Part shown: positions 1 to 64,000 of the stretch, one piece after another | Layout: each line of letters begins with the position of its first letter | Position numbering within the stretch: the stretch's first letter is position 1 | Source of the DNA: an uncultured Clostridia bacterium | GTDB taxonomy: Bacteria; Acidobacteriota; Blastocatellia; UBA7656 | Direction: 5' to 3' | Length of the DNA stretch: 64,000 nucleotides | Assembly: GCA_964468725.1 (NCBI GenBank) | Contig: CAYXVU010000003.1 | Coordinates: forward strand, 3,681-67,680 | Program-made: the position numbers and the translations under genes | Notes under the pieces: generated by a model | What the model was told of the DNA's origin: nothing | Database searches by the model: none | What the model saw: the letters and a program-made list of their open reading frames with translations, nothing else

Positions 1-132
1 GCCATTTGGCCCTTTGATACTGGCATTGCCTAAGCGGTAAAGCTCTCCTGATGAGGGCTGCACGCGCTCTCGGCTCTGCGGTCGCGGATTGTTTGATGGT
101 GTGCCCATAATGACCTCTCATCCTCGCAAACC

Positions 133-882
133 TCAACGCCCCTGCCACAACCGTTCGGCTAGCGATACCGGCAAGCCTGCGGCGCTGATGGCCTGAGCGG
201 CGCGCTCAATCTCGTAATCGAGGCGCTGAATTTCGATGCGGCGCTGCACCGTATCGACCACGGCAAAGGAGGCGCGCGGGTCGCCGTCGCGCGGTTGTCC
301 GACCGAGCCAGGGTTGAGCAACACGGCGCGCGCGTTCTTTGGCCAGTAGACAGCTTCTTGCAGATTGCGCTCGGTGCAATGCTCGCCTTCCAGCCAGCCG
401 CAAAGCGGCGCGTGGGTATGTCCGCACAAGGCGAGTCGCGGCCATTCGGGGCGTGTGGCAATTGCCCTCAGATTGGCTTCCAGCATGGTGCTGGTGACAT
501 AGCCTGTGACATGCGTCTCGTTCAAGTAACAGCCATGTACGGCGATGAATTCGCCTGCTTCGATCTTCACAGGGGGCAAGGAGCGCAAATATGCGATGGC
601 GGAAGCGCTCAATTGGCTGCGCGTCCATTGATGCAGCAACCGTGCTTGCGGATTGGTGCCCGGCGCTTCCGTGTGATTGACGACATCCGCGTCGTGGTTG
701 CCGAGGACGGTTGTGGCAGAGATACTCCGCATCATCTCGATGCAGGCTTCGGGTTCGGCTCCATAACCGACGATGTCGCCCAAACAAACGATGCAATCCG
801 GTTGCGCCCGACGGATGGCTGATAACACTGCGCCGAGCGCCGGTAGATTCGCATGTAGGTCTGCAAGGACGGCGATTCGCAT
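133..882 (-). CDS. Calcineurin-like metallophosphoesterase (YfcE-like); last gene of the GTPase/roadblock operon
   Basis: 249-aa ORF. The N-terminus (LADLHAN...CLGDIVGYG) and later GNHD and GHTH motifs are typical of the metallophosphoesterase fold. Its start at 882 abuts the stop of the upstream gene at 883. Confidence 0.75.
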   Translation of the reverse strand: MRIAVLADLHANLPALGAVLSAIRRAQPDCIVCLGDIVGYGAEPEACIEMMRSISATTVLGNHDADVVNHTEAPGTNPQARLLHQWTRSQLSASAIAYLRSLPPVKIEAGEFIAVHGCYLNETHVTGYVTSTMLEANLRAIATRPEWPRLALCGHTHAPLCGWLEGEHCTERNLQEAVYWPKNARAVLLNPGSVGQPRDGDPRASFAVVDTVQRRIEIQRLDYEIERAAQAISAAGLPVSLAERLWQGR

Positions 883-2814
883 TCATACGCTCACGGGTTG
901 GCTCTGACAACGAAGGGCAAACCGGGTTAATTCGCGTTTGATGACTTGCGCTTCGGATGAACGCACCAGCACTTGTTCGAAGGCCGATTGCAAGCCGAGG
1001 CGCGTCACATCCTCGCTCGTCAAGCGCGCCAGCATCTCTTCTTCCAGCGCCTCGACATACCGATCAATTGCCCGACTCCAGTGGGCGTATTCATCCACCC
1101 GTTGCAGGAGCGCGTAGCCAATCATCGGCAAAGCCTGTCCGCTGTGAAAATCATCATCCAGATAGACCACTTGTTTATCGACGAGCGCCAGATTGCTTGG
1201 GTGCACATCAAGAACCAGTTCAGAGTGCGAAGCCAACAGCATGGCGGCCACAGCAGCGCGAGCAAACTCGGTGAGGGCATTGCCCAATGCCCGTTCGTCG
1301 CCCGCTTGATCAGCTTCCGCCATATCGAGGCGCAAGGGCTTAACCCAGGGAGCAATCGTCCATAACCAGAAGCTCTGCTCCCCATCCTGTTGCAGCGCAA
1401 GTACCGTGTTATGCAAAAGGAATTTGCCGAGCATCGCTTTGGCGCGAGCCAGCCGAATGAGGTGGCTGCGCCCTTCTTCGACATCTCGAAAGCGACGGCG
1501 CAGCGAAGTCTTCAAACACCAATTCCCCGCTTGATAGATAAAGAGATCAGAAGTGCCGCTGCCAACCTGCGAGCCGGATTGTCCGATCAAATCGTGGCGC
1601 AAATTGAGCCGCTCGGCGCGCACCATGCGGATGATGTCTCGACCGATAGCCGCAGGCCAGATGAAACCGCTTTGAATGTTTTCTTGCAACATGGGCGGAC
1701 TGAGACTCTCCGACGCCATCGTCAGGTTATGCGATTTGTCTGATGGATGCGCCATCCGGCGGTCGGCGGCGAGAGTTGATGGATCAACCTCGCTATCTGC
1801 GCTTTCGTCGGATGCAACTCGGAGAGGTTCAACAGGCGGGAGGCTGAAGGGGGCGGCTGTCTTCGGTTCGGCAATGGCAATCGAACCGATGGTCTGACCA
1901 GAGTCGGAGGGGTCGGCTGCCGCTTGTGACAAAACGGCTCCGACCGCATCGGCGGGTGCGCCTTCGTCAGTTGCCGAATTATGAGTTAAGAGATCATCGA
2001 GAGACCGTGAGAGAGGAAGCGGGTCAATCTTCTGTAAGGTTCGATAGAGGTCGTGTTCAGATTCCGGTTTGCCTTCCAGCGCGACAATTCCATGTTCAAG
2101 GATGAATTGTTGCGTGCGATTGGCCGCCGCGCGAATGGCTAAGACGACCGTTTCACGCACCCCGATGCCCTCTTGTGCGCGCGCCGGGATGATGGGAACA
2201 CGGTCATCGAGGTCTAAAGCTTGGGCGATTTGGGTCGGCGACAACGCGTCGATCACATCCTGTTTGTTGGCTTGGACGACGATGGGGATGTGCTGAGCCG
2301 AATGGGATTGCAGATAGCTGCGCAGGCGATCCAAACGTTTGCGCCCTTCTTGAACCCCTTCCGGCGTGCTATCGCAGACAAAGACGATGGTGTCGGCTTT
2401 GGTTAACAGCAGCGCGCGGCGACGTGCCAGCACCAAATGGCCCGGCGCGGTGATCAGTTGACAGCGCAAAGGATGCCCACAGACCAGCCCGCCGTCAATG
2501 TGCAACCAGTCGAAGAACAAGGTGCGCTCGTTGAGCGCCTCCGGCGTATACAGTTCGCTGCGCCGCATCAGAGTGAAGAAGTTGCAGAGTTGACGCAGGT
2601 TGGTCGTTTTGCCAGCCATCACCGTGCCGTCATAAATAATCCGCACGATCAGCCGGTGATTATCGCTATCGAATATCGCCAAATCCGTTACTCCGTCAGT
2701 TAGGGTCGGGCGTGGCCACGGCAAGTGCAGAACCTTCTCTGCACGGCGCACCAGCGCGGGTGATTGGATAGGGGCGGGCGGGGGAGAAGTCAAAAATCGG
2801 TCGGTTGCCCTCAC
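883..2814 (-). CDS. Multidomain signalling protein: N-terminal Ras/MglA-like small GTPase domain, a Ser/Pro/Ala-rich linker, and a C-terminal protein-kinase/APH-like (possibly pseudokinase) domain
   Basis: P-loop GTVMAGKTT and G4 NKQD motifs lie in the first ~230 aa. The linker is low-complexity. The C-terminal part has a catalytic-loop-like LDVHPSNLAL and a DFG-like YLDDDF. Confidence 0.55.
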   Translation of the reverse strand: MRATDRFLTSPPPAPIQSPALVRRAEKVLHLPWPRPTLTDGVTDLAIFDSDNHRLIVRIIYDGTVMAGKTTNLRQLCNFFTLMRRSELYTPEALNERTLFFDWLHIDGGLVCGHPLRCQLITAPGHLVLARRRALLLTKADTIVFVCDSTPEGVQEGRKRLDRLRSYLQSHSAQHIPIVVQANKQDVIDALSPTQIAQALDLDDRVPIIPARAQEGIGVRETVVLAIRAAANRTQQFILEHGIVALEGKPESEHDLYRTLQKIDPLPLSRSLDDLLTHNSATDEGAPADAVGAVLSQAAADPSDSGQTIGSIAIAEPKTAAPFSLPPVEPLRVASDESADSEVDPSTLAADRRMAHPSDKSHNLTMASESLSPPMLQENIQSGFIWPAAIGRDIIRMVRAERLNLRHDLIGQSGSQVGSGTSDLFIYQAGNWCLKTSLRRRFRDVEEGRSHLIRLARAKAMLGKFLLHNTVLALQQDGEQSFWLWTIAPWVKPLRLDMAEADQAGDERALGNALTEFARAAVAAMLLASHSELVLDVHPSNLALVDKQVVYLDDDFHSGQALPMIGYALLQRVDEYAHWSRAIDRYVEALEEEMLARLTSEDVTRLGLQSAFEQVLVRSSEAQVIKRELTRFALRCQSQPVSV

Positions 2815-2873
2815 CCTCTCGGATCGAAGTGAGTTGGCTCACCGCAATCCGAGAGCAGCCGAGGACGTTGGCG

Positions 2874-3278
2874 CTAGGCGGCGGCCTCAACCGCTGTCAG
2901 CGCTGTACGAGCTTTGCTTAACACCATACCGAGATTAGCCGAGATTCGACAAACCGTCACCATCACCATGTCTTCGTTGCGTTTGCCGCGCTGGAAAATG
3001 TGAATCAGATTGTCGGACAGAATGACGATCTCCTGAAAGTAATGATGCCCATCGTCCGCTACTCCGCGTGAGCGCTTGAACATCCGTTCAATCTCACTGA
3101 CGTTGGTGCCTTGAAAGATGTCGCCGGTGGCTGCGGCAACGAGGTCAAGCACTTCTTGCGGATGGCTGTCTACCGTCTTGATGGCGAGCAGCATGCCGGT
3201 TTTCATGTCAACGAATCCGGCGGCGACGCACTCGGGAACCGTTTTTTGCACGTTTGCGATTTCGTTATCTAAACTCAT
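2874..3278 (-). CDS. Roadblock/LC7 (MglB-like) domain protein
   Basis: 134 aa. The size and sequence pattern (GxxDxxTGMLL...; a hydrophobic core followed by a small C-terminal helix) are typical of roadblock/LC7 GTPase regulators. Confidence 0.75.
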   Translation of the reverse strand: MSLDNEIANVQKTVPECVAAGFVDMKTGMLLAIKTVDSHPQEVLDLVAAATGDIFQGTNVSEIERMFKRSRGVADDGHHYFQEIVILSDNLIHIFQRGKRNEDMVMVTVCRISANLGMVLSKARTALTAVEAAA

Positions 3279-3329
3279 TTTTACGCTCCTTTGCGATTTG
3301 GGTTACTGAACAGACCGTAGTTGGGGCAA

Positions 3330-3737
3330 CTAGGGGACAAGCGGCTCAATAGTTGGGATGATGGATTTTACTTGCGCCCATCCCATGCCGATATTGGTGG
3401 TCTTTTTGGTCACCAGCATGACGACTGCTTTGCCGCCTTTGATCGTTTTGGCAAAGTGAAAGTTGTGCTCGGAGGTGACGTGAACTTCCTGAAAGTAGTG
3501 CTCGCCGTTTTCCGGCACGCCGCGATGGGCGCGAACCATCTGTTCGACGCGCCCGATATTCGGGCCGCGAAACAGGTCCATGGTTGCCGCCGCCACGACT
3601 TCGTTGAGGGTTTGTGTGTACTGTGAACCGTTGTGGATGCCGAGCAACATTCCAGTATCCAGGTCTACAACGCCACAGGCAACAGCGCCATCCACTTTAC
3701 TCACTACTTCTTTACACGCATCATCTATTTTCCCCAT
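3330..3737 (-). CDS. Roadblock/LC7 (MglB-like) domain protein, paralog of 2874..3278
   Basis: 135 aa. Clearly paralogous to the adjacent gene (VVDLDTGMLLGI vs FVDMKTGMLLAI). Confidence 0.75.
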   Translation of the reverse strand: MGKIDDACKEVVSKVDGAVACGVVDLDTGMLLGIHNGSQYTQTLNEVVAAATMDLFRGPNIGRVEQMVRAHRGVPENGEHYFQEVHVTSEHNFHFAKTIKGGKAVVMLVTKKTTNIGMGWAQVKSIIPTIEPLVP

Positions 3738-3747
3738 AACATTCTCC

Positions 3748-5106
3748 TTATGATTTTTCCTGAACCGGCAGCAATCTCCGCGCTACGGTTGCCACCTGCG
3801 AACGGAAGCGCGAAACCGCGTTTCGTTCGGGCAGCACATCGGCCATCAAGAGCGCGTAATCGGCATCTCTGTTCCAGAGGATTGCGATGCCGAAATCTTG
3901 ATAAACACATTCGAAGGCGCCGGACGGAGTGGCGCCGCATAGCCCGTTGACCTGTTGCAATAGGCTGAGGGTCACGTCTGGCAACCCGGCGATGTGCGCG
4001 TCATCTTGCATCATGACCAACCGGTGATCGGATAAAGTGACGACCGCCAATATGGCTCTGGCAGCCAAATTCGGCGGTACGGCGCGAATCGCCTCCCTTC
4101 CGCGCGCGGGAATGATACCTGCGGTTTGGTTGAGGAAGTTTTCGACAAGGGGCAGAGCATCAGCGGACTTGAGAGACCCAGTATTCTTGAGGGTCTTTTC
4201 GATCAGTCCTTGTTGCAGAAGTTCATAGAAGGCTTTATAGCATTCAAATTCGGAGAGCAGGGCGCGGTTGAAAATCTCTTCGACCGTCAACTGCCCATCA
4301 ATCAATTCATAGACCTTATAAATCCGTTTGCTCAAGCGGATGGAGTTGGTATCTTCGGCGAAATCGAAGAGGCTGCTCTCCAGATCGAAATCGTCATTGC
4401 CGGTCGTCACCGGAGTGGAAATCGTCGTCTTGCGAAAGACGAGGTTCGCCGCCGGAATGACCTTTTCGATGATCGGCCACTCGTCGCTGATCTGTGCGGC
4501 TTCCATCAGTAATCGGTCAATGCTGATCGGTTGCACCGTGCCCGTATCGTATTCGACCGTGACATCCGTATCGAAGAAGAATTCGCCGTATTGCAGGCGA
4601 AAGGCATGAAACATCGCATGCTGCATCTGCGCGGTGACGCCGTCGGCGATATCATCAAGCGAGCAGGTGCCTTGACTGAGCAGAATTGACCCCAGCCGTC
4701 GCGGCGAGGCGACTTGGGCGAGCAACGCGCCTTGCAGGTCGGCAAGCGAAAGCTTACCGGCGCGCAAAAGGATTTCGCCCAAGCGATTTTTCGCTTCGGG
4801 GTCTGCCGAACTGGCCATCACCAAACAGCCTTTATCAAAGCCCAGGGTGATCTTCTCCACGTTCGATTCGACGTGCAGCAGTCCGGTCTTTTTTTGTAGC
4901 CCAATCAATTGCAAAATGTCGGGGAGAGGGAAATCTTTCAGCGTGCCTTCCAGAGCCATGGTTTTCCCTGCCCGATCAGATTGAAACGATATGGATCTCT
5001 GTTCATCAGCAGACTTCAAATATTCAGTCACAGGTTGTTCCAGTAACACAGATTTACATTGCCCTTTCCAAATAAAATCGAAAGGTGGCGAAAAAAAACC
5101 GAGCAA
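3748..5106 (-). CDS. DUF4388 (PATAN-like) domain protein with a C-terminal roadblock-like region; first gene of the operon
   Basis: The N-terminus LKDFPLPDILQLIGLQKKTGLLHVE matches the DUF4388 signature. The C-terminal ~110 aa resemble a roadblock/longin fold. It lies 10 nt upstream of the next roadblock gene. Confidence 0.55.
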   Translation of the reverse strand: MLGFFSPPFDFIWKGQCKSVLLEQPVTEYLKSADEQRSISFQSDRAGKTMALEGTLKDFPLPDILQLIGLQKKTGLLHVESNVEKITLGFDKGCLVMASSADPEAKNRLGEILLRAGKLSLADLQGALLAQVASPRRLGSILLSQGTCSLDDIADGVTAQMQHAMFHAFRLQYGEFFFDTDVTVEYDTGTVQPISIDRLLMEAAQISDEWPIIEKVIPAANLVFRKTTISTPVTTGNDDFDLESSLFDFAEDTNSIRLSKRIYKVYELIDGQLTVEEIFNRALLSEFECYKAFYELLQQGLIEKTLKNTGSLKSADALPLVENFLNQTAGIIPARGREAIRAVPPNLAARAILAVVTLSDHRLVMMQDDAHIAGLPDVTLSLLQQVNGLCGATPSGAFECVYQDFGIAILWNRDADYALLMADVLPERNAVSRFRSQVATVARRLLPVQEKS

Positions 5107-5471
5107 CCAATACCGAATCGGCTCACTATATTTTCAGGGGCAACGATGTGGGGAGGTTAAGGGACTGCCCAAACAGACACCTTATACAGGTATCATTCCT
5201 GAAAGATTACGCGTTATGCCAATTGTACCCGCGATGATCATGTCATCATGACCATCAGTCCACTGGTGCTCTTGGAAGCCTGACCAACCTGAGTATAGGG
5301 GGGAGTAACTTATTATTCCGCTCTAAAATTAACTATTCGCCGATCCCACAAAAGAATTACCATTAAGCTTTCGCTGCATCAATAGTTTTTTTTTGTTTGA
5401 GCGAGTTTTTTTTTATGATCTTCTGAGGGCAAGGGAAAGATTTGGCTGCCCTAGCGTCCGATGAGGGCTGT

Positions 5472-6662
5472 CTAAGGGGCAGCGAGCGTGCCATCACCGG
5501 CGACCTTTACGGCGGCTTGCCCGAAGTCAGCGAGCGAAAGCTGCCGGATGACTTCAATTACTTCACCCGGCGGATCGAGTTTCGGCCCGCCCGGTCGCTC
5601 TTGTTTGGCCGCCTGAATTTTACCGCCGAGAAAGCTGCCATCGAGACCGAGTCGCACCGTTAAGATCAACGACAGGCCGTTCGGGCCGCTGAGACTGAAA
5701 CGCCCATACGTGGCGAAGTTGCCGAGTGAATAGGCGATCAACCGGTTCTTGTAAACCTCCATGCCGCGCACCACATGCGGGCCATGACCAATTACCAAGT
5801 CGGCGCCCGCATCAATCATCTCGCGGCTGAAGCGCCGCAGATCGCCGCGATTCTCACCGAAGAAGATTTCCGTGCCGTACGGCACATGCTGACGCGATGC
5901 GCCCTCGGCTCCGCCATGAAACGAGACGATGATCAGATCGTTCTTCGCCGCCAACCCGGCGACCACAGCCCGTGCCGCTTCGATCTTGTTGAGGTTGTAA
6001 GACGAGTCGTAGTTCGAAAAGGCGATGAGTGCCAGCCGTCTGCCTTTGACCAGTAGTTGGGCGATGTCGCCGACGGCGCCCGAATGGGCGATGCCGAGCC
6101 CATCAAGCACGCGCATCGAACTGAGCCGACCTTCGACGCCAAAATCGAGCGCGTGATTATTTGCCAGACTCAACACATCGAACCCCGCGTCCTTCAAATG
6201 ACGACCGTAGCGGGTTGGCACGCGAAAGGCGTAGCAGTTTGCCTTGCCCGGCGGGCATTTCGTCGAGCTTCCGCCTTCGAGCATCGGCCCTTCGAGGTTG
6301 CCAAAGGCCAAGTCAGCGGCGGATAAGATGGGCGTGACCTCTTTGAGCAACTCTGCGCCGTCATTGGGAGGCAACAGCGATGCATCCGGCCAGGTCGAGC
6401 CGAGCATAATATCGCCGACAGCGGCAAAACTGATCTCCGATTCGGTCTGCACTCCGCTAACAGATGGAGGCGCAGTCGGCGTATCGGCTTCCGCCGTTTG
6501 AATGAGGGATTTTCGGGAGTCTGCTTCCGAGAAGAACCGCAAGGCAAGCAGAGTGGCGACCAGTAAAATGACAATCAGAGGGCAGGCAAGAAGAATCCAC
6601 CGTTTTGTATTCATGAGGGTTCCCACAAAGCTGACGATCTTGAGAGGTAATGCGGGGGCCAA
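5472..6662 (-). CDS. CapA/PgsA-family poly-gamma-glutamate synthesis protein (membrane-anchored metallophosphatase fold)
   Basis: N-terminal TM helix. It carries the conserved CapA motifs (GDIML...; LANNHALDFG; HGGAEG; GHGPHV). Confidence 0.8.
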   Translation of the reverse strand: MAPALPLKIVSFVGTLMNTKRWILLACPLIVILLVATLLALRFFSEADSRKSLIQTAEADTPTAPPSVSGVQTESEISFAAVGDIMLGSTWPDASLLPPNDGAELLKEVTPILSAADLAFGNLEGPMLEGGSSTKCPPGKANCYAFRVPTRYGRHLKDAGFDVLSLANNHALDFGVEGRLSSMRVLDGLGIAHSGAVGDIAQLLVKGRRLALIAFSNYDSSYNLNKIEAARAVVAGLAAKNDLIIVSFHGGAEGASRQHVPYGTEIFFGENRGDLRRFSREMIDAGADLVIGHGPHVVRGMEVYKNRLIAYSLGNFATYGRFSLSGPNGLSLILTVRLGLDGSFLGGKIQAAKQERPGGPKLDPPGEVIEVIRQLSLADFGQAAVKVAGDGTLAAP

Positions 6663-6705
6663 TCGTCAGATTCGACTCGGATCGCTAACCATTGCTTGCG
6701 GCGCA

Positions 6706-7386
6706 TCAGCGCGCATGCGAGTTGCCGATTAAGCCCGCATGCTCAGCGCGACGAATGGCTTCCAGCCGGTTATGCGCTCCGAGTTTCCGTAAAATATGCT
6801 GCACATGGTTGTTTACTGTCGTGCGGCTGATATGCAGCCGTTCGGCTATTGCTGCAGTCGAAGCCCCTTTGGCAAGCCAGCGTAGGACTTCTAATTCTCG
6901 CCCGGTCAACTCCGCTTCGCGGGTTGGAGCGCGGGTCACGGAGAGCAACGATGCGGCCTCTTCGGTCGGCATATGGGTCTCCGTTGCCACGAAATCACGC
7001 ACCAGAATCTCTAGCTTCTTGCGCACATCAATCTGGCGAACGATGTGGATAGAGGAGGGGGCGCGCGCTCCCGATTCGTGAGCCAGCAATACGGAGACGT
7101 TGCACCACCGCTTGCCTTGCGGCGTCTCCATCTGCAAGTCGAAATTTCGAATCGGATGATGTCGCTCTACCGATTGCAACACCACACATTGAGGCGAGCA
7201 AAACGGCCCGCACTCGTCTGCGCCTTTGATGATCTCTCCGCAAGCCTTGCCGATAGCCTCTTCCGCAGAGAGGTTGAAGAAGGCTGCGGCAGCTTGATTC
7301 CACGCAAAGATCAATCCTTCACTGTCAATGGCGAAAGCCGAATCGGCAGTGCTCTCGACCAACTCGATGATCTCTTGACGACGCAT
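6706..7386 (-). CDS. PAS-domain / LuxR-family HTH transcriptional regulator
   Basis: The C-terminal GRELEVLRWLAKGASTAAIAERLHISRTTVNNHVQHILRKLG is a canonical LuxR/GerE HTH. The N-terminal ~120 aa are PAS-like. Confidence 0.75.
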   Translation of the reverse strand: MRRQEIIELVESTADSAFAIDSEGLIFAWNQAAAAFFNLSAEEAIGKACGEIIKGADECGPFCSPQCVVLQSVERHHPIRNFDLQMETPQGKRWCNVSVLLAHESGARAPSSIHIVRQIDVRKKLEILVRDFVATETHMPTEEAASLLSVTRAPTREAELTGRELEVLRWLAKGASTAAIAERLHISRTTVNNHVQHILRKLGAHNRLEAIRRAEHAGLIGNSHAR

Positions 7387-7567
7387 CTTGATTCCCTAAG
7401 CGTAAACCGTTTCCTGCGTGATTATTGTTCACGATGAACCGAAAGGCAATCGCAAATCCTCCCGCCCTGCACACATGAATCAGAAAAATGATGCAATCAG
7501 ATTATTTACCCGATCTGCTGAAATAATGATGATAGCGGACAAAAAGGTAAGGTAGTCGGAATTATCC
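7387..7567. promoter_or_regulatory. Divergent promoter region between the PAS-LuxR gene and the Rrf2-led respiratory operon, with a candidate operator (inverted repeat ATTATTT-N14-AAATAAT)
   Basis: A 180-nt AT-richer spacer separates divergent genes. The inverted repeat lies ~20-60 nt upstream of the Rrf2 start. Confidence 0.3.
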
Positions 7568-8047
7568 ATGATGATTTTTTCAAAGACCACAGCTTACGGA
7601 GTTCGCGCCATGGCCTACCTCGCCATGCATCCTGCGCTGTGTGGTCTGAAAGAGATTGCTGAGAACGAAAAGATTCCCCCGGTCTACTTGCGAAAAGTGT
7701 TGGGCGAGTTGCGCAGGCATCGCCTCTTGCGCTCCGTTAGAGGATTGCATGGAGGCTATGAATTGGCTCGCGCGCCCGAAGCGATCACCTTGCTCGATGT
7801 TTTTCAGGTGTTGGAACCCGATCCTTATCTGGATGCCTGCATTTTGGGGCATGAGGTGTGTAAGGCCGAAACTGCCTGCGCGTTGCACGCGGAATGGCAA
7901 GGCGTGCGCGAAGAGATTGTCCGGTTATTGCAGAGTAAAACGATCTCTGATTTGGCACAGGCCACAGCGATAGACCGACCGGTTTCTATTACAGAGAGCG
8001 ACTCTCGTTGGGAAGCGCAGGAAAATTCGGATGAGTGGGAGCGATGA
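7568..8047 (+). CDS. Rrf2-family transcriptional regulator (NsrR/IscR-like, with a Cys-x-x-Cys-x5-Cys cluster-binding region)
   Basis: N-terminal winged-helix KTTAYGVRAMAYLA plus the C-terminal cysteine triad CILGHEVCKAETAC. Its stop overlaps the next start (ATGA at 8044-8047). Confidence 0.8.
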   Translation: MMIFSKTTAYGVRAMAYLAMHPALCGLKEIAENEKIPPVYLRKVLGELRRHRLLRSVRGLHGGYELARAPEAITLLDVFQVLEPDPYLDACILGHEVCKAETACALHAEWQGVREEIVRLLQSKTISDLAQATAIDRPVSITESDSRWEAQENSDEWER

Positions 8048-9960
8048 TGGCGGCACTGAAGACAGATGTTCCAGGCAGCACCTATCATCAAGACTTGATC
8101 GCTTGTCAGGTCGCTTGTCCTGTGCATACCGATGCCCGCGGTTATGTGCGCGCCATTGCCGAAGGGCGGTTTGAAGAAGCCTATCTCATCGCGCGTGGCC
8201 CGAATCCCTTTGCTTCGATCTGCGGACGCATCTGCGGCGCACCCTGCGAAGCGGCCTGCCGTCGCGGCAAAGTGCCGCGCGTTGATGATGATGGCAATTT
8301 TGTTGCGCAGGATCGCCCCATTGCCATTCGAGCGCTCAAGCGGTTCGCCTGCGAGCAAGCTGGCCCCGAAGCCCGACCCGCAGATGCCATTTTGCGTGCC
8401 GTACAATCCTTCACCCCGCCGATAGCAGCTTATCCTGAAGAGATGGCAGCGTTGTTGCGCGCCGCCATCGAAGGGAGATTGATTCCAGCCGCAGGCGAAC
8501 GCGTCGCTATCATTGGCGCAGGTCCGGCGGGGCTTTCCGCGGCGCACGATTTAGCCCTGTTAGGCTGCAAACCAGTAGTGTTTGAAAGCGAGCCGGTGGC
8601 CGCAGGTATGCTGGCTGTCGGGGTTCCTGCCTATCGCCTGCCGCGCGAATTGATTGCCCAAGAGATTGCTGTGATCGAAGCCCTCGGCGTCGAGATTCGC
8701 TGTGGGGTAACGATTGGCAAAGAGATTTCATTTGCCGATTTGCGCAGAGATTTCGCTGCCGTGCTGATTGCTGTGGGAGCGAAAGCTTCACGGAGTTTGG
8801 GGCTCGAAGGCGAACATGGGCCGCGCGTTTATGGCGGCGTTGATTTGCTGCGCGCTGTGGCGCTCGGCGAAGCCCTCGACATCGGCCAAGATGTAGTTGT
8901 CATCGGTGGCGGCAACGTTGCCTACGACGTTGCTCGCACCATTGTTCGCCAGATCGCCTATGATGCAGCGCGCACGGCGGCGCGCTTGCCTGCAACCGCC
9001 CGCGTGCGATTGATCTCATTGGAAAGCCTCGAAGAGATGCCCGCCGACACTTTGGAAATCCTGGAAGGCGATGAAGAGGGAATCGAACGCCACAACGGTT
9101 GGGGGCCGGTGCGGATTCAACGCGATGCACAGGGTAACGTGACCGGCGTCATCTTTCGCCAATGCGTTCGCGTTTACGATGAAGCGAGACGCTTCGCGCC
9201 GGTCTTCGATGATCGGGTCACGCAGAACTTGCCTTGTGACACTGTGCTGCTTTCGGTCGGTCAAGCGCCCGCCCTCTCCTTTCTCGAAGAGGGTGGCAGC
9301 GACCTTGAGATGATGCGTCCCGGGTGGCCGAAGGTTGATCCGACAACTTTGGCCACGACGGCAGAGGGGGTGTTTGTCGCGGGCGATTTGGCGCACGGGA
9401 CGCGATTGCTGATTGATGCCGTCGCTTCCGGCAAAGCGGCGGCGCGCTCGATCTATCAATTCCTTACAGGTCGCACGCTGCATGCAGAAGCCGTGACCGC
9501 GCATGCGGTTTTGCCCCACTACAGACGCGAGCGCGGCTACGAGGCGATTCGCCGCGTCGCCGTTCCAGTTATCTCGCCGGAATCACGCCTCGAACATCCT
9601 GATTTGGTGGTCGAACGAGGATACAGCCGCGAGGAAGCGCAACGCGAAGCCTCGCGTTGTCTCGATTGCGGCGTCACGCCGGTCTTCGATGGCAGCCGTT
9701 GTGTGTTGTGCGGCGGGTGCGCGGATGTTTGCCCGACCGAATGTTTGAAACTGGTTGCCCTCAGCGATCTGGATTTGACCGGAGAGTTGACCGCTGCGGT
9801 TGAAAACACGTTCGGCGCGGAGGTGGATCTATCAGAGCATTCGGCCATTCTCAAAGATGAAGATCGTTGCATTCGTTGCGCCTTGTGTGTGCAACGCTGC
9901 CCGGTTGAAGCCATCGCGATGGAGAGGGTGACATTCACCAGTGTTTGGAGGTCGCAATGA
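8044..9960 (+). CDS. GltD-like (glutamate synthase small-subunit family) FAD/NAD(P)H oxidoreductase fused to a C-terminal 2x[4Fe-4S] ferredoxin domain
   Basis: GltD-type N-terminal Fe-S region (CQVACPVHTD...CGRICGAPCEAAC). Rossmann motif VAIIGAGPAGLSAA. Two CxxCxxCxxxCP motifs at the C-terminus. There is an alternative GTG start at 8035. Confidence 0.75.
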   Translation: MMAALKTDVPGSTYHQDLIACQVACPVHTDARGYVRAIAEGRFEEAYLIARGPNPFASICGRICGAPCEAACRRGKVPRVDDDGNFVAQDRPIAIRALKRFACEQAGPEARPADAILRAVQSFTPPIAAYPEEMAALLRAAIEGRLIPAAGERVAIIGAGPAGLSAAHDLALLGCKPVVFESEPVAAGMLAVGVPAYRLPRELIAQEIAVIEALGVEIRCGVTIGKEISFADLRRDFAAVLIAVGAKASRSLGLEGEHGPRVYGGVDLLRAVALGEALDIGQDVVVIGGGNVAYDVARTIVRQIAYDAARTAARLPATARVRLISLESLEEMPADTLEILEGDEEGIERHNGWGPVRIQRDAQGNVTGVIFRQCVRVYDEARRFAPVFDDRVTQNLPCDTVLLSVGQAPALSFLEEGGSDLEMMRPGWPKVDPTTLATTAEGVFVAGDLAHGTRLLIDAVASGKAAARSIYQFLTGRTLHAEAVTAHAVLPHYRRERGYEAIRRVAVPVISPESRLEHPDLVVERGYSREEAQREASRCLDCGVTPVFDGSRCVLCGGCADVCPTECLKLVALSDLDLTGELTAAVENTFGAEVDLSEHSAILKDEDRCIRCALCVQRCPVEAIAMERVTFTSVWRSQ

Positions 9961-10442
9961 CAACCAAAGCCAGTCCCGAACAATCACGACTCGACCCGGA
10001 GCCGATGCCGCGCAGAGATTTCCTCGGACTCTCGGCACTACTGGCGGCGGCTTCGTCCATGCTGTTTGCCGTCTTTGGCATGTTGCGATTGCCGAAGGCG
10101 GCAGTCCTGGCATCGCCTTCGAAAAAGTTCAGCGTGACGCTGCCCGATGCGCTCGCGCCGAACGAGCCATTCGTTCCGGCTGGCCGCGCCGTCGCGCTGT
10201 TCAAAGATGATGAAGGCGTCTATGCCCTCTCGACCATCTGCACCCATCTCGGATGCGTCGTGAAACCATCGCCGGAAGGATTCGAATGCCCATGTCATGG
10301 CTCAGGCTTTGCTCTAAACGGAGCCGTGACAAAAGGGCCAGCGCCGCGCGCTCTGCCTTGGCTGAAGGTCAGCAACTCAGGCAACGGCTGGGTGGTGGAT
10401 GAAGGCACGACCGTGCCTGCTGGTTCAAAGGTGAAAGCATGA
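9957..10442 (+). CDS. Rieske [2Fe-2S] protein with twin-arginine signal (RRDFLG)
   Basis: Rieske boxes CTHLGC and CPCHGS. Tat motif at the N-terminus. ATGA overlap with the upstream gene; a TTG start at 9945 is also possible. Confidence 0.85.
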   Translation: MTTKASPEQSRLDPEPMPRRDFLGLSALLAAASSMLFAVFGMLRLPKAAVLASPSKKFSVTLPDALAPNEPFVPAGRAVALFKDDEGVYALSTICTHLGCVVKPSPEGFECPCHGSGFALNGAVTKGPAPRALPWLKVSNSGNGWVVDEGTTVPAGSKVKA

Positions 10443-11992
10443 AGAGCATCGCGCCAACCGATTCGGCTCTGCGAGAGTTTTGGGAGAATCTGCGCGCCGC
10501 GCCGCGCCGCCTCTATGATTCGGCCTTTCGCGGCGGCGTACCCAAGACGGATCGCACCCGCTCGACATTTGTCTTCGGCAACGTCTTCTTACACCTGCAT
10601 GCGGTGCGCGTGCATCGTTGGAGCTTGCGATGGACGACGACGGCGGGACTCGGCATTGCCAGCACCGCAGCCTTTGTCGTCACGCTGGTGACCGGCGTGC
10701 TGTTGATGTTCTATTACAAGCCCTACCCCGAAGCCGCCTACGATTCGATCAAAGATATTCACTTCGTTGTGCCGACCGGACGCTTCATTCGCAACATTCA
10801 TCGTTGGGCGGCAAACGTCATGGTCGTCGCCGTCATTTTGCATATGGCGAGGGCGTTTTATACGGCTTCGTATCGCAAGCCGCGCGAGTTCAATTGGCTG
10901 GTTGGTTGGGGGTTGCTGGTTACGACGCTCGGACTCTCGTTTACGGGATACCTGCTGCCGTGGGATCAACTGGCCTATTGGGCGATTACTATCGGCGCGA
11001 ATATCGCGCAATCGCCGCGTGAAATCACCGACGCCATTGGCATCACCGAAGCCTTCGACCCCGGCGGATTGCAACGCCTCTTGTTGCTCGGCTCCGATAC
11101 GGTAGGCGATGAAGCGTTGATTCGCTTCTATCTGCTACACGTCATGATTTTGCCGTTGATCTTGACGATGTTGATGGCCGTACACTTCTGGCGCATTCGC
11201 AAAGACGGAGGCATTGCGCGGCCTGCCGATGCCGATGCGCGACTATCGCCGCCGGAGAAAGCGACCTATCCGGTATTCACCGAAGCGCCGACAAAGACGT
11301 ATCATCTGGCCGCCATCGTGCGCGGCAAGACATCTGCCGTCGGCAATTCGCCGGAGAACACCGTGCCCTCCATGCCGCATCTGTTTTATGCCGAGTTGGC
11401 CGTCCTGATGATTACCATTTTGATCTGTCTGGCGCTGGCCATCATGGTGGATGCGCCGCTCAAAGAGCTAGCAAACCCTGCGGTTCCGGAAAATCCTGCG
11501 AAAGCGCCTTGGTACTTTCTCGGATTGCAAGAGATGGTTTCGTTCTCCGCTTTTATGGGCGGCATCGGCATTCCGACCATCGTGCTGGTCGGTTTGGGAT
11601 TGATTCCGTTTCTCGACCGTGAATCGTCCGGTACGGGCGAATGGTTCGGCGGGCCGGGCGGTTGGTCATTGGTGAAGCGATCAATCGGGGTTGGCCTGAT
11701 TGCCGCTTTGGTCGTCGAAGCCATCGCCATTCGCTTCGGTTGGATACGGGAATGGTTTCCCAACGCGCCGCAGTTGCTTATCACCTTTATCAATCCCGGA
11801 ACCGTTCTGACCTTGATCTACGCGGCGTACTCGGTATGGTGCGTGCGCCGCTATAACTCGACGCGGGCGGGGGCATTGGGATTGTTCACCTGTTTCCTTT
11901 GCGGATTTTTGTTGCTGACCATCATCGGCACCTATTTTCGCGGGCCGAACTGGGTCTTTTACTGGTCGCCCGCTCAATGGCCGGGGCATTAA
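10439..11992 (+). CDS. Cytochrome b (long form; b6 plus subunit-IV-like fusion) of a Rieske/cyt b complex
   Basis: 517 aa, multi-TM. It has conserved haem-ligand histidines in NIHRWAANVMVVAVILHMARAF and LLHVMILP...HFWRIRK. ATGA overlap with the Rieske gene. Confidence 0.85.
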   Translation: MKSIAPTDSALREFWENLRAAPRRLYDSAFRGGVPKTDRTRSTFVFGNVFLHLHAVRVHRWSLRWTTTAGLGIASTAAFVVTLVTGVLLMFYYKPYPEAAYDSIKDIHFVVPTGRFIRNIHRWAANVMVVAVILHMARAFYTASYRKPREFNWLVGWGLLVTTLGLSFTGYLLPWDQLAYWAITIGANIAQSPREITDAIGITEAFDPGGLQRLLLLGSDTVGDEALIRFYLLHVMILPLILTMLMAVHFWRIRKDGGIARPADADARLSPPEKATYPVFTEAPTKTYHLAAIVRGKTSAVGNSPENTVPSMPHLFYAELAVLMITILICLALAIMVDAPLKELANPAVPENPAKAPWYFLGLQEMVSFSAFMGGIGIPTIVLVGLGLIPFLDRESSGTGEWFGGPGGWSLVKRSIGVGLIAALVVEAIAIRFGWIREWFPNAPQLLITFINPGTVLTLIYAAYSVWCVRRYNSTRAGALGLFTCFLCGFLLLTIIGTYFRGPNWVFYWSPAQWPGH

Positions 11993-11996
11993 GGCG

Positions 11997-13652
11997 ATGA
12001 ACAAGAGCAAACATTTACTCTTATGGTCGAGCATTGGCGTGCTGACGCTGCTTATCGTTGCCGCTGTGGATGAGAACTATTGGAAAGAGTGGCGGCGCAT
12101 TCAAAAAGCGACGCGTTCGGCAGAAGGCGCGATTGATGTGCGCTTGCGGCAAGTCATCAATCCCGGACTCGCAATCTCTGACCGCTGCGTTTCGTGTCAC
12201 GTTGGGATGTCGCCGGGAGAGCAAGATATATTCGGCGCCTCAGTCGTTGCGCCGCACAAACCCGTCGTGCATCAACCAACCGAGATGGGTTGCACCATCT
12301 GTCATGGCGGGCAGGGACGCGCGACGGACAAAGCCGATGCGCACGGCGCTGTGCGATTTTGGCCGCAGCCGATGTTGCCGACAAAATACAGCTATGCGGG
12401 ATGTGGAACCTGCCACACCCCTCTACATATCCCCAGTCGGGTGGCGCTTGAGAAAGGGCGCAGCGCATTCGAGCGATTGGATTGTTACGCCTGCCATCGG
12501 TTGGACGGACGCGGCGGCACGCTGCGCCCTGGCGGCGGCGGGATGGAAGGCCCGGATTTATCGCATGTCGGACTGAAAGGCTTTGATGCGGGCTGGTATG
12601 ACAAACACCTGAAGAGTTACGAAGGCGCAACCGCCGGAACCTGGCGCGATGCGTTCGGGCCGATTGATGAAAGCGAGCGTCAAGCGCTGAGTCTTTTTCT
12701 CTCTTCGCGCATCGGCGCGCCGCGACTGATCGAAGCCAAGGCGCTGTTCAACTCGGTCGGCTGTTTGGGCTGTCATAAAGTGGGTGGTACGGGTGGCGAT
12801 GCCGGACCCGATCTGTCGCGCAGCGGCGAACGCGACCCCGGCCAACTCAATTTCACGTCGGTCAAAGGCGAACATACGTTATCGAATTGGTTGGCGGAAC
12901 ACTTTCGCTCGCCGGTCGCCACCGTACAAGGGTCGCAAATGCCGATGCTCGGGTTGACGGAATCCGAGATTGACTTGTTGACCCTGTACACGTTGTCGCT
13001 GCGGCGCAGAGAGCTGCCGAGCGTCTATCTGCCAAAAGATCGCGTGCAGGCGATGCGGTTTGGCGAGCGCGAATTTGCTACTGATGGGGCGACCGTCTTC
13101 AGCGCCATCTGCGCGGGCTGTCACGGTCGCGATGGCAAAGGCATACGCTACCCCGGCGTGCCACCCTTTCCTTCGATCATCAATCCCGATTTTTTAGAGC
13201 TTGCTTCCGATGAATTTATCGTGCAGACGATTACCAAAGGTCGCTCCGGTCGCAAGATGTTAGCGTGGGGCGAAAAAGAGGGTGGCCTGCGCCCCGACGA
13301 GATCAGAGCCGTTGTCGGGTATTTGCGACAAGCCGCAGGCAACATCGCAGCCAAACCGGAGACCGAGCCGCCGCGTTGGGTCAGAGGGGATGTGAAGTTG
13401 GGCAGCCGCCTGTTTACCGCCAACTGTGCGGGGTGTCACGGACAGAGAGGTGAAGGCGGCGAAGGCCCTGCGCTCAATAACAAAACCCTGCTCGGTTTTG
13501 CCACAGATCGCTTCTTGGTTGACACCATCAGTCGCGGGCGCAGAGGAACAGCGATGCAGAGTTTTCTCACTCCTTCGCCGGTTCGCGCTGCGCTCACGCC
13601 ATCGGAGATCGAAACCATCGTCGCGTTCATCCGCACTTGGGAGGGTAAGTAG
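11997..13652 (+). CDS. Membrane-anchored heptaheme cytochrome c (N-terminal tetrahaem module plus three class-I monohaem domains)
   Basis: Seven CxxCH motifs (CVSCH, CTICH, CGTCH, CYACH, CLGCH, CAGCH, CAGCH). N-terminal TM helix. It starts 5 nt after the cytochrome b stop. Confidence 0.8.
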
Positions 13653-13656
13653 AGTT

Positions 13657-16600
13657 ATGAAAAGAGAGATGTCACGGCGCGAATTTTTTGAACGAGTTTC
13701 AGCGGCAGGATTTGGCGCGCTCCTCGCTTCTTCGAGCCAAGCGTGGGCGCTGGAGGCCATCAGCAACCCGCTGGCGGTCTATCCGGATCGCGGTTGGGAG
13801 CGCGTCTACCGCGACCTGTGGAAATACGATTCGAAGTTCACCTTTACCTGCGCTCCCAACGATACGCACAACTGCTTGCTCAATGCCTATGTGCGTTCCG
13901 GTGTGGTAACGCGCATTGGCCCGACGATGCGCTACGGCGAAGCGACAGACCTCAACGGCAATGGCGCGACGCATCGTTGGGACCCGCGCATCTGTCAAAA
14001 AGGGCTGGCATTGACGCGACGGTTTTACGGAGATCGGCGCGTCAACGGCTGCATGGTGCGCGCCGGATTCAAACGTTGGTACGAAGAGAAGTTTCCGCGC
14101 GGCAACGATGGCCGCCCGCCGAGCGAATACTTTCAACGCGCCCGCGATGAATGGGTGCGAGTGTCGCACGACGAAGCCGCCACTATCGTTGCCGCCGCCT
14201 TGAAAAACATTGCCGAAACCTACAGCGGCGAAGAGGGCAAAAAACGGCTCAAAGCGCAGCATTACGATGAAGCGACCATCGAAGCGACGCAGGGGGCAGG
14301 CACTCAGGTCTTGAAGTTTCGCGGCGGCATGCCCCTGCTCGGCATTACACGGGTCTTCGGTATGTATCGCTTTGCCAATTCGATGGCGTTATTGGATTCG
14401 GCGATTCGCGGCGTCGAACCGGATAAAGCCATCGGCGGCAAAGGCTTCGACAATTATTCGTGGCACACAGACCTGCCGCCCGGCCATCCGATGGTGACCG
14501 GACAACAGACGGTTGAGTTCGATCTCTCTGCTGTCGAGCATGCCAAAACGGTCGTTGTCTGGGGCATGAATTGGATTACCACCAAGATGCCCGATTCGCA
14601 TTGGCTCACCGAAGCGCGGCTCAAAGGCACGCGGGTCATCGTCATCGCCTGCGAATACTCGGCGACGGCCAGCAAAGGCGATGATGTTTTAGTCGTCAGA
14701 CCCGGCACGACGCCCGCGCTCGCGCTCGGCTTTGCTAACGTAATTCTGCGAGAGAATCTCTATAACAAGGACTATGTGCGCCAGTGGACGGACTTGCCGA
14801 TTCTGGTTCGCACCGACACCTTGAAGTACCTGCGCGCCGAAGAAGTCTTCGGGCAGCGACCCGGTGCGTTGCAAGCGACTCGCGTCCTCAAAGAGGGCGA
14901 GAGGGAGCCGCCCGCCGCGCAACAAAAAGAGAGCATCATCACCGAAAAGCTGCGCTTGGAGTGGGGCGATTTTCTCTGGTGGGATCGCGCCAGCAACACG
15001 CCGAAGCTATTGACTCGCGATGAAGTTGGGAAGAATTCAAAAATCGGTGATGCCCTGTTGGAAGGCGCGGTTGAGGTGACGCTGGCAAACGGCGAGAAGG
15101 TTCGCTGTCGTCCGGTCTTCGATTTGGTGAAAGAGTATGCGGCGCATTTCGACCCGCAAACGGTCGAAGAGATTACCTGGGCACCGGCTGCCGCAGTCGA
15201 AGCTCTGGCGCGCGACTTTGCTAAAGAGCCGGGAACGACGCTTTTTGCCGTCGGCATGGGGCCGAATCAATTCTTTAACAACGACAACAAAGACCGCGAT
15301 ATTTTCCTGCTCGCGGCCTTGACCGGCAACGTCGGAAAGATCGGCGGCAACGTCGGGTCGTTTGCGGGGAATTATCGCGTTGCTCTCTTCAACGGCTCGC
15401 CTCAGTACATCAACGAAAACCCGTTCGACATTGAACTCGATCCGGCCAAACCCGCCCGCCCGCGTCAGTATTGGCGCGCGGAGTCGGCGCACTATTACAA
15501 CCACGAAGATCATCCGCTCCGCGTCGGCAACAAACTCTTAACCGGCGCGACCCACATTCCTGCGCCGACCAAGTCTTTGTGGTTTGCCAACGCCAATTCG
15601 ATACTCGGCAATGTTAAGTGGCACTACAACTCGGTGGTCAATGTGCTGCCGCGCTTCGAGATGATCGCCGTTCAAGAGTGGTGGTGGTCTACATCGTGCG
15701 AGTGGGCTGATGTCGTCTTCGGGGTGGATACGTGGGCGGAGTTGAAACACCCGGATATGACCGCATCGGTGACCAATCCGTTTTTGATTCTCTTCCCGCG
15801 CACTCCGCTGGCGCGCATCTTCAACACGATTGGCGACATAGAAGTGCTGGCGTTGGTCTCCGCGAAGATGGCCGAATTGACCGGCGACAATCGCTTTAAT
15901 GATTACTGGAAATTTGTGCGCGAGAATCGCACGGATGTCTATTTGCAACGGGTGCTCGATGCTTCGACCAACACGAAGGGGTACAAGTTTCACGAACTCG
16001 AAGCGAAAGCTCTCGAAGGCATTCCGGCGCTGATGAATTCGCGCACCACGCCGAAGGCCGTCGGCTACGATCAAGTCACCGATTCGACGCCTTGGTACAC
16101 CAAAAGCGGCAGGTTGGAGTTTTACCGCGAAGAGAACGAGTTCATCGAAGCGGGCGAAAATCTGCCGGTGCATCGAGAGCCGGTGGATTCGACTTTCTAT
16201 GAGCCAAACGTGATTATCGCGCCGCCTCACGAAGCGATTCGTCCGGCGGGGCCGGAAAGCTACGGTGTGAAACGCGACGATCTATCGTGCGAAACACGTT
16301 GCGGGCGCAATGTTGTGCTGACCTGGGAAGAGACGAAAAAGTCGGCGCACCCGCTCATCAAACAAGGCTACAAGTTTATCTTTCACACGCCGAAGTACCG
16401 GCACGGTTCGCACACGACGCCGATTGATACCGATATGGTTGCAGTGTTGTTTGGGCCTTTTGGCGACATCTATCGTCACGACAAGCGCAGCCCCTTTGTC
16501 ACCGAAGGCTATGTGGACATCAATCCCGCCGATGCGCGCGAATTGGGAGTGCACGATGGCGATTACGTTTGGGTTGACCCTGACCCGGAGGATCGCCCAT

Positions 16601-17100
16601 TTCGCGGTTGGCAAAATAACCAACGCGATTACGAATTCGCCCGCTTATTGTGTCGGGCGCGCTATTACCCCGGCACGCCGCGCGGCGTGACGCGCATGTG
16701 GTTCAACATGTACGGGGCAACGCCGGGGTCGCAACAGGGGCAACGCGAGCGCAAAGATGGACTCGCTAAAAACCCGCGCACGAACTATCAAGCGATGTTT
16801 CGTTCGGGTTCGCATCAATCGGCGACGCGCGGCTGGCTGAAGCCGACCTGGATGACCGATTCGCTGGTCAGAAAAGGACTCTTCGGGCAGGGGATTGGCA
16901 AAGGCTTTTTGCCCGATGTGCATTGCCCGACCGGCGCGCCGCGCGAAGCGATTGTCAAGATCAGCCGCGCCGAGCCGGGCGGCATTGAGGGCAAAGGGTT
17001 GTGGCGTCCCGCAGAACTTGGCATCCGACCCAATTACGAATCGCAAGAGATGCAGAGATACCTCGCCGGTCAATTCATCAGTGACGGAAAGGAGAAATAG
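13657..17100 (+). CDS. Tat-exported molybdopterin oxidoreductase catalytic (alpha) subunit, type II DMSO reductase family (periplasmic NarG/NxrA-like)
   Basis: 1147 aa, counted from the [11 protein letters not shown] start; this is the correct reading frame of the longer ORF listed in the track. It has an SRREFF twin-arginine signal, an N-terminal C-X3-D-X3-C-X39-C cluster motif, and a Nar/Nxr-like length. It is followed directly by its beta subunit. Confidence 0.8.
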
Positions 17101-17102
17101 CT

Positions 17103-18254
17103 ATGGCTCGCGTTTACAACTGGCAACTCGGAAGGCAGATGTCCTACTGGTATCCTGAAAGTCGCCCGCAAAAACAGTTCGCGGCGGTCTTTGACATCAA
17201 TAAATGCATCGCGTGTCAAACCTGCACTTTGGCCTGCAAGACGACGTGGACATCAGGGCAAGGGCAAGAGTACATGCTTTGGAACAACGTCGAGACCAAA
17301 CCTTATGGCTTCTATCCGTTGGCCTGGGATTTGAAACTTCTCGAAAAACTTGAAGGGCAGAATTGGGCGACCGGCGAATACGAAGGACGCCCGACTCACA
17401 CCTACGAAGGGCGCACCATCTTTGAAGCCGCCCCGCCCGGCGAGCGCGTTTTAGGATGGAGGCCGGAAGATCAAGACTACGCCTATCCCAACGTCGGCGA
17501 AGACGATTGCGCGGGGCAGATCGAACATGGCGCGAGTTTGCAAGTGCCGCATATGAACTGGTTTTTCTATCTGGCGCGCATTTGCAATCACTGCACCTAT
17601 CCTGCCTGTCTATCATCCTGTCCACGCGGGTCAATCTATAAACGACCGGAAGATGGCATTGTATTGCTCGATCAAGGCCGCTGTCGCGGCTATCAGGAAT
17701 GCGTCAAAGCCTGCCCGTACAAGAAGGTCTTCTTCAATGCGCTGACCGGCACATCGGAAAAATGCATCGCCTGTTTTCCGAAGATTGAACAGGGGTTGCA
17801 ACCGCAATGCTTCGTCAACTGCATCGGCAAGATTCGCTTGGCAGGTTGGATTTCGCCTCCCGATAAAGCCAAAGCCGATAACCCGATAGACTATCTTGTA
17901 CACATTCGCAAAATCGCATTGCCGCTCTTTCCGCAATTCGGCTTGGAACCGAACGTCTATTACATCCCGCCGATTCACGCGCCCGCATCGTTTCTGCGGC
18001 AGATGTTCGGGCCGGGCGCAGAAGAGGCTGTGAAGACTTACCGACAAGCCGCACAAGACCCGGAACTCTCCGGCCTGCTCGGACTCTTTGGCTCGACGGA
18101 GATGGTGATACCCAAATGGCGGCGGCAAGGTGATCGAGTGATTGGCATAACCGAATCGGGCGCGGAGGCCGTGCGAGTGCCGCTGCGGGAGCCGATTCAG
18201 ATTCGCCCGGCCTACGATCAGTTGTACCAGATTTCGCGGGTGAATTGCCCGTGA
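17103..18254 (+). CDS. Iron-sulfur beta subunit (NarH/NxrB-like, four Fe-S cluster motifs) of the type II DMSOR enzyme
   Basis: [38 protein letters not shown] and [11 protein letters not shown]...C. Good RBS. It starts 3 nt after the alpha subunit stop. Confidence 0.8.
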
Positions 18255-18351
18255 GGGCATGAAAGCTGAGATAGGAGAATCGGCGCAAAGGTTCAACCAG
18301 ATTTGCGGACGGTTCACAGAGTCGCATCCGCGAAGCGAAGAAGGAGGCTGT

Positions 18352-19206
18352 ATGCGGACACCACTTCGATATATTGCAGGGGTGATGATCTTCAGTTTGG
18401 TGATGAGTTGGGGGTGTCGTCGGGCGACGGTTTTGACTCCCGAAGTCGTTGCGGTTACGGCCAAGCAACTACCAACCGACCCCGGCGACCCGGCGTGGGA
18501 TAAGGTCTCTGAGCATGTGGCCAAGTTGGTGCTGCAAGATTTGGTCGAGCCGCGCTTGATGGAGGCTTCGACGCCGGAAGTTCACGTCCGCGCCATAACC
18601 GACGGCACGGAGGTTGCCTTTCGATTGCAGTGGGCAGACCCGACGATCAATGATGCGCCCGGCCCAATGCATTTTCTCGATGCCTGCGCGGTTCAGGTGC
18701 CTTCGAAGGTCGAAGCGAATGTACCCGCGCCGCAGATGGGCGAAGCGGGCAAGCCCGTCGAAATCGCCTTTTGGCGTGCCGATTGGCAAGCTTCGGTTGA
18801 CGGGCGCGAAGACTCGATCAACGCCTTGCACCCCAATGCTTCGGTGGATCATTACCCTTACAACGCACAGTCATTAGAGAAAGGTTCGGAAGCGCAGCAA
18901 GAGATGGCGAAACGGTACGCTCCGGCCAGCGCGGTTGGCAATCGCCGCGTCGGCCCGCGCAACACGCCGGTTGAAGACTTAATTGCCGAAGGGCCGGGCA
19001 CGCTCTCCCCCGCGCCGCAATCGCTGTCAAAAGGGCGCGGCGCGCATGGGCAGGATGGTTGGTCGGTCGTCATTATTCGTCATTTGCCCAATGATTGGAC
19101 GCCGCAGACGCGCTCGCAGATTGCGTTTGCCGTGTGGGAAGGAAATCATCAAGAGGCTGGCGCACGCAAGATGCGAACGGGATGGATTCCGTTGTTGATG
19201 AGGTGA
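18352..19206 (+). CDS. Putative gamma subunit (ethylbenzene-dehydrogenase-gamma / NxrC-like haem b domain) with signal peptide or lipobox
   Basis: Strong RBS AAGGAGG before the ATG at 18352. Signal peptide with ...LVMSWGC. Its size and position match EB_dh-type gamma subunits. No CxxCH is present, which is consistent with haem b. Family assignment is by architecture only. Confidence 0.5.
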   Translation: MRTPLRYIAGVMIFSLVMSWGCRRATVLTPEVVAVTAKQLPTDPGDPAWDKVSEHVAKLVLQDLVEPRLMEASTPEVHVRAITDGTEVAFRLQWADPTINDAPGPMHFLDACAVQVPSKVEANVPAPQMGEAGKPVEIAFWRADWQASVDGREDSINALHPNASVDHYPYNAQSLEKGSEAQQEMAKRYAPASAVGNRRVGPRNTPVEDLIAEGPGTLSPAPQSLSKGRGAHGQDGWSVVIIRHLPNDWTPQTRSQIAFAVWEGNHQEAGARKMRTGWIPLLMR

Positions 19207-19211
19207 GCAAG

Positions 19212-19862
19212 ATGAACGCGCAGGTGTTACAAGAACTACAGACGCGCAGGCTGTTGCGGGAAGCGACCGAGTGGCGGTTGCTGAGTTTGCTATTTGAATG
19301 TCCGACCGGAGGCTGGCGCGACAAGATCAGGGGGCTGGCCGCAGAGGTAACGGATGAAGATTTGAAGGCCGCAGTCGTAGCCGCTACAGTAGAAGCGAGC
19401 GAGGGGCTTTATCATTCGCTCTTTGGCCCCGGCGGCCCGGCTCCGGCGCGCGAAATCAGCCATCGGGCTTTGATTCAACCAGGCTATCTGATGGCTGAAT
19501 TGAGGAGTTACTACGACGCTTTCTCTTATCATGCCAATGCGGCGGAGGCGGTCGATCATGTGGCGGTAGAAGCCGGATTCCTCGCTTATCTGCGGTTGAA
19601 GGAAGCTTACGCAGCGGATTGTGGCGATGCCGAGAAGGCCGAATTGACGGCGGCGGCAGCACAGAGCTTTATGCGAGAGCACTTGGCTTTCGTTGCCGAA
19701 CCGCTCGCTGCTGCGCTTCAGCATTCTGGGGTGGGTTATCTGGCATTGGCCGGGCAGGCTTTGCTGCATCGCGCCGGTTCTGCCAAGCGCACAGCGCAAG
19801 GGCAACCGCTGCCCATCTTGTCTGAAGATGATGATTGTATGTTCGCCTGCGGAGAGTCGTAA
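19212..19862 (+). CDS. TorD/NarJ-family redox-enzyme maturation chaperone
   Basis: ~216 aa. The conserved TorD-like stretch EAVDHVAVEAGFLAYL resembles E-P-D-H-x-x-x-E-L-x-F. It occupies the last position of the operon, as chaperones do in nar/ddh/ser clusters. Confidence 0.6.
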   Translation: MNAQVLQELQTRRLLREATEWRLLSLLFECPTGGWRDKIRGLAAEVTDEDLKAAVVAATVEASEGLYHSLFGPGGPAPAREISHRALIQPGYLMAELRSYYDAFSYHANAAEAVDHVAVEAGFLAYLRLKEAYAADCGDAEKAELTAAAAQSFMREHLAFVAEPLAAALQHSGVGYLALAGQALLHRAGSAKRTAQGQPLPILSEDDDCMFACGES

Positions 19863-20101
19863 CTTGTGCGCACGATTGGCAACCTGTGGCGCAAATGAGA
19901 GTTGGAACGGATGGCCTTCGATTGAGGGAAATTCCTCAACTCCGATGGGCGAAAAGCCCAAATTGGCAGGCCAAATCGAGAGCTTCATTTGCAAATCCTG
20001 TGCATTCGGCGAGGCACATGATTTGCCCTTTCAGCCGATGTTGTCTGTTTGACAACTAACTGATTTGGCTCTCTGCAAGGATGTGAACTGAGGAGTTTCT
20101 G

Positions 20102-21655
20102 GTGATGAAGAACAACGCAACTGCGCGAATGAGGCTGAAAAAGTATTTCGTATGGGTTGCTCTGATCGCTCTGACGCTAACGGGTTGGGTGAATCGGGTG
20201 ATGGCGCAGCAGCCTGCAACCGCGAGCAGCACAGCAAAACCGGCGACGCAATCGCCCGCGCCCATCAAGATCGGCGATCTAACCTTTTCCGGCAGCCTGC
20301 GCCTGCGCGCCGAGAATTGGAATTGGTTTGAAACCGCTGCCGCCGATCACGATTACACCTTCGGAGCCGCCGTGTTGCGGTTGAGCCTCGCTCAACAAAC
20401 CGAGCGGCTCGATTGGCAAGTCGAAGGCATGTTTCCGGCGCTTATCAATCTGCCGGAGAAGGCCATTGCCCCCGCGCCGCAAGGGCAACTGGGACTCGGA
20501 GCCAGCTACTTTGCTGCCAACGGACAGCAGGATGCGAGCGCTATATTGAGACAGGCCTTCGTGCGCTTCAAAGGGCTGGGCGGCGATCAAGCGAGCAGTC
20601 TGCGAATCGGGCGATTCGAATTTGTCGAAGGCGCAGAGACTACACCTGCCGACGCAACGCTGGCAACCCTCAAACGCGATCATCTGGCGCATCGTCTGAT
20701 CGGCACTTTTGGCTTTTCGCATGTCGGGCGCAGTTTTGACGGCGTGCAGTATGCGCGGAATACCAAGACCTCCAATGTAACGGTAGTCGCGGCGCGACCA
20801 ACCGAAGGGGTCTTTCAATTGCGCAGCCTCTACGAACTGGATGTGGACTTCTATTACGGAGCCTATACCCGACCCTTTGCGACGAAGAATACGAAGAGCG
20901 ACGTGCGCGCTTTCGCCTTGCACTATCATGATGGCCGTCCGGCGCTGAAGACCGACAATCGCCCTTTGTTGGCGCGCCAAGCCGATGGCGAGAACCTGCG
21001 ATTGACCACCATCGGCGGACATTCGATTACGGCCATGAAAGCAGGAAGCGGAACCGCCGATCTGCTAGTTTGGGGAGTCGGACAATTCGGCAGTTGGGGC
21101 AGGCTCGATCATCGCGCCGGAGCCATCGCTGTAGAGGCAGGTTATCAACCGGGCGGCGCGCTTGCCGCCAAACTCAAACCCTGGATACGGGGCGGCTACT
21201 TCCGCAGCACCGGAGACGGCAATCCCGGCGATGATGCGCACACCACCTTTTTTCAAGTGCTGCCAACGCCGCGCATCTACGCGCGCTTTCCCTTTTACAA
21301 CCTCATGAATAATGAAGATGTGTTCGCGCAACTGCGGCTGAAACCGCATGCGCGGTTGGCGCTGCGCGGTGACGTTCGTCATCTGCGCTTGAGCAATGAA
21401 AATGATCTTTGGTATGTGGGCGGCGGCGCGTTTCAGAAAAATTCCTTCGGATACATTGGGCGACCGAGCGGCGGGAAAAAGAGTATGGGGACGCTCTTTG
21501 ATGTGAGCCTGGATTACACGGTGGCGTCACGCACGGCGTTGACCTTTTATGTGGGAGGAGTGCGCGGCGGCGGCGTGCCTGCCGCCATTTATCCGCAAGG
21601 CGGGAATAATCCGGCAGCCCATTTTCTCTACTTCGAATTCACCCAGCGATTTTAG
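20102..21655 (+). CDS. Outer-membrane beta-barrel protein (putative porin) with signal peptide
   Basis: N-terminal signal (ALIALTLTGWVNRVMAQQ). Alternating amphipathic beta strands. C-terminal aromatic-terminal motif ...YFEFTQRF. Confidence 0.5.
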   Translation: MMKNNATARMRLKKYFVWVALIALTLTGWVNRVMAQQPATASSTAKPATQSPAPIKIGDLTFSGSLRLRAENWNWFETAAADHDYTFGAAVLRLSLAQQTERLDWQVEGMFPALINLPEKAIAPAPQGQLGLGASYFAANGQQDASAILRQAFVRFKGLGGDQASSLRIGRFEFVEGAETTPADATLATLKRDHLAHRLIGTFGFSHVGRSFDGVQYARNTKTSNVTVVAARPTEGVFQLRSLYELDVDFYYGAYTRPFATKNTKSDVRAFALHYHDGRPALKTDNRPLLARQADGENLRLTTIGGHSITAMKAGSGTADLLVWGVGQFGSWGRLDHRAGAIAVEAGYQPGGALAAKLKPWIRGGYFRSTGDGNPGDDAHTTFFQVLPTPRIYARFPFYNLMNNEDVFAQLRLKPHARLALRGDVRHLRLSNENDLWYVGGGAFQKNSFGYIGRPSGGKKSMGTLFDVSLDYTVASRTALTFYVGGVRGGGVPAAIYPQGGNNPAAHFLYFEFTQRF

Positions 21656-21722
21656 TGAGAGCGGATTCTTCCCTCACGCTAGGGTGTGAACCGTGCCCGT
21701 CCGCAGTGGTAGATAGAAGGAG

Positions 21723-22475
21723 GTGGTTATGATGATTGATAGCGCAGAGACCGTCGGCCAATTGGCGGTTATGATTCCCGGGGCGACGCAAATTTTCGAA
21801 CAACTACAGATTGACTATTGCTGTAAGGGGAATCAGACGCTATTGGAAGCTTGCACGACGGCAAACATTCCGATTGCGTTGGTGATCGTCTCTCTGCAAC
21901 AGGCAGAGGCTGCGGGACAAGCTGCCGAAGCCGCGCCGCAAAGCTGGCAGCACGCTACCCTTACCGAGTTGATCGCTCATATTCTGGAGACCCATCACGT
22001 CTACACGCGCGCGGAGTTGGAGCGACTGGAATCTTTGCTTGCCAAAGTCGTTTCCGTGCATGAAAAGAATCACCCCGAGTTGGCGGCGTTGCAGAAGAGC
22101 TTCTTTGTCTTAAAGCAAGACTTGCTGCCGCATATGTATAAAGAAGAGCAAGTGTTGTTTCCGTACCTGATGGAGATGGAAGCCTTGATCGCCCGACAAC
22201 AGAGCGTGCCGCGTCCGTTCTTCGGCTCGGCGCAGAATCCCATTCGGATGATGATGCTGGAGCACGATGCGGCGGGCGAGGCGCTGCGCGAGATGCGCGC
22301 CTTGACGCAGGATTACCGACTGCCTGCGGATGCCTGTCCGAGCTATCACAATCTCTACAGCGGTCTGGCGGCATTCGAAGCCGACTTGCACCGGCACATT
22401 CACTTGGAGAACAACCTGCTCTTTCCTCGCGCTTTGGCGATAGAGAGCCGAGCCGCGAGCGCGACCGTCGCTTGA
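21723..22475 (+). CDS. ytfE: Iron-sulfur cluster repair di-iron protein (YtfE/ScdA/RIC family)
   Basis: ScdA N-terminal motif QIDYCCKG. The C-terminal region has the His/Glu-rich hemerythrin-like di-iron domain (HHVYTRAELE...; HIHLENN). Confidence 0.75.
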   Translation: MVMMIDSAETVGQLAVMIPGATQIFEQLQIDYCCKGNQTLLEACTTANIPIALVIVSLQQAEAAGQAAEAAPQSWQHATLTELIAHILETHHVYTRAELERLESLLAKVVSVHEKNHPELAALQKSFFVLKQDLLPHMYKEEQVLFPYLMEMEALIARQQSVPRPFFGSAQNPIRMMMLEHDAAGEALREMRALTQDYRLPADACPSYHNLYSGLAAFEADLHRHIHLENNLLFPRALAIESRAASATVA

Positions 22476-22476
22476 G

Positions 22477-23295
22477 ATGAAGAGCAAACCGCCCATTCCA
22501 AAAGAACACGGCGCGTGGGCGATGCTCTACGCGCCGCTGGTCATGGCAGCATTGTCATTCGGCAGGTTCGACCTGCGCGGTATCCTCTTCTTCGTCGCCG
22601 TGACCGGCGTCTTTTTGGCGCACGAACCGTTTGCCGCTCTAGCCAGACTCCGACCTTCGCAACCGAACGGCCTGCAACGCCGAAGTCAGGCGCGCGTGTG
22701 GTTAGCGATTTACGCCCTCATTGCCGTTGCCGCAACGCTGCCGTTGTTGTTGACGTATGATCGCTGGTTGTTGCTGCCTTTCGGGGCTGTCTTGCTGGTG
22801 TTGCTGCTCTTACATATTTGGATGGCGGCCAAACGCGCCGAACGCAAAGTGGTAGGGGAACTGCTCGGCGTCATCAGCCTGACGATGACCGCGCCCGGAG
22901 CCTACTATGTCATCGCCGGACGATTTGACGAGATGAGTTTATTGATTTGGGTTTTGAACCTGCTCTATTTCGCAAGCGCCGTCTTTTACGTAAAGATGAG
23001 AGTCAGCCGTTATGCACAAAAGCCGGATGCCGGGTTGCGCACGTGGCAATGTGTGATCTATCACCTCGGCTTAGGCGCGCTCGTCTTTTTGGCTCTTCGA
23101 TGGGAGTTAGTTTCGAGCCTTCTGCTGTTGGCCTACTTTCCCATCATGATTCGCGCCTTTGCAGGGCTGCGCCCGCAGGGGCAACGATTGAACCTCAAAC
23201 GCATCGGCGTTGCCGAACTCGGTTACACGGTCGTCTTCATCATCTTCGCTGTTTGGGGTATCTACCTCCACTCTCCGCTGCCATCTCCATCTTGA
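22477..23295 (+). CDS. Polytopic membrane protein of unknown function (possibly YwiC-like)
   Basis: 272 aa with ~7 predicted TM helices and a conserved-looking N-terminus EHGAWAMLYAPL. It starts 2 nt after ytfE. The family assignment is uncertain. Confidence 0.4.
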   Translation: MKSKPPIPKEHGAWAMLYAPLVMAALSFGRFDLRGILFFVAVTGVFLAHEPFAALARLRPSQPNGLQRRSQARVWLAIYALIAVAATLPLLLTYDRWLLLPFGAVLLVLLLLHIWMAAKRAERKVVGELLGVISLTMTAPGAYYVIAGRFDEMSLLIWVLNLLYFASAVFYVKMRVSRYAQKPDAGLRTWQCVIYHLGLGALVFLALRWELVSSLLLLAYFPIMIRAFAGLRPQGQRLNLKRIGVAELGYTVVFIIFAVWGIYLHSPLPSPS

Positions 23296-23355
23296 GTCTC
23301 CGCCTGTCTTTCGCCTGATTGAAGGTGTGATCGGGGACTCGCAACCTGACAAGTA

Positions 23356-23664
23356 ATGGTCGCACTCTTGACGGTAGCAGGCCTGAGTCTCTGCGGCGTA
23401 ATTCCGCTCGATCCATCAGTAGCGGCGGCGCAATCACTCATCGCTGTGCGCGGCGCGATTGTTCACACGGCGGCGGGTTTGCCCATCGCAAATGCGACGA
23501 TCATCGTGCGCGTGGGTAAGCTTGTTGCGGTCGGGCAAAACTTTGCTGTGCCCGCTGGCGCGCAAGTTTTTGAGGTTGCCGGGAAGACAATCGTCCGGGA
23601 CTGCTTGATGAGCCTTCGCACAGCGGCGCAAATCCCACAGATATCAATGATCCCTCTGGCGTAA
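23356..23664 (+). pseudogene. Remnant N-terminal fragment (~80 aa) of a secreted amidohydrolase, truncated
   Basis: Signal-like N-terminus, then IAVRGAIVHTAAGLPIANATIIVRVGKLVAVGQNFAVPAGAQVFEVAGKTIV. This is a typical amidohydrolase N-terminal beta-sandwich signature and is paralogous to the start of the 59520..61229 gene. The metal-binding HxH core is absent, and the fragment sits in an otherwise non-coding 513-nt gap. Confidence 0.35.
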
Positions 23665-23808
23665 CGGGTCGGTGCATCGGTCAAACCGGCTGAACTCGCT
23701 GGCTGGGACAGATGGTTCCGGCTTCATCCTTGCCGCAGCAAGTGGTAAGATGGGCGCTCGTGCGGGAGTCTCTTCTCTGACCGAAACCAACAACCGGAAA
23801 GGCCGACT

Positions 23809-25086
23809 ATGAATAGACGACATCAAATCGCTGCTCTGATCCTGGCTGTGGCCAGTCTGCTGGGGTTCGTTTCATGCGCCCCTCCGCAGGGTTCCGACAC
23901 GCCGTTGACCAAAGCGAACTTCGAACAATCCTTTCAAGAGGCTTTGATCAAAGCCAAACCGGGCAGCGTGATTGAATTGCCGGAAGGTACATTCAAATTC
24001 GATAAGACGCTCTCGCTTTCGGTCAATAACGTCACGCTGCGCGGCAAAGGGATGGACAAAACGATTCTTTCGTTTGCCGGACAACAGGCAGGGTCTGCGG
24101 GGATGCTGGTCAAAGCCAACGATTTCGTCATCGAAGACTTGGCATTGGAAGATTCGGCGGGCGATGCCCTCAAAGTGGACGGCGGCACTAATATCACGAT
24201 TCGCCGCGTTCGCGTCGAATGGACGGGCGGCCCGAATGTCAGCAATGGCCCTTATGGCATTTATCCCGTCACCTGTAAGAATGTGTTGGTCGAAGAGTCG
24301 GTCGCCATCGGCGCCTCTGATGCGGGCATCTACATCGGACAGTCCGAACAGGTCATCATTCGCCGCAATCGCGCCGAGCAAAATGTCGCTGCCATCGAGA
24401 TTGAAAATACCAAGCACGCCGATGTCTACGAAAATACCGTGACCAGTAACACTGGCGGCATACTGGTCTTCAACCTTCCCGATCTGCCGGTGCAAGGGGG
24501 CGGCTTCGTGCGCGTCTTTAACAACAAAGTGATGGCCAACAACACGCCGAACTTTGCCCCCAAAGGGCAGACCGTTTACAACCTCGCCACCGGCACGGGG
24601 ATGTTGATTATGGCGGTCAAAAACGTTGAAGTCTTTGGCAATGTCATCAAAGACCACAATACGACCAACATCAATGTGGTCAGCTACCTGTCGGCGGCGA
24701 GCGCCAGCGAAATCAAGAATCCCAACTTCAATCCCTATGTCGCCTCGGTCTACCTTCATGACAATGAAATCTCCGGCAGCGGCAAAGAACCCGATAGCCG
24801 TTTGGAAAAATGGCAAGCCTTAGCGCAAGCCACCGGCAAACCGCTGCCCGATATTATTTACGATGGCATCCTTGAGCCGGTGAACAACAAACCGGGCACG
24901 GTAGCGGATGCAAAAATCTGCATTGAGAAGAATGGCAGCGCGACCTTCATGAATTTTGACGGGGCGGGCGGCTTCAAAAATATCAGCCGCGATTTGAGCC
25001 AGCATAAATGTTCGATTCCGTCGCCCGAAGCCATCACCTTGCCGCAGACCAACGGCACGAGGGCGAAAGCCGGAGGCAGTCTGTAA
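23809..25086 (+). CDS. Parallel beta-helix repeat lipoprotein (pectate-lyase/NosD-like fold)
   Basis: Lipobox LGFVSC. It has repeated beta-helix coils (NITIRRVRVEW..., NVLVEESVAIGASDAGIYIGQSEQVIIRRNRAE..., ADVYENTVTSNTGGILVF). It overlaps the next gene by TAATG. Confidence 0.65.
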   Translation: MNRRHQIAALILAVASLLGFVSCAPPQGSDTPLTKANFEQSFQEALIKAKPGSVIELPEGTFKFDKTLSLSVNNVTLRGKGMDKTILSFAGQQAGSAGMLVKANDFVIEDLALEDSAGDALKVDGGTNITIRRVRVEWTGGPNVSNGPYGIYPVTCKNVLVEESVAIGASDAGIYIGQSEQVIIRRNRAEQNVAAIEIENTKHADVYENTVTSNTGGILVFNLPDLPVQGGGFVRVFNNKVMANNTPNFAPKGQTVYNLATGTGMLIMAVKNVEVFGNVIKDHNTTNINVVSYLSAASASEIKNPNFNPYVASVYLHDNEISGSGKEPDSRLEKWQALAQATGKPLPDIIYDGILEPVNNKPGTVADAKICIEKNGSATFMNFDGAGGFKNISRDLSQHKCSIPSPEAITLPQTNGTRAKAGGSL

Positions 25087-26147
25087 TGCGTCAGTCGGTT
25101 TGCGCGGCGTTGATCTTGCTCGCTCTCGGTTGTTTTGCCAGTTGTGGGCGAGGCAGCGGCGTGCAGTCTTATTTGGAAGAGCCTTTTCCGAAACGGCTTT
25201 CGGACTGGCAGTTGTTCGTCAAAGGCGCGACGCCGCTGGTTCCCAATCAGCGCGTCGTGCCTTATGACCTGAACACGCCGCTGTTTTCCGATTATGCCAG
25301 CAAGTATCGCTTTGTGTGGATGCCGGAAGGGACGGCGGCGACCTATCACGAAGAGGAAGCCTTTGCCTTTCCGGTCGGCGCGATTCTTTCAAAGACTTTC
25401 GCCTATCCGGCAACGGATAGTTCGTCGGGCGAGCGCTTGATCGAAACGCGCTTGTTGGTGAATACCGAAAGCGGATGGGTATCGCTGCCTTATGTCTGGA
25501 ATGCTGAACAGACCGATGCGATACTGCAAATTGCAGGCAGTACAGCGCACATTGGCATGACGGATGCTAGCGGACAGGTGCAAACGATTCGTTACAACAT
25601 TCCCAATACCAATGAGTGCGCGCAGTGCCACGATCTCTCAAAGACGCTATTGCCGGTCGGAACCAAAGCGCGGCAACTCAATCGTGACTTTGCCTACCCG
25701 GACGGCACGGCCAATCAACTGGATTACTGGACGAAGATCGGCTATTTGACAGGCGCGCCGCCCTCCTCTGCCGCTCCGAAGTTGGCCGTGTGGAATGACT
25801 CGCAGAGCGCTTCAATGGAGGCGCGCGCACGCGCCTATCTGGATGGCAACTGCGCCCACTGTCACCGCGCCAACGGTTCGGCGGGCTATACGGCGTTTTT
25901 GCTCGATTGGAAAGAGACAGACCCGCGCCGGTTGGGGTATTGTAAGAGTCCGAACTCTGCGGGTTTCTCCGGCAATCTGGCTTTTGACGTTGTGCCGGGA
26001 AAACCGGATGAGTCCATTTTGATCTATCGTATGCAATCCACACGCGCCAAAGAGATGATGCCGGAGATTGGGCGCAGCACCATTCACCAGGAAGGCTTGG
26101 CCTTGATTCGAGAATGGGTCGCTTCGCTCAAGGGCAAATGTGAATGA
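25086..26147 (+). CDS. Dihaem c-type cytochrome lipoprotein, partner of the beta-helix protein
   Basis: Lipobox LALGCFASC. Two CxxCH motifs (CAQCH, CAHCH). Translationally coupled to 23809..25086. Confidence 0.65.
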   Translation: MRQSVCAALILLALGCFASCGRGSGVQSYLEEPFPKRLSDWQLFVKGATPLVPNQRVVPYDLNTPLFSDYASKYRFVWMPEGTAATYHEEEAFAFPVGAILSKTFAYPATDSSSGERLIETRLLVNTESGWVSLPYVWNAEQTDAILQIAGSTAHIGMTDASGQVQTIRYNIPNTNECAQCHDLSKTLLPVGTKARQLNRDFAYPDGTANQLDYWTKIGYLTGAPPSSAAPKLAVWNDSQSASMEARARAYLDGNCAHCHRANGSAGYTAFLLDWKETDPRRLGYCKSPNSAGFSGNLAFDVVPGKPDESILIYRMQSTRAKEMMPEIGRSTIHQEGLALIREWVASLKGKCE

Positions 26148-26498
26148 GCGCGCCGTCTCTGATTCGTTGATTTCTGTGCCCATAAGAGTTCTGCGACTGG
26201 CTGAGGGGCAGTCGGCGATCATCCTCACCGTCTTTGAAAGACCCAGCGGTTGCTTGCCGCTTGGCTGATGCTGCTGTCTTGCGACTGGGTTGCAAGACAG
26301 CGATTGGCAGTCATTCGAAAGGGTGTCAACTTTCCGCAACTCCGCAGCTTGGATTTCGTGATTTTGTCCGAGTCGTCCAACAGAGATGCAATTCTTCGGA
26401 CAGCGGAGCCATTGCCGTTTGAAATCTAAGCATCTGTTAGGTTGTAACTGTATTGACAGCAGCCGTGCCGGTCACCGCCGGTCGGAGGAGGAGAGGCT

Positions 26499-28754
26499 AT
26501 GGGAAGAAAAGTCATGAGTCTTTTCTTATGCGCGATGCTGAATTTTGTGACCTTTGCGCAAGAGCAAAAACCACAATCGGCTGACGAAAAACCTATTCGC
26601 ATCACTGCTGAGTTGGTGCAATTGGATGTCGTCGTCACCGACAAAAACGGGCAAGTAGTCAAGGGGCTGACCAAAGATGATTTCGAGGTCTTTGATAACG
26701 GCAAGAAGCAAAGCGTCAGTTTCTTTGAGTTCGTTGATTTAGTTGGCGGCAACAAGGCGGCGGATAAAGCGGCCCCTCAACCCGCAACTCCGGATAAAGA
26801 CCCTGACAATTTGACCGAAGCCGACACGAAACGGGTGATGGCTTTTTTGGTGGATGATTTGACCATTCGCACCGAAGACATGACTTTTGTGCGCGAGATG
26901 ATGGCGCGATTTGTTCGTGATCGCATGGGCGAGAATGATCTGGTCGCCATCATTCGCGTCGTCGGCGGGAAAGGGTTGCTGCAACAGTTCACCAATGATA
27001 AGCGGTTGCTGACCAAAGCCATTGAGTCACTGACGCCATCTTTGCACTTTGCCAGCCGCGCATCAGCAAGTGCCGAAACGGCAGACCTCGGCGGCAGACC
27101 TGCGGAACTCAACGCGCTTACGTCCTCCACCTTGCGTGGGACGGCTGCGGGTGGCGCTGCTGCCGGTGCGGAGGGCGAAGGGGAAGAGGCGGATTTGACG
27201 GCGATTGCCGATCAGATCGAACAGAATCAGGAACTCGGTAAAGATGTGATGGATGAGGCGCGATTGATAATGCGCGCTACGATGCTGTTTGGCTCGGCGG
27301 ACTACTGGGTGGATAGCATGAAAGAGTTGCCGGGGCGTAAATCGCTGGTCTTGATTTCGGGCGGCATTCCCTCTGTAGCCAATACAACGAATTTTGCTGC
27401 CACCGGCATTGATATTCCGGGCTTCATTGATAACCTGACTGACCGCGCGACGCGCGCTGGCGTCGCCATTCATACGATGGATGTTCGCGGACTTTCGGCC
27501 AATAGTGGTGTCGCCTCCTTCGCCGAAACGCCGGGAAAGAGCGCTCTGCCGACGACGATTGGCGAGTTGGCGCGGTCGGGCAGTTCGCGCTCCGCTGGAA
27601 CCGGATTCGGACGCGTGCCGGATGAACGATTATTGGGGACTGACACGCTGGAAGATCGTATGGGACTGCGACAACTGGCGTCGGCGACCGGCGGCATTGC
27701 GGTCTTTGATAAGAACAATTTTGGCGATGGATTGAACAAAATCATCGAAGCCAACCAATCCTACTATCTGCTTGCCTATCAGCCGATTGATACGAAATTC
27801 GATGGCAAGTTTCATAAGCTTGAAGTCAAAGTCAAACGCCCCGGTATGAAGGTCTATGACAAGCGCGGGTATTTTGCTCGCAAAGAGGCGGCGAATGAAA
27901 CTGCCCTGACCAAACAACAGCAAATTCTGGCGGCGATCAAATCACCGCTCGCCAAACGCGCCGTCAATGTCAACGCGCTGCTGACCTACCGCGCCGCCCC
28001 GCTGCCGAAAGCCGAAGGAAAAGACAAAGTCGCGCTTCACGGCGCGGTTGATATTCATATGTTGATTGACCCGAAGAACCTAAAGTTTGAAGCCGCGGGC
28101 GACAAGCAGCAAGTGACCTACGACGTGGCGGGCTTCGTCTTTGATGAGGTCGGGAAGATGCGCGGCGGTTTCAGCGAAACAGTTACCGTCAGTCTCGACC
28201 AAGAAGAGTATGAACGCGCGCGCGTCGAAGGTCTGAATTATACGGCGGACACGGTTTTGCCGCCGGGGGCGTATCAAGTGCGGCTTGCGGTGCGCGACAA
28301 TCGCAGTGGGGCCGTCGGCACAGTGCAAAAGTATGTCGAGATACCGAACCTCTCTGATGGCCGGTTGACTAGTAGCCATTTGTTGATTGTCGGAGCGCCG
28401 CCCAACAACACCGCATCAACAGAGACGACGGTCATCGGGGGCAATCGCCGCGTTGCCAGCAAGCTGGATTTACGCTACCTGATGATGCTCTACAACGTGA
28501 AGTTGAAAGACGGGAAGTCACAGGCCAAAGGGCAGATGGTCATCTCGCAAAACGGCAAAGAGTTGTACCGCGAAACCGATGCCGACTTGCAACAGATGGG
28601 TAACAATTCGACGACCTTCTTGAAGATGGGGCAGATCGGTTTATCGCGCGTCAAACCCGGACGCTATACGATCACCATCACCCTGACCGACCCGCTGGCC
28701 GACAAACGGTTGCAGTCCATCACCCGCAGCACCGATTTCATCGTTGTGAAGTGA
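26499..28754 (+). CDS. Secreted VWFA-related acidobacterial-domain protein (von Willebrand A-like)
   Basis: Signal peptide. The family-typical N-terminus is IRITAELVQLDVVVTDKNGQVVKGLTKDDFEVFDNGKKQ. A VWA-like middle region follows. RBS GGAGGAGGAG precedes the start. Confidence 0.65.
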   Translation: MGRKVMSLFLCAMLNFVTFAQEQKPQSADEKPIRITAELVQLDVVVTDKNGQVVKGLTKDDFEVFDNGKKQSVSFFEFVDLVGGNKAADKAAPQPATPDKDPDNLTEADTKRVMAFLVDDLTIRTEDMTFVREMMARFVRDRMGENDLVAIIRVVGGKGLLQQFTNDKRLLTKAIESLTPSLHFASRASASAETADLGGRPAELNALTSSTLRGTAAGGAAAGAEGEGEEADLTAIADQIEQNQELGKDVMDEARLIMRATMLFGSADYWVDSMKELPGRKSLVLISGGIPSVANTTNFAATGIDIPGFIDNLTDRATRAGVAIHTMDVRGLSANSGVASFAETPGKSALPTTIGELARSGSSRSAGTGFGRVPDERLLGTDTLEDRMGLRQLASATGGIAVFDKNNFGDGLNKIIEANQSYYLLAYQPIDTKFDGKFHKLEVKVKRPGMKVYDKRGYFARKEAANETALTKQQQILAAIKSPLAKRAVNVNALLTYRAAPLPKAEGKDKVALHGAVDIHMLIDPKNLKFEAAGDKQQVTYDVAGFVFDEVGKMRGGFSETVTVSLDQEEYERARVEGLNYTADTVLPPGAYQVRLAVRDNRSGAVGTVQKYVEIPNLSDGRLTSSHLLIVGAPPNNTASTETTVIGGNRRVASKLDLRYLMMLYNVKLKDGKSQAKGQMVISQNGKELYRETDADLQQMGNNSTTFLKMGQIGLSRVKPGRYTITITLTDPLADKRLQSITRSTDFIVVK

Positions 28755-29497
28755 GGAGGCGGCAGGCTGCGACGCAGGAGAGTGTGGAACACGACCATTC
28801 ACCGGAAGCCATCAGAGACCGGCTCTCTGCCGGGCCTCGACATAGTTACCTCCGCGATTGGGTCTATGGCGGGATAGATGGCGCGGTCACCACTTTCGCG
28901 GTCGTTGCGGGAGTGATCGGCGCCAGCCTCTCTCCGAAAGTCGTTCTCATCATCGGCGCGGCCAATATCTTGGCCGATGGGTTTTCCATGGCGGCCAGCA
29001 ACTATCTGGGAACCAAAACCGAACACGACGAGCGCGAACGCTTGAAGGCCATCGAACATCGCCACATTGACGCCTCCCCCGAAGGCGAGCGCGAAGAGAT
29101 TCGCCACATCTATCGAGAGAAAGGATTCGAAGAAGAGGAGTTGGAGCGCGTTGTCGAATTGATTACGGCTGACCGCGAGCGTTGGGTGCAGACCATGCTG
29201 GTTGAAGAGTACGGCTTGCCGATGGAGGTGCGCTCCGCCTGGCTGGCGGCGCTTTCGACCTTCAGCGCCTTTCTGATCTGCGGATTGGTTCCCTTGCTAC
29301 CGTTTCTGTTCGGGTGGAGTGAGGCTTTCGGGTTGTCTACGACGCTGACCGGGATTACCTTCTTTGCCATCGGCAGCGTGAAGAGTTTTTGGTCAACCGT
29401 CTCGTGGCTGCGCTCCGGCATCGAAACGTTGGCCGTTGGTTCGGCGGCTGCCGGACTTGCGTATGCGGTCGGCGTGCTGCTCGGCGGGCTGCAATGA
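28751..29497 (+). CDS. VIT1/CCC1-family iron/manganese transporter
   Basis: YLRDWVYGGIDGAVTTFAVVAG and later TM helices typical of VIT family members. GTG start overlapping the upstream stop. Confidence 0.75.
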   Translation: MRRRQAATQESVEHDHSPEAIRDRLSAGPRHSYLRDWVYGGIDGAVTTFAVVAGVIGASLSPKVVLIIGAANILADGFSMAASNYLGTKTEHDERERLKAIEHRHIDASPEGEREEIRHIYREKGFEEEELERVVELITADRERWVQTMLVEEYGLPMEVRSAWLAALSTFSAFLICGLVPLLPFLFGWSEAFGLSTTLTGITFFAIGSVKSFWSTVSWLRSGIETLAVGSAAAGLAYAVGVLLGGLQ

Positions 29498-29782
29498 ATG
29501 GCCAAAACGCAATCTGACGACGCCCGTCGAAACGGGTCACTGGTCACCAAACGATTGTCAGAATAACCCTTCGCGGTGTGAACTTCCGCACCCGATTGCG
29601 CGCTTTCACGCAATTTCACCCTACTCTCTTCCTGAACTTGTTGCTCTGATAGGGAATCATCACCGTTATGGGCGGCATAGTGATTGCAACCTTTACATCG
29701 TTCGGCATAGTAAGGATGAGGGTTGAGTTTCGCACGCCGGTATGTGCTTAGCAGGCAGGAAGCGGAAGGGAGGGACAGGGCG

Positions 29783-30505
29783 ATGAAATCATCTTTCGGA
29801 TTGTGCATGATCGAGAATTGTTTGGACTGTGAGCAGCGCACACACTATCTATTTTGCAATCTTTCTCCTGATTCGTTACAGGCGCTTGAAGAGATCAAAT
29901 ACACAACGCTCTATTCGAAGGGAACGGTTCTCTTTGTCGAAGGTCAGTCGGCGCGCGGCATCTTTATCCTCTGTCAGGGGCGCGTGAAGTTATCGACTAC
30001 GTCGAGTGATGGCAAGACCTTGATAACAGAGATTGCCGAAGGCGGGGAAGTGTTGGGGCTGAGCGCGACGGTTTCTGGCACAACCTACGAAGTGACCGCC
30101 GAAGCATTGGAATCTTGTCAGGTGAATTTCATTCGCCAAAGCGACTTTCGAACCTTTCTATCGGCGCATAACGACGCCGCCTTACGAGTTGGTGAACATC
30201 TCAGCCGCAACTATCAAACCGCGCACGAGCAGCGTCGAACCATTGGGCTGGCGCGCACCTCGCTGCAAAAGTTTGCCAACTTCCTGCTCGAATGGAGCGC
30301 GCAGCAGGGCAAGCCGACCGAACAAGGCGTGCGCTTGAAGATTACCTTGACGCACGAAGCCATCGCGCAAATGATCGGGGCATCGCGCGAGACTGTGACG
30401 CGACTCTTCGGCGATTTGAAGAGTCGCGGAGTGATTCACGTCAAAGGCTCAACCTTGCTGATTTGTGATCCCGACGTCCTCCAAGAATTAGCTCACCCCG
30501 GATAG
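29783..30505 (+). CDS. Crp/Fnr-family transcriptional regulator with an N-terminal four-Cys cluster (FNR-type Fe-S sensor candidate)
   Basis: cNMP-binding-like beta-roll plus C-terminal HTH (ETVTRLFGDLKSRGVIHVKGS). N-terminal C8/C13/C16/C25 (CMIENCLDCEQ...C). RBS GGGAGGG. Confidence 0.8.
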   Translation: MKSSFGLCMIENCLDCEQRTHYLFCNLSPDSLQALEEIKYTTLYSKGTVLFVEGQSARGIFILCQGRVKLSTTSSDGKTLITEIAEGGEVLGLSATVSGTTYEVTAEALESCQVNFIRQSDFRTFLSAHNDAALRVGEHLSRNYQTAHEQRRTIGLARTSLQKFANFLLEWSAQQGKPTEQGVRLKITLTHEAIAQMIGASRETVTRLFGDLKSRGVIHVKGSTLLICDPDVLQELAHPG

Positions 30506-30986
30506 AAAATCAGCGACCGCCTGCCCTGACCGCTTGCTTTCCGATATGTGACCTGGATTACGTGGAGCCGTGATGGCGCGCACTGACTATCGCGGGTTCA
30601 GGAGGGTAAACTAATTGTCGTTTTTAGCGCTTGTCGCGTGGCTTTCCGTTGCCTGTGACCATGAGGACATCTGCGCCGTTTTGATGATTTAACGATGAAT
30701 CCGATTTCCGTCACATCCAATGGAAAACGGCTATCGTAGTGAGGCTTGGCCTCACAGTCATTCATCGGGTCAGGGACGCTGGCTGGCGTGTGGTGAATCA
30801 TCCGACTATGTGGCAGGGTCAGTTGCGGTTGACCTCTGACCGCACCCCGAGCAAGTCGGGACGGGGTACTGCCCAAACGAAGAAACGAATGACAAAGTTG
30901 AAGCCTATCGCACCCTCGCCGTAGAGCCGACTTGGCGCCGCGAACGCCTCCACTCCTCAGCCGCCTGCCTGACATCACCAAAAGAG

Positions 30987-32450
30987 GTGTCAGCTATGAA
31001 ATACAAGCCTGTTATCTTTGCCCTTCTCACTCTGTTTCTGTTGCTGCCAACGCACCATCATTTTAGCCAAAATCAATCCGCCGCCCGCACCGAAACGAAT
31101 TGGGGATTGCATACGACAACCTTTACGACTCCGCACGGACAAGTTCGGGTCTATCTGCCGGATGACTTGTCCGTCGGCGATGCCATATCGGGAACGGTGA
31201 TGGCTGAACCGGCGGGACAAACGGCAGATGAGCGCCGGAAGAACGGCGATGAGTTGAACGGCTATGTCGTAGAGTTGGGAGACCGCAAGGTCACGACCTC
31301 GGAAAAGCAGTTTCAATGGATGGTTCCGGCAGACGCGACGACGGGCCTGGTGCAACTGATCCTCCGCAATAACGGTAAGCGGGAGATTGGCAAAACGGCA
31401 GTTCCGGTCTCTCAGTTCTCCCAAGCGGCTGAAGGCTGGCCTACCGGAACGGGACAGGATTTTTTCTTACCCCATGCCGCTCAAGCGGGTAGACCGATTC
31501 AAATCTCTGGTCGGTTTGACGGGAAGTGGAATACGACCCGCCTGCAAATTGGCGGGCAAGAGGCGCGCATTTTGGCTGAGTCTCCGCGCAAGATCGTCGG
31601 AGAAAATCCGCAAGAGAGGGTCGGGCAGATCGAGATTGAGGTGCGTGAAGGCAGCCGCATAACTCGGGGGAAGTTACACAACCTCGGCGTCCGACTCAGT
31701 TCGCCCAAGCTCAACTTGATAAGAGGCGAGCAGACAACCCTGATGATAGAAGTGACCGGACTGGTTGGACTTGAGCAAAACATCCCTTTGGTTATTGAAA
31801 ACCGAACGCCGCAAGTTGTCTCTCTGGAAGGCGGCGATGTCTTGACGGTCGTCATTGACCCGCAAAAGGTCTCGGCCACAGACCTCTACAGGCTCACTCT
31901 ACCCCTGATCGGGGTCAGCACCGGGAGTTTCTCGATTCAGGCTTCCGTACAATCGGAAATCCCGCCGCCCTACTCCTGTTGCGAAAGGGAGATTCGCTTG
32001 AAAGCGGACGCCAAAGGCGACTCAGATGGCAAAACGATGATTATCAACAATCAGACGCAAAGAGTCATATCTATCCGCATCAAGGTGCCGATTCAATTTG
32101 ATTGTCAGGAAGAGAGAGAAAAGGATTGCATCGGCAAGTTCAACGCCTCCATCCAATACGAGCCGCGCCAATATAACAAAGCGATGGATAACTATGACGT
32201 GAAACCCGAAACCTCGAGCTTGAGAAACAGTTGGAGCAAAGCCAAATGCGATGGTCACAGCCACTCGGATACGGTGACCGTATTGTGGGAAGGAACCTAT
32301 CCGGGAACGCATGCCGTGAAAGGAACGCTGAAGCTGGAACTGACGACCGCGAAGGAGAAAGGACAAATCAATCACCTCCTTTCCCTTGATGTGGATGCCA
32401 GTGCTGACAAAGTAACCTTGAAAAACGCCCGCCTGGATGCCTTGAAGTAG
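30987..32450 (+). CDS. Secreted hypothetical protein
   Basis: 487-aa ORF with an N-terminal signal peptide and good coding periodicity. No recognisable domain. Confidence 0.5.
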   Translation: MSAMKYKPVIFALLTLFLLLPTHHHFSQNQSAARTETNWGLHTTTFTTPHGQVRVYLPDDLSVGDAISGTVMAEPAGQTADERRKNGDELNGYVVELGDRKVTTSEKQFQWMVPADATTGLVQLILRNNGKREIGKTAVPVSQFSQAAEGWPTGTGQDFFLPHAAQAGRPIQISGRFDGKWNTTRLQIGGQEARILAESPRKIVGENPQERVGQIEIEVREGSRITRGKLHNLGVRLSSPKLNLIRGEQTTLMIEVTGLVGLEQNIPLVIENRTPQVVSLEGGDVLTVVIDPQKVSATDLYRLTLPLIGVSTGSFSIQASVQSEIPPPYSCCEREIRLKADAKGDSDGKTMIINNQTQRVISIRIKVPIQFDCQEEREKDCIGKFNASIQYEPRQYNKAMDNYDVKPETSSLRNSWSKAKCDGHSHSDTVTVLWEGTYPGTHAVKGTLKLELTTAKEKGQINHLLSLDVDASADKVTLKNARLDALK

Positions 32451-32482
32451 AGAAGGCGCTTCAAATTGTCTGGTACAGGAGG

Positions 32483-33079
32483 ATGGATATGAAGAACTTG
32501 TCTAAAAGCAAGATCAGAGTTACCGGATGGATGCTGGGATTCCTCACCACTCTGCCCCTCACTCTTATGGCCCAAGGTGGAGGAAGAGTGCCATCCGCCG
32601 AACAAGCCCTTACTCGTGAACTCAGCGCGGCCCTACTCGAAGCCGCTCAGAAACAACATCTCAACCTTGATCTGGCCGGTTTGGTTTACGTCGGTCAGCG
32701 AGGCACCTTAGTGGCCAACGTTGGCGTGAGCGGAGTTGAACGGTTGCGCCTGGAAGACCTGGCGCGCGGCGCGGATGTTTTCTTCTTCCATCTTGCAACC
32801 AATCACAAATCGGCTGTACCGCCGGGCTTTTACAAAGTTCGTCTATCACGAGAAGCGCAATCGCAGACGCCCATGAGCCAACGCGCGATCAATACCGGAG
32901 GCTGGCAGGCCAAGTTGATTGATGACACTGGCAAGGTGGTCGCCACGCGCTCGGCTCAGGTCGGCTCAGGAGAGGAGACGCAACGGATCAGATGGACGGC
33001 GGGTTTTGGCGAATGCGGTTTTTACATTGATGCCCATTGGAGTTCGATTACGGTCACCGTTTGTATCGGTGTGGATTGA
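32483..33079 (+). CDS. Secreted hypothetical protein
   Basis: 198 aa with a signal peptide (LTTLPLTLMAQG). Confidence 0.45.
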   Translation: MDMKNLSKSKIRVTGWMLGFLTTLPLTLMAQGGGRVPSAEQALTRELSAALLEAAQKQHLNLDLAGLVYVGQRGTLVANVGVSGVERLRLEDLARGADVFFFHLATNHKSAVPPGFYKVRLSREAQSQTPMSQRAINTGGWQAKLIDDTGKVVATRSAQVGSGEETQRIRWTAGFGECGFYIDAHWSSITVTVCIGVD

Positions 33080-33247
33080 ATGACCCTCGCCAAGTCGGCG
33101 ACTATGCAATGGCGACTCGGGGGCGTCCGTTTGTCGGCAGGCGGCAATGTGATGGCGATCACAGGTGAGCGTGATCGTGGATACCGATTTTTTGCCGCCG
33201 ATTTTTTATGCTCATCCCAGCTAATTGAAACTTTTCGGCGGAGGATG

Positions 33248-33646
33248 AGTATGAAACGTCTTTTTATCATTGGGTCGCTGGTCTTATTGGTAACCGCCTT
33301 TGCTTCTTCCTTCGTTCCGCGCAGCCAAGCGAGCGAGTCGGAACGGCAAAGCGCCGTGTTTGAATTCAAAGAGCGCGTCAAACTCAGAGGGGTCTATCTG
33401 ACAGGCAAATGCCTTTTCGTTCACGATGAAAAATTGATGGCTGCAGGGCAGCCGTGTACGGAAATCTATAGCTATGAGGGCAATCGCCGGGGCGAATTGT
33501 TGACCTCTTTTCATTGCACGCCGGTGGCGCGTGGCAAAGTCTCGCAATTCACGCTGACCAGCGTTTGGCGCGGCGCACCGCACAACATCCGCGAAGTGCG
33601 CGAATATCAATTTGCCGGTAGCACCGAAGGGCATCAGGTTCCTTGA
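33248..33646 (+). CDS. Small secreted hypothetical protein
   Basis: ~132 aa counted from MSMKRLFIIGSLVLLVTAFA. It is followed by a canonical terminator. Confidence 0.45.
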   Translation, partial: SMKRLFIIGSLVLLVTAFASSFVPRSQASESERQSAVFEFKERVKLRGVYLTGKCLFVHDEKLMAAGQPCTEIYSYEGNRRGELLTSFHCTPVARGKVSQFTLTSVWRGAPHNIREVREYQFAGSTEGHQVP

Positions 33647-33720
33647 AGATTGGATGATAGAGAAGCAGGAGTCGAATCCTACTGGTTTGCAACTGTGAGT
33701 GGATCGTCTGTCTCAGAAGT

Positions 33721-33758
33721 CCTGCCGCAACCGGGCGGCAGGACATTTTTTATTCTTT
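33721..33758 (+). terminator. Rho-independent terminator (CCTGCCGC-AACCGG-GCGGCAGG followed by ACATTTTTTATTCTTT)
   Basis: 8-bp GC-rich stem, 6-nt loop, T-tract. It lies downstream of the 33248..33646 gene. Confidence 0.65.
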
Positions 33759-33896
33759 GCAGACCATCGAGGCCGTCGCCCCTCGCCAAACGGCGTGACG
33801 CGAATCACCCGCGACGGTGACCGGTGGCACAGCGCCCGGCAGACGATTTGCGCTCCAATTACCCATGAGAAACGCCAGACTCTCGGGGGACGAATC

Positions 33897-34367
33897 ATGA
33901 TGGTAGAGAGATGGGAAAGCGACTGTTTTGTAGTTGGCAAGAGCCACAGCCGATTGGTGGAGTCTTCGTTACAGGGCGCGCCAGTATATGTGGTGGCGGC
34001 ATTCGTACGTGCAGCGATGATTGGGGAGACGAGCGCCGTCGCGCGGCTGTTGGCCTGCGGTCTGGACGTGAATGTGGCGGATGAGAACGGTAGGACGGCA
34101 TTGCTCGAAGCGGCCTTTGGCGGGCATGTCGAGACGGTGCGGACACTGCTGGCCAAAGATGCAGACGTCAACGCTTGCGATTCGGATGGCTGGACGCCGC
34201 TGATGGAGGCGGCATCGAAAGGGCATACCGAGATTGTAAAGGACTTGCTCGCTCAGGGTGCGAATCCAAAGGCGCGGACGAAGACGGGTTGCACGGTATG
34301 GCAAGCGGCAGCAAAGAGTCATGCGGAGATTGGGCGTCTGCTTGCCGATGCCGGTGCGAAAGGATAA
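33897..34367 (+). CDS. Ankyrin-repeat protein (three or more ANK repeats)
   Basis: GRTALLEAAFGGHVETVRTLLAKDADVNACDSDGWTPLMEAASKGHTEIVKDLLAQGANP. The start was chosen downstream of the terminator, with GGGGGA upstream. Confidence 0.65.
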   Translation: MMVERWESDCFVVGKSHSRLVESSLQGAPVYVVAAFVRAAMIGETSAVARLLACGLDVNVADENGRTALLEAAFGGHVETVRTLLAKDADVNACDSDGWTPLMEAASKGHTEIVKDLLAQGANPKARTKTGCTVWQAAAKSHAEIGRLLADAGAKG

Positions 34368-34375
34368 TTGCAAAG

Positions 34376-34930
34376 ATGTCGTTTGCCATCTACAACCTCA
34401 AACATGAACATCGGATCATCGAAAGAGCCTTGCGCGCGTTGGAGGGCATCTGTTTGCGACTCGAAGCAGGAGATGCCGTACCGCTCGACGCGCTGATGCA
34501 GGCGGTGGAATTCATCGGCACATTTGCCGATTCCTATCACCACGGCAAAGAGGAAGAGTTTCTCTTTCCGGCGCTTGAACGAGCGGGCATCGAGCGGGCG
34601 GGCGGAGCGTTGGGCGCGATTGACCATCAACATGAACTCGAACGCGAATTGACTTCGGGCTTGAATCGCGCCATTCGCGCTTGCCAACTCGGCAATGAAG
34701 GCGCGCAGGAATTATTCGTCACGGACGCGCGGCGTTATGTGGATTTGATGATCCGACACATGCAGATGGAAGACAGTATGCTCTTTCGACTGGCGGACGA
34801 AGTGCTCAGCGAAGAGGAGCACGACCAACTTCAGCAAGCGTTCCGACAGGCACAGTCCGAATTGGGGATGGCCGGTGTGGAGCGCTATGAACGTTTGGCT
34901 GCCGAATTGGAACAGCAGTGGAGCGTTTGA
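34376..34930 (+). CDS. Hemerythrin-like (HHE cation-binding) domain protein
   Basis: Starts MSFAIYNLKHEHRIIERAL... It has His/Glu di-iron ligand spacing (H..E; HHGKEEEFLFP; H..E). Confidence 0.65.
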   Translation: MSFAIYNLKHEHRIIERALRALEGICLRLEAGDAVPLDALMQAVEFIGTFADSYHHGKEEEFLFPALERAGIERAGGALGAIDHQHELERELTSGLNRAIRACQLGNEGAQELFVTDARRYVDLMIRHMQMEDSMLFRLADEVLSEEEHDQLQQAFRQAQSELGMAGVERYERLAAELEQQWSV

Positions 34931-34990
34931 GCCAACGGTTGATGAGCGCCGACTGAACGGCGACTCGTTTAGACGCGAGTCGCAGGTGGC

Positions 34991-35068
34991 TTGCCGCAGG
35001 GCTGGGGAACCCTTTCTGCGGCAGGTGTTGCCGGATGGCCTGCATCAAGCATGAACTTGATGCAGGCC
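34991..35068 (+). terminator. Two consecutive strong hairpins downstream of the hemerythrin gene, including a perfect 13-bp-arm palindrome GGCCTGCATCAAG-CATGAA-CTTGATGCAGGCC (35037..35068)
   Basis: The palindromes were read directly from the sequence. The second is followed by a T-containing stretch, ATTACGTTTCTGG. Confidence 0.45.
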
Positions 35069-35184
35069 ATTACGTTTCTGGCAATCATTCAAGCGGCTCG
35101 CTATCCCATAGCAATTCGACTTGAGAAAATCGGCTCAACATTGTGAAATACAGGCCGTCATTTTTGTTCGCTTGAGGCAAGACT

Positions 35185-35637
35185 ATGAGAGCACGCACAC
35201 TACAAAGCATCATTCTGGGCATCGGGCTAGGGGTGATTGTCGGCATCGGCGGTTATACCTTCATCTATGCGAAGGGCTATTCCTATCTCACCAACGATCC
35301 GGCTTCGTGTGCGAACTGTCACGTCATGCAAGATCACTACGATGGTTGGATCAAATCGAGCCATCGGTCGGTGGCGACTTGCAATGATTGCCACACGCCG
35401 CCGGGTGCCATAGCCAAGTATGCAACGAAAGCCTCAAACGGCTTTTGGCACTCGTTCGCTTTTACGACCGGACGATTCCCCGAACCGCTGCGCATCAAAA
35501 CCCATAACCGCGAGGTCACCGAACAAGCCTGCCGGAAATGTCATCAAGAGATTGTTGATGCCATCGAAGGGCAGCACGCAGGCGCACAGGAGTTGTCCTG
35601 TCTGCGTTGTCACGGTTCGGTTGGCCATCTGAGATAG
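35185..35637 (+). CDS. nrfH: NrfH, membrane-anchored tetrahaem cytochrome c (NapC/NirT family) quinol dehydrogenase
   Basis: N-terminal TM helix plus four CxxCH motifs (CANCH, CNDCH, CRKCH, CLRCH) in ~150 aa. Confidence 0.85.
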   Translation: MRARTLQSIILGIGLGVIVGIGGYTFIYAKGYSYLTNDPASCANCHVMQDHYDGWIKSSHRSVATCNDCHTPPGAIAKYATKASNGFWHSFAFTTGRFPEPLRIKTHNREVTEQACRKCHQEIVDAIEGQHAGAQELSCLRCHGSVGHLR

Positions 35638-35752
35638 TCGGTGATTGTCCTTTGCGCTTTGCCGATCACCGGCAATTGACCAGCGGTTCGGAGAGTAAAT
35701 TGTCGGGCGCTGCTTGTACCCGACGACGAAATTCAAATAGGAGAGACAAGGT

Positions 35753-37150
35753 ATGGATGAAGCAGAAACGCCAGGCGCGCCTGCCCGCGCGCCGCAACAA
35801 CGTACCCTAAAGATCATCGTCATTACCGCTTTTATTTCGTTGCTCGTTGCCATTGGCGGCACAGCGTTGTTGGTCAATATCCTCGAACGCAAACAGGAAG
35901 GCCGCAATCCTTTCTATCGCGTCGTCGAATTGACCGATGAGGTGGATGATGCAGAGGTGTGGGGGAAAAATTTCCCGCTGCAATATGACGCTTACCGCCG
36001 CACCGTAGATCAAATTCGCACGCGCTTTGGCGGCAGCGAAGCCATACCACGCACGCCGACGGCAGCCGACCCACGCTCGATTGTCTCGCAATCGCGCCTC
36101 GAAGAAGACCCGCGATTGAAGATGATGTGGGCCGGGTATGCATTCGCAAAGGATTTCCGCGAAGAGCGCGGCCACGCTTTCATGCTTGACGATCAAACCT
36201 TCACCGAACGTCAGGTCGTCGTCAAACAACCAGGCACCTGCATGCATTGTCACGCATCGGTCTATGTGCCCTACAAACGGCTCGGCGACGGCGATTTGAT
36301 GAAGGGATTCGAGAAGATGAATCAGATGCCCTATAGCGAGGCGCGTCAGTTGGTCAGCCATCCGGTTACGTGTATTGACTGCCATGACCCCACCACCATG
36401 CAACTGCGTGTGACCCGCCCAGGTTTTATCGAAGGCATCGCGGCTCTGAAAGCCGGTCAAGGCATCGCCAACTATGATGTCAATCGGCAGGCGACGCGCC
36501 AAGAGATGCGCAGTTACGTCTGTGGGCAGTGCCACGTCGAATACTATTTCAAAGGGCCGGAGAAGCGTCTCGTCTATCCCTGGTCGAAGGGGTTGAAAGT
36601 GGATGAGATCATGGCCTATTACGAAGAGACGAAGCATAAAGATTGGACGCATGCCGAAAGCGGCGCTGAAGTGTTGAAAGCGCAACATCCGGAATTTGAA
36701 TTATGGAATCAGGGCATTCACGCGCGTTCCGGTGTGGCTTGCGCCGATTGCCACATGCCCTACAAGCGTGAAGGGGCACTCAAGATCAGCGATCATCACG
36801 TTCGCAGCCCGCTGCTCAACATCAGCTTTGCCTGTCAAACCTGTCACAAATGGCCGGAAGAAGAGTTGCGCGCTCGCGTCGAAACAATTCAGGAGCGTAC
36901 CTTCCGACTGCGCAACTTGGCGATGGACGCGCTGATCGAACTCATCAATGAGATCAAAGCCGCGCGCGCGGCGGGGAAGACCGACGATCAGCTTGCCGAA
37001 GCGCGGAGCTATCAGCGCAAGGCGCAGTTCTATCTGGATTTTGTGGAGGCGGAAAACTCAACCGGCTTTCATGCCCCGCAGGAAGCGGCGCGCATTCTCG
37101 GCGAGTCCATTGACTTTTCGCGGCGCGGACAGACAGCGTTGCGAAAATAG
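35753..37150 (+). CDS. nrfA: NrfA, pentahaem cytochrome c nitrite reductase (ammonia-forming); all five haems are CxxCH
   Basis: CMHCH, CIDCH, CGQCH, CADCH, CQTCH. Its size and position after nrfH fit. Strong RBS. Confidence 0.85.
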   Translation: MDEAETPGAPARAPQQRTLKIIVITAFISLLVAIGGTALLVNILERKQEGRNPFYRVVELTDEVDDAEVWGKNFPLQYDAYRRTVDQIRTRFGGSEAIPRTPTAADPRSIVSQSRLEEDPRLKMMWAGYAFAKDFREERGHAFMLDDQTFTERQVVVKQPGTCMHCHASVYVPYKRLGDGDLMKGFEKMNQMPYSEARQLVSHPVTCIDCHDPTTMQLRVTRPGFIEGIAALKAGQGIANYDVNRQATRQEMRSYVCGQCHVEYYFKGPEKRLVYPWSKGLKVDEIMAYYEETKHKDWTHAESGAEVLKAQHPEFELWNQGIHARSGVACADCHMPYKREGALKISDHHVRSPLLNISFACQTCHKWPEEELRARVETIQERTFRLRNLAMDALIELINEIKAARAAGKTDDQLAEARSYQRKAQFYLDFVEAENSTGFHAPQEAARILGESIDFSRRGQTALRK

Positions 37151-37164
37151 AGGAAAGCGAGGCG

Positions 37165-37440
37165 ATGATGGATTGGCGCGTATTGCTGACGACATTCGGC
37201 GTGATCTTTCTGGCGGAGATGGGCGATAAGACACAACTGGCGGCGATGACCATGTCCGCACAGACGAAGAAGCCATGGGCGGTTTTGATCGGCGCATCGT
37301 TAGCTCTCACTTGCGTCTCTGCGCTCGGCGTGGTTGTTGGCGCAGTGCTCAGTCAGTACATTCCGTTAGAATGGATCAAGCGGGCGGCAGGCGCAGCCTT
37401 TCTCGTCATCGGCCTCTTAATCTTGACGGGCAAATTGTAG
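37165..37440 (+). CDS. UPF0016 (GDT1/TMEM165) family half-size membrane protein
   Basis: E-x-G-D-K-T motif (LAEMGDKTQLAA). Three TM helices. 91 aa. Confidence 0.55.
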   Translation: MMDWRVLLTTFGVIFLAEMGDKTQLAAMTMSAQTKKPWAVLIGASLALTCVSALGVVVGAVLSQYIPLEWIKRAAGAAFLVIGLLILTGKL

Positions 37441-37513
37441 CCGGTCATCGAGGCCGACCGAATTGCAACGCTCCGACCTCCGCACGACGAGTCTTGCTTG
37501 AACAAGGAGTGAA

Positions 37514-38440
37514 ATGAATGGTGCACCGTCACAAATAAAAGAGGGTGATCCGGTAATTGAATTCCGTTCGGTCTCAATGTATTTCGGCGAACACCGCGTT
37601 CTCGAAGGAGTGAGTTTTACCTTACAACGCGGCGAGATGATCGTCCTCACCGGAGATTCCGGTTCCGGTAAGACCGTGCTGTTGCAACTGGCCATCGGTC
37701 TGTTGAAGCCGGAGAGCGGCCAAATCTTGATCGAAGGCCGCGACCTTGCCGAGTTGAGCGAGCCGGAATTGCTGGCTTTGCGCAGTCGTCAGATGGGGCT
37801 GGTCTTTCAACGCGACACTCTGTTTACTGGGCTGTCGGTTTATGACAACACGGCTTTTCGCCTGACGGAACACGAATGGCCGGAAGAGGAGATTGAACCG
37901 GCGGTGCACGAAATTTTGCGCTTCGTCGGATTGGAAAACGACTTAGAGAAGCTGCCGGAAGAGATGTCTATCGGTATGCGGCGGCGGTTAGAACTGGCGC
38001 GCGCTTTGGTCGGTTGGCCAGCGATCATGTTATTTGACGAGCCCACAGCAGGGCTTGACCCGATCAATGCGCGGCAGGTGCTCGACCTCATTATTCGCGC
38101 CCGTGATTTGCACGGCATTACTTCAGTATTGGTGACCAAAGAGCTGCATCAGATTCCCCATCTGGTGAAGTATTACGCCCTCGAAGATCGCGATGGCACG
38201 ATGCACATCCATGAGCGCGACTTGGCTGCGGCAACGCAACTGCGGGTGATGGTATTGGAAGATGGGAAGCTTGCTTTCACAGGCAGCTACACGGAGTTTG
38301 CCAACAGCCCGCTGCCAAGCGTTCAGCATCTGACGCACCCCGACACCGGCCAATTGACGACGGACTCGTATATTCAAGACCCCTGGAGCGGGCAGCGACG
38401 CATCCGGGAAGAGGGCAGGGAAGAAGAGGAGAAGGGATGA
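37514..38440 (+). CDS. ABC transporter ATP-binding protein (MlaF-like) with a degenerate signature motif and a C-terminal extension
   Basis: Walker A GDSGSGKT. Walker B MLFDEPTAGLD. The signature is MSIGMRRRLELARAL rather than LSGGQ. There is no adjacent permease. Confidence 0.65.
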   Translation: MNGAPSQIKEGDPVIEFRSVSMYFGEHRVLEGVSFTLQRGEMIVLTGDSGSGKTVLLQLAIGLLKPESGQILIEGRDLAELSEPELLALRSRQMGLVFQRDTLFTGLSVYDNTAFRLTEHEWPEEEIEPAVHEILRFVGLENDLEKLPEEMSIGMRRRLELARALVGWPAIMLFDEPTAGLDPINARQVLDLIIRARDLHGITSVLVTKELHQIPHLVKYYALEDRDGTMHIHERDLAAATQLRVMVLEDGKLAFTGSYTEFANSPLPSVQHLTHPDTGQLTTDSYIQDPWSGQRRIREEGREEEEKG

Positions 38441-38564
38441 AGGGGTGACGCGGCGCGATAGCGGTCAGTGACCTTTTCGCGCTGCGGCTCTTTAACCGAC
38501 AACCTGCGACTTTCAGCCAGTCACCTTCAACCAGTGACCGACAATCGGAAATTGAAAACATACT

Positions 38565-39806
38565 GTGGAACTATCTCTTCTATTTCGTCAACTGGGCATT
38601 GCTTTGGGGCTTGGGCTATTGGTCGGCTTGCAACGTGAGCATCAAGCCTCACGACTGGCAGGGATTCGCACCTTTCCTTTGATCACGATGTTGGGGACGC
38701 TTTGCGCGCTGCTCTCGCAGAGCTTCGGAGCGTGGTTGCTGGCGGCGGGAATGTTGGCGCTGGCCGCCATCATTGTGATTGGCAACATCGCAAAGTGGCG
38801 CAACGGCGAGAGTGAACCTGGACTGACGACCGAAGTTGCGATGCTCATGATGTATGCCGTTGGCGCGCTCCTGACGGTCGGCTATGAGCCCTTGGCGATA
38901 GCCGTAGGCGGCGGAGTTGCGGTGCTCTTGCAATATAAAGCGCCTCTTCATGGACTGGCGGCGCGGCTCGGCGACAATGACCTCAAAGCGATCATGCAGT
39001 TTGCCTTGATCTCGCTGGTGATTTTGCCCATCTTGCCGGATAAGACGTATGGCCCGTATACAGTCTGGAATCCCCGGCAGATCTGGTGGATGGTAGCGCT
39101 GATCGTTGGCATCAGTTTGGCCGGGTACATCATTTATAAATTCTTTGGCACAGGGGCTGGCGTGGTATTAAGCGGCACGCTCGGCGGACTGATTTCGAGT
39201 ACTGCGACGACGGTGAGTTTTTCGCGGCGAACAGCCAATGAACCTTCCGGCAGTCGGTTGGCGGCACTCATCATTATGATCGCTTCCGCGATTGTCTGTG
39301 TGCGCGTGCTGGTGGAAATTGTGGTCGTAGCGCCGAGCTTTTTTGGTATTGCCCTCTGGCCAGTTGCCGGATTGCTGATGGTATTGGCCACAGCCTCTGC
39401 AATTCTATGGCACCGCGACCAGGAAGAAGCGACAACCCTACCGGAGCAGCAGAATCCTTCGGAACTAAAAACCGCGCTGTTGTTTGGATTGGTTTATGCC
39501 ATTGTCTTGTTGGCAGTGGCGGCTGCCAAAGAGCAATTCGGCGCGCGCGGTTTGTACGGAGTTGCGGTGCTTTCGGGTTTGACTGACGTAGATGCCATCA
39601 CCCTTTCTACCGCGCAGTTGGTTGACGCCGGTCGGTTGGGCTCGGCAGATGGTTGGCGGGTGGTTGTGATTGCTCTCTTGTCGAATCTGCTCTTCAAAGG
39701 GGTGATGGTGGCCACCCTCGGCCACCGCCGATTGCTCAAACAGGTTGCCTGGAGCTATAGCGCCGCCATTGTGACGGGCGTCGGGTTGTTATGGTTATGG
39801 CCATAA
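38565..39806 (+). CDS. MgtC/SapB-family N-terminal domain plus DUF4010 polytopic membrane protein
   Basis: N-terminus LGLGLLVGLQREHQASRLAGIRTFPL resembles the MgtC signature. About 10 or more TM helices. Confidence 0.5.
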   Translation: MELSLLFRQLGIALGLGLLVGLQREHQASRLAGIRTFPLITMLGTLCALLSQSFGAWLLAAGMLALAAIIVIGNIAKWRNGESEPGLTTEVAMLMMYAVGALLTVGYEPLAIAVGGGVAVLLQYKAPLHGLAARLGDNDLKAIMQFALISLVILPILPDKTYGPYTVWNPRQIWWMVALIVGISLAGYIIYKFFGTGAGVVLSGTLGGLISSTATTVSFSRRTANEPSGSRLAALIIMIASAIVCVRVLVEIVVVAPSFFGIALWPVAGLLMVLATASAILWHRDQEEATTLPEQQNPSELKTALLFGLVYAIVLLAVAAAKEQFGARGLYGVAVLSGLTDVDAITLSTAQLVDAGRLGSADGWRVVVIALLSNLLFKGVMVATLGHRRLLKQVAWSYSAAIVTGVGLLWLWP

Positions 39807-39861
39807 AGAGTAAAGTTTGGTGATCGGCAGATGGGTTGAAACCGGCCATACACGGTGTTGA

Positions 39862-40929
39862 TTATTTGTGAATTCTTTCGGTCGGCGGGATGGTTTCTTC
39901 TTCTTCACACAGATCGCTCTCGGTTACTTCGAGTGGCAGTTCAGGATGACGAGCTAAGGTTTCGGCTCCCCATCGGTCTATGGCCGAGGGGTTCGGGACG
40001 ATGGCGGGTGATTGCTGACTGCCGAGCGGCACGGTGGCAAGCGGCAAGGTGGCGGCAGAATCGCTGTTAGCGCTGTTGGCCGGAGGGATTTGATCACCGG
40101 TGAACTGTGCGATGACCACGGTAATATTATCTTCGCCGCCGCGCTGGTTGGCCAATTTGATGAGGTCTTCGCAGGCTTCTTTGAGTGACGGGGCTTGTTC
40201 GATCAGTTGTTTGAGTTCTTCCAGACGAACTTTGTTTGATAATCCGTCGCTACATAAAAGCAGAATGTCGAGGTTGCAAAGGGCAACGCGATCTACCACA
40301 ACATTGACGCGCGCCGCCGCGCCGAGGGCTTGCAAGATAACATTTTTATAGGTGTGGCGTTCTGCCTCTTCCGGGGTGATGTGACCCGACTGCACGAGCT
40401 GCCCAACCAGGGATTGATCGCGGGTGATTTGCTGGATTTCGTTGCCGCGAATCAGGTAGGCGCGGCTGTCGCCGACTTGGCCGAAATAGGCCGTCGTTCC
40501 GTGTACGCCAACGGCAGTGAAGGTCGCGCCCATACCGGCATATTCGCGGCGCGAGATGCTCATTTCGTAGATGTGGCGATTGGCCAGTTCGATAGCCAGT
40601 CGCAAGCGTTCGTGAAAAGGAAACCGTGCCAGTGTGGAACTCGATTGAATCTCCAACAAGCGGTCACGGGTGGTTTCTGCTGCCAGCCGACTGGCAACCT
40701 CTCCGGCCAGTGCGCCGCCCATGCCATCGGTGACTGCCAGCACCGAGCCATAGGTGCTTTGTGAAAAGGTTGAGAGTTTTTCTTCCGCCAACCGGCGCGG
40801 TGTCTCCGAAAGCCAAGTGTCAGCGGTCGACAGGTTCAACACCATGAAGTTGTCTTCGTTGCCCCGTCTGACGAGGCCAACATCGGTCATTGCGTATACA
40901 GCAATGTTGAATGCAATGTCTTGCGGCAT
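39862..40929 (-). CDS. PP2C-family Ser/Thr protein phosphatase
   Basis: MTDVGLVRRGNEDNF..., LAVTDGMGGALAGEV and DGLSN motifs. Pro-rich C-terminal tail. Confidence 0.8.
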   Translation of the reverse strand: MPQDIAFNIAVYAMTDVGLVRRGNEDNFMVLNLSTADTWLSETPRRLAEEKLSTFSQSTYGSVLAVTDGMGGALAGEVASRLAAETTRDRLLEIQSSSTLARFPFHERLRLAIELANRHIYEMSISRREYAGMGATFTAVGVHGTTAYFGQVGDSRAYLIRGNEIQQITRDQSLVGQLVQSGHITPEEAERHTYKNVILQALGAAARVNVVVDRVALCNLDILLLCSDGLSNKVRLEELKQLIEQAPSLKEACEDLIKLANQRGGEDNITVVIAQFTGDQIPPANSANSDSAATLPLATVPLGSQQSPAIVPNPSAIDRWGAETLARHPELPLEVTESDLCEEEETIPPTERIHK

Positions 40930-41076
40930 AACCCACTACGCTGTCCCGCTTTCGCAGGGGACTCAAGCGGTCATCTCAATTCTTTCGTCTACTGAATTCA
41001 GTTACTGCTGAAGTTGGCGCTGATTATGAATGATTTTCGGACGATTATCAACAACTGCCCGAATAACCTCGTGCCA

Positions 41077-42243
41077 TCAGGCCATCTTGCCAATGGCTTG
41101 ATCGAGGTCTTCGATAATGTCTTCCACATCTTCGATACCGACGGAGACGCGGACTAATCCATCGGTGATGCCCAACTCTTGCCGCTTGGCTTCCGGCACG
41201 GACGCGTGTGTCATGGTTGCCGGATGCGAAATCAAAGTCTCGACGCCGCCCAGCGATTCGCCCATCACACATAGGCGCACACCTTCCAAAACGCGGCGCG
41301 CATTTTCGAGCGAGCCAGTTTCAAAAGAGAGCATCGCGCCAAACCCTGACATCTGCCGTTTGGCCAGTTCGTGCTGCGCATGCGAAGGCAGCCCCGGATA
41401 ATAGACCTTCTGCACTTTCGGGTTTTCGGATAAAAACTCGGCCACGCGCCGTCCATTTTCGTCATGCTGTCGCATGCGAACGGCCAACGTCTTGGTGCCG
41501 CGCAATACCAACCACGAATCCATGGGCGAGAGAATCGCGCCCGCAGCGTTTTGCAAAAAGGCCAACTGCTTGATGTCCTCTTCATCGTTGAGTATGGCTG
41601 CACCGCCAACGCTGTCGCTATGTCCGTTCAAGTATTTGGTCGTCGAATGCACAACGATGTCGGCACCGAGTTCGAGCGGGCGTTGAAAATAGGAGCTCAT
41701 AAAGGTGTTGTCCACGACCAGACGCACGCCGCGCCGTCGGGTGATATCGGCAACCGCTCGAATATCGGTGAGCGCCATCACCGGATTGGTCGGCGTTTCG
41801 ATGAAGACCATGCGAGTTTGCGCGCTCATCGCATCTTCGAAATGCTGCGGCTCGCGTCCGTCCACATAGCTGAATTCAAGGCCGAAGTTGCGGAGCACTT
41901 TGTCGAAAAGACGAAAGGTTCCGCCATAGGTATTGTCGCTGACGATGACATGATCGCCTGCTTTGAGCAGCGTCATGACCACGTTGATGGCCGCCATGCC
42001 GGAGGCGAAGGCAAAAGCGGCTTGCCCGCCTTCCAGGGCGGCGAGGTTCTTTTCCAGCGCCAGGCGCGTCGGGTTTTGGGTGCGCGCATATTCGAAGCCT
42101 TTGTGTTTGCCGAGACCTTCTTGCGCGTAGGTTGAGGTTTGGTAGATCGGCACGCTGACCGCGCCGGTTGTTGGATCAGGCTGATTGCCCGCGTGAATGG
42201 CCTGCGTGGCGAACTTCAGCAAACGAATTTCTGCATCTTTCAT
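41077..42243 (-). CDS. PLP-dependent Cys/Met metabolism enzyme (cystathionine gamma-synthase/gamma-lyase family)
   Basis: 388 aa. Family-typical motifs (GGTFRLF; HSTTKYLNGHSD with the PLP lysine). Confidence 0.85.
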   Translation of the reverse strand: MKDAEIRLLKFATQAIHAGNQPDPTTGAVSVPIYQTSTYAQEGLGKHKGFEYARTQNPTRLALEKNLAALEGGQAAFAFASGMAAINVVMTLLKAGDHVIVSDNTYGGTFRLFDKVLRNFGLEFSYVDGREPQHFEDAMSAQTRMVFIETPTNPVMALTDIRAVADITRRRGVRLVVDNTFMSSYFQRPLELGADIVVHSTTKYLNGHSDSVGGAAILNDEEDIKQLAFLQNAAGAILSPMDSWLVLRGTKTLAVRMRQHDENGRRVAEFLSENPKVQKVYYPGLPSHAQHELAKRQMSGFGAMLSFETGSLENARRVLEGVRLCVMGESLGGVETLISHPATMTHASVPEAKRQELGITDGLVRVSVGIEDVEDIIEDLDQAIGKMA

Positions 42244-42431
42244 GACAAGGGTAATCTACCATTTTTCCTCCGGCTTGGGCAGGCGATGCGAAGGATTTTA
42301 GGTCACCAGTATAGCGCCGCAAATCCTCCATTCGATGCACTCTTGTTGGCAGTCGCCGCGAAAGGCATCGGAACTTTGTTTCAATTGAATCGTATTCGGG
42401 TGTGCCTGTATAGTTTCGGCGCTCATTTTCG

Positions 42432-44681
42432 ATGCAGAGAATGTTATCAAACAGTCGGAGCCTATCGAACTTTATGCATAAGCGCGCAGCGGTCTTCTCG
42501 ATTTTGTTAATGCTCTTGTTTGCTTCGTCTCTCACTTGGTTGTCTGCAAGGGATGTCGCAGCGCAGACGGGGGAAGAGCAAAATGGTTTGCCGGAAGCCG
42601 TGCAAGTCGGCGGCCTCGAAATGGCGGTCAAGGCCGGTTTTGGTAAGCTGGCTGTCAGCACCTCATACGGCAGTTGGGTGCCGTTTCGCATCAGCCTCGC
42701 CAATCAGGGCGCACCCATCAATGGTCGCCTGATCGTGCGCACCGAATCACAGCCCAATCCGAGCCCGCAAGTCCGCGAGTTCACCAAAGATATCCAACTG
42801 CCAACCGGCGCACGCCAACTTCATGAGATCACCGCCTACGTCAACTCTGCACACAAAGAGACGGAGGTTATTCTCCTCTCCGACGGGCAAGAGGCAGCGA
42901 AAGTTTTGGTCAAAGTCGAGCGCACTTATTACTCAAACGAGCAACTCGATATTGGGGTGATTGACACCGACGCGACGACGCTCAATCATCTCGGCTCGGT
43001 CGAAATTTTTCGTCCGCCGAATCGAGCGCCCTTCAAAGGTGCGCCCGCGCAGCCGACGGCGTCGCCCAATGCGAACGCTGCGAATCAAACAGCCGCCTCT
43101 CCAACTCCGCCGCCTGCTCCGCCAACTCGGCGACGCAGAGGTTGGGGGTCGAATCAACAGGGGCCGACCGCCCATCCGGTCGTCTTTCCGGCAGAAGACA
43201 TGCCGCGCGATTTCGTTTCCTATGACTCGCTTGATGTCGTCGTTTTGGGCGATGCGCCGCTCAGTCAGTTGACGGAAGAGCAAAGCCGCGCGCTGCGCTT
43301 ATGGGTTGCCGCGGGCGGATTTTTGATCGTCACCGGCGGCGCAGACATTGCGGGATTGCGCGCCGCTGGATTGGATGCCATCTTGCCGGTTGAGGCGCAG
43401 GGTACAACGTCGAGCGCAACGCTTGACGTATTGACGGCGACTTACGGGCGATTTGAATCCTCCGAGTCCTTGCTGGCCATTTCGGCTCATTTGCGAGACG
43501 GCGCGCGCCTGCTGCTTGGCACTAGTGATCGGGTGATCGCCGCCGAAAAAACGTATGGCAGCGGGTTGGTGCGGTTTGTTGCCATCAATCCCAAACTCAA
43601 TCCCTATCGGGGTTGGGCGAGTGCGAAGGATTTATGGACAGACCTGTTGTTGCCTGCGATTGAAACGCAGAGCCGTCAAACTAACTGGCTGATGATGGGG
43701 CGCAGATGGAGTCCGCGTTCGAATACCGGCGGCGGACAGAATGCGCTCTTCAAACTTGCTGATATCAAACCGCCATCGGCGAACTATTTTCTGCTCTTTT
43801 TGCTCGCCTATATCCTCACGGTCGGGCCGATCAACTACTTCGCCTTGAAGTGGGTCAAGAAACTGGATTGGGCGTGGGTGACGATTCCCGCCGTTGTGCT
43901 GCTGTTTACAACGGCGAGCGTGATCACGTCGGAGATCGGTCGCGGCGGCGGTTCGGTCGCTGCGGAAATTACCCTTGTCGAATTGCATCAGCCCGAGCGC
44001 ATCGCGCGCGATATGGCGGGCGTATTGGTGATGCCTTCGGCAAAAGGTGTACAGGAGATCACGCTTGCCGGAACGGATGTATTTGCCAGAGATTCGAGCG
44101 CTGATATCGGGCCAAGCGGGAGTTCTAACGGCGCGATAGAGGTCGAAAACCGAGGGCAGGATTTTCAGTTCAATGTTCCGGTCAACACCTGGTCGGCGGA
44201 GATGTTCGAGGCAAGTGCGGTGCGCGAGGTTGCCGCGCCGCTCGTTGCCCTCTCCGAGGGGGGCGAGTCGGGTGGTGGCGCGGTGAAGGTAAAGAACCTC
44301 AGCGGCGTGCCGATCAGCAAAGCGGCGCTGATCGGTGTGAGCGGGGTGTCGGAATTGTTTGATTTGGCTCCGGGCGCAGAGCAAGAGATCAAGCTCAACA
44401 CCCCACAATCGAGTAGCTTTATCAACTGGTACTCTATGCAATTGGAACCGAACAGCCTCGAACAGCAAACCTTTGACGATTTGAGCGCGGCGCTCGAATA
44501 CGAAATCAGCGGCGAGGCCGGACAGCGACAACTGTTTTATGATAGCGTGCAGATGCCCAATGTCGTGCCCCTGCTGCAACGCCCGATTCTGGTCGCCTTT
44601 GTTGACGATACGCCGATCAAGATAACCTTCAAAAGCTCGATCAAACGTCAAGGCAGAACCCTCTATGTGGTGCATCTGTGA
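42432..44681 (+). CDS. Large membrane-associated hypothetical protein (signal peptide, central TM pair, beta-rich C-terminus); possible auxiliary component of the downstream ABC-2 module
   Basis: 749-aa ORF. It lies upstream of the ABC ATPase and permease. No confident domain assignment. Confidence 0.4.
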   Translation: MQRMLSNSRSLSNFMHKRAAVFSILLMLLFASSLTWLSARDVAAQTGEEQNGLPEAVQVGGLEMAVKAGFGKLAVSTSYGSWVPFRISLANQGAPINGRLIVRTESQPNPSPQVREFTKDIQLPTGARQLHEITAYVNSAHKETEVILLSDGQEAAKVLVKVERTYYSNEQLDIGVIDTDATTLNHLGSVEIFRPPNRAPFKGAPAQPTASPNANAANQTAASPTPPPAPPTRRRRGWGSNQQGPTAHPVVFPAEDMPRDFVSYDSLDVVVLGDAPLSQLTEEQSRALRLWVAAGGFLIVTGGADIAGLRAAGLDAILPVEAQGTTSSATLDVLTATYGRFESSESLLAISAHLRDGARLLLGTSDRVIAAEKTYGSGLVRFVAINPKLNPYRGWASAKDLWTDLLLPAIETQSRQTNWLMMGRRWSPRSNTGGGQNALFKLADIKPPSANYFLLFLLAYILTVGPINYFALKWVKKLDWAWVTIPAVVLLFTTASVITSEIGRGGGSVAAEITLVELHQPERIARDMAGVLVMPSAKGVQEITLAGTDVFARDSSADIGPSGSSNGAIEVENRGQDFQFNVPVNTWSAEMFEASAVREVAAPLVALSEGGESGGGAVKVKNLSGVPISKAALIGVSGVSELFDLAPGAEQEIKLNTPQSSSFINWYSMQLEPNSLEQQTFDDLSAALEYEISGEAGQRQLFYDSVQMPNVVPLLQRPILVAFVDDTPIKITFKSSIKRQGRTLYVVHL

Positions 44682-44731
44682 AGGCAACAAGCAGGGGGAT
44701 AGATATGCCATCTCCGGTAGCGTAAAACGAT

Positions 44732-45658
44732 ATGATCAAACTCGAAAACGTTACGAAGTATTACAAACAATTTCCCGCTGTCAACGACATCAGCTTCGAG
44801 ATCGGACGTGGCGAAGTCTTTGGTTTCATCGGCCCGAACGGTGCAGGGAAGACGACGACCATCAAAATGCTTTCGACCTTGATGATGCCGTCGCAAGGCA
44901 CACTGACCATCGGCGGTTACGATGTGGTGCGCGAGCCGCATGAGGTGCGCCGCATTATCGGATATATGCCGGACAGCTTCGGCGTCTATGAAGATTTGTT
45001 GGTGTGGGAGTATCTGGATTATTTCGCCGCGCTCTATAAAGTGCTGCCTTCCAAACGCAAAGCGGCAATTGATGATGTGCTTGAACTGACCGACCTGACG
45101 ATCAAATACAACTCGCAAGTGATGAGTCTGTCGCGCGGCATGAAGCAGCGATTGTGTTTGGCAAAGACGCTCATTCATGACCCGGAAGTCTTGTTGCTTG
45201 ATGAACCGGCATCAGGCCTTGACCCGCACGCGCGCATCGAGATTCGGGAACTCATCCGCGAGCTTTGTCGCATGGGCAAAACCGTCGTCGTTTCCTCGCA
45301 TATCTTGACCGAGCTTGCCGATTTTTGCACTTCGATTGGCATTATCGAAGCCGGTCGCATGTTAGCCGCCGGTCGTCTCGATGAGATTACCGCACAGCTT
45401 GCCGGTCACGTCTTGTTGGAGATTACCGTAAAAGGCGACCCGACGGCGGCTCTGGATTTGCTGGCCGAACGCCCGGAAGTCAAACATGCGACCTGCGACG
45501 GTCGCGTCATTCACGCCGAATACACTGGCAACCCCGATGATGTTGACGAGCTATTGGCTTATTTGGTGAAGGGCGATGTGCGCGTCCTCGGTTTTTCGCG
45601 CACGCAGGCCGATTTGGAAGATATCTTCCTCAAAATTACACGCGGGGTCGTCGCCTAG
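44732..45658 (+). CDS. ABC transporter ATP-binding protein (ABC-2/CcmA/GldA-like)
   Basis: Walker A GPNGAGKTT. LSRGMKQRL signature. LLLDEPASGLD. Confidence 0.85.
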   Translation: MIKLENVTKYYKQFPAVNDISFEIGRGEVFGFIGPNGAGKTTTIKMLSTLMMPSQGTLTIGGYDVVREPHEVRRIIGYMPDSFGVYEDLLVWEYLDYFAALYKVLPSKRKAAIDDVLELTDLTIKYNSQVMSLSRGMKQRLCLAKTLIHDPEVLLLDEPASGLDPHARIEIRELIRELCRMGKTVVVSSHILTELADFCTSIGIIEAGRMLAAGRLDEITAQLAGHVLLEITVKGDPTAALDLLAERPEVKHATCDGRVIHAEYTGNPDDVDELLAYLVKGDVRVLGFSRTQADLEDIFLKITRGVVA

Positions 45659-45736
45659 CGAGGACTGAGGCATGCGGACTGTGGGTTGAGCGAGCCATGA
45701 GTCTGTTCAGCCCTCCGTTCTCATTATTATTGAAAT

Positions 45737-46567
45737 ATGACCATATCGAATCCAATTTTGATCAAAGAGATGCGCACCCGCATGCGAGGCAAACGCGCCT
45801 TTTTGGTGTTGACCGGGTACGCGCTGATTTTAAGCCTCATCATCGGGCTGATCTACATGGTAGTCGTCAACAATGCCCCGGCAGGCGTAGTCAATCAAGC
45901 TGGTAAATTTCTCACGCCCGTACTGATCTTTGTGCAGATGGGGTTGATCTGTTTGATCGCGCCGACCTTCTCGGCAAGCGCCATTTCGACGGAGCGCGAA
46001 CAGGAGACTTTTGACCTACTCATTGCCTCGCTGGCCAGTTCGAAGACCATTCTGCTTGGCAAAGTCGGCGCTTCCCTTTCATATCTGTTACTCACCTTGT
46101 TTGGCTCGTTGCCCCTGATTGCCCTGACCTATTCGCTTGGCGGCATTGCGCTTGGCGATATTGCCAAAGCCTACCTGGTGATGATGTTCGCAGGGATGAC
46201 CTACTGCTCAATGAGTTTTTACTGGTCGTGTCTGATTCGTCGAGGTGTGATTGCGCAACTGGTCAGTATCTTTTCGGTAATCTTTCTGGTGGCGGGCATA
46301 CCGGCGTTGGCACTCTTTATGTCGGCCTTGGCGAATAGCTTTTCGGGCGGCAATACGCAGAGTTATTTGCAGATCGCATTTCTGTTGCTCCGAACCAACC
46401 CGTTTGCGGCAATTGCCTCGTTGATCGTCGGTTTCCCGATCCCCAACAATATCTGGTTCAGCAGTATTCCAATCTGGGTGACGCAAGTGCTATTTTACTC
46501 ATTGCTGACAGCGCTCAGCTTGTTTCTCAGTTTTCGGCGATTGGAGAGGGTGCGACATTGGATGTAA
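45737..46567 (+). CDS. ABC-2 type permease
   Basis: ~6 TM helices, ~276 aa. Follows the ATPase. Confidence 0.6.
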   Translation: MTISNPILIKEMRTRMRGKRAFLVLTGYALILSLIIGLIYMVVVNNAPAGVVNQAGKFLTPVLIFVQMGLICLIAPTFSASAISTEREQETFDLLIASLASSKTILLGKVGASLSYLLLTLFGSLPLIALTYSLGGIALGDIAKAYLVMMFAGMTYCSMSFYWSCLIRRGVIAQLVSIFSVIFLVAGIPALALFMSALANSFSGGNTQSYLQIAFLLLRTNPFAAIASLIVGFPIPNNIWFSSIPIWVTQVLFYSLLTALSLFLSFRRLERVRHWM

Positions 46568-48633
46568 GAGAGGCAATCAGAGAAATCCGGCAACTGGTGC
46601 AGAACGTGCAGCGGCGCGAACATCTGCGTTCACTGTTCAGCCATGCGGCATTGACCCTGCTCATCGGCGGGGCGCTGGCGGCAGCGGTCGTCGTGATAGC
46701 CAAGATGCGCCCGACCCTTGCCGCTTCGTGGGCACTTGCCGCAGGGGTCATGAGTCTGGCAGTTGTCGCTTTTGCCGCACGCTGGTACCTGACGCGTCTG
46801 ACGGAAGACGATGTTACCTCAAAGGTTGATCGCGCTTTGCAATTGGAAGACCGATTGCTGACAGCTTATAACCTGTTGGCGCGCCGCGCGCCGACTACTG
46901 AAATGGAAGCGGCACTGATTGATGATACGGCTGCGCGCCTCCGCGACGCGAAAGTTTCGGCGCTTGCGCCTTATCGCTTTACCCGGTTGCATGGGTTGAG
47001 TTTGATCGGCGGGGTGGCGCTAATGGTCGCCTTGTTGATTCCGCAAACCGCATTGCCGGGCGGCGCAGCGATTGCCGAAGAGCGCGCCGATATTCAAGCC
47101 GCCGGTGAGATGCTGGAACAGGTGGCCAGCGAAGTTACCAAAGAGTTGCCTGCGGAGAGCGAGACCGCAAAGCTGGCAACTGAGCAGGCTGAACTCGGTC
47201 GCGCCTTGCGGCGCTCGAATGACACGCGCGCCGAAGCGTTAAAAAAGATCGGCAACCTCGAAAACCGGATTCGGGAACGCCACGACTATCTGTCGAATAC
47301 GCGCGCCAACGAGATCGTGGCGATGGCCGAAAGGCGATTGCGATCTGCCTTAGCCAAAGTCGGCAAGCCGCAAAGCGAACAACTGGCACGCGCCGAATCC
47401 CGACCTGCCGATGCTGCCAGCGAAGCCGCCAAATCCAGCCCTGTGACAGCTAACCCCAAAGGCGATGAGAAACCTCCGGCCTCTAAAGCGAAGCCCGCGC
47501 CCGTCGCCGCTGATACATCGAAGCCTCCTGATGCCGCATCAGCTTCGTCAAATGCGAATCGCAAAGGTGACGCGGCGAGCGATCAAGGTCAAGCAACCAC
47601 ACCGCCTTCGAAACCCGAAGGCCGCGACAATCGCAACAACGCTCTCAACCCTCCTCGCTCCTCTGGTGAACAACCGGGGTCGGCCAATTCGGAAACGACC
47701 ACTTCGACGAATCCTCAGAAGGGCGAAGGCGGGCAGCCCGCGACTTCATCAGAGGCGCAGCCTAACCCGACTTCCGGGCAATCCGCCAGCGCGGAGACCG
47801 CTACTACCGGCGATCAAGGCGCGCCCAATCAGCCCAAGCCGGATGAGGCTGCCGGTCAGCCCAATAGCCTGACCGGGGCGATGACAGGGGAGGCTTTGAA
47901 AGCAGCGCCGAATCTTTCTGGCGAGTTGATGAAGCAAGCGGCGCAGATGCGACTCGGTCAGCTCAAACCTGAAGACATAAAAAATCTGCAAGCCTCCGCG
48001 CAAGAATTGGCGCGCGACCTGTCACAGCTAGCGCAGTCGAAAGAGTTTCAGCAAGCCGTCGAACAATTCGTTCGCAATGCCAGCCCTGAACAGCTTGAGC
48101 AGATGGCGCGTTCATTGTTGCAACAAGAACAGTTGAAGAAAGAGTTGGAGGCAACTGCGCGTTTGCTGGCCGAAAATCGCCAGATTCGTGAAATGGCCGC
48201 AGGCATTGCTAAACAGCTTGAAGACCGCTTCGGCCAACGCGATGAGCGCGCCCAATCACCCAATCGCACCACTCAAGGCGGCAATCCGCCAACCGGACAG
48301 GCCAGTGGCGAAGGCACACGTGGCAATGGTCGCGGCAACGGCGCAGGTACTGGCAAAGGCAGCAGCACGCAACCTCTGAACCCGCGTTTGACTGGGCAGG
48401 GCAAGGCTACACAATTGAGCGGCTCATTGCAGAACCGACAAGGGGGCGAATACCTGTTTTTGCAATCCAGCCCGACAACCGGCGCTTCGCGGCTGCCCTA
48501 TTCATCTGCCTATCCGCGCTATCGTCGCGCCGCCGAACGTTCGGTTGAACGCAGTCAGATTCCGACTCATCTGCGCGGGATGATTCGCGACTATTTTGAT
48601 GTCATCAACCCCGACGCCGGGAAGAAGAATTGA
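46558..48633 (+). CDS. Membrane-anchored protein with coiled-coil and long Pro/Ala/Ser/Thr/Gly/Gln-rich low-complexity regions
   Basis: Two N-terminal TM helices, then a helical region. Low-complexity stretches lie at ~47410..47925 and ~48240..48435. Confidence 0.45.
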   Translation: MDVREAIREIRQLVQNVQRREHLRSLFSHAALTLLIGGALAAAVVVIAKMRPTLAASWALAAGVMSLAVVAFAARWYLTRLTEDDVTSKVDRALQLEDRLLTAYNLLARRAPTTEMEAALIDDTAARLRDAKVSALAPYRFTRLHGLSLIGGVALMVALLIPQTALPGGAAIAEERADIQAAGEMLEQVASEVTKELPAESETAKLATEQAELGRALRRSNDTRAEALKKIGNLENRIRERHDYLSNTRANEIVAMAERRLRSALAKVGKPQSEQLARAESRPADAASEAAKSSPVTANPKGDEKPPASKAKPAPVAADTSKPPDAASASSNANRKGDAASDQGQATTPPSKPEGRDNRNNALNPPRSSGEQPGSANSETTTSTNPQKGEGGQPATSSEAQPNPTSGQSASAETATTGDQGAPNQPKPDEAAGQPNSLTGAMTGEALKAAPNLSGELMKQAAQMRLGQLKPEDIKNLQASAQELARDLSQLAQSKEFQQAVEQFVRNASPEQLEQMARSLLQQEQLKKELEATARLLAENRQIREMAAGIAKQLEDRFGQRDERAQSPNRTTQGGNPPTGQASGEGTRGNGRGNGAGTGKGSSTQPLNPRLTGQGKATQLSGSLQNRQGGEYLFLQSSPTTGASRLPYSSAYPRYRRAAERSVERSQIPTHLRGMIRDYFDVINPDAGKKN

Positions 48634-48714
48634 AGAGATGCCAATACCTTCACATCGGCGCATGGCGGCCAGCCGACAAAGGGCAGGTTACGGAGTTGCG
48701 CCGAGGCGACTGAT

Positions 48715-49242
48715 TTGCAGATGACAATTTCTCAAGAGGAGCGAGGAATGGATCAACGAGAGAAAGAGCGATTGCTTTGGAATTTACGATCTCTGCCGAA
48801 TGAACTGGACGATTTACTCGGCGATCTGGATGAAGAGATACTGCGATGGCGACCGAATCCGCGTAAGTGGTCGGTGAAAGAGATTATGTGCCACCTCCGC
48901 GATATGGAACGTTTCGCCTATCTGGCACGCTATCAGCGCATTCTCAGCGAAGATCAACCGGTGCTAGCCAATGTTGATCAAGACCGCCTCGCCGCAGAAA
49001 GCGATTACCTCAATCAAGACGCGAAAGAGGCGCTTGCGGACTTCAAACGGCTGCGCGCCGAGACTGTTCAGACGCTCGAAGCCGCGTCGCTCGAAGCGTT
49101 TGACCGCATCGGCGTTCACGAAGCCGATGGCCCCTTTACCATTGAGCAATTCATACAGCGGCAACTCAAGGGTAATGATGTCAATCACCTCAATCAGATG
49201 AAGGACATCGTCGTTTTCAAGATGCCCTGGAAACAAGCATAG
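48715..49242 (+). CDS. DinB/YfiT-like (DinB_2) family protein
   Basis: 175 aa. Conserved His in ...KEIMCHLRDMERF... as found in DinB-fold metalloproteins. Confidence 0.5.
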   Translation: MQMTISQEERGMDQREKERLLWNLRSLPNELDDLLGDLDEEILRWRPNPRKWSVKEIMCHLRDMERFAYLARYQRILSEDQPVLANVDQDRLAAESDYLNQDAKEALADFKRLRAETVQTLEAASLEAFDRIGVHEADGPFTIEQFIQRQLKGNDVNHLNQMKDIVVFKMPWKQA

Positions 49243-49320
49243 TCTATAGACCTTCGTCTGTTGTGAGTTGTATCAATTTTTAGCTGACAATAGACGACGG
49301 ACTACAGATGACGGACTGCT

Positions 49321-50343
49321 ATGCAAACGTTAGGCGATATCAAGAAGAGAGTGGAAGAGTACGGCGAGAAGTTCAACGCCCTCAAAACCGAAATCGCGCA
49401 GGTCATCGTCGGACAAGAAGAGATTGTCGAAGGCGCGTTGCTGGCGATGATGGCAGGCGGCCACGTCCTGCTCGAAGGGGTGCCGGGACTGGGCAAGACC
49501 TTGTTGGTTCGCACGCTTGCTGAAACGCTCGGCTTGCACTTTGCTCGCGTACAGTTTACGCCCGATCTGATGCCTGCCGATATTGTCGGCACCAACATCA
49601 TTGTTGAAGGCGAAAGCGGCGAGAAGATGTTCCGCTTTCAGCACGGGCCGGTGTTTACCAACCTGCTGTTGGCCGATGAAATCAATCGCGCCACGCCGAA
49701 GACGCAATCCGCCCTGCTGGAGGCGATGCAAGAGCATCAAGTCACCGTCGGCGGCACGACCTATCCTCTCGAAGGAGTCTTCTTCGTACTGGCAACGCAG
49801 AACCCGCTAGAGATGGAAGGCACCTACCCGCTGCCCGAAGCGCAGCTTGATCGGTTTATCTTCAAGATCATCATCAACTATCCGTCGCGCACCGATCTGA
49901 TTGAGGTGCTGCGGCGCACGACTGCTGAAGCGACGCCGCACGCCAAGTCGGTGCTGATGCCCGATCAGTTGATCGAGATGCGCAAACTTGTGCGCGAAGT
50001 CATCATCGCACCGCACGTCGAAGAAACCGTCGTTGATCTGCTCCTCCGCACTCATCCCGAACAAGAGGATGCGCCGGAGTTGGTCAGCCGCTACGTGCGC
50101 TATGGCGCCAGCCCGCGCGGCGCACAAGCCATCGTGCTGACGGCGAAGGCACGGGCTTTGGTTGCGGGTCGTTACAATGTCAGCATTGCGGATGTATTGG
50201 CAGTGGCGCGTGCAGCTTTGCGCCATCGCGTGATTCTGAATTTCGAAGGCGAAGCCGATGGCATCAGTGTTGATGCGATTCTTGATGAAGTATTGGAGCG
50301 TGCGGCGGCATCACGTAAAGAGATTGTCGGCGCACTCTCATAA
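49321..50343 (+). CDS. MoxR-family AAA+ ATPase
   Basis: VLLEGVPGLGKTLL Walker A. ADEINRA Walker B. Typical size of 340 aa. Confidence 0.85.
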   Translation: MQTLGDIKKRVEEYGEKFNALKTEIAQVIVGQEEIVEGALLAMMAGGHVLLEGVPGLGKTLLVRTLAETLGLHFARVQFTPDLMPADIVGTNIIVEGESGEKMFRFQHGPVFTNLLLADEINRATPKTQSALLEAMQEHQVTVGGTTYPLEGVFFVLATQNPLEMEGTYPLPEAQLDRFIFKIIINYPSRTDLIEVLRRTTAEATPHAKSVLMPDQLIEMRKLVREVIIAPHVEETVVDLLLRTHPEQEDAPELVSRYVRYGASPRGAQAIVLTAKARALVAGRYNVSIADVLAVARAALRHRVILNFEGEADGISVDAILDEVLERAAASRKEIVGALS

Positions 50344-50452
50344 TAGTTCTGAATGAAGGCTGACGCAGAGGAGAACGACAACATAGGCTAAGGGCTGAGG
50401 ACGATGGACGGAATCAGTTGCGAGCGTCCATCGTCCTCAGACTTGTATATAG

Positions 50453-51412
50453 ATGGCGACACCGCAAAAAAATCTGCTTGACCCGGCTTTCCTCAAGAAA
50501 CTCGAACTGCTCAAGGTTCAAGCGCGGCGGGCATTCGCAGGCATCATGCGCGGCGAGCGGCGTTCGACTCGCAAAGGCGCATCGGTTGAGTTTGCCGATT
50601 TCCGCAAGTATGAAGCGGGCGACGATTTTCGCCACGTGGATTGGAATATCTATGCGCGGCTCGAACGGTTGATGCTGCGACAATTCGTCGAAGAAGAAGA
50701 CGTGCGGATTGACCTCTTGATTGATCAAAGCCGTTCCATGCGATTCGGCCAGCCGATGACGAAATTCGATTTTGCCATCCGAACGGCGGCAGCAATTGCC
50801 TTTCTCGCCGTTAGCGGATTAGATCGCGTCGGACTGGCAACCTTTGATTCTGCTTTACGCTCCAAATTGCGCGCCCAACGCGGACGTGGTCATCTGATTT
50901 CCAGCTTCGCTTTCTTGACGGAACTCTCCGATGCCATCCAAAAAGACTTGCTTGCGACCAATCAACTGACTGAAGAGCCAAACTCTGAACGAGACAAGGC
51001 GCAAAAGACCAACCTCGCAGCCGTCCTCAGAGCCTATCAGCAGACAACCTCACGCGCCGGAATCGTCTTTGTCATATCGGATTTTTTCGATGGCAGCGAT
51101 TTTCGCAAAGAGATGAAACTGCTCGCGCGTCGCGGGTTTGACGTGAATTTAATTCAAGTGCTGGCCTCTGAAGAACTGCGTCCCGAACTCGGCGGCGACT
51201 GGTTGCTGATAGATTCCGAAACCGGTGAAGAGCGCGAGATGACGATCAACGCTCGCATTCTGGATGCTTATCGAGCCAAACTGAGCGAATTTACGACTGC
51301 GCTCGAAGCCTTTGCGCGCACGCAGGGCATCGGCTATCTGCTGGCGACGACCGATCTGGCCTTTGAAGAATTGCTCTTGAAGCGACTGATTGAAAGCCGC
51401 ATGGCCGGATAG
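50453..51412 (+). CDS. DUF58 domain protein (MoxR partner, vWA-like)
   Basis: Signature FADFRKYEAGDDFRHVDWNIYARLERL. Confidence 0.8.
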   Translation: MATPQKNLLDPAFLKKLELLKVQARRAFAGIMRGERRSTRKGASVEFADFRKYEAGDDFRHVDWNIYARLERLMLRQFVEEEDVRIDLLIDQSRSMRFGQPMTKFDFAIRTAAAIAFLAVSGLDRVGLATFDSALRSKLRAQRGRGHLISSFAFLTELSDAIQKDLLATNQLTEEPNSERDKAQKTNLAAVLRAYQQTTSRAGIVFVISDFFDGSDFRKEMKLLARRGFDVNLIQVLASEELRPELGGDWLLIDSETGEEREMTINARILDAYRAKLSEFTTALEAFARTQGIGYLLATTDLAFEELLLKRLIESRMAG

Positions 51413-51551
51413 ATGGTGCACTCGAAACGGGTGCAGAGGGAAATGGGGTGAGTTGAGAGGCGGTCTTTGACCGCCGCCCTGCATACCCGATAACAGCGGT
51501 CAGAGACCGCCTCTCAACCAACAGTTCTCATTTTGTTTGGGAAACTCGATG

Positions 51552-51941
51552 TTACCTCCAAATAACGTAAGCCAGCGCACGACCGAGCCATACGGCTAGC
51601 AGTCCCAAAACGAGTTGCGCGATGACATTGATGGCGGCAAGCAGGCTTTGCCCTTCGCGGAAGAGATTGAGTGTGTCATTGCCAAAGCTGGAAAAGGTTG
51701 TGAACCCGCCGAGCAATCCGATGAAGAGAAACGCCCGCAATTCCTGCGTAAACGCGCCGCGCGCTTCTGCGAGGTGTGCCAGCGCGCCGATGGCGAAGCA
51801 TCCGATGACGTTGACTGCCAACGTGCCAAACGGGAAGGTCAGACTCTTCGACCATTGCTGCGCGTAGCCGCCGATGACGAAACGCAGAAGCGACCCCAAA
51901 CCGCCACCCAGTCCGACCATCAAGAGAGCGGAGAACTTCAT
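51552..51941 (-). CDS. crcB: Fluoride channel CrcB/FluC
   Basis: ~129 aa with four TM helices. GGxxGxxxR and FGTxxVNxxG(CF) motifs. Overlaps the ppk2 stop. Confidence 0.8.
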   Translation of the reverse strand: MKFSALLMVGLGGGLGSLLRFVIGGYAQQWSKSLTFPFGTLAVNVIGCFAIGALAHLAEARGAFTQELRAFLFIGLLGGFTTFSSFGNDTLNLFREGQSLLAAINVIAQLVLGLLAVWLGRALAYVIWR

Positions 51942-52780
51942 GTCTCGGATTCCGCTCGTTGTTGTTTGAAGGCGTCTAACTCGGCAAGCTTCTCTTGCGC
52001 CATCTCGCTCAAGGTCTTCTCCCAAATCTCCCGGTACGGACGCAGAGCGCGCACGATGGTATCGGCAATCGCCAGATTGCGAAACCATTTCTTGTTGGCT
52101 GGAATGATATACCACGGTGCATGCGTCGTTGTGCAGCGCGAAATCGCGTCTTCATAGGCTTGTTGGTACGCCTCCCAATGTTCGCGCTCGCGCCAGTCGC
52201 CTGCCGACAGCTTCCATGCCTTTTCTATTTCTTCTTCGCGCGCTTCAAGCCGCTTCTTCTGTTCGTCTTGGCTGATGTGCAAGAAGAATTTCAAGATGAT
52301 TGTGCCGCTCTCGGTCAGCAATTGTTCGAAGTCGTTGATGTGGTTGTAGCGCAACTCCCAGACGCTCGGCGGAACTAGATTGTGGACGCGCACGACCAGC
52401 ACATCTTCGTAATGCGAGCGATTGAAGATGGTCACCATCCCGCGTCGCGGCGTCACCGCATGCACGCGCCATAAAAAGTCATGGGCAAGCTCTTCTTCGG
52501 TCGGTACTTTGAACGATTCGACGCGACACCCTTGCGGATTGACTTGTGACATCACTCGCTTAATCGCGCCATCTTTCCCGCTGGTATCCATGCCTTGCAG
52601 CAGAACCAAGATGCTATGTTGTCCGGCTGAATAGAGCATCTCTTGCAAATCGCCGATCTCATCGCTGAGTTTCAAGAATTGCTCGCCCGCCTTATCCTGC
52701 GTAATGCCTGCCGTGTAACTAGCATCGTAATCGGCGAGCTTGAGGCTTTCGCCGGGTCGCACTTTTATTGCTAATCGCAT
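51938..52780 (-). CDS. ppk2: Polyphosphate kinase 2 (PPK2) family
   Basis: LQGMDTSGKDG Walker A, PPK2 lid and other motifs. GGAGG RBS. Confidence 0.85.
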   Translation of the reverse strand: MRLAIKVRPGESLKLADYDASYTAGITQDKAGEQFLKLSDEIGDLQEMLYSAGQHSILVLLQGMDTSGKDGAIKRVMSQVNPQGCRVESFKVPTEEELAHDFLWRVHAVTPRRGMVTIFNRSHYEDVLVVRVHNLVPPSVWELRYNHINDFEQLLTESGTIILKFFLHISQDEQKKRLEAREEEIEKAWKLSAGDWREREHWEAYQQAYEDAISRCTTTHAPWYIIPANKKWFRNLAIADTIVRALRPYREIWEKTLSEMAQEKLAELDAFKQQRAESET

Positions 52781-52920
52781 TGGGAACCTCCAACCACAAT
52801 AGCGAGTGACGAGAGACGTGAACCGTTTCCAGTTGCCAGTTTTATTCGCGAAGCGACAGGTAATGGAAACCGGAAACGATGATCTGAAGCCGCCACTGGT
52901 CACTTATCCTTTGTTACTTG

Positions 52921-54354
52921 TTACTTGTCGCTTGTCGCTTGAACATTCGAGCCGCACAAGTCGCGCACGATGTTATAAAGTAATTGCGTGCCATCGCGAT
53001 AAGCTTTTACCGGGATGCGTTCATCGTTGCCGTGAACTCCGCTGAAGTCCTGACCGGGAATCAGAAACGGCGAAAAGCCATAACAAGTGATTCCCATATC
53101 GCGAAAGAAATGGCTATCCGTAAATCCCGCTAGTACTGTCGGCACAAACTTTGCCCCCGCGTCTTGCACCGATATGACGCGGGCACTTGAGCGATACAGA
53201 TCGGTATCGAGCGATGATTCCATCGTGCCGAAGGCCAGCAAGGTTTCGACTTCAATTGTCGGATCGGCAATCACCCGTTTGATCTCGGCAATGAACTCTT
53301 CGGGCTTTTGACCGGGCAGCAGTCGGCAATCGAGTTCGGCAGTTGCAATGGGCGCGATGACGTTGGTCTTGTTGCCAATGCTCACCACCGTCGGCTGAAT
53401 CGTGTTGCGCAATAAGGCGAGGTTTTGCGGCGATGACAAAATCAGGTTGCGAAGCGCAGGGTTGCCGAGCGCCGCGTTGACATCTTTGTAGGCGCGTTGC
53501 GAATCGCTCGGTGGTTGCAGATCGGCAAGCGCGCGAAAATAGCGCGCAACAGCGGGCGTGACCGTGAATTCCGTTTGATAAGCTTCGAGTTTGCCGAGCG
53601 CGCGAAGCAAGCGCGACGGAGCCGAATCCGGGCGCGGCACGCTGCCGTGACCGGGCGTCCCTTTGGCAGTGAGTCGCAGCCAACAGGGCGTCTTTTCCGT
53701 CACGCCGACGCCATAAAAGAAGACGCGATTGCCTCCCATCGCATTGCTGCTGCCTTCGGTCAATAAAAACTCGGCATCGCGGATCAATTCGGGATGGTGT
53801 TTGACAAACCAGCCTGCGCCTTCACGCCCGCCCGCCTCTTCGTCCGCAGTCGCTAAGAAAATGACATCTCGGTCGAGGGCGATGCCTGCGCGTTTGAGCA
53901 GTACGAAGGCCATAAACTGCGCCGCGCCGAGGCTCTTCATATCGAGCGCGCCGCGTCCGTACAGATAACCATCGCGCAAGGCTCCGCTCAGCGGATCGGT
54001 TGACCAGAAGGCTTTATCCGCAGGAACCACATCCGTGTGATTGAGCAGGATGATGGCGCGTTTGCGGCCCTTGCCCTTGAGCCGCGCATAGAGATTGGCG
54101 CGTCCCCGTGTGGTCGGGAGGATTTGATATTCGATGCCTTCCTTTTTCAGAAAGCGCGCGAAGAATTCCGCTGCGCGCATTTCGTTGCCGGGTGGATTGA
54201 TCGTGTCAACGCGCAGAAATTCAGTCAACAAGGCAACTGCCTCATCGCCGGTTTTGTTCCAATCAATCTCGCCGCGCTGCCCGGCTGCCAACGTTAAAGC
54301 GGACGGCGCAATGAAAAGAGTGAATAGGAGGATTAGTGAAATCAGTTTTCTCAT
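52921..54354 (-). CDS. Secreted peptidase, M20/M25/M40 family (dipeptidase/ArgE/DapE-like)
   Basis: Signal peptide MRKLISLILLF... Motifs HTDVV, GRGALDMK and ATADEEAGG. Confidence 0.75.
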   Translation of the reverse strand: MRKLISLILLFTLFIAPSALTLAAGQRGEIDWNKTGDEAVALLTEFLRVDTINPPGNEMRAAEFFARFLKKEGIEYQILPTTRGRANLYARLKGKGRKRAIILLNHTDVVPADKAFWSTDPLSGALRDGYLYGRGALDMKSLGAAQFMAFVLLKRAGIALDRDVIFLATADEEAGGREGAGWFVKHHPELIRDAEFLLTEGSSNAMGGNRVFFYGVGVTEKTPCWLRLTAKGTPGHGSVPRPDSAPSRLLRALGKLEAYQTEFTVTPAVARYFRALADLQPPSDSQRAYKDVNAALGNPALRNLILSSPQNLALLRNTIQPTVVSIGNKTNVIAPIATAELDCRLLPGQKPEEFIAEIKRVIADPTIEVETLLAFGTMESSLDTDLYRSSARVISVQDAGAKFVPTVLAGFTDSHFFRDMGITCYGFSPFLIPGQDFSGVHGNDERIPVKAYRDGTQLLYNIVRDLCGSNVQATSDK

Positions 54355-54589
54355 CGTCAAAGTTTCCCTCAGGCATTGTCTCTCTGATTCCCGCACGCAG
54401 GTTTGCGCGGAATTCGGATTGTATTGCTTTGCGGTTGTTCTCTACAAGTATCGGGTAAGGCTGGCGGCGTGATAAGCGGACAGGCAGGGCATGGCTGGAT
54501 ATCGCAGCAATGGGTGTACACAGATTGGTCGGACGAATGGATACTCGTCCGATCAATCCGTGTATATCGGTACAATAAGTTTTGGCAAA

Positions 54590-55747
54590 CTAGCGATTGG
54601 GTGCAGGGTGCGGTGCGATGGCATCCCACATGCCCAGGCCGACGACTCGGTGCGGAGGGGATGCTTCCAGTTCCAACATCACGCCGCGCCATATTTTTTC
54701 GCGCGATGAATGGACCCATACGGCATAGGTGTGAGCGCGGTCATGTGTAAAGCCGTAGACTTCGTAGGTTCCATACTGATTCTGTAGTTCCTGCCAGCCT
54801 TTGGCGCGCTCTTGCGGCGATTTGCCTTCCGGGTGTGGCGGGCGATGATGAGTGTAAAACTCGGCGATCTGCGATTCTTGACCGGAGTTGAACGCCTTGA
54901 AAAATGCTGCTGCGCGCTGCCCGAACGGCGTGGCTGGCCAGCGATTCGATTTGATCCGTTGCATCGCTGCCCACCGTGAATCCGGCGGGTCTGCGGCCAT
55001 CGTGTCGAGTATCCATTTGCGCCGCGTTGAGACTCGCGCATAGCCATCAAAGGTCATGTACTTACAAGCGGTTCCTTCTTTGGAGTCGCCGGAATTGAAA
55101 GAGCTAACCCCGATGAGATAGAGCATGCCATTCTCTTCATAAAAAGCGGGCCCGCCGCTATCACCGGGAGCGCTGAACCCCTCGAGGTCAGTACCTAAAG
55201 GCGGCGCGTCAAATACCATCAATAGCGAGTTCTCCAGCGCGCCTTCGATGCGATTGGTTGCGCCGCGCAACTGCCCGCGCTCTTTGACTGGACCGGTCAA
55301 ACCGGTTCCCGTCATCCCGCGACCGACAATGGTGACGATCTTTCCTGCTTCGTCTTTTTTGCCATACAAAGCGACGGGTGTGATATGGGTTACCGGCTCT
55401 GTCAGCTTCAGCAAGGCAAGATCGGCAGAGCTATCTACTGCGTTTTTCTCTCTTGCCGGATGAATGATCGCTTTTTCAATCTCGTAGCGTTTGCCATCAA
55501 ACACAACATAGAGGCTCGTAAACGGAGGATTGCCTTCGATGGTGTGGGCTGCGGTTAGTGCCCAACGCGGCGCAATCAAGGTGCAAGCGACTTGTTCTTG
55601 CAGATGGCCGACCATCGGGTATTTTGCGCCGAGGGCAAGATAGAGTTGATCGTCCCGGTCGTGACGAATAATGATTGAAAAGCCATCGAATGCTGAACAG
55701 GTGATGAGACAAACCAAGAAGCAGGCTGTGCAGAATTTTTTCGACAT
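54590..55747 (-). CDS. Secreted trypsin-like (S1) serine peptidase with a C-terminal extension
   Basis: Signal peptide. ALTAAHT histidine motif and GDSGGP active-site serine motif. Confidence 0.75.
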   Translation of the reverse strand: MSKKFCTACFLVCLITCSAFDGFSIIIRHDRDDQLYLALGAKYPMVGHLQEQVACTLIAPRWALTAAHTIEGNPPFTSLYVVFDGKRYEIEKAIIHPAREKNAVDSSADLALLKLTEPVTHITPVALYGKKDEAGKIVTIVGRGMTGTGLTGPVKERGQLRGATNRIEGALENSLLMVFDAPPLGTDLEGFSAPGDSGGPAFYEENGMLYLIGVSSFNSGDSKEGTACKYMTFDGYARVSTRRKWILDTMAADPPDSRWAAMQRIKSNRWPATPFGQRAAAFFKAFNSGQESQIAEFYTHHRPPHPEGKSPQERAKGWQELQNQYGTYEVYGFTHDRAHTYAVWVHSSREKIWRGVMLELEASPPHRVVGLGMWDAIAPHPAPNR

Positions 55748-55866
55748 GTGACCCCGCAGATACGAAGATAGCTTGAGCCATTCCCCGAAGAGCAAGCTCC
55801 GCAAAAGATTACAACTTGATGCGGCCATCGTCTTGTAAACGTGTAGCGTCTTGTAAGCCGGTAGCC

Positions 55867-56679
55867 TCAGCCGAGCAGTTGGCGATAGGCGGCGGGGGTG
55901 AAACCGATTTGCGATTTGAATACTTTGGTGAAATGCGCCTGATCGTAGAACCCGAGGCTCAAAGCAATCTCGCTGATCGAACGCTGATTTTGACCGAGTT
56001 CGCTGCGCGCCGCTTCGATGCGCAACCTGCGAACGTATTCTCCTACCGAGCAACCGAACGACTTGCGAAACGCACGCGCTAGATGGGTCGCATGCACTCC
56101 GGCAAGGGCAGTCAAATCCTGCAATGAGAAATCATCTCTGAAGTGATCGTGCAGATACTCTTTAACCCGTTTGAGCCAGGCGGGCATCCCGCGTTGCTGT
56201 TTCTCTTCTTGACGCGCAGCTTCGACCAGTAATTCCAGTGCTAGCGATTCGAGGGCCAACCCATTGACTTGATCGTTCTGACGGAACTCCCGACAGAGGC
56301 GAATGGCGGTTTGCAATGGCGCACCAGCAGAGAACTGTTTCTCGTCATCCAGAAAGCTTAGGTTTTGCGAAACGTGACGAAACGTATCCGGCTTCAGCCA
56401 GAAGGCGATTTCGCGCCTACCTGCGGCGGAGATTTGGTCAGCGTGCTTGCGTCCTTGAGGGTGAAATGACACCAGCCAAGGAGGGTACTGAACGGCGCGG
56501 CGATTATGAAATTGCGTGTAATGCCCTTCGACGCCGATGCTGATATGGAAGTCTTCGTGCACGTGATAAGAGATGTGTTGAGCCGCGAAATGAATCTCCT
56601 GAAAGAGGAACCCGGCCACCTCTTTACTGGCAAGCAATGTCCCGAACGATTCACCAAGTTTTAATACCTTGAGCATCAC
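55867..56679 (-). CDS. AraC-family transcriptional regulator
   Basis: C-terminal AraC HTH (two helix-turn-helix units). Confidence 0.8.
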   Translation of the reverse strand: MMLKVLKLGESFGTLLASKEVAGFLFQEIHFAAQHISYHVHEDFHISIGVEGHYTQFHNRRAVQYPPWLVSFHPQGRKHADQISAAGRREIAFWLKPDTFRHVSQNLSFLDDEKQFSAGAPLQTAIRLCREFRQNDQVNGLALESLALELLVEAARQEEKQQRGMPAWLKRVKEYLHDHFRDDFSLQDLTALAGVHATHLARAFRKSFGCSVGEYVRRLRIEAARSELGQNQRSISEIALSLGFYDQAHFTKVFKSQIGFTPAAYRQLLG

Positions 56680-56850
56680 CAGCAGCCTAACAAATCACGA
56701 AGCGGTTTTCAAAATCGCCACCTTCAGCCAATCCCTCTCGCACGGAACACCGTCATTACGAAGCCTGAAACTCTGGGTATCTCCTCTCAATGGATCGAAA
56801 CTGACAACTGCGGCGTTGCGTGGTAGGATGCAAGCCCGTACTCTCTGATT

Positions 56851-57483
56851 ATGGATTTGACCGGCAACACCTTTATCAAGGGGCCTGTGGGCAGGCTCGA
56901 AGCGATTCTCAAAGAACCCAATGACGCGATCCGGCGCGTCGCTATCATCTGTCATCCGCACCCGCTCTTCGGCGGAACCATGCATAACAAGGTCGTCTAT
57001 CGCATCGCCAAAGCGTTTCAGGAAGCCGGATTTGCGGCGCTGCGTTTCAACTTTCGCGGCACGGGGCGCAGCGAAGGCGGACACGATCACGGACGCGGCG
57101 AACAAGACGACTTGCGCGCCGCCATCGCTTTTATGCAAGCGAAGCATCCGAATACGGAATTGTGGCTGGCGGGCTTCTCGTTCGGCGCAAGCGTCACGCT
57201 GCGCGTCGGCTGTCATGACGATAGTGCGCGCGCTCTCGTCATCGCCGGGTTGCCGGTTTCGAAGTATGATTTCACGCGCATTGCGGTTTGCGACAAGCCG
57301 CGCCTGTTCATACAAGGCGCGCAAGATGAATTCGGCTCGGTCACTGATATGCAGCGATTCGTTGACACGCTGACGGAACCGAAGCAGTTGGCGATTATTG
57401 ACGACGCCGATCACTTCTTCGAAGGTCGGCTCGACGAAGTGTCGCAAGCGGTTGCCAAATTCATCGCTTCGGTTGAGAGCTAA
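56851..57483 (+). CDS. Alpha/beta-fold hydrolase
   Basis: 210 aa. The nucleophile elbow GFSFG is a G-x-S-x-G variant. Asp/His lie downstream. Confidence 0.65.
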   Translation: MDLTGNTFIKGPVGRLEAILKEPNDAIRRVAIICHPHPLFGGTMHNKVVYRIAKAFQEAGFAALRFNFRGTGRSEGGHDHGRGEQDDLRAAIAFMQAKHPNTELWLAGFSFGASVTLRVGCHDDSARALVIAGLPVSKYDFTRIAVCDKPRLFIQGAQDEFGSVTDMQRFVDTLTEPKQLAIIDDADHFFEGRLDEVSQAVAKFIASVES

Positions 57484-57642
57484 AGGATTGAGCTTGTAAC
57501 GTTATTTTTATGTATAGCGTATTCCGTCTCTAGGGCAAGCTGTCGAGGCGTCAGAACTCTTGATCGCAAAGGTGCAAAGGGAGTAAGGGAGACGACAACG
57601 CGACGGCTCGGTTTCGTTGCGATTTTGAAGTGTGGATGTGAT

Positions 57643-59184
57643 ATGTCGAAAAGAAAGATTGTGAAGCGCATCAAGGTTACGGTCATCGCTTTGGTGATGA
57701 GTGTCGCGGCGGGCTACTGGTCGTTATCGCGCCCGGCTGCGGCGAGCGAAGCGGCACAAGGGCGAGGCCGCGTTGAGTTCGTTGCCATCTCGACACCGAT
57801 GAACGAACGCTTTGGAGTAGATGACGGCGCGTCGCTGGTGGTGCATTTCAGCAGCAGCATTCATGGCAATCTGGAACCGTGTGGCTGAAAAGAGCCGCGA
57901 CTCGGCGGACTGGCGCGGCGCGTCAGCTACATAAAAGCGTTTCAAGAGAAGTTCAAAGGGCTACCAACACTGGCAGCGGATGCGGGTTATTACTTTGCCG
58001 ATGAGCGCAGTCAGCACGGCGAGTTGCGCGCCGACGTGACGGAGAAGAATCAACACGTCATGCGCGCTTACGAGCAGTTCCAAGTGGACGCGCTCAATAT
58101 GACGCCGCGCGACTTGCCATTTTTCGCACGCGTGATGACCCCGGCCTTTGCGGCTGCGAACCCTACGGATGCCGCATTCTTCAAGCGCGTCATATCGGCA
58201 AATATCACAACGGCTTCGACCGACCGCATCGCGCCGCAACGATTCATCGTGCGCGAAATCGCAGACCGCAATGCCAACGCGAAATCGAAATCGTTCAAAG
58301 TCGCTTTTGTCGGATTTAGCGAAGCCGCAGGCGACTTGCCCGCTGGATTCAGCATCGCCGACCCCGTTACCACTGCACGCGCAGTTGTTCCCGAAGCGCG
58401 ACGCAGCGCCGACTTTGTCATCGCTCTTGCCTATGTCACACCGGAGACTGCGACTCGACTGGCGCGCGAGGTGCAAGGCATAGATGCCATCATCGTTTGC
58501 CATCCGATGGCGAATGAAACCCTTTTCACTGCGCCGATGCAATTCGGACAGACGCAAGTCTTGTTCGCTTCGTTTGAAACGCGTATGCTCGGCGAGTTGT
58601 ATATCTATCGTGACGCGCAGGGTAAGTTCTCGACCAAAGCGCGATTCATCTCCATTGATCCGCTCGTCCCGGATGATGCGATTGCGGCTCAAACAGCCGC
58701 CGCAGCAACGAACGCCGAAAGCGAAAAGCGACAAGGGTTGAAAACGGTATTGGAAAACTGGCTGGCGCAGACGCGTCTGAGAAGAAGACCGGAAACCAAT
58801 GCAACATCTGAAGCGACGCTGCAGTACGTCACTGCCGGAGCCTGCGCGCAATGCCATACGGAGCAGTACATCAAATGGTCAGCGACCAAGCATGCACACA
58901 CGACCGACCCGCTGGTGGCGAAATCATACGAGTTCGATGCCGATTGTCTGGCTTGTCACGCAAGCGGTTGGGATCAGACGAAGGCTTTCAACATCGCCGA
59001 CCTTCCCAAGTTGCAGCAAGTTCAGTGTGAGCAATGTCACGGCGCAGGGAGCGAGCATGCGGCTAAACCGGCCAAAGGCTACGGTCGCGTGAGCAATTGG
59101 CAAGCCGTTTGCACAGCCTGCCACACTGCGAAGATCAGTCCGAATTTTAATGCCCGGACTGCATGGGAGAAGATTAAACACTAA
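57643..59184 (+). CDS. Fusion of a degenerate 5'-nucleotidase/metallophosphoesterase-like domain with a C-terminal tetrahaem cytochrome c, interrupted by one in-frame TGA at 57889..57891 (selenocysteine, readthrough, sequencing error or pseudogene)
   Basis: The two ORFs 57625..57888 and 58024..59184 are in the same frame. The translation is continuous and homology-consistent across the TGA (...HGNLEPCG*KEPRLGGLARRVSYIKAF...). The C-terminus has CAQCH, CLACH, CEQCH and CTACH. Confidence 0.45.
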
Positions 59185-59320
59185 GGCTGCTGACCAGTTG
59201 AAGGTCGAAGGTTTGCAGGTCGAAGGTTGAAAGTTAGCGGCGGAGGCTTGGCCTTGCCTGCGGCAGGTGAGCAGGTCGCCGCCCGCGTTCTCTCGGTATC
59301 ATCCCATCACCTCTTCGGCG

Positions 59321-59445
59321 GAGGAATTCAAGAATTCAGCATTCAAGAATTCAGCAGGGGAAATCATGCGGCTTCGCCGTTTCCCTATTCATCCTGAATT
59401 CCTCCTGAATTCCTCGAATTCCCTGAATTCTCTGAATTTCTCCCC
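59321..59445. repeat. Low-GC block of direct and inverted tandem repeats built on GAATTC-containing units (seven EcoRI sites in ~110 bp) between convergent genes
   Basis: GGAGGAATTCAAGAATTCAGCATTCAAGAATTCAGCAGG ... CCTGAATTCCTCCTGAATTCCTCGAATTCCCTGAATTCTCTGAATTTC. The left and right halves are reverse complements of each other. Confidence 0.7.
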
Positions 59446-59519
59446 TCATCCCTTCATCCGCTCATACCCTCATCCCATTTGTGCCTTTGCGTTTCTCCTC
59501 TCAACTTTTGGCCTACGAA

Positions 59520-61229
59520 CTACTGTTTCTCCCTTAACTTTTCGAGCATCGCTGCCGCATTTTGATTGGCAGGGTTTAAGTGTAGCGATTTCTCATAGTG
59601 TCGGATGGCTGCCGCTTTGTCGCCATTGAGCATGCAGGCTTCGCCGAGACTGTCATAGACATCGGCTGAGTGAGGATAGGCTTCGGCGTTGAGTGCAAAT
59701 ACGACAAGTGCATCGCCGATTTTTTTCTCTTCGAGAAGCCGATAGCCTAATGAGTTCATCATACTCTCTCTGAAAAAGGAGAGCTGCGACGTGCGCTTTT
59801 TTTGCTGGCGATAGCGCGCGATGGCCGCTTGTGCGCCGTTTTGTAAAACTGCTTGGCTGAACTCCGATTCCCGACGATAGAGTGCCGGTAAGTCTGCAAG
59901 CGAGCTTTGTAGCTGCGCTGCCGTTAGCCACTCGCCGCGCACCATCACGCCTGCGAGTCGCTTCAAGGCTGTAACATCGTGCAGAGGATTTGTATCGGTC
60001 AACAACAAATCTGCGCGTTTGCCAACGCTGATAGTGCCGAACTCCGACAATTTGCCGAGCGTTTCTGCGGCATTGCGAGTTGCCGCGCTAATGGCTTCAA
60101 GGGGGCTCAGACCGCAAGCGACGAGATTTTGCAATTCTTCGTGAAGCGAGAAACCGGGAATGACAAAGGGCACGCTGCCGCCATAGCCGCCCGCATCGCT
60201 GCCCGCAAGGATTCGCACCCCCGCATCATGCAACGCTGTTACGAGCCGCCTTTGAAAGGCTAGTCGCTGCTGAAATTTCGGAACCTGATCGGGTTTGATG
60301 CGACGACGGTAGCTGTTGCGCTCTGGCCCCCAATCTCTCACTATCGAGGCATCAAGATATTGCAATTCCGGTTTTTTCATGAGCAGATCAATGTCGCCGA
60401 TCTGTTTGGTGATGTAATCATAAGTGACCAGCGTCGGCGTGACGGCGGTTCCGGCTGCGCGCGTGGCGCGGGCGATGTAAGGAATCTGCGAATCGTCGTC
60501 AGTTTTGAAATTGAAAAAGGTATAGATGTACTCCTCCGCGTGATCTATGGAAGTCTGTCCGGCTTTCAATTGGTCTTCCAATTTGATTGAGCGAACGCCA
60601 TGTCCTGTGACGGCAAGCCCTAAGCGTTTGGCCGCGTTGACGATGCCCGCGAAGGCTTCGGGCGTAAGCCCGCTGTAGGCTTTGATGAAGTCGTAACCCG
60701 CGCGCTTTTGCGCTTCGACCGAACGCTCGGCCTCTTCGCGGGTTTTAACGATGGCGATATTACTGCCTTCCTCAGACCCGCTTTCCATGATTGGGCCGGA
60801 GGTGTAGAACATTGGGGCTAACAATTGCCCACTGGCGATCTGCCTACGCCAGTCGAGGTGAAACGGCTCACCGCTCATATTGCGAACGGTGGTCACGCCA
60901 TTGGCAAGATAGAGTAAAAAATCTACCTTATCGAGAATGTGTATATGCATGTCGGCAAGACCGGGCAGTAAAAATTTACTGCGCCCGTCAATGCGCCGCG
61001 CACCTCTCGGAATTTTGACAGAGGCCGCCGTCCCGATCTTTTGAATGCGACCGTCAGCAACGATGACGGTTTGGTTCTCCAACACGCGCTCGTCCTCCAT
61101 CGTAATCAGGTTCACGTGGACGAAGGCTGTGAGGCGTGGGTTGACGGCTTGTTCAGTTGCGAAGATCGCAAGGGGCGAAGATATGAGGCATAGCAAAACG
61201 GCGAGCGCCATCACAGGGCTCGCTTTCAT
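59520..61229 (-). CDS. Secreted amidohydrolase-family protein with C-terminal TPR repeats
   Basis: Signal peptide. N-terminal beta-sandwich, then the metal-binding motif ADMHIHILD. C-terminal TPR-like helices. Confidence 0.7.
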   Translation of the reverse strand: MKASPVMALAVLLCLISSPLAIFATEQAVNPRLTAFVHVNLITMEDERVLENQTVIVADGRIQKIGTAASVKIPRGARRIDGRSKFLLPGLADMHIHILDKVDFLLYLANGVTTVRNMSGEPFHLDWRRQIASGQLLAPMFYTSGPIMESGSEEGSNIAIVKTREEAERSVEAQKRAGYDFIKAYSGLTPEAFAGIVNAAKRLGLAVTGHGVRSIKLEDQLKAGQTSIDHAEEYIYTFFNFKTDDDSQIPYIARATRAAGTAVTPTLVTYDYITKQIGDIDLLMKKPELQYLDASIVRDWGPERNSYRRRIKPDQVPKFQQRLAFQRRLVTALHDAGVRILAGSDAGGYGGSVPFVIPGFSLHEELQNLVACGLSPLEAISAATRNAAETLGKLSEFGTISVGKRADLLLTDTNPLHDVTALKRLAGVMVRGEWLTAAQLQSSLADLPALYRRESEFSQAVLQNGAQAAIARYRQQKKRTSQLSFFRESMMNSLGYRLLEEKKIGDALVVFALNAEAYPHSADVYDSLGEACMLNGDKAAAIRHYEKSLHLNPANQNAAAMLEKLREKQ

Positions 61230-61388
61230 TTTGCAAAAGCCCGCAGAACGATTGCAGCGAACAGACGAGTTCTTCATTCGGCACCTCGAAAAAGGAATAG
61301 TCTTGAATTGGCTCGGTTGCGTCGTGGGGGACTGCACCGCCGAGACGCAGAGAGGTCAAGTCAGCTTAAAGAAAGATGCAATAAAAGG

Positions 61389-63539
61389 TCACTCCGGTCT
61401 TCTGATTGTCTGAGGAACTTCAATCCACTCTTCCCGCGTGTTAATGCGCGAATTCATTGAACCCCAAACACTGCCGTCTTCAAATTCTACCCCGATGATT
61501 TGTACACGCATGTCGGTCGCCTTGCCGGAAAGATAGAGCGACGGTTTCGGGCGATAGACGAAGGGCGAGTGCGGTTCGATAGTGGCGCGAAACGCATTCA
61601 CCGCATGTTCGTCCGTCTTCGTTTTGAACCTGATCTTCAGGGCGACGATACGCTGCGCCGTTGTGTTGATGAGGGTGACCGTTGGCAAATACGCGGTATT
61701 CGAATCCGGCAAAAAGTTGTTTGCGGCGCGGAGAATGATCGGCGTTATGGCTTCGCGGATGACGAGTGGAGCGCCCGTCGAGTTGAGGTAATAGGCAGGC
61801 GCGTATTCAACCCGATCATGAGCGAGCAGCCCTATCGGTAAGGACGAAGGCGGCTCAGTTGGTGGCGCTTCGTTGGCGCTTGGCGTGGCGGTCACCTCTG
61901 TGGAACCCGGCGGTGCATCGGGTGCAGCCGACGCGATGGCAGGCGTATTTTCATTATATGGCACGTTGCCCCATGTGCTGCCGTCATCAAACCGCACGCC
62001 AACGATCTGCGTATGAATGGCTTTAGGAGCGCGTTTGACGGTGTTCCACCATTGGCGTTCGTTGGGTCGTAATACAAAAGAGGCGTTCGGCAAGATGCGA
62101 ACGGGGAAGCCGACAATATCCCGGGCTTCGGAACTGATCGTCAATTGTAAGCGCAGAAAATTGATTGGCCGACCCGAAGTGTTTTGTAGAGCGACAACGG
62201 GAGCGGTGACCAACTCCAGATTATCTCCAATGGGGACGACTTTGATCTTTGAATCCATGATGATGAGCGGCGCATCGTCTGCATTCTTGAATTTGGTTGG
62301 CACGAATTCGGCTGCCGAGACTTGTCGCCAAAGGTCATCGCGCTCTTCTTGAGAGAGAACCGGTTGCCCTTGCGCTTGCGGGGTTGAGGCTCCAGCCAGT
62401 ACGGGAGCTGTTTGCTCGGTCGGCTGGACAACAGAGGCTGTAACTGCCGAACGGGGGGGCTGCGCGAAGGCGGCATCGGAATGAAAAAACGTCGCTGCAA
62501 GCGTGAGCGTCAGCGCGATGAGGGCAATGAAAGCCATGACCGCCCGATGCACACGCGTGTGGGAAGGAAGACCGCCAGCGGACAAGATGAGTTCAATGCG
62601 CTTTTGCAAATTCGATCCGGTTGCGGACGATACCCCTGCAACTTTCCATCCCAAGCAAAAGCGCATCACTTTCAGCAGACTCGTTGCATAGGTTTTCGCT
62701 TCTGTGCCGAAGGCCAACACCCGTTCATCACAAACACACTCGCGTTCGGTGAGGAGTTTGCGATCAAGAACCCAAATGAGCGGGTGAAACCAAAAGAGGC
62801 AACACAACAGCATTTGCAGATTCGCCGCCAGATTATCCTGCCGCGCAATATGAATCAGTTCATGCAACAACACAGCGGCGAGTTCTGCTTCGTTCAACTG
62901 TTCAGCCATCCTCTCCGGCAACACAATGACCGGCTTGCAGGTGCGCCACACGACCGGTTCGATGATAACCGACGAGATGACAAGTCCGACCGCGCGACGA
63001 AGACCGACTTGGCTCTGTAATTGACGCAAGAGATCAAACTCTTTTCCGGCGGTTATGCAGGTGGCGGATTGGATGATCCGTGCAAAGCGCCGCCGCCGTA
63101 CCTGCCAGCGAACCAACCAAAAGGCGCACCCAGTCAGCCATAAGATCGTCAAGGCGCAACTCCATTCGCTATGCCCGCGTGCTGTGGCAAACTCAGAAGC
63201 CGGAGGGGCGGGAGGTGGCATCGGCAGAGGTTGCAAAACCGGCTCGGCCAGTTGTGAAAATGCCGGTGTTGAAAGGGGAGGCGAACTGCTCAGGGTGAAA
63301 GCAGCAGGGATATCCCATCCTGCCAGCCCTGCAAGCGATACGAGGAGTGCAGATGGAATGACGAATTTGGCCGAGACCATTAGCCAGATGCCGTAACGGG
63401 TGTTGGCAGAACCCGTCTTGATGCACGCAACGGCGATCCGGGCAATGAAAAAAAAGAGCGTCGCTTGCCAGAGGTGATTGACCATAACCGGCCACCCATG
63501 CGACGACCAGACGTACAGCAGTTCATGCGCATCCATCAA
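61389..63539 (-). CDS. BlaR1/MecR1-like M56 peptidase-domain signal transducer with a large extracytoplasmic C-terminal region
   Basis: N-terminus ...NHLWQATLFF... followed by 4 TM helices. HELIH zinc motif. Overlaps blaI-like by ATGA. Confidence 0.7.
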   Translation of the reverse strand: MMDAHELLYVWSSHGWPVMVNHLWQATLFFFIARIAVACIKTGSANTRYGIWLMVSAKFVIPSALLVSLAGLAGWDIPAAFTLSSSPPLSTPAFSQLAEPVLQPLPMPPPAPPASEFATARGHSEWSCALTILWLTGCAFWLVRWQVRRRRFARIIQSATCITAGKEFDLLRQLQSQVGLRRAVGLVISSVIIEPVVWRTCKPVIVLPERMAEQLNEAELAAVLLHELIHIARQDNLAANLQMLLCCLFWFHPLIWVLDRKLLTERECVCDERVLAFGTEAKTYATSLLKVMRFCLGWKVAGVSSATGSNLQKRIELILSAGGLPSHTRVHRAVMAFIALIALTLTLAATFFHSDAAFAQPPRSAVTASVVQPTEQTAPVLAGASTPQAQGQPVLSQEERDDLWRQVSAAEFVPTKFKNADDAPLIIMDSKIKVVPIGDNLELVTAPVVALQNTSGRPINFLRLQLTISSEARDIVGFPVRILPNASFVLRPNERQWWNTVKRAPKAIHTQIVGVRFDDGSTWGNVPYNENTPAIASAAPDAPPGSTEVTATPSANEAPPTEPPSSLPIGLLAHDRVEYAPAYYLNSTGAPLVIREAITPIILRAANNFLPDSNTAYLPTVTLINTTAQRIVALKIRFKTKTDEHAVNAFRATIEPHSPFVYRPKPSLYLSGKATDMRVQIIGVEFEDGSVWGSMNSRINTREEWIEVPQTIRRPE

Positions 63540-63973
63540 CTCGGTTTTCCTTTCCGGGGGGCGCCGCTTGGCTGATTCTTTGTCGGCTTCTGAGGCTGGG
63601 GTTTCGCCGGTTCGCTTTCCAGTTGTGCCAAGGTGCTTTCCAGTTCGCGCACATTTTCTAATGTCAAATGCCCTGATTCGATCAGATGAGACATCAGCGG
63701 GCGCGCCGAACCGCCAAGCAAATCAAGCAGATCGGTAATCAGTCGGCGATGTACCGATTGACGGGTGATTAGCGGTTCGAAGATATAAGCGTTGCCAATC
63801 TTCTTCGTGCGCCGCACTGCCCCCTTGTCTTCCAACCGATAGACGATTGTTTGGACGGTGGTATAGGCTGGTCGGCGCTTTTGCGGCAACAACTCTTGTA
63901 CTTCTCTGACCGACGCGCTGCCTGCTTGCCACAAGGCATCCATGATCTCCATCTCCAATTTTGTCAGCTTCAT
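63536..63973 (-). CDS. BlaI/MecI/CopY-family transcriptional repressor
   Basis: MKLTKLEMEIMDALW...TVQTIVYRLEDKG, a winged-helix penicillinase-repressor signature. 145 aa. Confidence 0.85.
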   Translation of the reverse strand: MKLTKLEMEIMDALWQAGSASVREVQELLPQKRRPAYTTVQTIVYRLEDKGAVRRTKKIGNAYIFEPLITRQSVHRRLITDLLDLLGGSARPLMSHLIESGHLTLENVRELESTLAQLESEPAKPQPQKPTKNQPSGAPRKGKPS

Positions 63974-64000
63974 ATTCGCTTCCTTGCTCTAACCATCCTT

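Follow-up and report, generated by a model that had tools for sequence, protein, structure and literature searches.

A 3Cys/1Asp FS0 motif in a periplasmic nitrate/nitrite oxidoreductase homologue encoded with a Rieske/cytochrome b module in an acidobacterium

Introduction

Does an aspartate in the N-terminal iron-sulfur motif of a molybdoenzyme indicate that the enzyme oxidizes nitrite? The question is raised by a locus in a stretch of DNA of 64,000 nucleotides, here called the window, in which a Tat-exported alpha subunit carries the pattern C-x3-D-x3-C-x39-C. In an initial annotation, this was read as an Asp-containing variant of the FS0 [4Fe-4S] motif, and it was suggested that an Nxr-type enzyme in a non-nitrifier lineage would have implications for the evolution of nitrite oxidation. 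The gene and the sites that bear on this reading are the following.

13657..17100, + strand: alpha subunit, catalytic, 1147 amino acids; best phmmer match 7B04_B (Kuenenia NxrA)
13672..13689, + strand: Tat motif S6-R-R-E-F-F11, from the translation; likely A-W-A cleavage site at residues 29-31
13849..13995, + strand: FS0 [4Fe-4S] motif C65-x3-D69-x3-C73-x39-C113, including the substrate-positioning N68, from alignments
14470..14472, + strand: codon of D272, predicted Mo ligand, in the pattern Y267-x4-D272-x11-Q284-T285
16393..16395, + strand: codon of K913, equivalent to Kuenenia Lys917 and NarG His1092 by alignment mapping

The FS0 motif and its aspartate

Translation confirmed the pattern and its exact coordinates, the first letter of codon 65 being 13849 and the last letter of codon 113 being 13995. 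Residues 61-76 of the alpha subunit read FTFTC65APND69THNC73LLN and residues 107-116 read RWDPRIC113QKG. On alignment, C65, N68, D69, C73 and C113 correspond to C67, N70, D71, C75 and C115 of Kuenenia NxrA (7B04) and to H49, N52, C53, C57 and C92 of NarG. C65 therefore stands in for NarG His49 and D69 for NarG Cys53, the arrangement of the 3Cys/1Asp clade of periplasmic NXRs and pNARs, which bears out the reading as an Asp variant of FS0. In the 3.0-Å crystal structure of Kuenenia NxrA, FS0 is ligated by C67, Asp71, C75 and C115, and it was noted that NAR has His at the position of Cys67 (PMC8387239). D69 thus falls on a crystallographic ligand; the ligand sets of the two clusters are equivalent at the level of the alignment and, by analogy with 7B04, D69 probably ligates an FS0 iron as Asp71 does. 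The initial annotation was also correct that such motifs occur in NxrA of Nitrospira and anammox bacteria, and Chicano et al. cite an earlier report of it (their ref. 3).

The motif was found to be invariant in 80/80 related loci and in 120/120 close homologues, and this invariance, together with the full-length match to Kuenenia NxrA, argues that it did not arise by chance. A canonical His or Cys in a shifted register, which would have displaced the aspartate from its role, was not found. The only cysteines in the first 131 residues are 65, 73 and 113, and Kuenenia NxrA has no cysteine that aligns with C132; hence, C132 was rejected and no shifted-register Cys is left as a fourth ligand. H71 was rejected as well, since Asp-type and all-Cys sequences alike have it without exception; its Kuenenia equivalent, His73, is present, yet the crystal structure assigns Asp71.

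The aspartate is not universal in the core NXR clade, where 25 of 121 proteins carry Cys at that position, and for this reason it is not diagnostic of nitrite oxidation. It has been reported that 3Cys/1Asp or 3Cys/1His coordination occurs in NXRs and NARs alike (PMC6050957, PMC9562985, PMC10732223). Chicano et al. stated that the Asp affects the potential of FS0 and gave no direction for the effect (PMC8387239).

Export, fold and molybdenum site of the alpha subunit

The alpha gene is preceded by a GGAGG Shine-Dalgarno sequence approximately 11 nt upstream of its start. The Tat signal (SRREFF, residues 6-11) indicates a periplasmic orientation; across both clades R7 is invariant, and R8 and F10 are conserved in at least 90%. 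In phmmer searches, Kuenenia NxrA (7B04_B) was matched over the full length with an E-value of 2e-249, against 8e-43 for PcrA and about 1e-35 for NarG, although the identity to Kuenenia NxrA is 39%. An AF2 model of the subunit (pLDDT 75; 64 input sequences of 39-88% identity; built without cofactors) superimposed on 7B04 with a TM score of 0.87-0.89, compared with 0.57-0.59 for PcrA, EbdA and NarG.

The predicted molybdenum ligand, D272, stands in the Y-x4-D-x11-Q context of type II DMSO reductases and aligns with Asp275, the Mo ligand of Kuenenia NxrA. It is invariant in both alignments made (A1 and A2) and is kept in all full-length representatives of the family but one, which is degenerate. 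At the position of K913, all Asp-type and core-clade sequences have Lys, and the more distant all-Cys, pNAR-like clades have His; the corresponding pair Lys917/His1092 was named earlier (PMC12300631). The active-site neighbours are mixed, with T309 resembling NarG, K913 resembling NXR and M534 resembling neither. T309 and M534 stand where Kuenenia NxrA has N312 and E527, but these positions are weak discriminators, since N and E are also found in the alpha homologue of Halorussus, a haloarchaeon of the periplasmic nitrate-reducing Nar kind.

The family takes in PcrA, SerA, ClrA and EbdA, and a substrate other than nitrate or nitrite was therefore considered, whether another oxyanion (chlorate, perchlorate, selenate) or, as for EbdA, a hydrocarbon. 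The NCBIfam narG model gave 145 bits against a cut-off of 1084, and the proteins of the module did not reach the cut-offs of TIGR03478, TIGR03477 and TIGR03482. The generic type II DMSO reductase models gave sub-threshold matches only, which leaves some room for such a substrate. So does a cytochrome b encoded upstream, whose similarity to ExtP/ExtQ, from a selenite/tellurite reduction operon, stays below the cut-off. However, NXR is far closer in sequence and in fold (TM 0.87) than PcrA or EbdA (E 1e-43 to 1e-37), the substrate Asn, which is Ile in EbdA, and the Mo-binding Asp are kept, and the neighbouring genes concern nitrogen oxides. A substrate of this kind is thus very improbable.

Partner subunits and chaperone

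Three genes follow alpha.

17103..18254, + strand: beta subunit, Fe-S electron transfer, 383 amino acids; 7B04_A (NxrB), E 4e-121; Pfam Fer4_11
18259..19206, + strand: gamma subunit, haem b, EB_dh family; 7B04_C (NxrC), E 7e-17; Pfam EB_dh
19095..19862, + strand: NarJ/TorD-type assembly chaperone; Pfam Nitrate_red_del; NCBIfam type II DMSO reductase chaperone

Pfam and PDB matches thus identify the partners expected of this family, namely a four-cluster Fe-S beta subunit, an EB_dh gamma subunit and a NarJ/TorD chaperone, and the best PDB matches of beta and gamma are Kuenenia NxrB and NxrC. Beta was found downstream of alpha in 66/66 loci with enough flank, and the chaperone in 57/58 loci. Hydropathy analysis gave no transmembrane helix in gamma, whose true start is likely M32 (18352), with a Sec or lipoprotein-like signal. 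Its Met haem ligand aligns with that of NxrC (APQMGE vs SPRMGD) and its Lys falls within one position of Lys305. The true start of the chaperone is probably near 19212, past the gamma stop codon.

Kuenenia NXR-ABC (7B04, Chicano et al. 2021, PMC8387239) therefore resembles the window enzyme in its three-subunit architecture and Tat export, in the identical spacing of the 3Cys/1Asp FS0 motif, in the substrate Asn, the Mo-binding Asp and the Lys at 913/917, and in a soluble EB_dh gamma with a Met ligand and a nearby Lys. It differs in the low identity of alpha, in N312 and E527, and in its setting, which is an anammox gene cluster rather than a Rieske/cytochrome b operon with nrfHA in an acidobacterium. 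The other classical relative, E. coli NarGHI (1Q16), belongs to the same superfamily and has in common with the window enzyme an Asp ligand to Mo-bisMGD, the FS0 position and a NarH-like beta. NarG is cytoplasmic and without a Tat signal, its FS0 motif is H49-x3-C53-x3-C57-x34-C92, and it works with the dihaem quinol oxidase NarI; the alpha subunit is about 16% identical to it (TM 0.57) and shows none of these three hallmarks of the membrane-bound cytoplasmic enzyme.

The Rieske/cytochrome b module

Upstream of alpha, five co-oriented genes encode a regulator and a set of redox proteins.

7568..8047, + strand: Rrf2-family regulator with C-x8-C-x5-C; Pfam Rrf2; 13-nt overlap with the next gene
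8035..9960, + strand: cytoplasmic NAD(P)-binding Fe-S flavoprotein, GltD/NfnB-like, with extra ferredoxin domains; Pfam Fer4_20, Pyr_redox_2, Fer4
9945..10442, + strand: Rieske [2Fe-2S] protein with N-terminal RR motif and membrane anchor; Pfam Rieske
10439..11992, + strand: cytochrome b, b6-type with a subunit IV-like part, six hydrophobic segments; Pfam Cytochrome_B, Cytochrom_B_N_2
11997..13652, + strand: cytochrome c, seven CxxCH motifs, membrane-anchored by an N-terminal hydrophobic helix; Pfam cytochrome c families

The genes from 9945 to 13652 lie immediately upstream of alpha, separated by gaps of at most 4 nt or overlapping. Such adjacency, as in a periplasmic nitrate reductase coupled to a Rieske/cytochrome b complex, recurs in 62-63 of 63 loci: the Rieske gene is found in 62/63 and the cytochrome b gene in 63/63. 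The latter gave NCBIfam matches of the cytochrome b6 and ExtP-like kind below cut-off. The CxxCH motifs of the cytochrome c are at residues 64, 99, 136, 163, 256, 372 and 477; by a distance threshold its gene is upstream in 70/71 loci, and in the 71st (L047) it is found at -2162. This heptahaem protein is proposed as the link between the Rieske/cytochrome b complex and gamma.

Haloarchaea provide a precedent, in gene clusters that encode a Rieske/cytochrome b complex together with periplasmic NarGH (Baymann et al. 2012, PMC3509893). The path proposed there leads from quinol through Rieske/cytochrome b and a periplasmic b-type cytochrome to NarH and NarG, and growth on nitrate was found to be antimycin-sensitive (PMC3509893). 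The haloarchaeal systems differ in that their alpha subunit (that of Halorussus is 35% identical) has the all-Cys FS0 motif CHPNCTQSC and His at the position of Lys913, and in that neither an NAD(P)-binding flavoprotein nor a heptahaem cytochrome c was described in those clusters (PMC3509893).

A simple chain from quinol to nitrate does not account for the role of the flavoprotein. Its gene was found in 59/59 loci with enough flank and overlaps the Rieske gene by 16 nt, and its best PDB match is NfnABC (9BOV/9BP5, E 1e-72), which is also the structural homologue of Kuste4570 (PMC12954380). The best solved relatives of the Rieske protein are two Kuenenia Rieske proteins, 9RK4 (Kuste4569) and 9RK3 (Kustd1480), with E of about 4e-15. 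Both belong to the unusual anammox complexes Kuste4569-4574 and Kustd1480-1485, in which Rieske, cytochrome b, multihaem cytochrome c and an NAD(P) reductase-like flavoprotein are co-encoded (PMC12954380); the partner there is an HAO-like octahaem protein in anammox bacteria, and here an NXR-like molybdoenzyme in non-anammox hosts. The resemblance of the module to these complexes is the most interesting lead from the locus.

For Kuste4569-4574, electron bifurcation with nitrite as the sink was proposed (PMC12954380). A corresponding refinement of a nitrate reductase would split menaquinol electrons, with nitrate at the end of a downhill branch through cytochrome c and the NXR-like enzyme, and NAD(P)+ at the end of an uphill branch through the b haems and the flavoprotein. 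The constancy and overlap of the flavoprotein gene and the identity of the closest solved relatives agree with it. Nitrate has a potential of about +420 mV, and the energetic argument put forward for menaquinol, nitrite and NAD(P) would likewise apply to it. The scheme is, however, unproven even in Kuenenia, and the flavoprotein is likened to Kuste4570 through a shared PDB relative; it could instead have a regulatory role or be an entry point that oxidizes NAD(P)H, and a heterotroph has little obvious need for NAD(P)H made in this way. Bifurcation is therefore regarded as a possibility of rather low probability.

Regulators and nitrogen-oxide genes

The Rrf2-family protein at the start of the operon reached the NCBIfam Rrf2 superfamily model, and the IscR and NsrR models matched below cut-off. 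Further genes of related function lie downstream.

21723..22475, + strand: ScdA/RIC-type di-iron protein, Fe-S repair under nitrosative stress; Pfam ScdA_N, Hemerythrin
29723..30505, + strand: Crp/Fnr-family regulator with N-terminal C-x4-C-x2-C-x8-C; Pfam cNMP_binding, HTH_Crp_2
35185..37150, + strand: nrfH (35185-35637) and nrfA (35753-37150), ammonia-forming cytochrome c nitrite reductase; Pfam Cytochrom_NNT, Cytochrom_C552

In 25 of 80 loci, a ScdA/RIC homologue is encoded no more than 10 kb from the operon. The nrfHA pair, 16 kb downstream, was identified by Pfam (E 9e-137), with the NCBIfam model of ammonia-forming nitrite reductase below cut-off, and within 10-kb flanks it is near the module in one other locus (L033). 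No RNA genes were found in the window with Rfam.

Relatives and phylogenetic position

The assignment of the host to a non-nitrifier lineage is supported, as all named relatives of a housekeeping enzyme encoded in the window are Blastocatellia. Relatives of the alpha subunit were found in at least 583 species genomes of non-nitrifiers, mostly Acidobacteriota and Planctomycetota, so that the enzyme type is already common in non-nitrifying bacteria. A neighbour-joining tree, which orders the Asp-type clades only tentatively, puts alpha on a separate branch outside the core NXR clade; the clade of the window enzyme is joined first by a Gaiellaceae clade (55%) and next by SAR202 (45%).

The enzymes of nitrite-oxidizing and anammox bacteria are about 60% identical to each other. 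The alpha subunit lies below that level, at 39% identity to Kuenenia NxrA and 42% to a core-clade representative (P0124). Homologues of core-clade NxrA were also found in MAGs of NC10, Chloroflexota, Omnitrophota, Tectomicrobia and Acidobacteria, and NXR homologues in non-nitrifiers are already in the literature (PMC6050957, PMC9562985, PMC10732223). The claim of an Nxr-type enzyme with special evolutionary implications is accordingly not upheld: identity is low, the enzyme falls outside the core clade, Asp and Cys alternate within that clade, non-nitrifying carriers are numerous and precedented, and the gene context favours nitrate reduction.

The clade of Ca. Nitrotoga fabula NXR, Hydrogenobacter thermophilus pNAR and Hydrogenobaculum has, as here, a periplasmic enzyme with a soluble gamma (Kitzinger et al. 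2018, PMC6050957). The Nitrotoga and Hydrogenobaculum proteins are about 40% identical to Kuenenia NxrA (PMC8387239), a level like that of alpha, and their alignment rows in supplement 3 of that paper, a low-quality OCR text, resemble alpha in APNDTHNC...RW(D/E)PRIC. The sister clade of periplasmic NXRs holds pNARs of known nitrate reducers, including the characterized H. thermophilus enzyme (PMC6050957). Even the Kuenenia NXR reduces nitrate (PMC8387239), which, like the pNARs of the sister clade, speaks for nitrate reduction by the window enzyme.

Catalytic direction and electron transfer

The family is reversible, and the catalytic direction cannot be fixed from sequence alone. Nevertheless, the enzyme is probably a respiratory nitrate reductase that performs the first step of nitrate-to-ammonium respiration and receives quinol electrons through the Rieske/cytochrome b complex. 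Nitrate reduction is favoured by the Rrf2 regulator at the start of the operon, the ScdA/RIC protein after it and the Fnr-like regulator and nrfHA downstream. It is also favoured by the cultured nitrate-ammonifier Thermogutta terrifontis, in which the genes THTE_1506-1512 for complex III, NarG- and NarH-like proteins, a third subunit and a TorD-like protein follow the same order, with NrfAH elsewhere in the genome, and which grows by nitrate reduction (Elcheninov et al. 2017, PMC5673643). This likeness rests on the published gene order and on Thermoguttaceae MAGs, whose alpha subunits are 81-82% identical and which carry the same module. The T. terrifontis enzyme was described as a cytoplasmic Nar with NarI (PMC5673643), unlike the Tat-exported alpha and helix-free EB_dh gamma found here, and its NarG was later placed in the NXR clade (PMC10732223).

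In the proposed mechanism, alpha would be the Tat-exported catalytic subunit of a periplasmic Mo nitrate/nitrite oxidoreductase, with FS0 held by Cys65, Asp69, Cys73 and Cys113, Mo bound by Asp272 and the substrate positioned by Asn68. The Rieske/cytochrome b complex would oxidize quinol, and the membrane-anchored heptahaem cytochrome c would carry the electrons on to the haem b of soluble gamma, from which they would run along the Fe-S chain of beta to FS0 and the Mo centre, where periplasmic nitrate would be reduced to nitrite; NrfHA would convert the nitrite into ammonium. This path is proposed because the Rieske, cytochrome b and heptahaem genes are so regularly upstream and because of the haloarchaeal precedent. 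The Asp ligand, Lys913 and the Met/Lys-type haem b may together tune a high-potential wire that is fed from cytochromes and not from a NarI-type quinol oxidase; the Asp is not taken to mark the direction of the reaction.

The opposite direction, in which the host and its relatives would oxidize periplasmic nitrite to nitrate for energy or detoxification, was also weighed. A terminal oxidase would receive the electrons by way of the haem b of gamma and then the heptahaem cytochrome c, and the Rieske/cytochrome b complex with its NAD(P) reductase would serve reverse electron flow to NAD(P)H, as an autotrophic nitrite oxidizer needs. The best solved relative is indeed an NXR, the Asp FS0, Lys913, soluble gamma and periplasmic side are common to the NXRs of Nitrospira, Nitrospina, anammox bacteria and Nitrotoga, a c-type cytochrome is co-encoded, and Kitzinger et al. 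allow that uncharacterized members of the clade are nitrite oxidizers, given high-potential carriers (PMC6050957). Against this stand the identity of only 39% to Kuenenia NxrA, the replacement of its N312 and E527 by T and M, the nitrate-ammonification context (nrfHA, Fnr-like regulator, RIC) and the physiology of T. terrifontis, the only organism in culture with this arrangement of genes, which reduces nitrate as a heterotroph. The host lineages are heterotrophic too, and neither terminal oxidase nor CO2-fixation genes were found within the window. A true nitrite oxidoreductase is thus considered unlikely, and nitrate reduction remains the preferred reading.

Implications

The Asp ligand has been textbook knowledge for this enzyme clade since the 2021 structure, and finding it here adds little by itself. 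As Asp and Cys alternate within the core NXR clade, the motif is unfit for calling nitrite oxidizers. Hundreds of genomes of Acidobacteriota and Planctomycetota encode the enzyme, which stays below the NCBIfam cut-offs and to which annotation pipelines give either the generic name molybdopterin oxidoreductase or the ambiguous one nitrate reductase / nitrite oxidoreductase.

It is conceivable, though improbable, that the whole 11.7-kb module (~8035-19862) conserved in Acidobacteriota and Planctomycetota encodes one supercomplex that, as proposed for an anammox counterpart, bifurcates menaquinol electrons to nitrate and NAD(P)+ and, in reverse, oxidizes nitrite. If so, hundreds of common species would share a mechanism that has until now been put forward for anammox bacteria alone and, in the reverse mode, abundant heterotrophs of soil and sludge could oxidize nitrite. 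The invariable linkage of the enzyme to Rieske/cytochrome b and an NAD(P)-binding flavoprotein offers a tractable non-anammox setting for the bifurcation hypothesis; Thermogutta is in culture.

The FS0 motif of the alpha subunit

The alpha gene lies in a tightly packed operon that runs from 7568 to 19862.

Genes of the operon, with the fraction of related loci that carry each, counted over the loci with enough flank to show it
7568-8047, Rrf2 regulator
8035-9960, NAD(P)-binding Fe-S flavoprotein, GltD/NfnB-like; 59/59 loci
9945-10442, Rieske protein; 62/63 loci
10439-11992, cytochrome b; 63/63 loci
11997-13652, membrane-anchored cytochrome c with seven CxxCH (heptahaem); 70/71 loci
13657-17100, + strand, alpha subunit, 1147 residues in translation
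17103-18254, beta subunit, best match Kuenenia NxrB (4e-121); 66/66 loci
18259-19206, gamma subunit, EB_dh haem b protein without a membrane helix, best match Kuenenia NxrC (7e-17); 59/60 loci
ending at 19862, NarJ-like chaperone; 57/58 loci

The gene before alpha ends 4 nt ahead of the alpha ATG, a GGAGG ribosome-binding site lies just 5' of that ATG, and the protein carries the twin-arginine export motif S6-R-R-E-F-F11. In the translation, residues 65-73 read CAPNDTHNC and the next cysteine is residue 113; codons 65-113 occupy exactly 13849-13995. The pattern C65-x3-D69-x3-C73-x39-C113 described in the initial annotation is thus correct in both residues and coordinates.

When all PDB sequences were searched with phmmer, the top match of alpha, over its full length, was NxrA of Kuenenia stuttgartiensis (7B04_B, from the NXR crystal structure 7B04; E 2e-249), with far weaker matches to the perchlorate reductase PcrA (8e-43), EbdA (8e-37) and NarG (~1e-35). 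In this alignment CAPNDTHNC stands opposite CSPNDTHAC of 7B04_B, gap-free through the fourth cysteine, and C65, N68, D69, C73 and C113 correspond to C67, N70, D71, C75 and C115 of Kuenenia NxrA. It was reported from the 3.0-Å structure that C67, D71, C75 and C115 are the FS0 ligands, that Asn70 positions the substrate and Asp275 binds molybdenum, and that the position of Cys67 is taken by a histidine in NAR and EBDH (Chicano et al., PMC8387239). When the first 111 residues were aligned with E. coli NarG, the four residues C65, D69, C73 and C113 fell opposite His49, Cys53, Cys57 and Cys92, and the register was confirmed by the PDB variants H49C and H49S, which fall in the same column. Hence, the proposal that an aspartate occupies an FS0 ligand position is borne out by the alignments to 7B04_B and NarG together with the ligand assignment of 7B04; the aspartate is not displaced from that position, and a canonical ligand was not found nearby in a shifted register.

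An AlphaFold2 model of alpha (64-sequence alignment; pLDDT 75, pTM 0.79) superposed on 7B04 NxrA with a TM of 0.87-0.89, versus 0.57-0.59 for PcrA, EbdA and NarG. A bonding distance between D69 and iron would be expected from the homologous crystal structure. No other cysteine in alpha is available as an FS0 ligand. C132 was considered and rejected, having no cysteine counterpart in Kuenenia NxrA, as was H71, which is found unchanged in Asp-type and all-Cys relatives alike, and also in Kuenenia NxrA with its Asp71 ligand.

Conservation of the aspartate and its exchange for cysteine

The motif C[A/T]PNDTHNC-x39-C was conserved in all 80 related loci, taken from species-representative genomes, and in 120/120 close alpha homologues. 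Aspartate at FS0 occurs together with Lys913 (Kuenenia Lys917) in the window clade, a Gaiellaceae clade (55% identical), a SAR202/Dehalococcoidia clade (45%) and the core NXR clade. Representatives from Thermincola, Obscuribacterales, Halorussus and Ammonifex (30-36% identical) have an all-Cys FS0 (C-x3-C-x3-C) and, like NarG, a histidine at the position of Lys913. Of 121 full-length proteins in the core NXR clade, which share 64-85% identity with Kuenenia NxrA, 25 read CSPNCTHxC; all 25, including P0333, P0341, P0391 and P0405, retain the equivalent of Lys913, and names among them include NC10, Nitrospinota and Tectomicrobia. As aspartate and cysteine replace each other among such close relatives, the FS0 aspartate is a tunable position and not a signature of nitrite oxidation, and the reading of the motif as a mark of an Nxr-type enzyme is not supported.

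A further relative, P0127 (1104 aa, 38% identical), carries CADPEGHGC where the FS0 motif would be, with Glu replacing Asp; it is without the substrate Asn and has His in place of Tyr267. It appears to be a divergent paralogue.

Clade placement, host and spread

Alpha is 39% identical to Kuenenia NxrA, a level like that of Nitrotoga and Hydrogenobaculum; between nitrite oxidisers and anammox bacteria, NxrA identity is about 60% (Chicano et al., PMC8387239). Alpha falls short of the identity level of the core NXR clade and has T309 and M534 in place of N312 and E527 of Kuenenia NxrA, two residues that discriminate weakly; in a neighbour-joining tree, the window clade is separate from the core NXR clade. 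Alpha likewise falls outside the cytoplasmic NarGHI enzymes and reaches none of the NCBIfam family cut-offs. Kitzinger et al. (PMC6050957) described a sister clade in which the Nitrotoga NXR is joined by pNARs from known nitrate reducers. The evolutionary implication drawn in the initial annotation from an Nxr-type enzyme in a non-nitrifier is not new; NXR homologues have been reported from diverse phyla (Mosley et al.; Suarez et al.), and the core NXR clade itself is present in MAGs of many non-nitrifier phyla. The alpha enzyme is an uncharacterised new member of a known enzyme group, with an FS0 motif that was already known.

Every named relative (83-86%) of the cystathionine gamma-synthase in the window belongs to Blastocatellia. 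Alpha has more than 120 homologous cluster representatives at 80-88% identity, and its relatives were found in no fewer than 583 species genomes. Among the 80 best matches, Acidobacteriota (Blastocatellia, Pyrinomonadaceae, Chloracidobacterium, Bryobacterales, Solibacteraceae) predominate, with Planctomycetota (Thermoguttaceae, Phycisphaerae, Pirellulales) next and a few other groups behind. Nucleotide similarity to the related loci, 65-75% for loci of other phyla, is confined to an 11.7-kb module from ~8083 to ~19767; it breaks off sharply at either border, and the flanks are unrelated. These borders, and alpha identities of 78-88% across MAGs of Acidobacteriota, Planctomycetota, Acidimicrobiia and Zixibacteria, suggest that the module spread horizontally as a whole.

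Compared with Kuenenia NxrC, gamma keeps the Met haem ligand and has a lysine within one residue of Lys305. The first 31 codons of its reading frame (18259-18351) precede a Met at 18352 that is probably the real start; a signal-peptide-like stretch runs from this Met to SWGC, and gamma may be a lipoprotein.

Genes downstream of the operon

The operon is followed by genes for a porin-like protein, ScdA/RIC, a YwiC-like protein and an Fnr-like regulator whose N-terminus carries a cysteine cluster, and then by nrfH-nrfA. The porin-like outer-membrane protein (Pfam Alginate_exp, 20102-21655) directly follows the chaperone gene, has homologues in the corresponding position of several related loci (e.g. 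L002, L016, L030, L044, L057, L072) and may serve as a nitrate/nitrite channel. At 23809-26147, the gene for a beta-helix protein of 425 aa resembling NosD is followed by an overlapping ORF (379 aa) with two CxxCH motifs, an N-terminal hydrophobic segment and no Pfam match. Four co-oriented ORFs between the operon and nrfHA also gave zero Pfam matches.

Co-oriented ORFs with zero Pfam matches
26499-28754, 751 aa
30987-32450, 487 aa
32483-33079, 198 aa
33080-33646, 188 aa

Proposed direction and electron path

The NXR enzyme family is reversible (PMC8387239). Thermogutta terrifontis, a cultured planctomycete, respires nitrate and forms ammonium via NrfAH, and its complex III genes adjoin those of NarG, NarH, a third subunit and TorD, as in the window (PMC5673643); its NarG falls within the NXR clade (PMC10732223), and the module is also found in Thermoguttaceae MAGs, with 81-82% identity. 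Haloarchaea offer a precedent for a Rieske/cytochrome b complex feeding a periplasmic Nar (PMC3509893). From these two precedents and the gene surroundings, we infer that nitrate reduction is the physiological direction. Quinol would be oxidised by the Rieske/cytochrome b complex, and electrons would pass through the heptahaem cytochrome c, the gamma haem b, the beta Fe-S chain and FS0 to molybdenum; nitrite would then be reduced to ammonium by NrfHA.

A plain quinol-to-nitrate chain has no need of an NAD(P)-binding flavoprotein. In the related loci, too, the Rieske/cytochrome b complex with its heptahaem cytochrome c and flavoprotein is encoded immediately 5' of the NXR-like genes. The closest solved structures to the window Rieske protein are Kuenenia Kuste4569 (9RK4) and Kustd1480 (9RK3), and that to the flavoprotein is NfnABC (9BOV/9BP5), the reported structural homologue of Kuste4570 (PMC12954380). 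Through these best matches the module is linked to anammox bacteria, the likeness to the Kuenenia Rieske/cytochrome b complexes Kuste4569-4574 and Kustd1480-1485 being direct for the Rieske protein and by way of a shared PDB relative for the flavoprotein. The Kuenenia complexes were proposed to split the electrons of menaquinol by bifurcation, one branch leading to a high-potential acceptor and the other to NAD(P)+ (PMC12954380). Purely as a hypothesis, the window module may bifurcate similarly, with nitrate as the acceptor.

Follow-up and report, generated by a model that had tools for sequence, protein, structure and literature searches.

The in-frame TGA at codon 82 of a 513-codon Blastocatellia gene very probably specifies selenocysteine (Sec), decoded through SelB and a short hairpin downstream (hairpin 2), in a putatively exported 513-residue protein of the PCGU family. 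Comparative evidence backs the recoding of UGA82, the conservation of the downstream hairpin and a single two-domain product. The PCGU selenoprotein family is already known; what is new is an overlooked and mis-annotated member clade in soil acidobacteria. The gene was analysed as part of a 64-kb stretch of DNA, referred to here as the window, and its features are listed in Table 1.

Table 1. Positions in the window of the predicted selenoprotein gene, its domains and motifs, the downstream hairpins and the upstream neighbour.
Feature	Position	Strand	Remarks
Alpha/beta hydrolase, 210 aa, upstream neighbour	56851..57483	+	Pfam Hydrolase_4 / Abhydrolase_11; context
Complete predicted selenoprotein gene	57643..59184	+	513 codons including putative Sec82; ATG 57643, TAA 59182-59184
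Predicted N-terminal signal peptide, MSKRKIVKRIKVTVIALVMSVAAGYWSLSRPAAA/SE	57643..57744	+	Assigned by eye from the sequence; comparable N-terminus in orthologues
Degenerate 5'-nucleotidase/UshA/SoxB-like (calcineurin-fold) domain	57820..58677	+	Profile and structure matches; metal-ligand motifs largely lost
Cys80-Gly81-Sec82 (TGT GGC TGA), putative family CxU motif	57880..57888	+	C, G and TGA invariant in 31/31 Blastocatellia-type sequences
Hairpin 1, CCGC-GACUCG-GCGG	57895..57908	+	4 bp; helix 89.5% paired across orthologues
Hairpin 2, probable SECIS core, CUGGCGC-GGC-GCGUCAG	57910..57926	+	7 bp, GGC loop; 98.6% of cells paired
C-terminal tetrahaem cytochrome c domain (c554-like)	58825..59181	+	PF13435, four CXXCH
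CXXCH motifs	58843-58857, 58945-58959, 59026-59040, 59110-59124	+	Residues 401-405, 435-439, 462-466, 490-494

Exactly one internal stop was found in the frame, the TGA at 57886-57888, and the 513 codons contain no frameshift or further stop. The initial annotation had correctly recognized a single in-frame TGA at this site, although the coordinate that it gave, 57889, is the base just after the codon. The peptide around codon 82 reads ...SSSIHGNLEPCG[TGA]KEPRLGGLARRVSYIKAF..., or, with a longer stretch up to the TGA, HFSSSIHGNLEPCG-[TGA]-KEPRLGGLARRVSYIKAF. A mechanical listing of open reading frames cuts the gene in two, giving an 87-aa ORF (57625-57888) and a 386-aa ORF (58024-59184). TGA serves as an ordinary stop in 15 of the 36 Pfam-supported ORFs of the window, which rules out genome-wide reassignment of the codon. 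A screen of the 64-kb window for other in-frame TGA candidates returned just gene junctions and overlapping-frame noise.

We scanned one genome per species (GTDB), which yielded 79 loci. In all 30 Blastocatellia-type loci with the N-terminal part, the frame runs upstream through a stop at exactly the codon-82 position. Adding the window and a further four, distant loci gave a set of 35 sequences matching the pattern CG-stop...GG[LM]xRR, and the stop at the aligned position was TGA in all 35, never TAA or TAG, far more consistently than chance would allow. Six further distant loci identified with a looser pattern also had TGA, so that 10 distant loci carry it in total. The TGA-bearing relatives are labelled Fermentibacteria, Gemmatimonadota, Desulfobacteraceae, Deltaproteobacteria, Anaerolineales and others. 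The peptide is conserved on both sides of the stop, as HGxLEPCG*KPPRxGGLARRVSY (asterisk, stop).

The initial annotation had named Cys, Trp and Sec as the residues to look for at this position in orthologues. The alignment gave TGA throughout the Blastocatellia-type loci and Cys in three relatives: TGT in the close relative L080, the Logan contig that carries the protein P0002, and TGT and TGC, respectively, in the distant loci L051 (a Nitrosomonas locus) and L063. Mean pairwise differences at codon positions 1, 2 and 3 were 0.21, 0.19 and 0.55 in the 27 codons upstream of the TGA and 0.27, 0.17 and 0.47 downstream of it; by this measure, both flanks bear the coding signature of purifying selection. 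A conserved TGA, conserved flanking sequence and Cys-containing homologues, as looked for in a bacterial selenoprotein gene, were thus all found here. Two earlier suggestions were borne out by the same comparison. Translation does stay consistent with homology across the TGA, as orthologues align on both sides and the match to the family model NF041198 is full-length, and the potential C-x-U motif after Cys-Gly recurs as an invariant Cys-Gly-TGA in orthologues, with Cys forms in relatives.

Covariation downstream of the TGA was assessed on 31 distinct 54-nt segments running from the TGA onward and aligned without gaps. The structure tested pairs columns 10-13 with 20-23 (hairpin 1) and columns 25-31 with 35-41 around the GGC loop (hairpin 2). 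In total, 95.3% of the cells were paired, against 25-53% when the partners were slid by 1-3 columns. There were 19 double-change cells, and none of 500 shuffles reached the observed covariation. Pair 30-36 in hairpin 2 occurs as A-U (20 sequences), G-C (6), C-G (3), G-U (1) and U-A (1), and pair 12-21 in hairpin 1 as C-G (20) and G-C (7), at synonymous sites. Each covarying column falls on the third base of a codon for a conserved residue (pair 12-21, Pro and Gly; pair 30-36, Ala/Thr and Arg), indicating that the covariation lies in the RNA and not in the protein. Furthermore, codons +8, +10 and +12, counted from the UGA, were invariant or nearly so at their third base, the Gly codon preceding the UGA was GGC in 30 of 31 sequences, and RNAalifold recovered hairpin 2 independently. 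A structurally conserved stem-loop therefore stands shortly downstream of the UGA, with hairpin 2 beginning 21 nt and its loop 28 nt past that codon.

The distribution of hairpin 2 was also compared between Sec and Cys forms. Among distant loci, the Sec forms L034 and L037 keep the hairpin and its GGC loop, whereas the Cys forms L051 and L063 lack the hairpin although they keep GGLAR. Two other loci, L046 and L053, carry another hairpin, with a GGUCUG loop. In L080, both hairpins are intact beside the TGT, which suggests either that Cys replaced Sec very recently or that the codon was misread.

The initial annotation had drawn attention to a SECIS-like hairpin formed by GCCGCG and CGCGGC. A conserved, covarying hairpin does exist downstream of the UGA, namely hairpin 2, but the one named is specific to this sequence: the inverted repeat (57894-57899 with 57914-57919) is present in the window, and across orthologues it was 55% paired with zero covariation, so it was rejected as a conserved element. 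Folded as a single sequence, the 60 nt after the UGA did no better than shuffles (z = 0.19). Folding energy alone is uninformative at this UGA, and covariation is needed. In the bSECISearch consensus, the apical loop has G as its first base and lies 16-37 nt from the UGA. Like bacterial SECIS elements of the fdhF type and this consensus, hairpin 2 is an intragenic stem-loop soon after the UGA whose loop starts with G. In contrast to them, its loop has just 3 nt (GGC), which is small for a textbook SECIS, and two small hairpins follow one another here in place of one long hairpin. An Rfam scan of the whole window gave no match, and elsewhere in the protein family a different hairpin occurs, that of L046 and L053.

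By the standard bacterial route, hairpin 2 would recruit SelB with Sec-tRNA(Sec) to UGA82, and hairpin 1 may act as a small helper preceding it. There is a slim chance that UGA82 is instead read through without Sec, either as Cys by a selC*-type opal-suppressor tRNA(Cys) or as Trp by hairpin-stimulated near-cognate readthrough. SelC* tRNA(Cys) opal suppressors have been described, as have unusual allo-tRNAs in Acidobacteria (PMC5389517), and in relatives the site functionally tolerates Cys. Sec machinery was not found in the window or across ~700 kb of related loci: a Pfam scan of the 39 window ORFs returned no selA, selB or selD, ARAGORN detected no tRNA-Sec in the window and 60 related loci, and tblastn with an approximate E. 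coli SelD query gave no match in the window or any of the loci. However, SelC* has been reported from Firmicutes, Thermodesulfobacteria, Nitrospirae and Proteobacteria, not from Acidobacteria (PMC5389517), while selenoproteins are on record for Acidobacteria (PMC1794560). Moreover, the motif and the family match a catalogued selenoprotein, and a UGA kept across phyla together with a SECIS-type hairpin is the classic signature of Sec.

The family assignment was made with NCBIfam, where the best match was NF041198 (UshA_like_PCGU, "UshA-like (seleno)protein"; E 6.6e-63). The window protein scored 213.1 bits, below the curated cutoff of 275 bits, and its alignment reaches position 517 of the 519-position model, which includes the cytochrome part; over the proteins compared, matches extend to positions 517-519. 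Scores were 198-223 bits for Blastocatellia-type sequences, 226-243 bits for the Desulfobacteraceae type, 190 bits for the Nitrosomonas Cys form and 267 bits for L033. The loci L034 (Fermentibacteria, 328 bits) and L037 (Gemmatimonadota, 298 bits) pass the cutoff, and the motif is common to them and the window. Judged by sequence, the window protein is homologous over its full length but belongs to a divergent branch outside the reach of the curated model.

Several features tie the window protein to NF041198. The (P)CG-U/C motif after motif I appears as EPCG-U, with Cys-Gly-Sec in the same place; the nucleotidase-like domain precedes a C-terminal multihaem domain, in the same tetrahaem architecture; and both Sec and Cys forms occur. 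The initial annotation had considered the fusion to a multihaem cytochrome unusual, which it is not, since the NF041198 model already spans the cytochrome. On the other hand, the Pro in the name "PCGU" is variable in the Blastocatellia clade (P 17, T 9, V 5), the metallophosphoesterase motifs have decayed further there (L034 and L037 still have GD, H and GH), and the clade is not labelled as selenoprotein in public records. A second model, NF049981 ("UshA-like (seleno)protein family 2"), also describes a 5'-nucleotidase-like selenoprotein and matched weakly over residues 65-165, including the Sec region. It differs in its score (42 bits against a cutoff of 140), in its 262-position model without a cytochrome and in having CxxU, not CxU.

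The family is widespread and has been catalogued since the 2008 GOS survey, in which Zhang & Gladyshev listed "COG0737 UshA-like, CxU" as a selenoprotein family (PMC2398784); the UshA-like CxU family, or NF041198, appears again in reviews of 2022 and 2026 (PMC9312934, PMC13188914). We found no experiment on any UshA-like PCGU member in the literature on the family, and a full-text literature search for Blastocatellia together with selenocysteine returned no paper. The conserved TGA and hairpin reported here indicate that Blastocatellia very probably use selenocysteine.

The public annotation of this clade was examined with a protein search, which returned 134 homologues, almost all from Blastocatellia/Acidobacteriota. 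Among the 120 listed, gene calls were shortened in 118, most of which begin shortly past the TGA and cover 73-83% of the query. We aligned ten of the shortened homologues; their first residues are "(M)GGLARR" or "MARR", slightly downstream of the TGA position. The GenBank call on this contig, P0001, is likewise a 374-aa 3' fragment, and many public entries are "multiheme c-type cytochrome" proteins of ~415-430 aa. Just two of the listed homologues are full-length, P0002, with Cys at the TGA position, and P0003, with a 13-residue deletion of the CG(U/C) loop. The exclusion of the clade by the NF041198 cutoff probably accounts for these 3'-only calls.

Taken at face value, such calls, which annotate just the part downstream of the TGA, would fit a true stop at codon 82, with an exported 81-residue peptide and an internally started downstream cytochrome as the products. 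This reading is barely credible. Attachment of c-type haem requires export, and the shortened product has no signal peptide, so no matured cytochrome c could result from it. The downstream "start" codons belong to the conserved GGLARR stretch, the 5'-nucleotidase fold depends on both motif I and the upstream strand, and the Cys-containing relatives are single full-length proteins. Simple termination also does not explain why TGA alone is found at this position. As it stands, GenBank/JGI shorten the genes of a class-level clade and name them just "multiheme c-type cytochrome"; this affects no fewer than 30 species genomes and, among the 120 protein clusters listed, ~118. A lower NF041198 cutoff or an added clade model would mend the annotation, and the SECIS-type hairpin offers a concrete check.

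The initial annotation had also considered a sequencing error (TGG or TGC) and a recent pseudogene. Together with an assembly error or a misread TGT, these have next to no likelihood left: a single base in a metagenome-type assembly is concerned and the Logan contig L080 does have TGT at the site, but the same TGA in 30 other independent Blastocatellia-type assemblies and 10 distant loci excludes them, as do purifying selection on both flanks and a frame free of other stops and frameshifts.

We then considered what the UGA82-containing protein, read as a selenoprotein, might do. Its sole Pfam match was PF13435 (Cytochrome_C554; 48.1 bits against a cutoff of 20.8) at residues 400-467; Pfam Metallophos (PF00149) gave no match in the window protein. 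The Cys and His of all four CXXCH motifs are invariant in homologues, and the motifs and the HMM match agree in identifying a multihaem c-type cytochrome. In a PDB sequence profile search, the region from GGLARR on resembled CpdB/YfkN-type nucleotidases (3jyf, 3gve, 5eqv), and the C-terminus matched the multihaem cytochromes 6i5b and 1bvb (cytochrome c554). The four CXXCH motifs, PF13435 and these two structures are thus common ground with cytochrome c554 (Nitrosomonas CycA) and related multihaem cytochromes, but here the cytochrome forms the C-terminal domain of a larger enzyme-like protein instead of carrying electrons on its own.

To assess the N-terminal fold, we used an AlphaFold model of P0002, the full-length Cys orthologue, which is 47% identical to the window protein. 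The model has pLDDT >90 over the nucleotidase-like domain, and Foldseek with this model gave E-values of 4e-17 to 1e-15 to 3ivd, 1ush, 3jyf and 2wdc, with E. coli 5'-nucleotidase, CpdB and SoxB among the structures matched, identifying a calcineurin/5'-nucleotidase fold. Confidence was low at the CG(U/C) loop (pLDDT <50, residues 67-76) and in the haem domain, so the geometry from Sec to haem is not readable from the model.

Although the window protein shares the fold of its N-terminal domain with the two-metal calcineurin-fold hydrolases 5'-nucleotidase/UshA, CpdB and SoxB (a thiosulfohydrolase), it is without their metal and catalytic residues. Across the 31-sequence full-length alignment, motif I is mostly G-D-T-H-G (D in 21/31, H in 24/31) and in the window S-S-I-H-G, with Ser for the motif I Asp. 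Motif II is D-S-G-Y, with GY for GD, and a possible motif III His position has His in 17/31 and Arg in the window. At the metallophosphoesterase motifs (DxH, GD, GNHE, H, GHxH), the window protein reads SIH, GY and NMTPRD; motifs IV and V are without His, and the ligand set is lacking. The family consensus, compared with the CpdB profile, is likewise without the GD Asp, the GNHE Asn-His and the motif IV/V His. The initial annotation was right that the D/H/N residues are lost in this protein; orthologues keep a variable subset. Conversely, the predicted Sec and the four haems are absent from UshA, CpdB and SoxB. The invariant residues in the 31-sequence alignment are C80, G81, U82, P85, G88, G89, L90, R92, R93, Y96 and N152, and Cys80-Gly-Sec82 sits eight residues past the motif I His.

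From established cytochrome c maturation, the protein would be exported via its N-terminal signal and the haems attached in the periplasm. The Cys-Gly-Sec loop would lie directly after the motif I remnant, beside the former two-metal site. Given this location and its invariance, Cys80-Gly-Sec82 is most likely the site of redox chemistry in a periplasmic enzyme, acting either as a selenenylsulfide or as a pair of ligands, and the four haems may connect it to the respiratory chain as electron relays. Almost no hydrolase site is left in the Blastocatellia version, which points to the Cys-Gly-Sec loop and the haems as its working parts. A further step, possible but on balance doubtful, would be that the two-metal site is gone altogether and that Cys-Gly-Sec is the sole catalytic centre, trading electrons directly with the four haems in a haem-wired periplasmic selenoenzyme with a chemistry not yet described. 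If so, its substrate might be a sulfur, selenium or other chalcogen compound, and the enzyme would be encoded by a single-copy core gene conserved throughout an entire class of soil bacteria, most of them aerobic.

Finally, we examined the surroundings of the gene. A scan for promoter and terminator consensus sequences gave nothing above shuffled background. With one exception, no conserved neighbours were found, and the remaining genes around the orthologues in Blastocatellia and other phyla are unrelated housekeeping genes, so the gene looks like a stand-alone unit, vertically inherited within Blastocatellia. The exception is the alpha/beta hydrolase: in more than 20 loci of Blastocatellia, tblastn placed a counterpart with 61-70% identity upstream of the orthologous gene.

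The codon directly 5′ of the recoded UGA was examined in the 31 Blastocatellia-type sequences aligned from this position. Although Gly is four-fold degenerate, the Gly codon preceding the UGA (window 57883-57885 and the orthologous positions) was almost always the same, being GGC in 30 of the 31. This pattern across the alignment suggests that the nucleotide immediately preceding the recoded codon is under constraint.

The hairpin that follows the UGA differed in L046 and L053, two loci encoding Deltaproteobacteria-type members of the same protein family. Within the 60 nt inspected from the TGA (from position 5067 in L046 and 841 in L053), both carried CGGGC-GGUCUG-GCCCG, whose GGUC-type loop resembles that of the classic fdhF SECIS. 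Because this hairpin differs, the SECIS varies among branches of one protein family.

Two full-length homologues departed from the Sec-containing form. In P0002, a close orthologue encoded on Logan contig SRR29826502_2071548 (L080), codon 74 was TGT (Cys) rather than TGA, and both hairpins 3′ of this codon were preserved base for base. Either Sec was replaced by Cys very recently in this orthologue, or the TGT codon is a read error. In P0003, from a 2476-b contig of JGI sample 3300067032, the protein alignment revealed an apparent 13-residue in-frame deletion, with the entire CG-Sec loop gone.

Four GTDB representative MAGs titled "uncultured Clostridia bacterium" (loci L003, L018, L019, and L036) encoded Blastocatellia-type orthologues with 44-52% identity, and the Blastocatellia-type neighbouring hydrolase was also found in L018 and L019. 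Judging from these sequences, the four titles are probably mislabelled.

The M20 peptidase and alpha/beta hydrolase genes upstream of the main gene adjoin in loci L011, L018, L022, and L027, whereas in the window they are separated by a protease and regulator gene pair. From this gene order, the pair looks like a local insertion in this genome. Just 3′ of the main gene, before the convergent amidohydrolase gene, the 15-nt unit attcaagaattcagc occurs in two tandem copies.

Elsewhere in the window, a gene cluster was predicted to encode a type-II DMSO-reductase-family molybdoenzyme, with an architecture similar to those of the Nar, Nxr, Ser, Clr, and Ebd enzymes. A set of genes related to nitrogen oxides was also observed at 21723-37150.

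Coordinates of features accompanying the main gene in the window
Feature	Window position	Content
Molybdoenzyme cluster	10439-19862	cytochrome b; c-type cytochrome; 1224-aa molybdopterin subunit; 4Fe-4S subunit; EB_dh-type haem subunit; NarJ-like chaperone
ScdA/hemerythrin	21723-22475	
NosD-like beta-helix protein	23809-25086	
Crp/Fnr regulator	29723-30505	
NrfA cytochrome c552 nitrite reductase	35753-37150	
Gene pair between M20 peptidase and alpha/beta hydrolase	54590-56679	trypsin-like protease; AraC-family regulator
Tandem repeat	59326-59355
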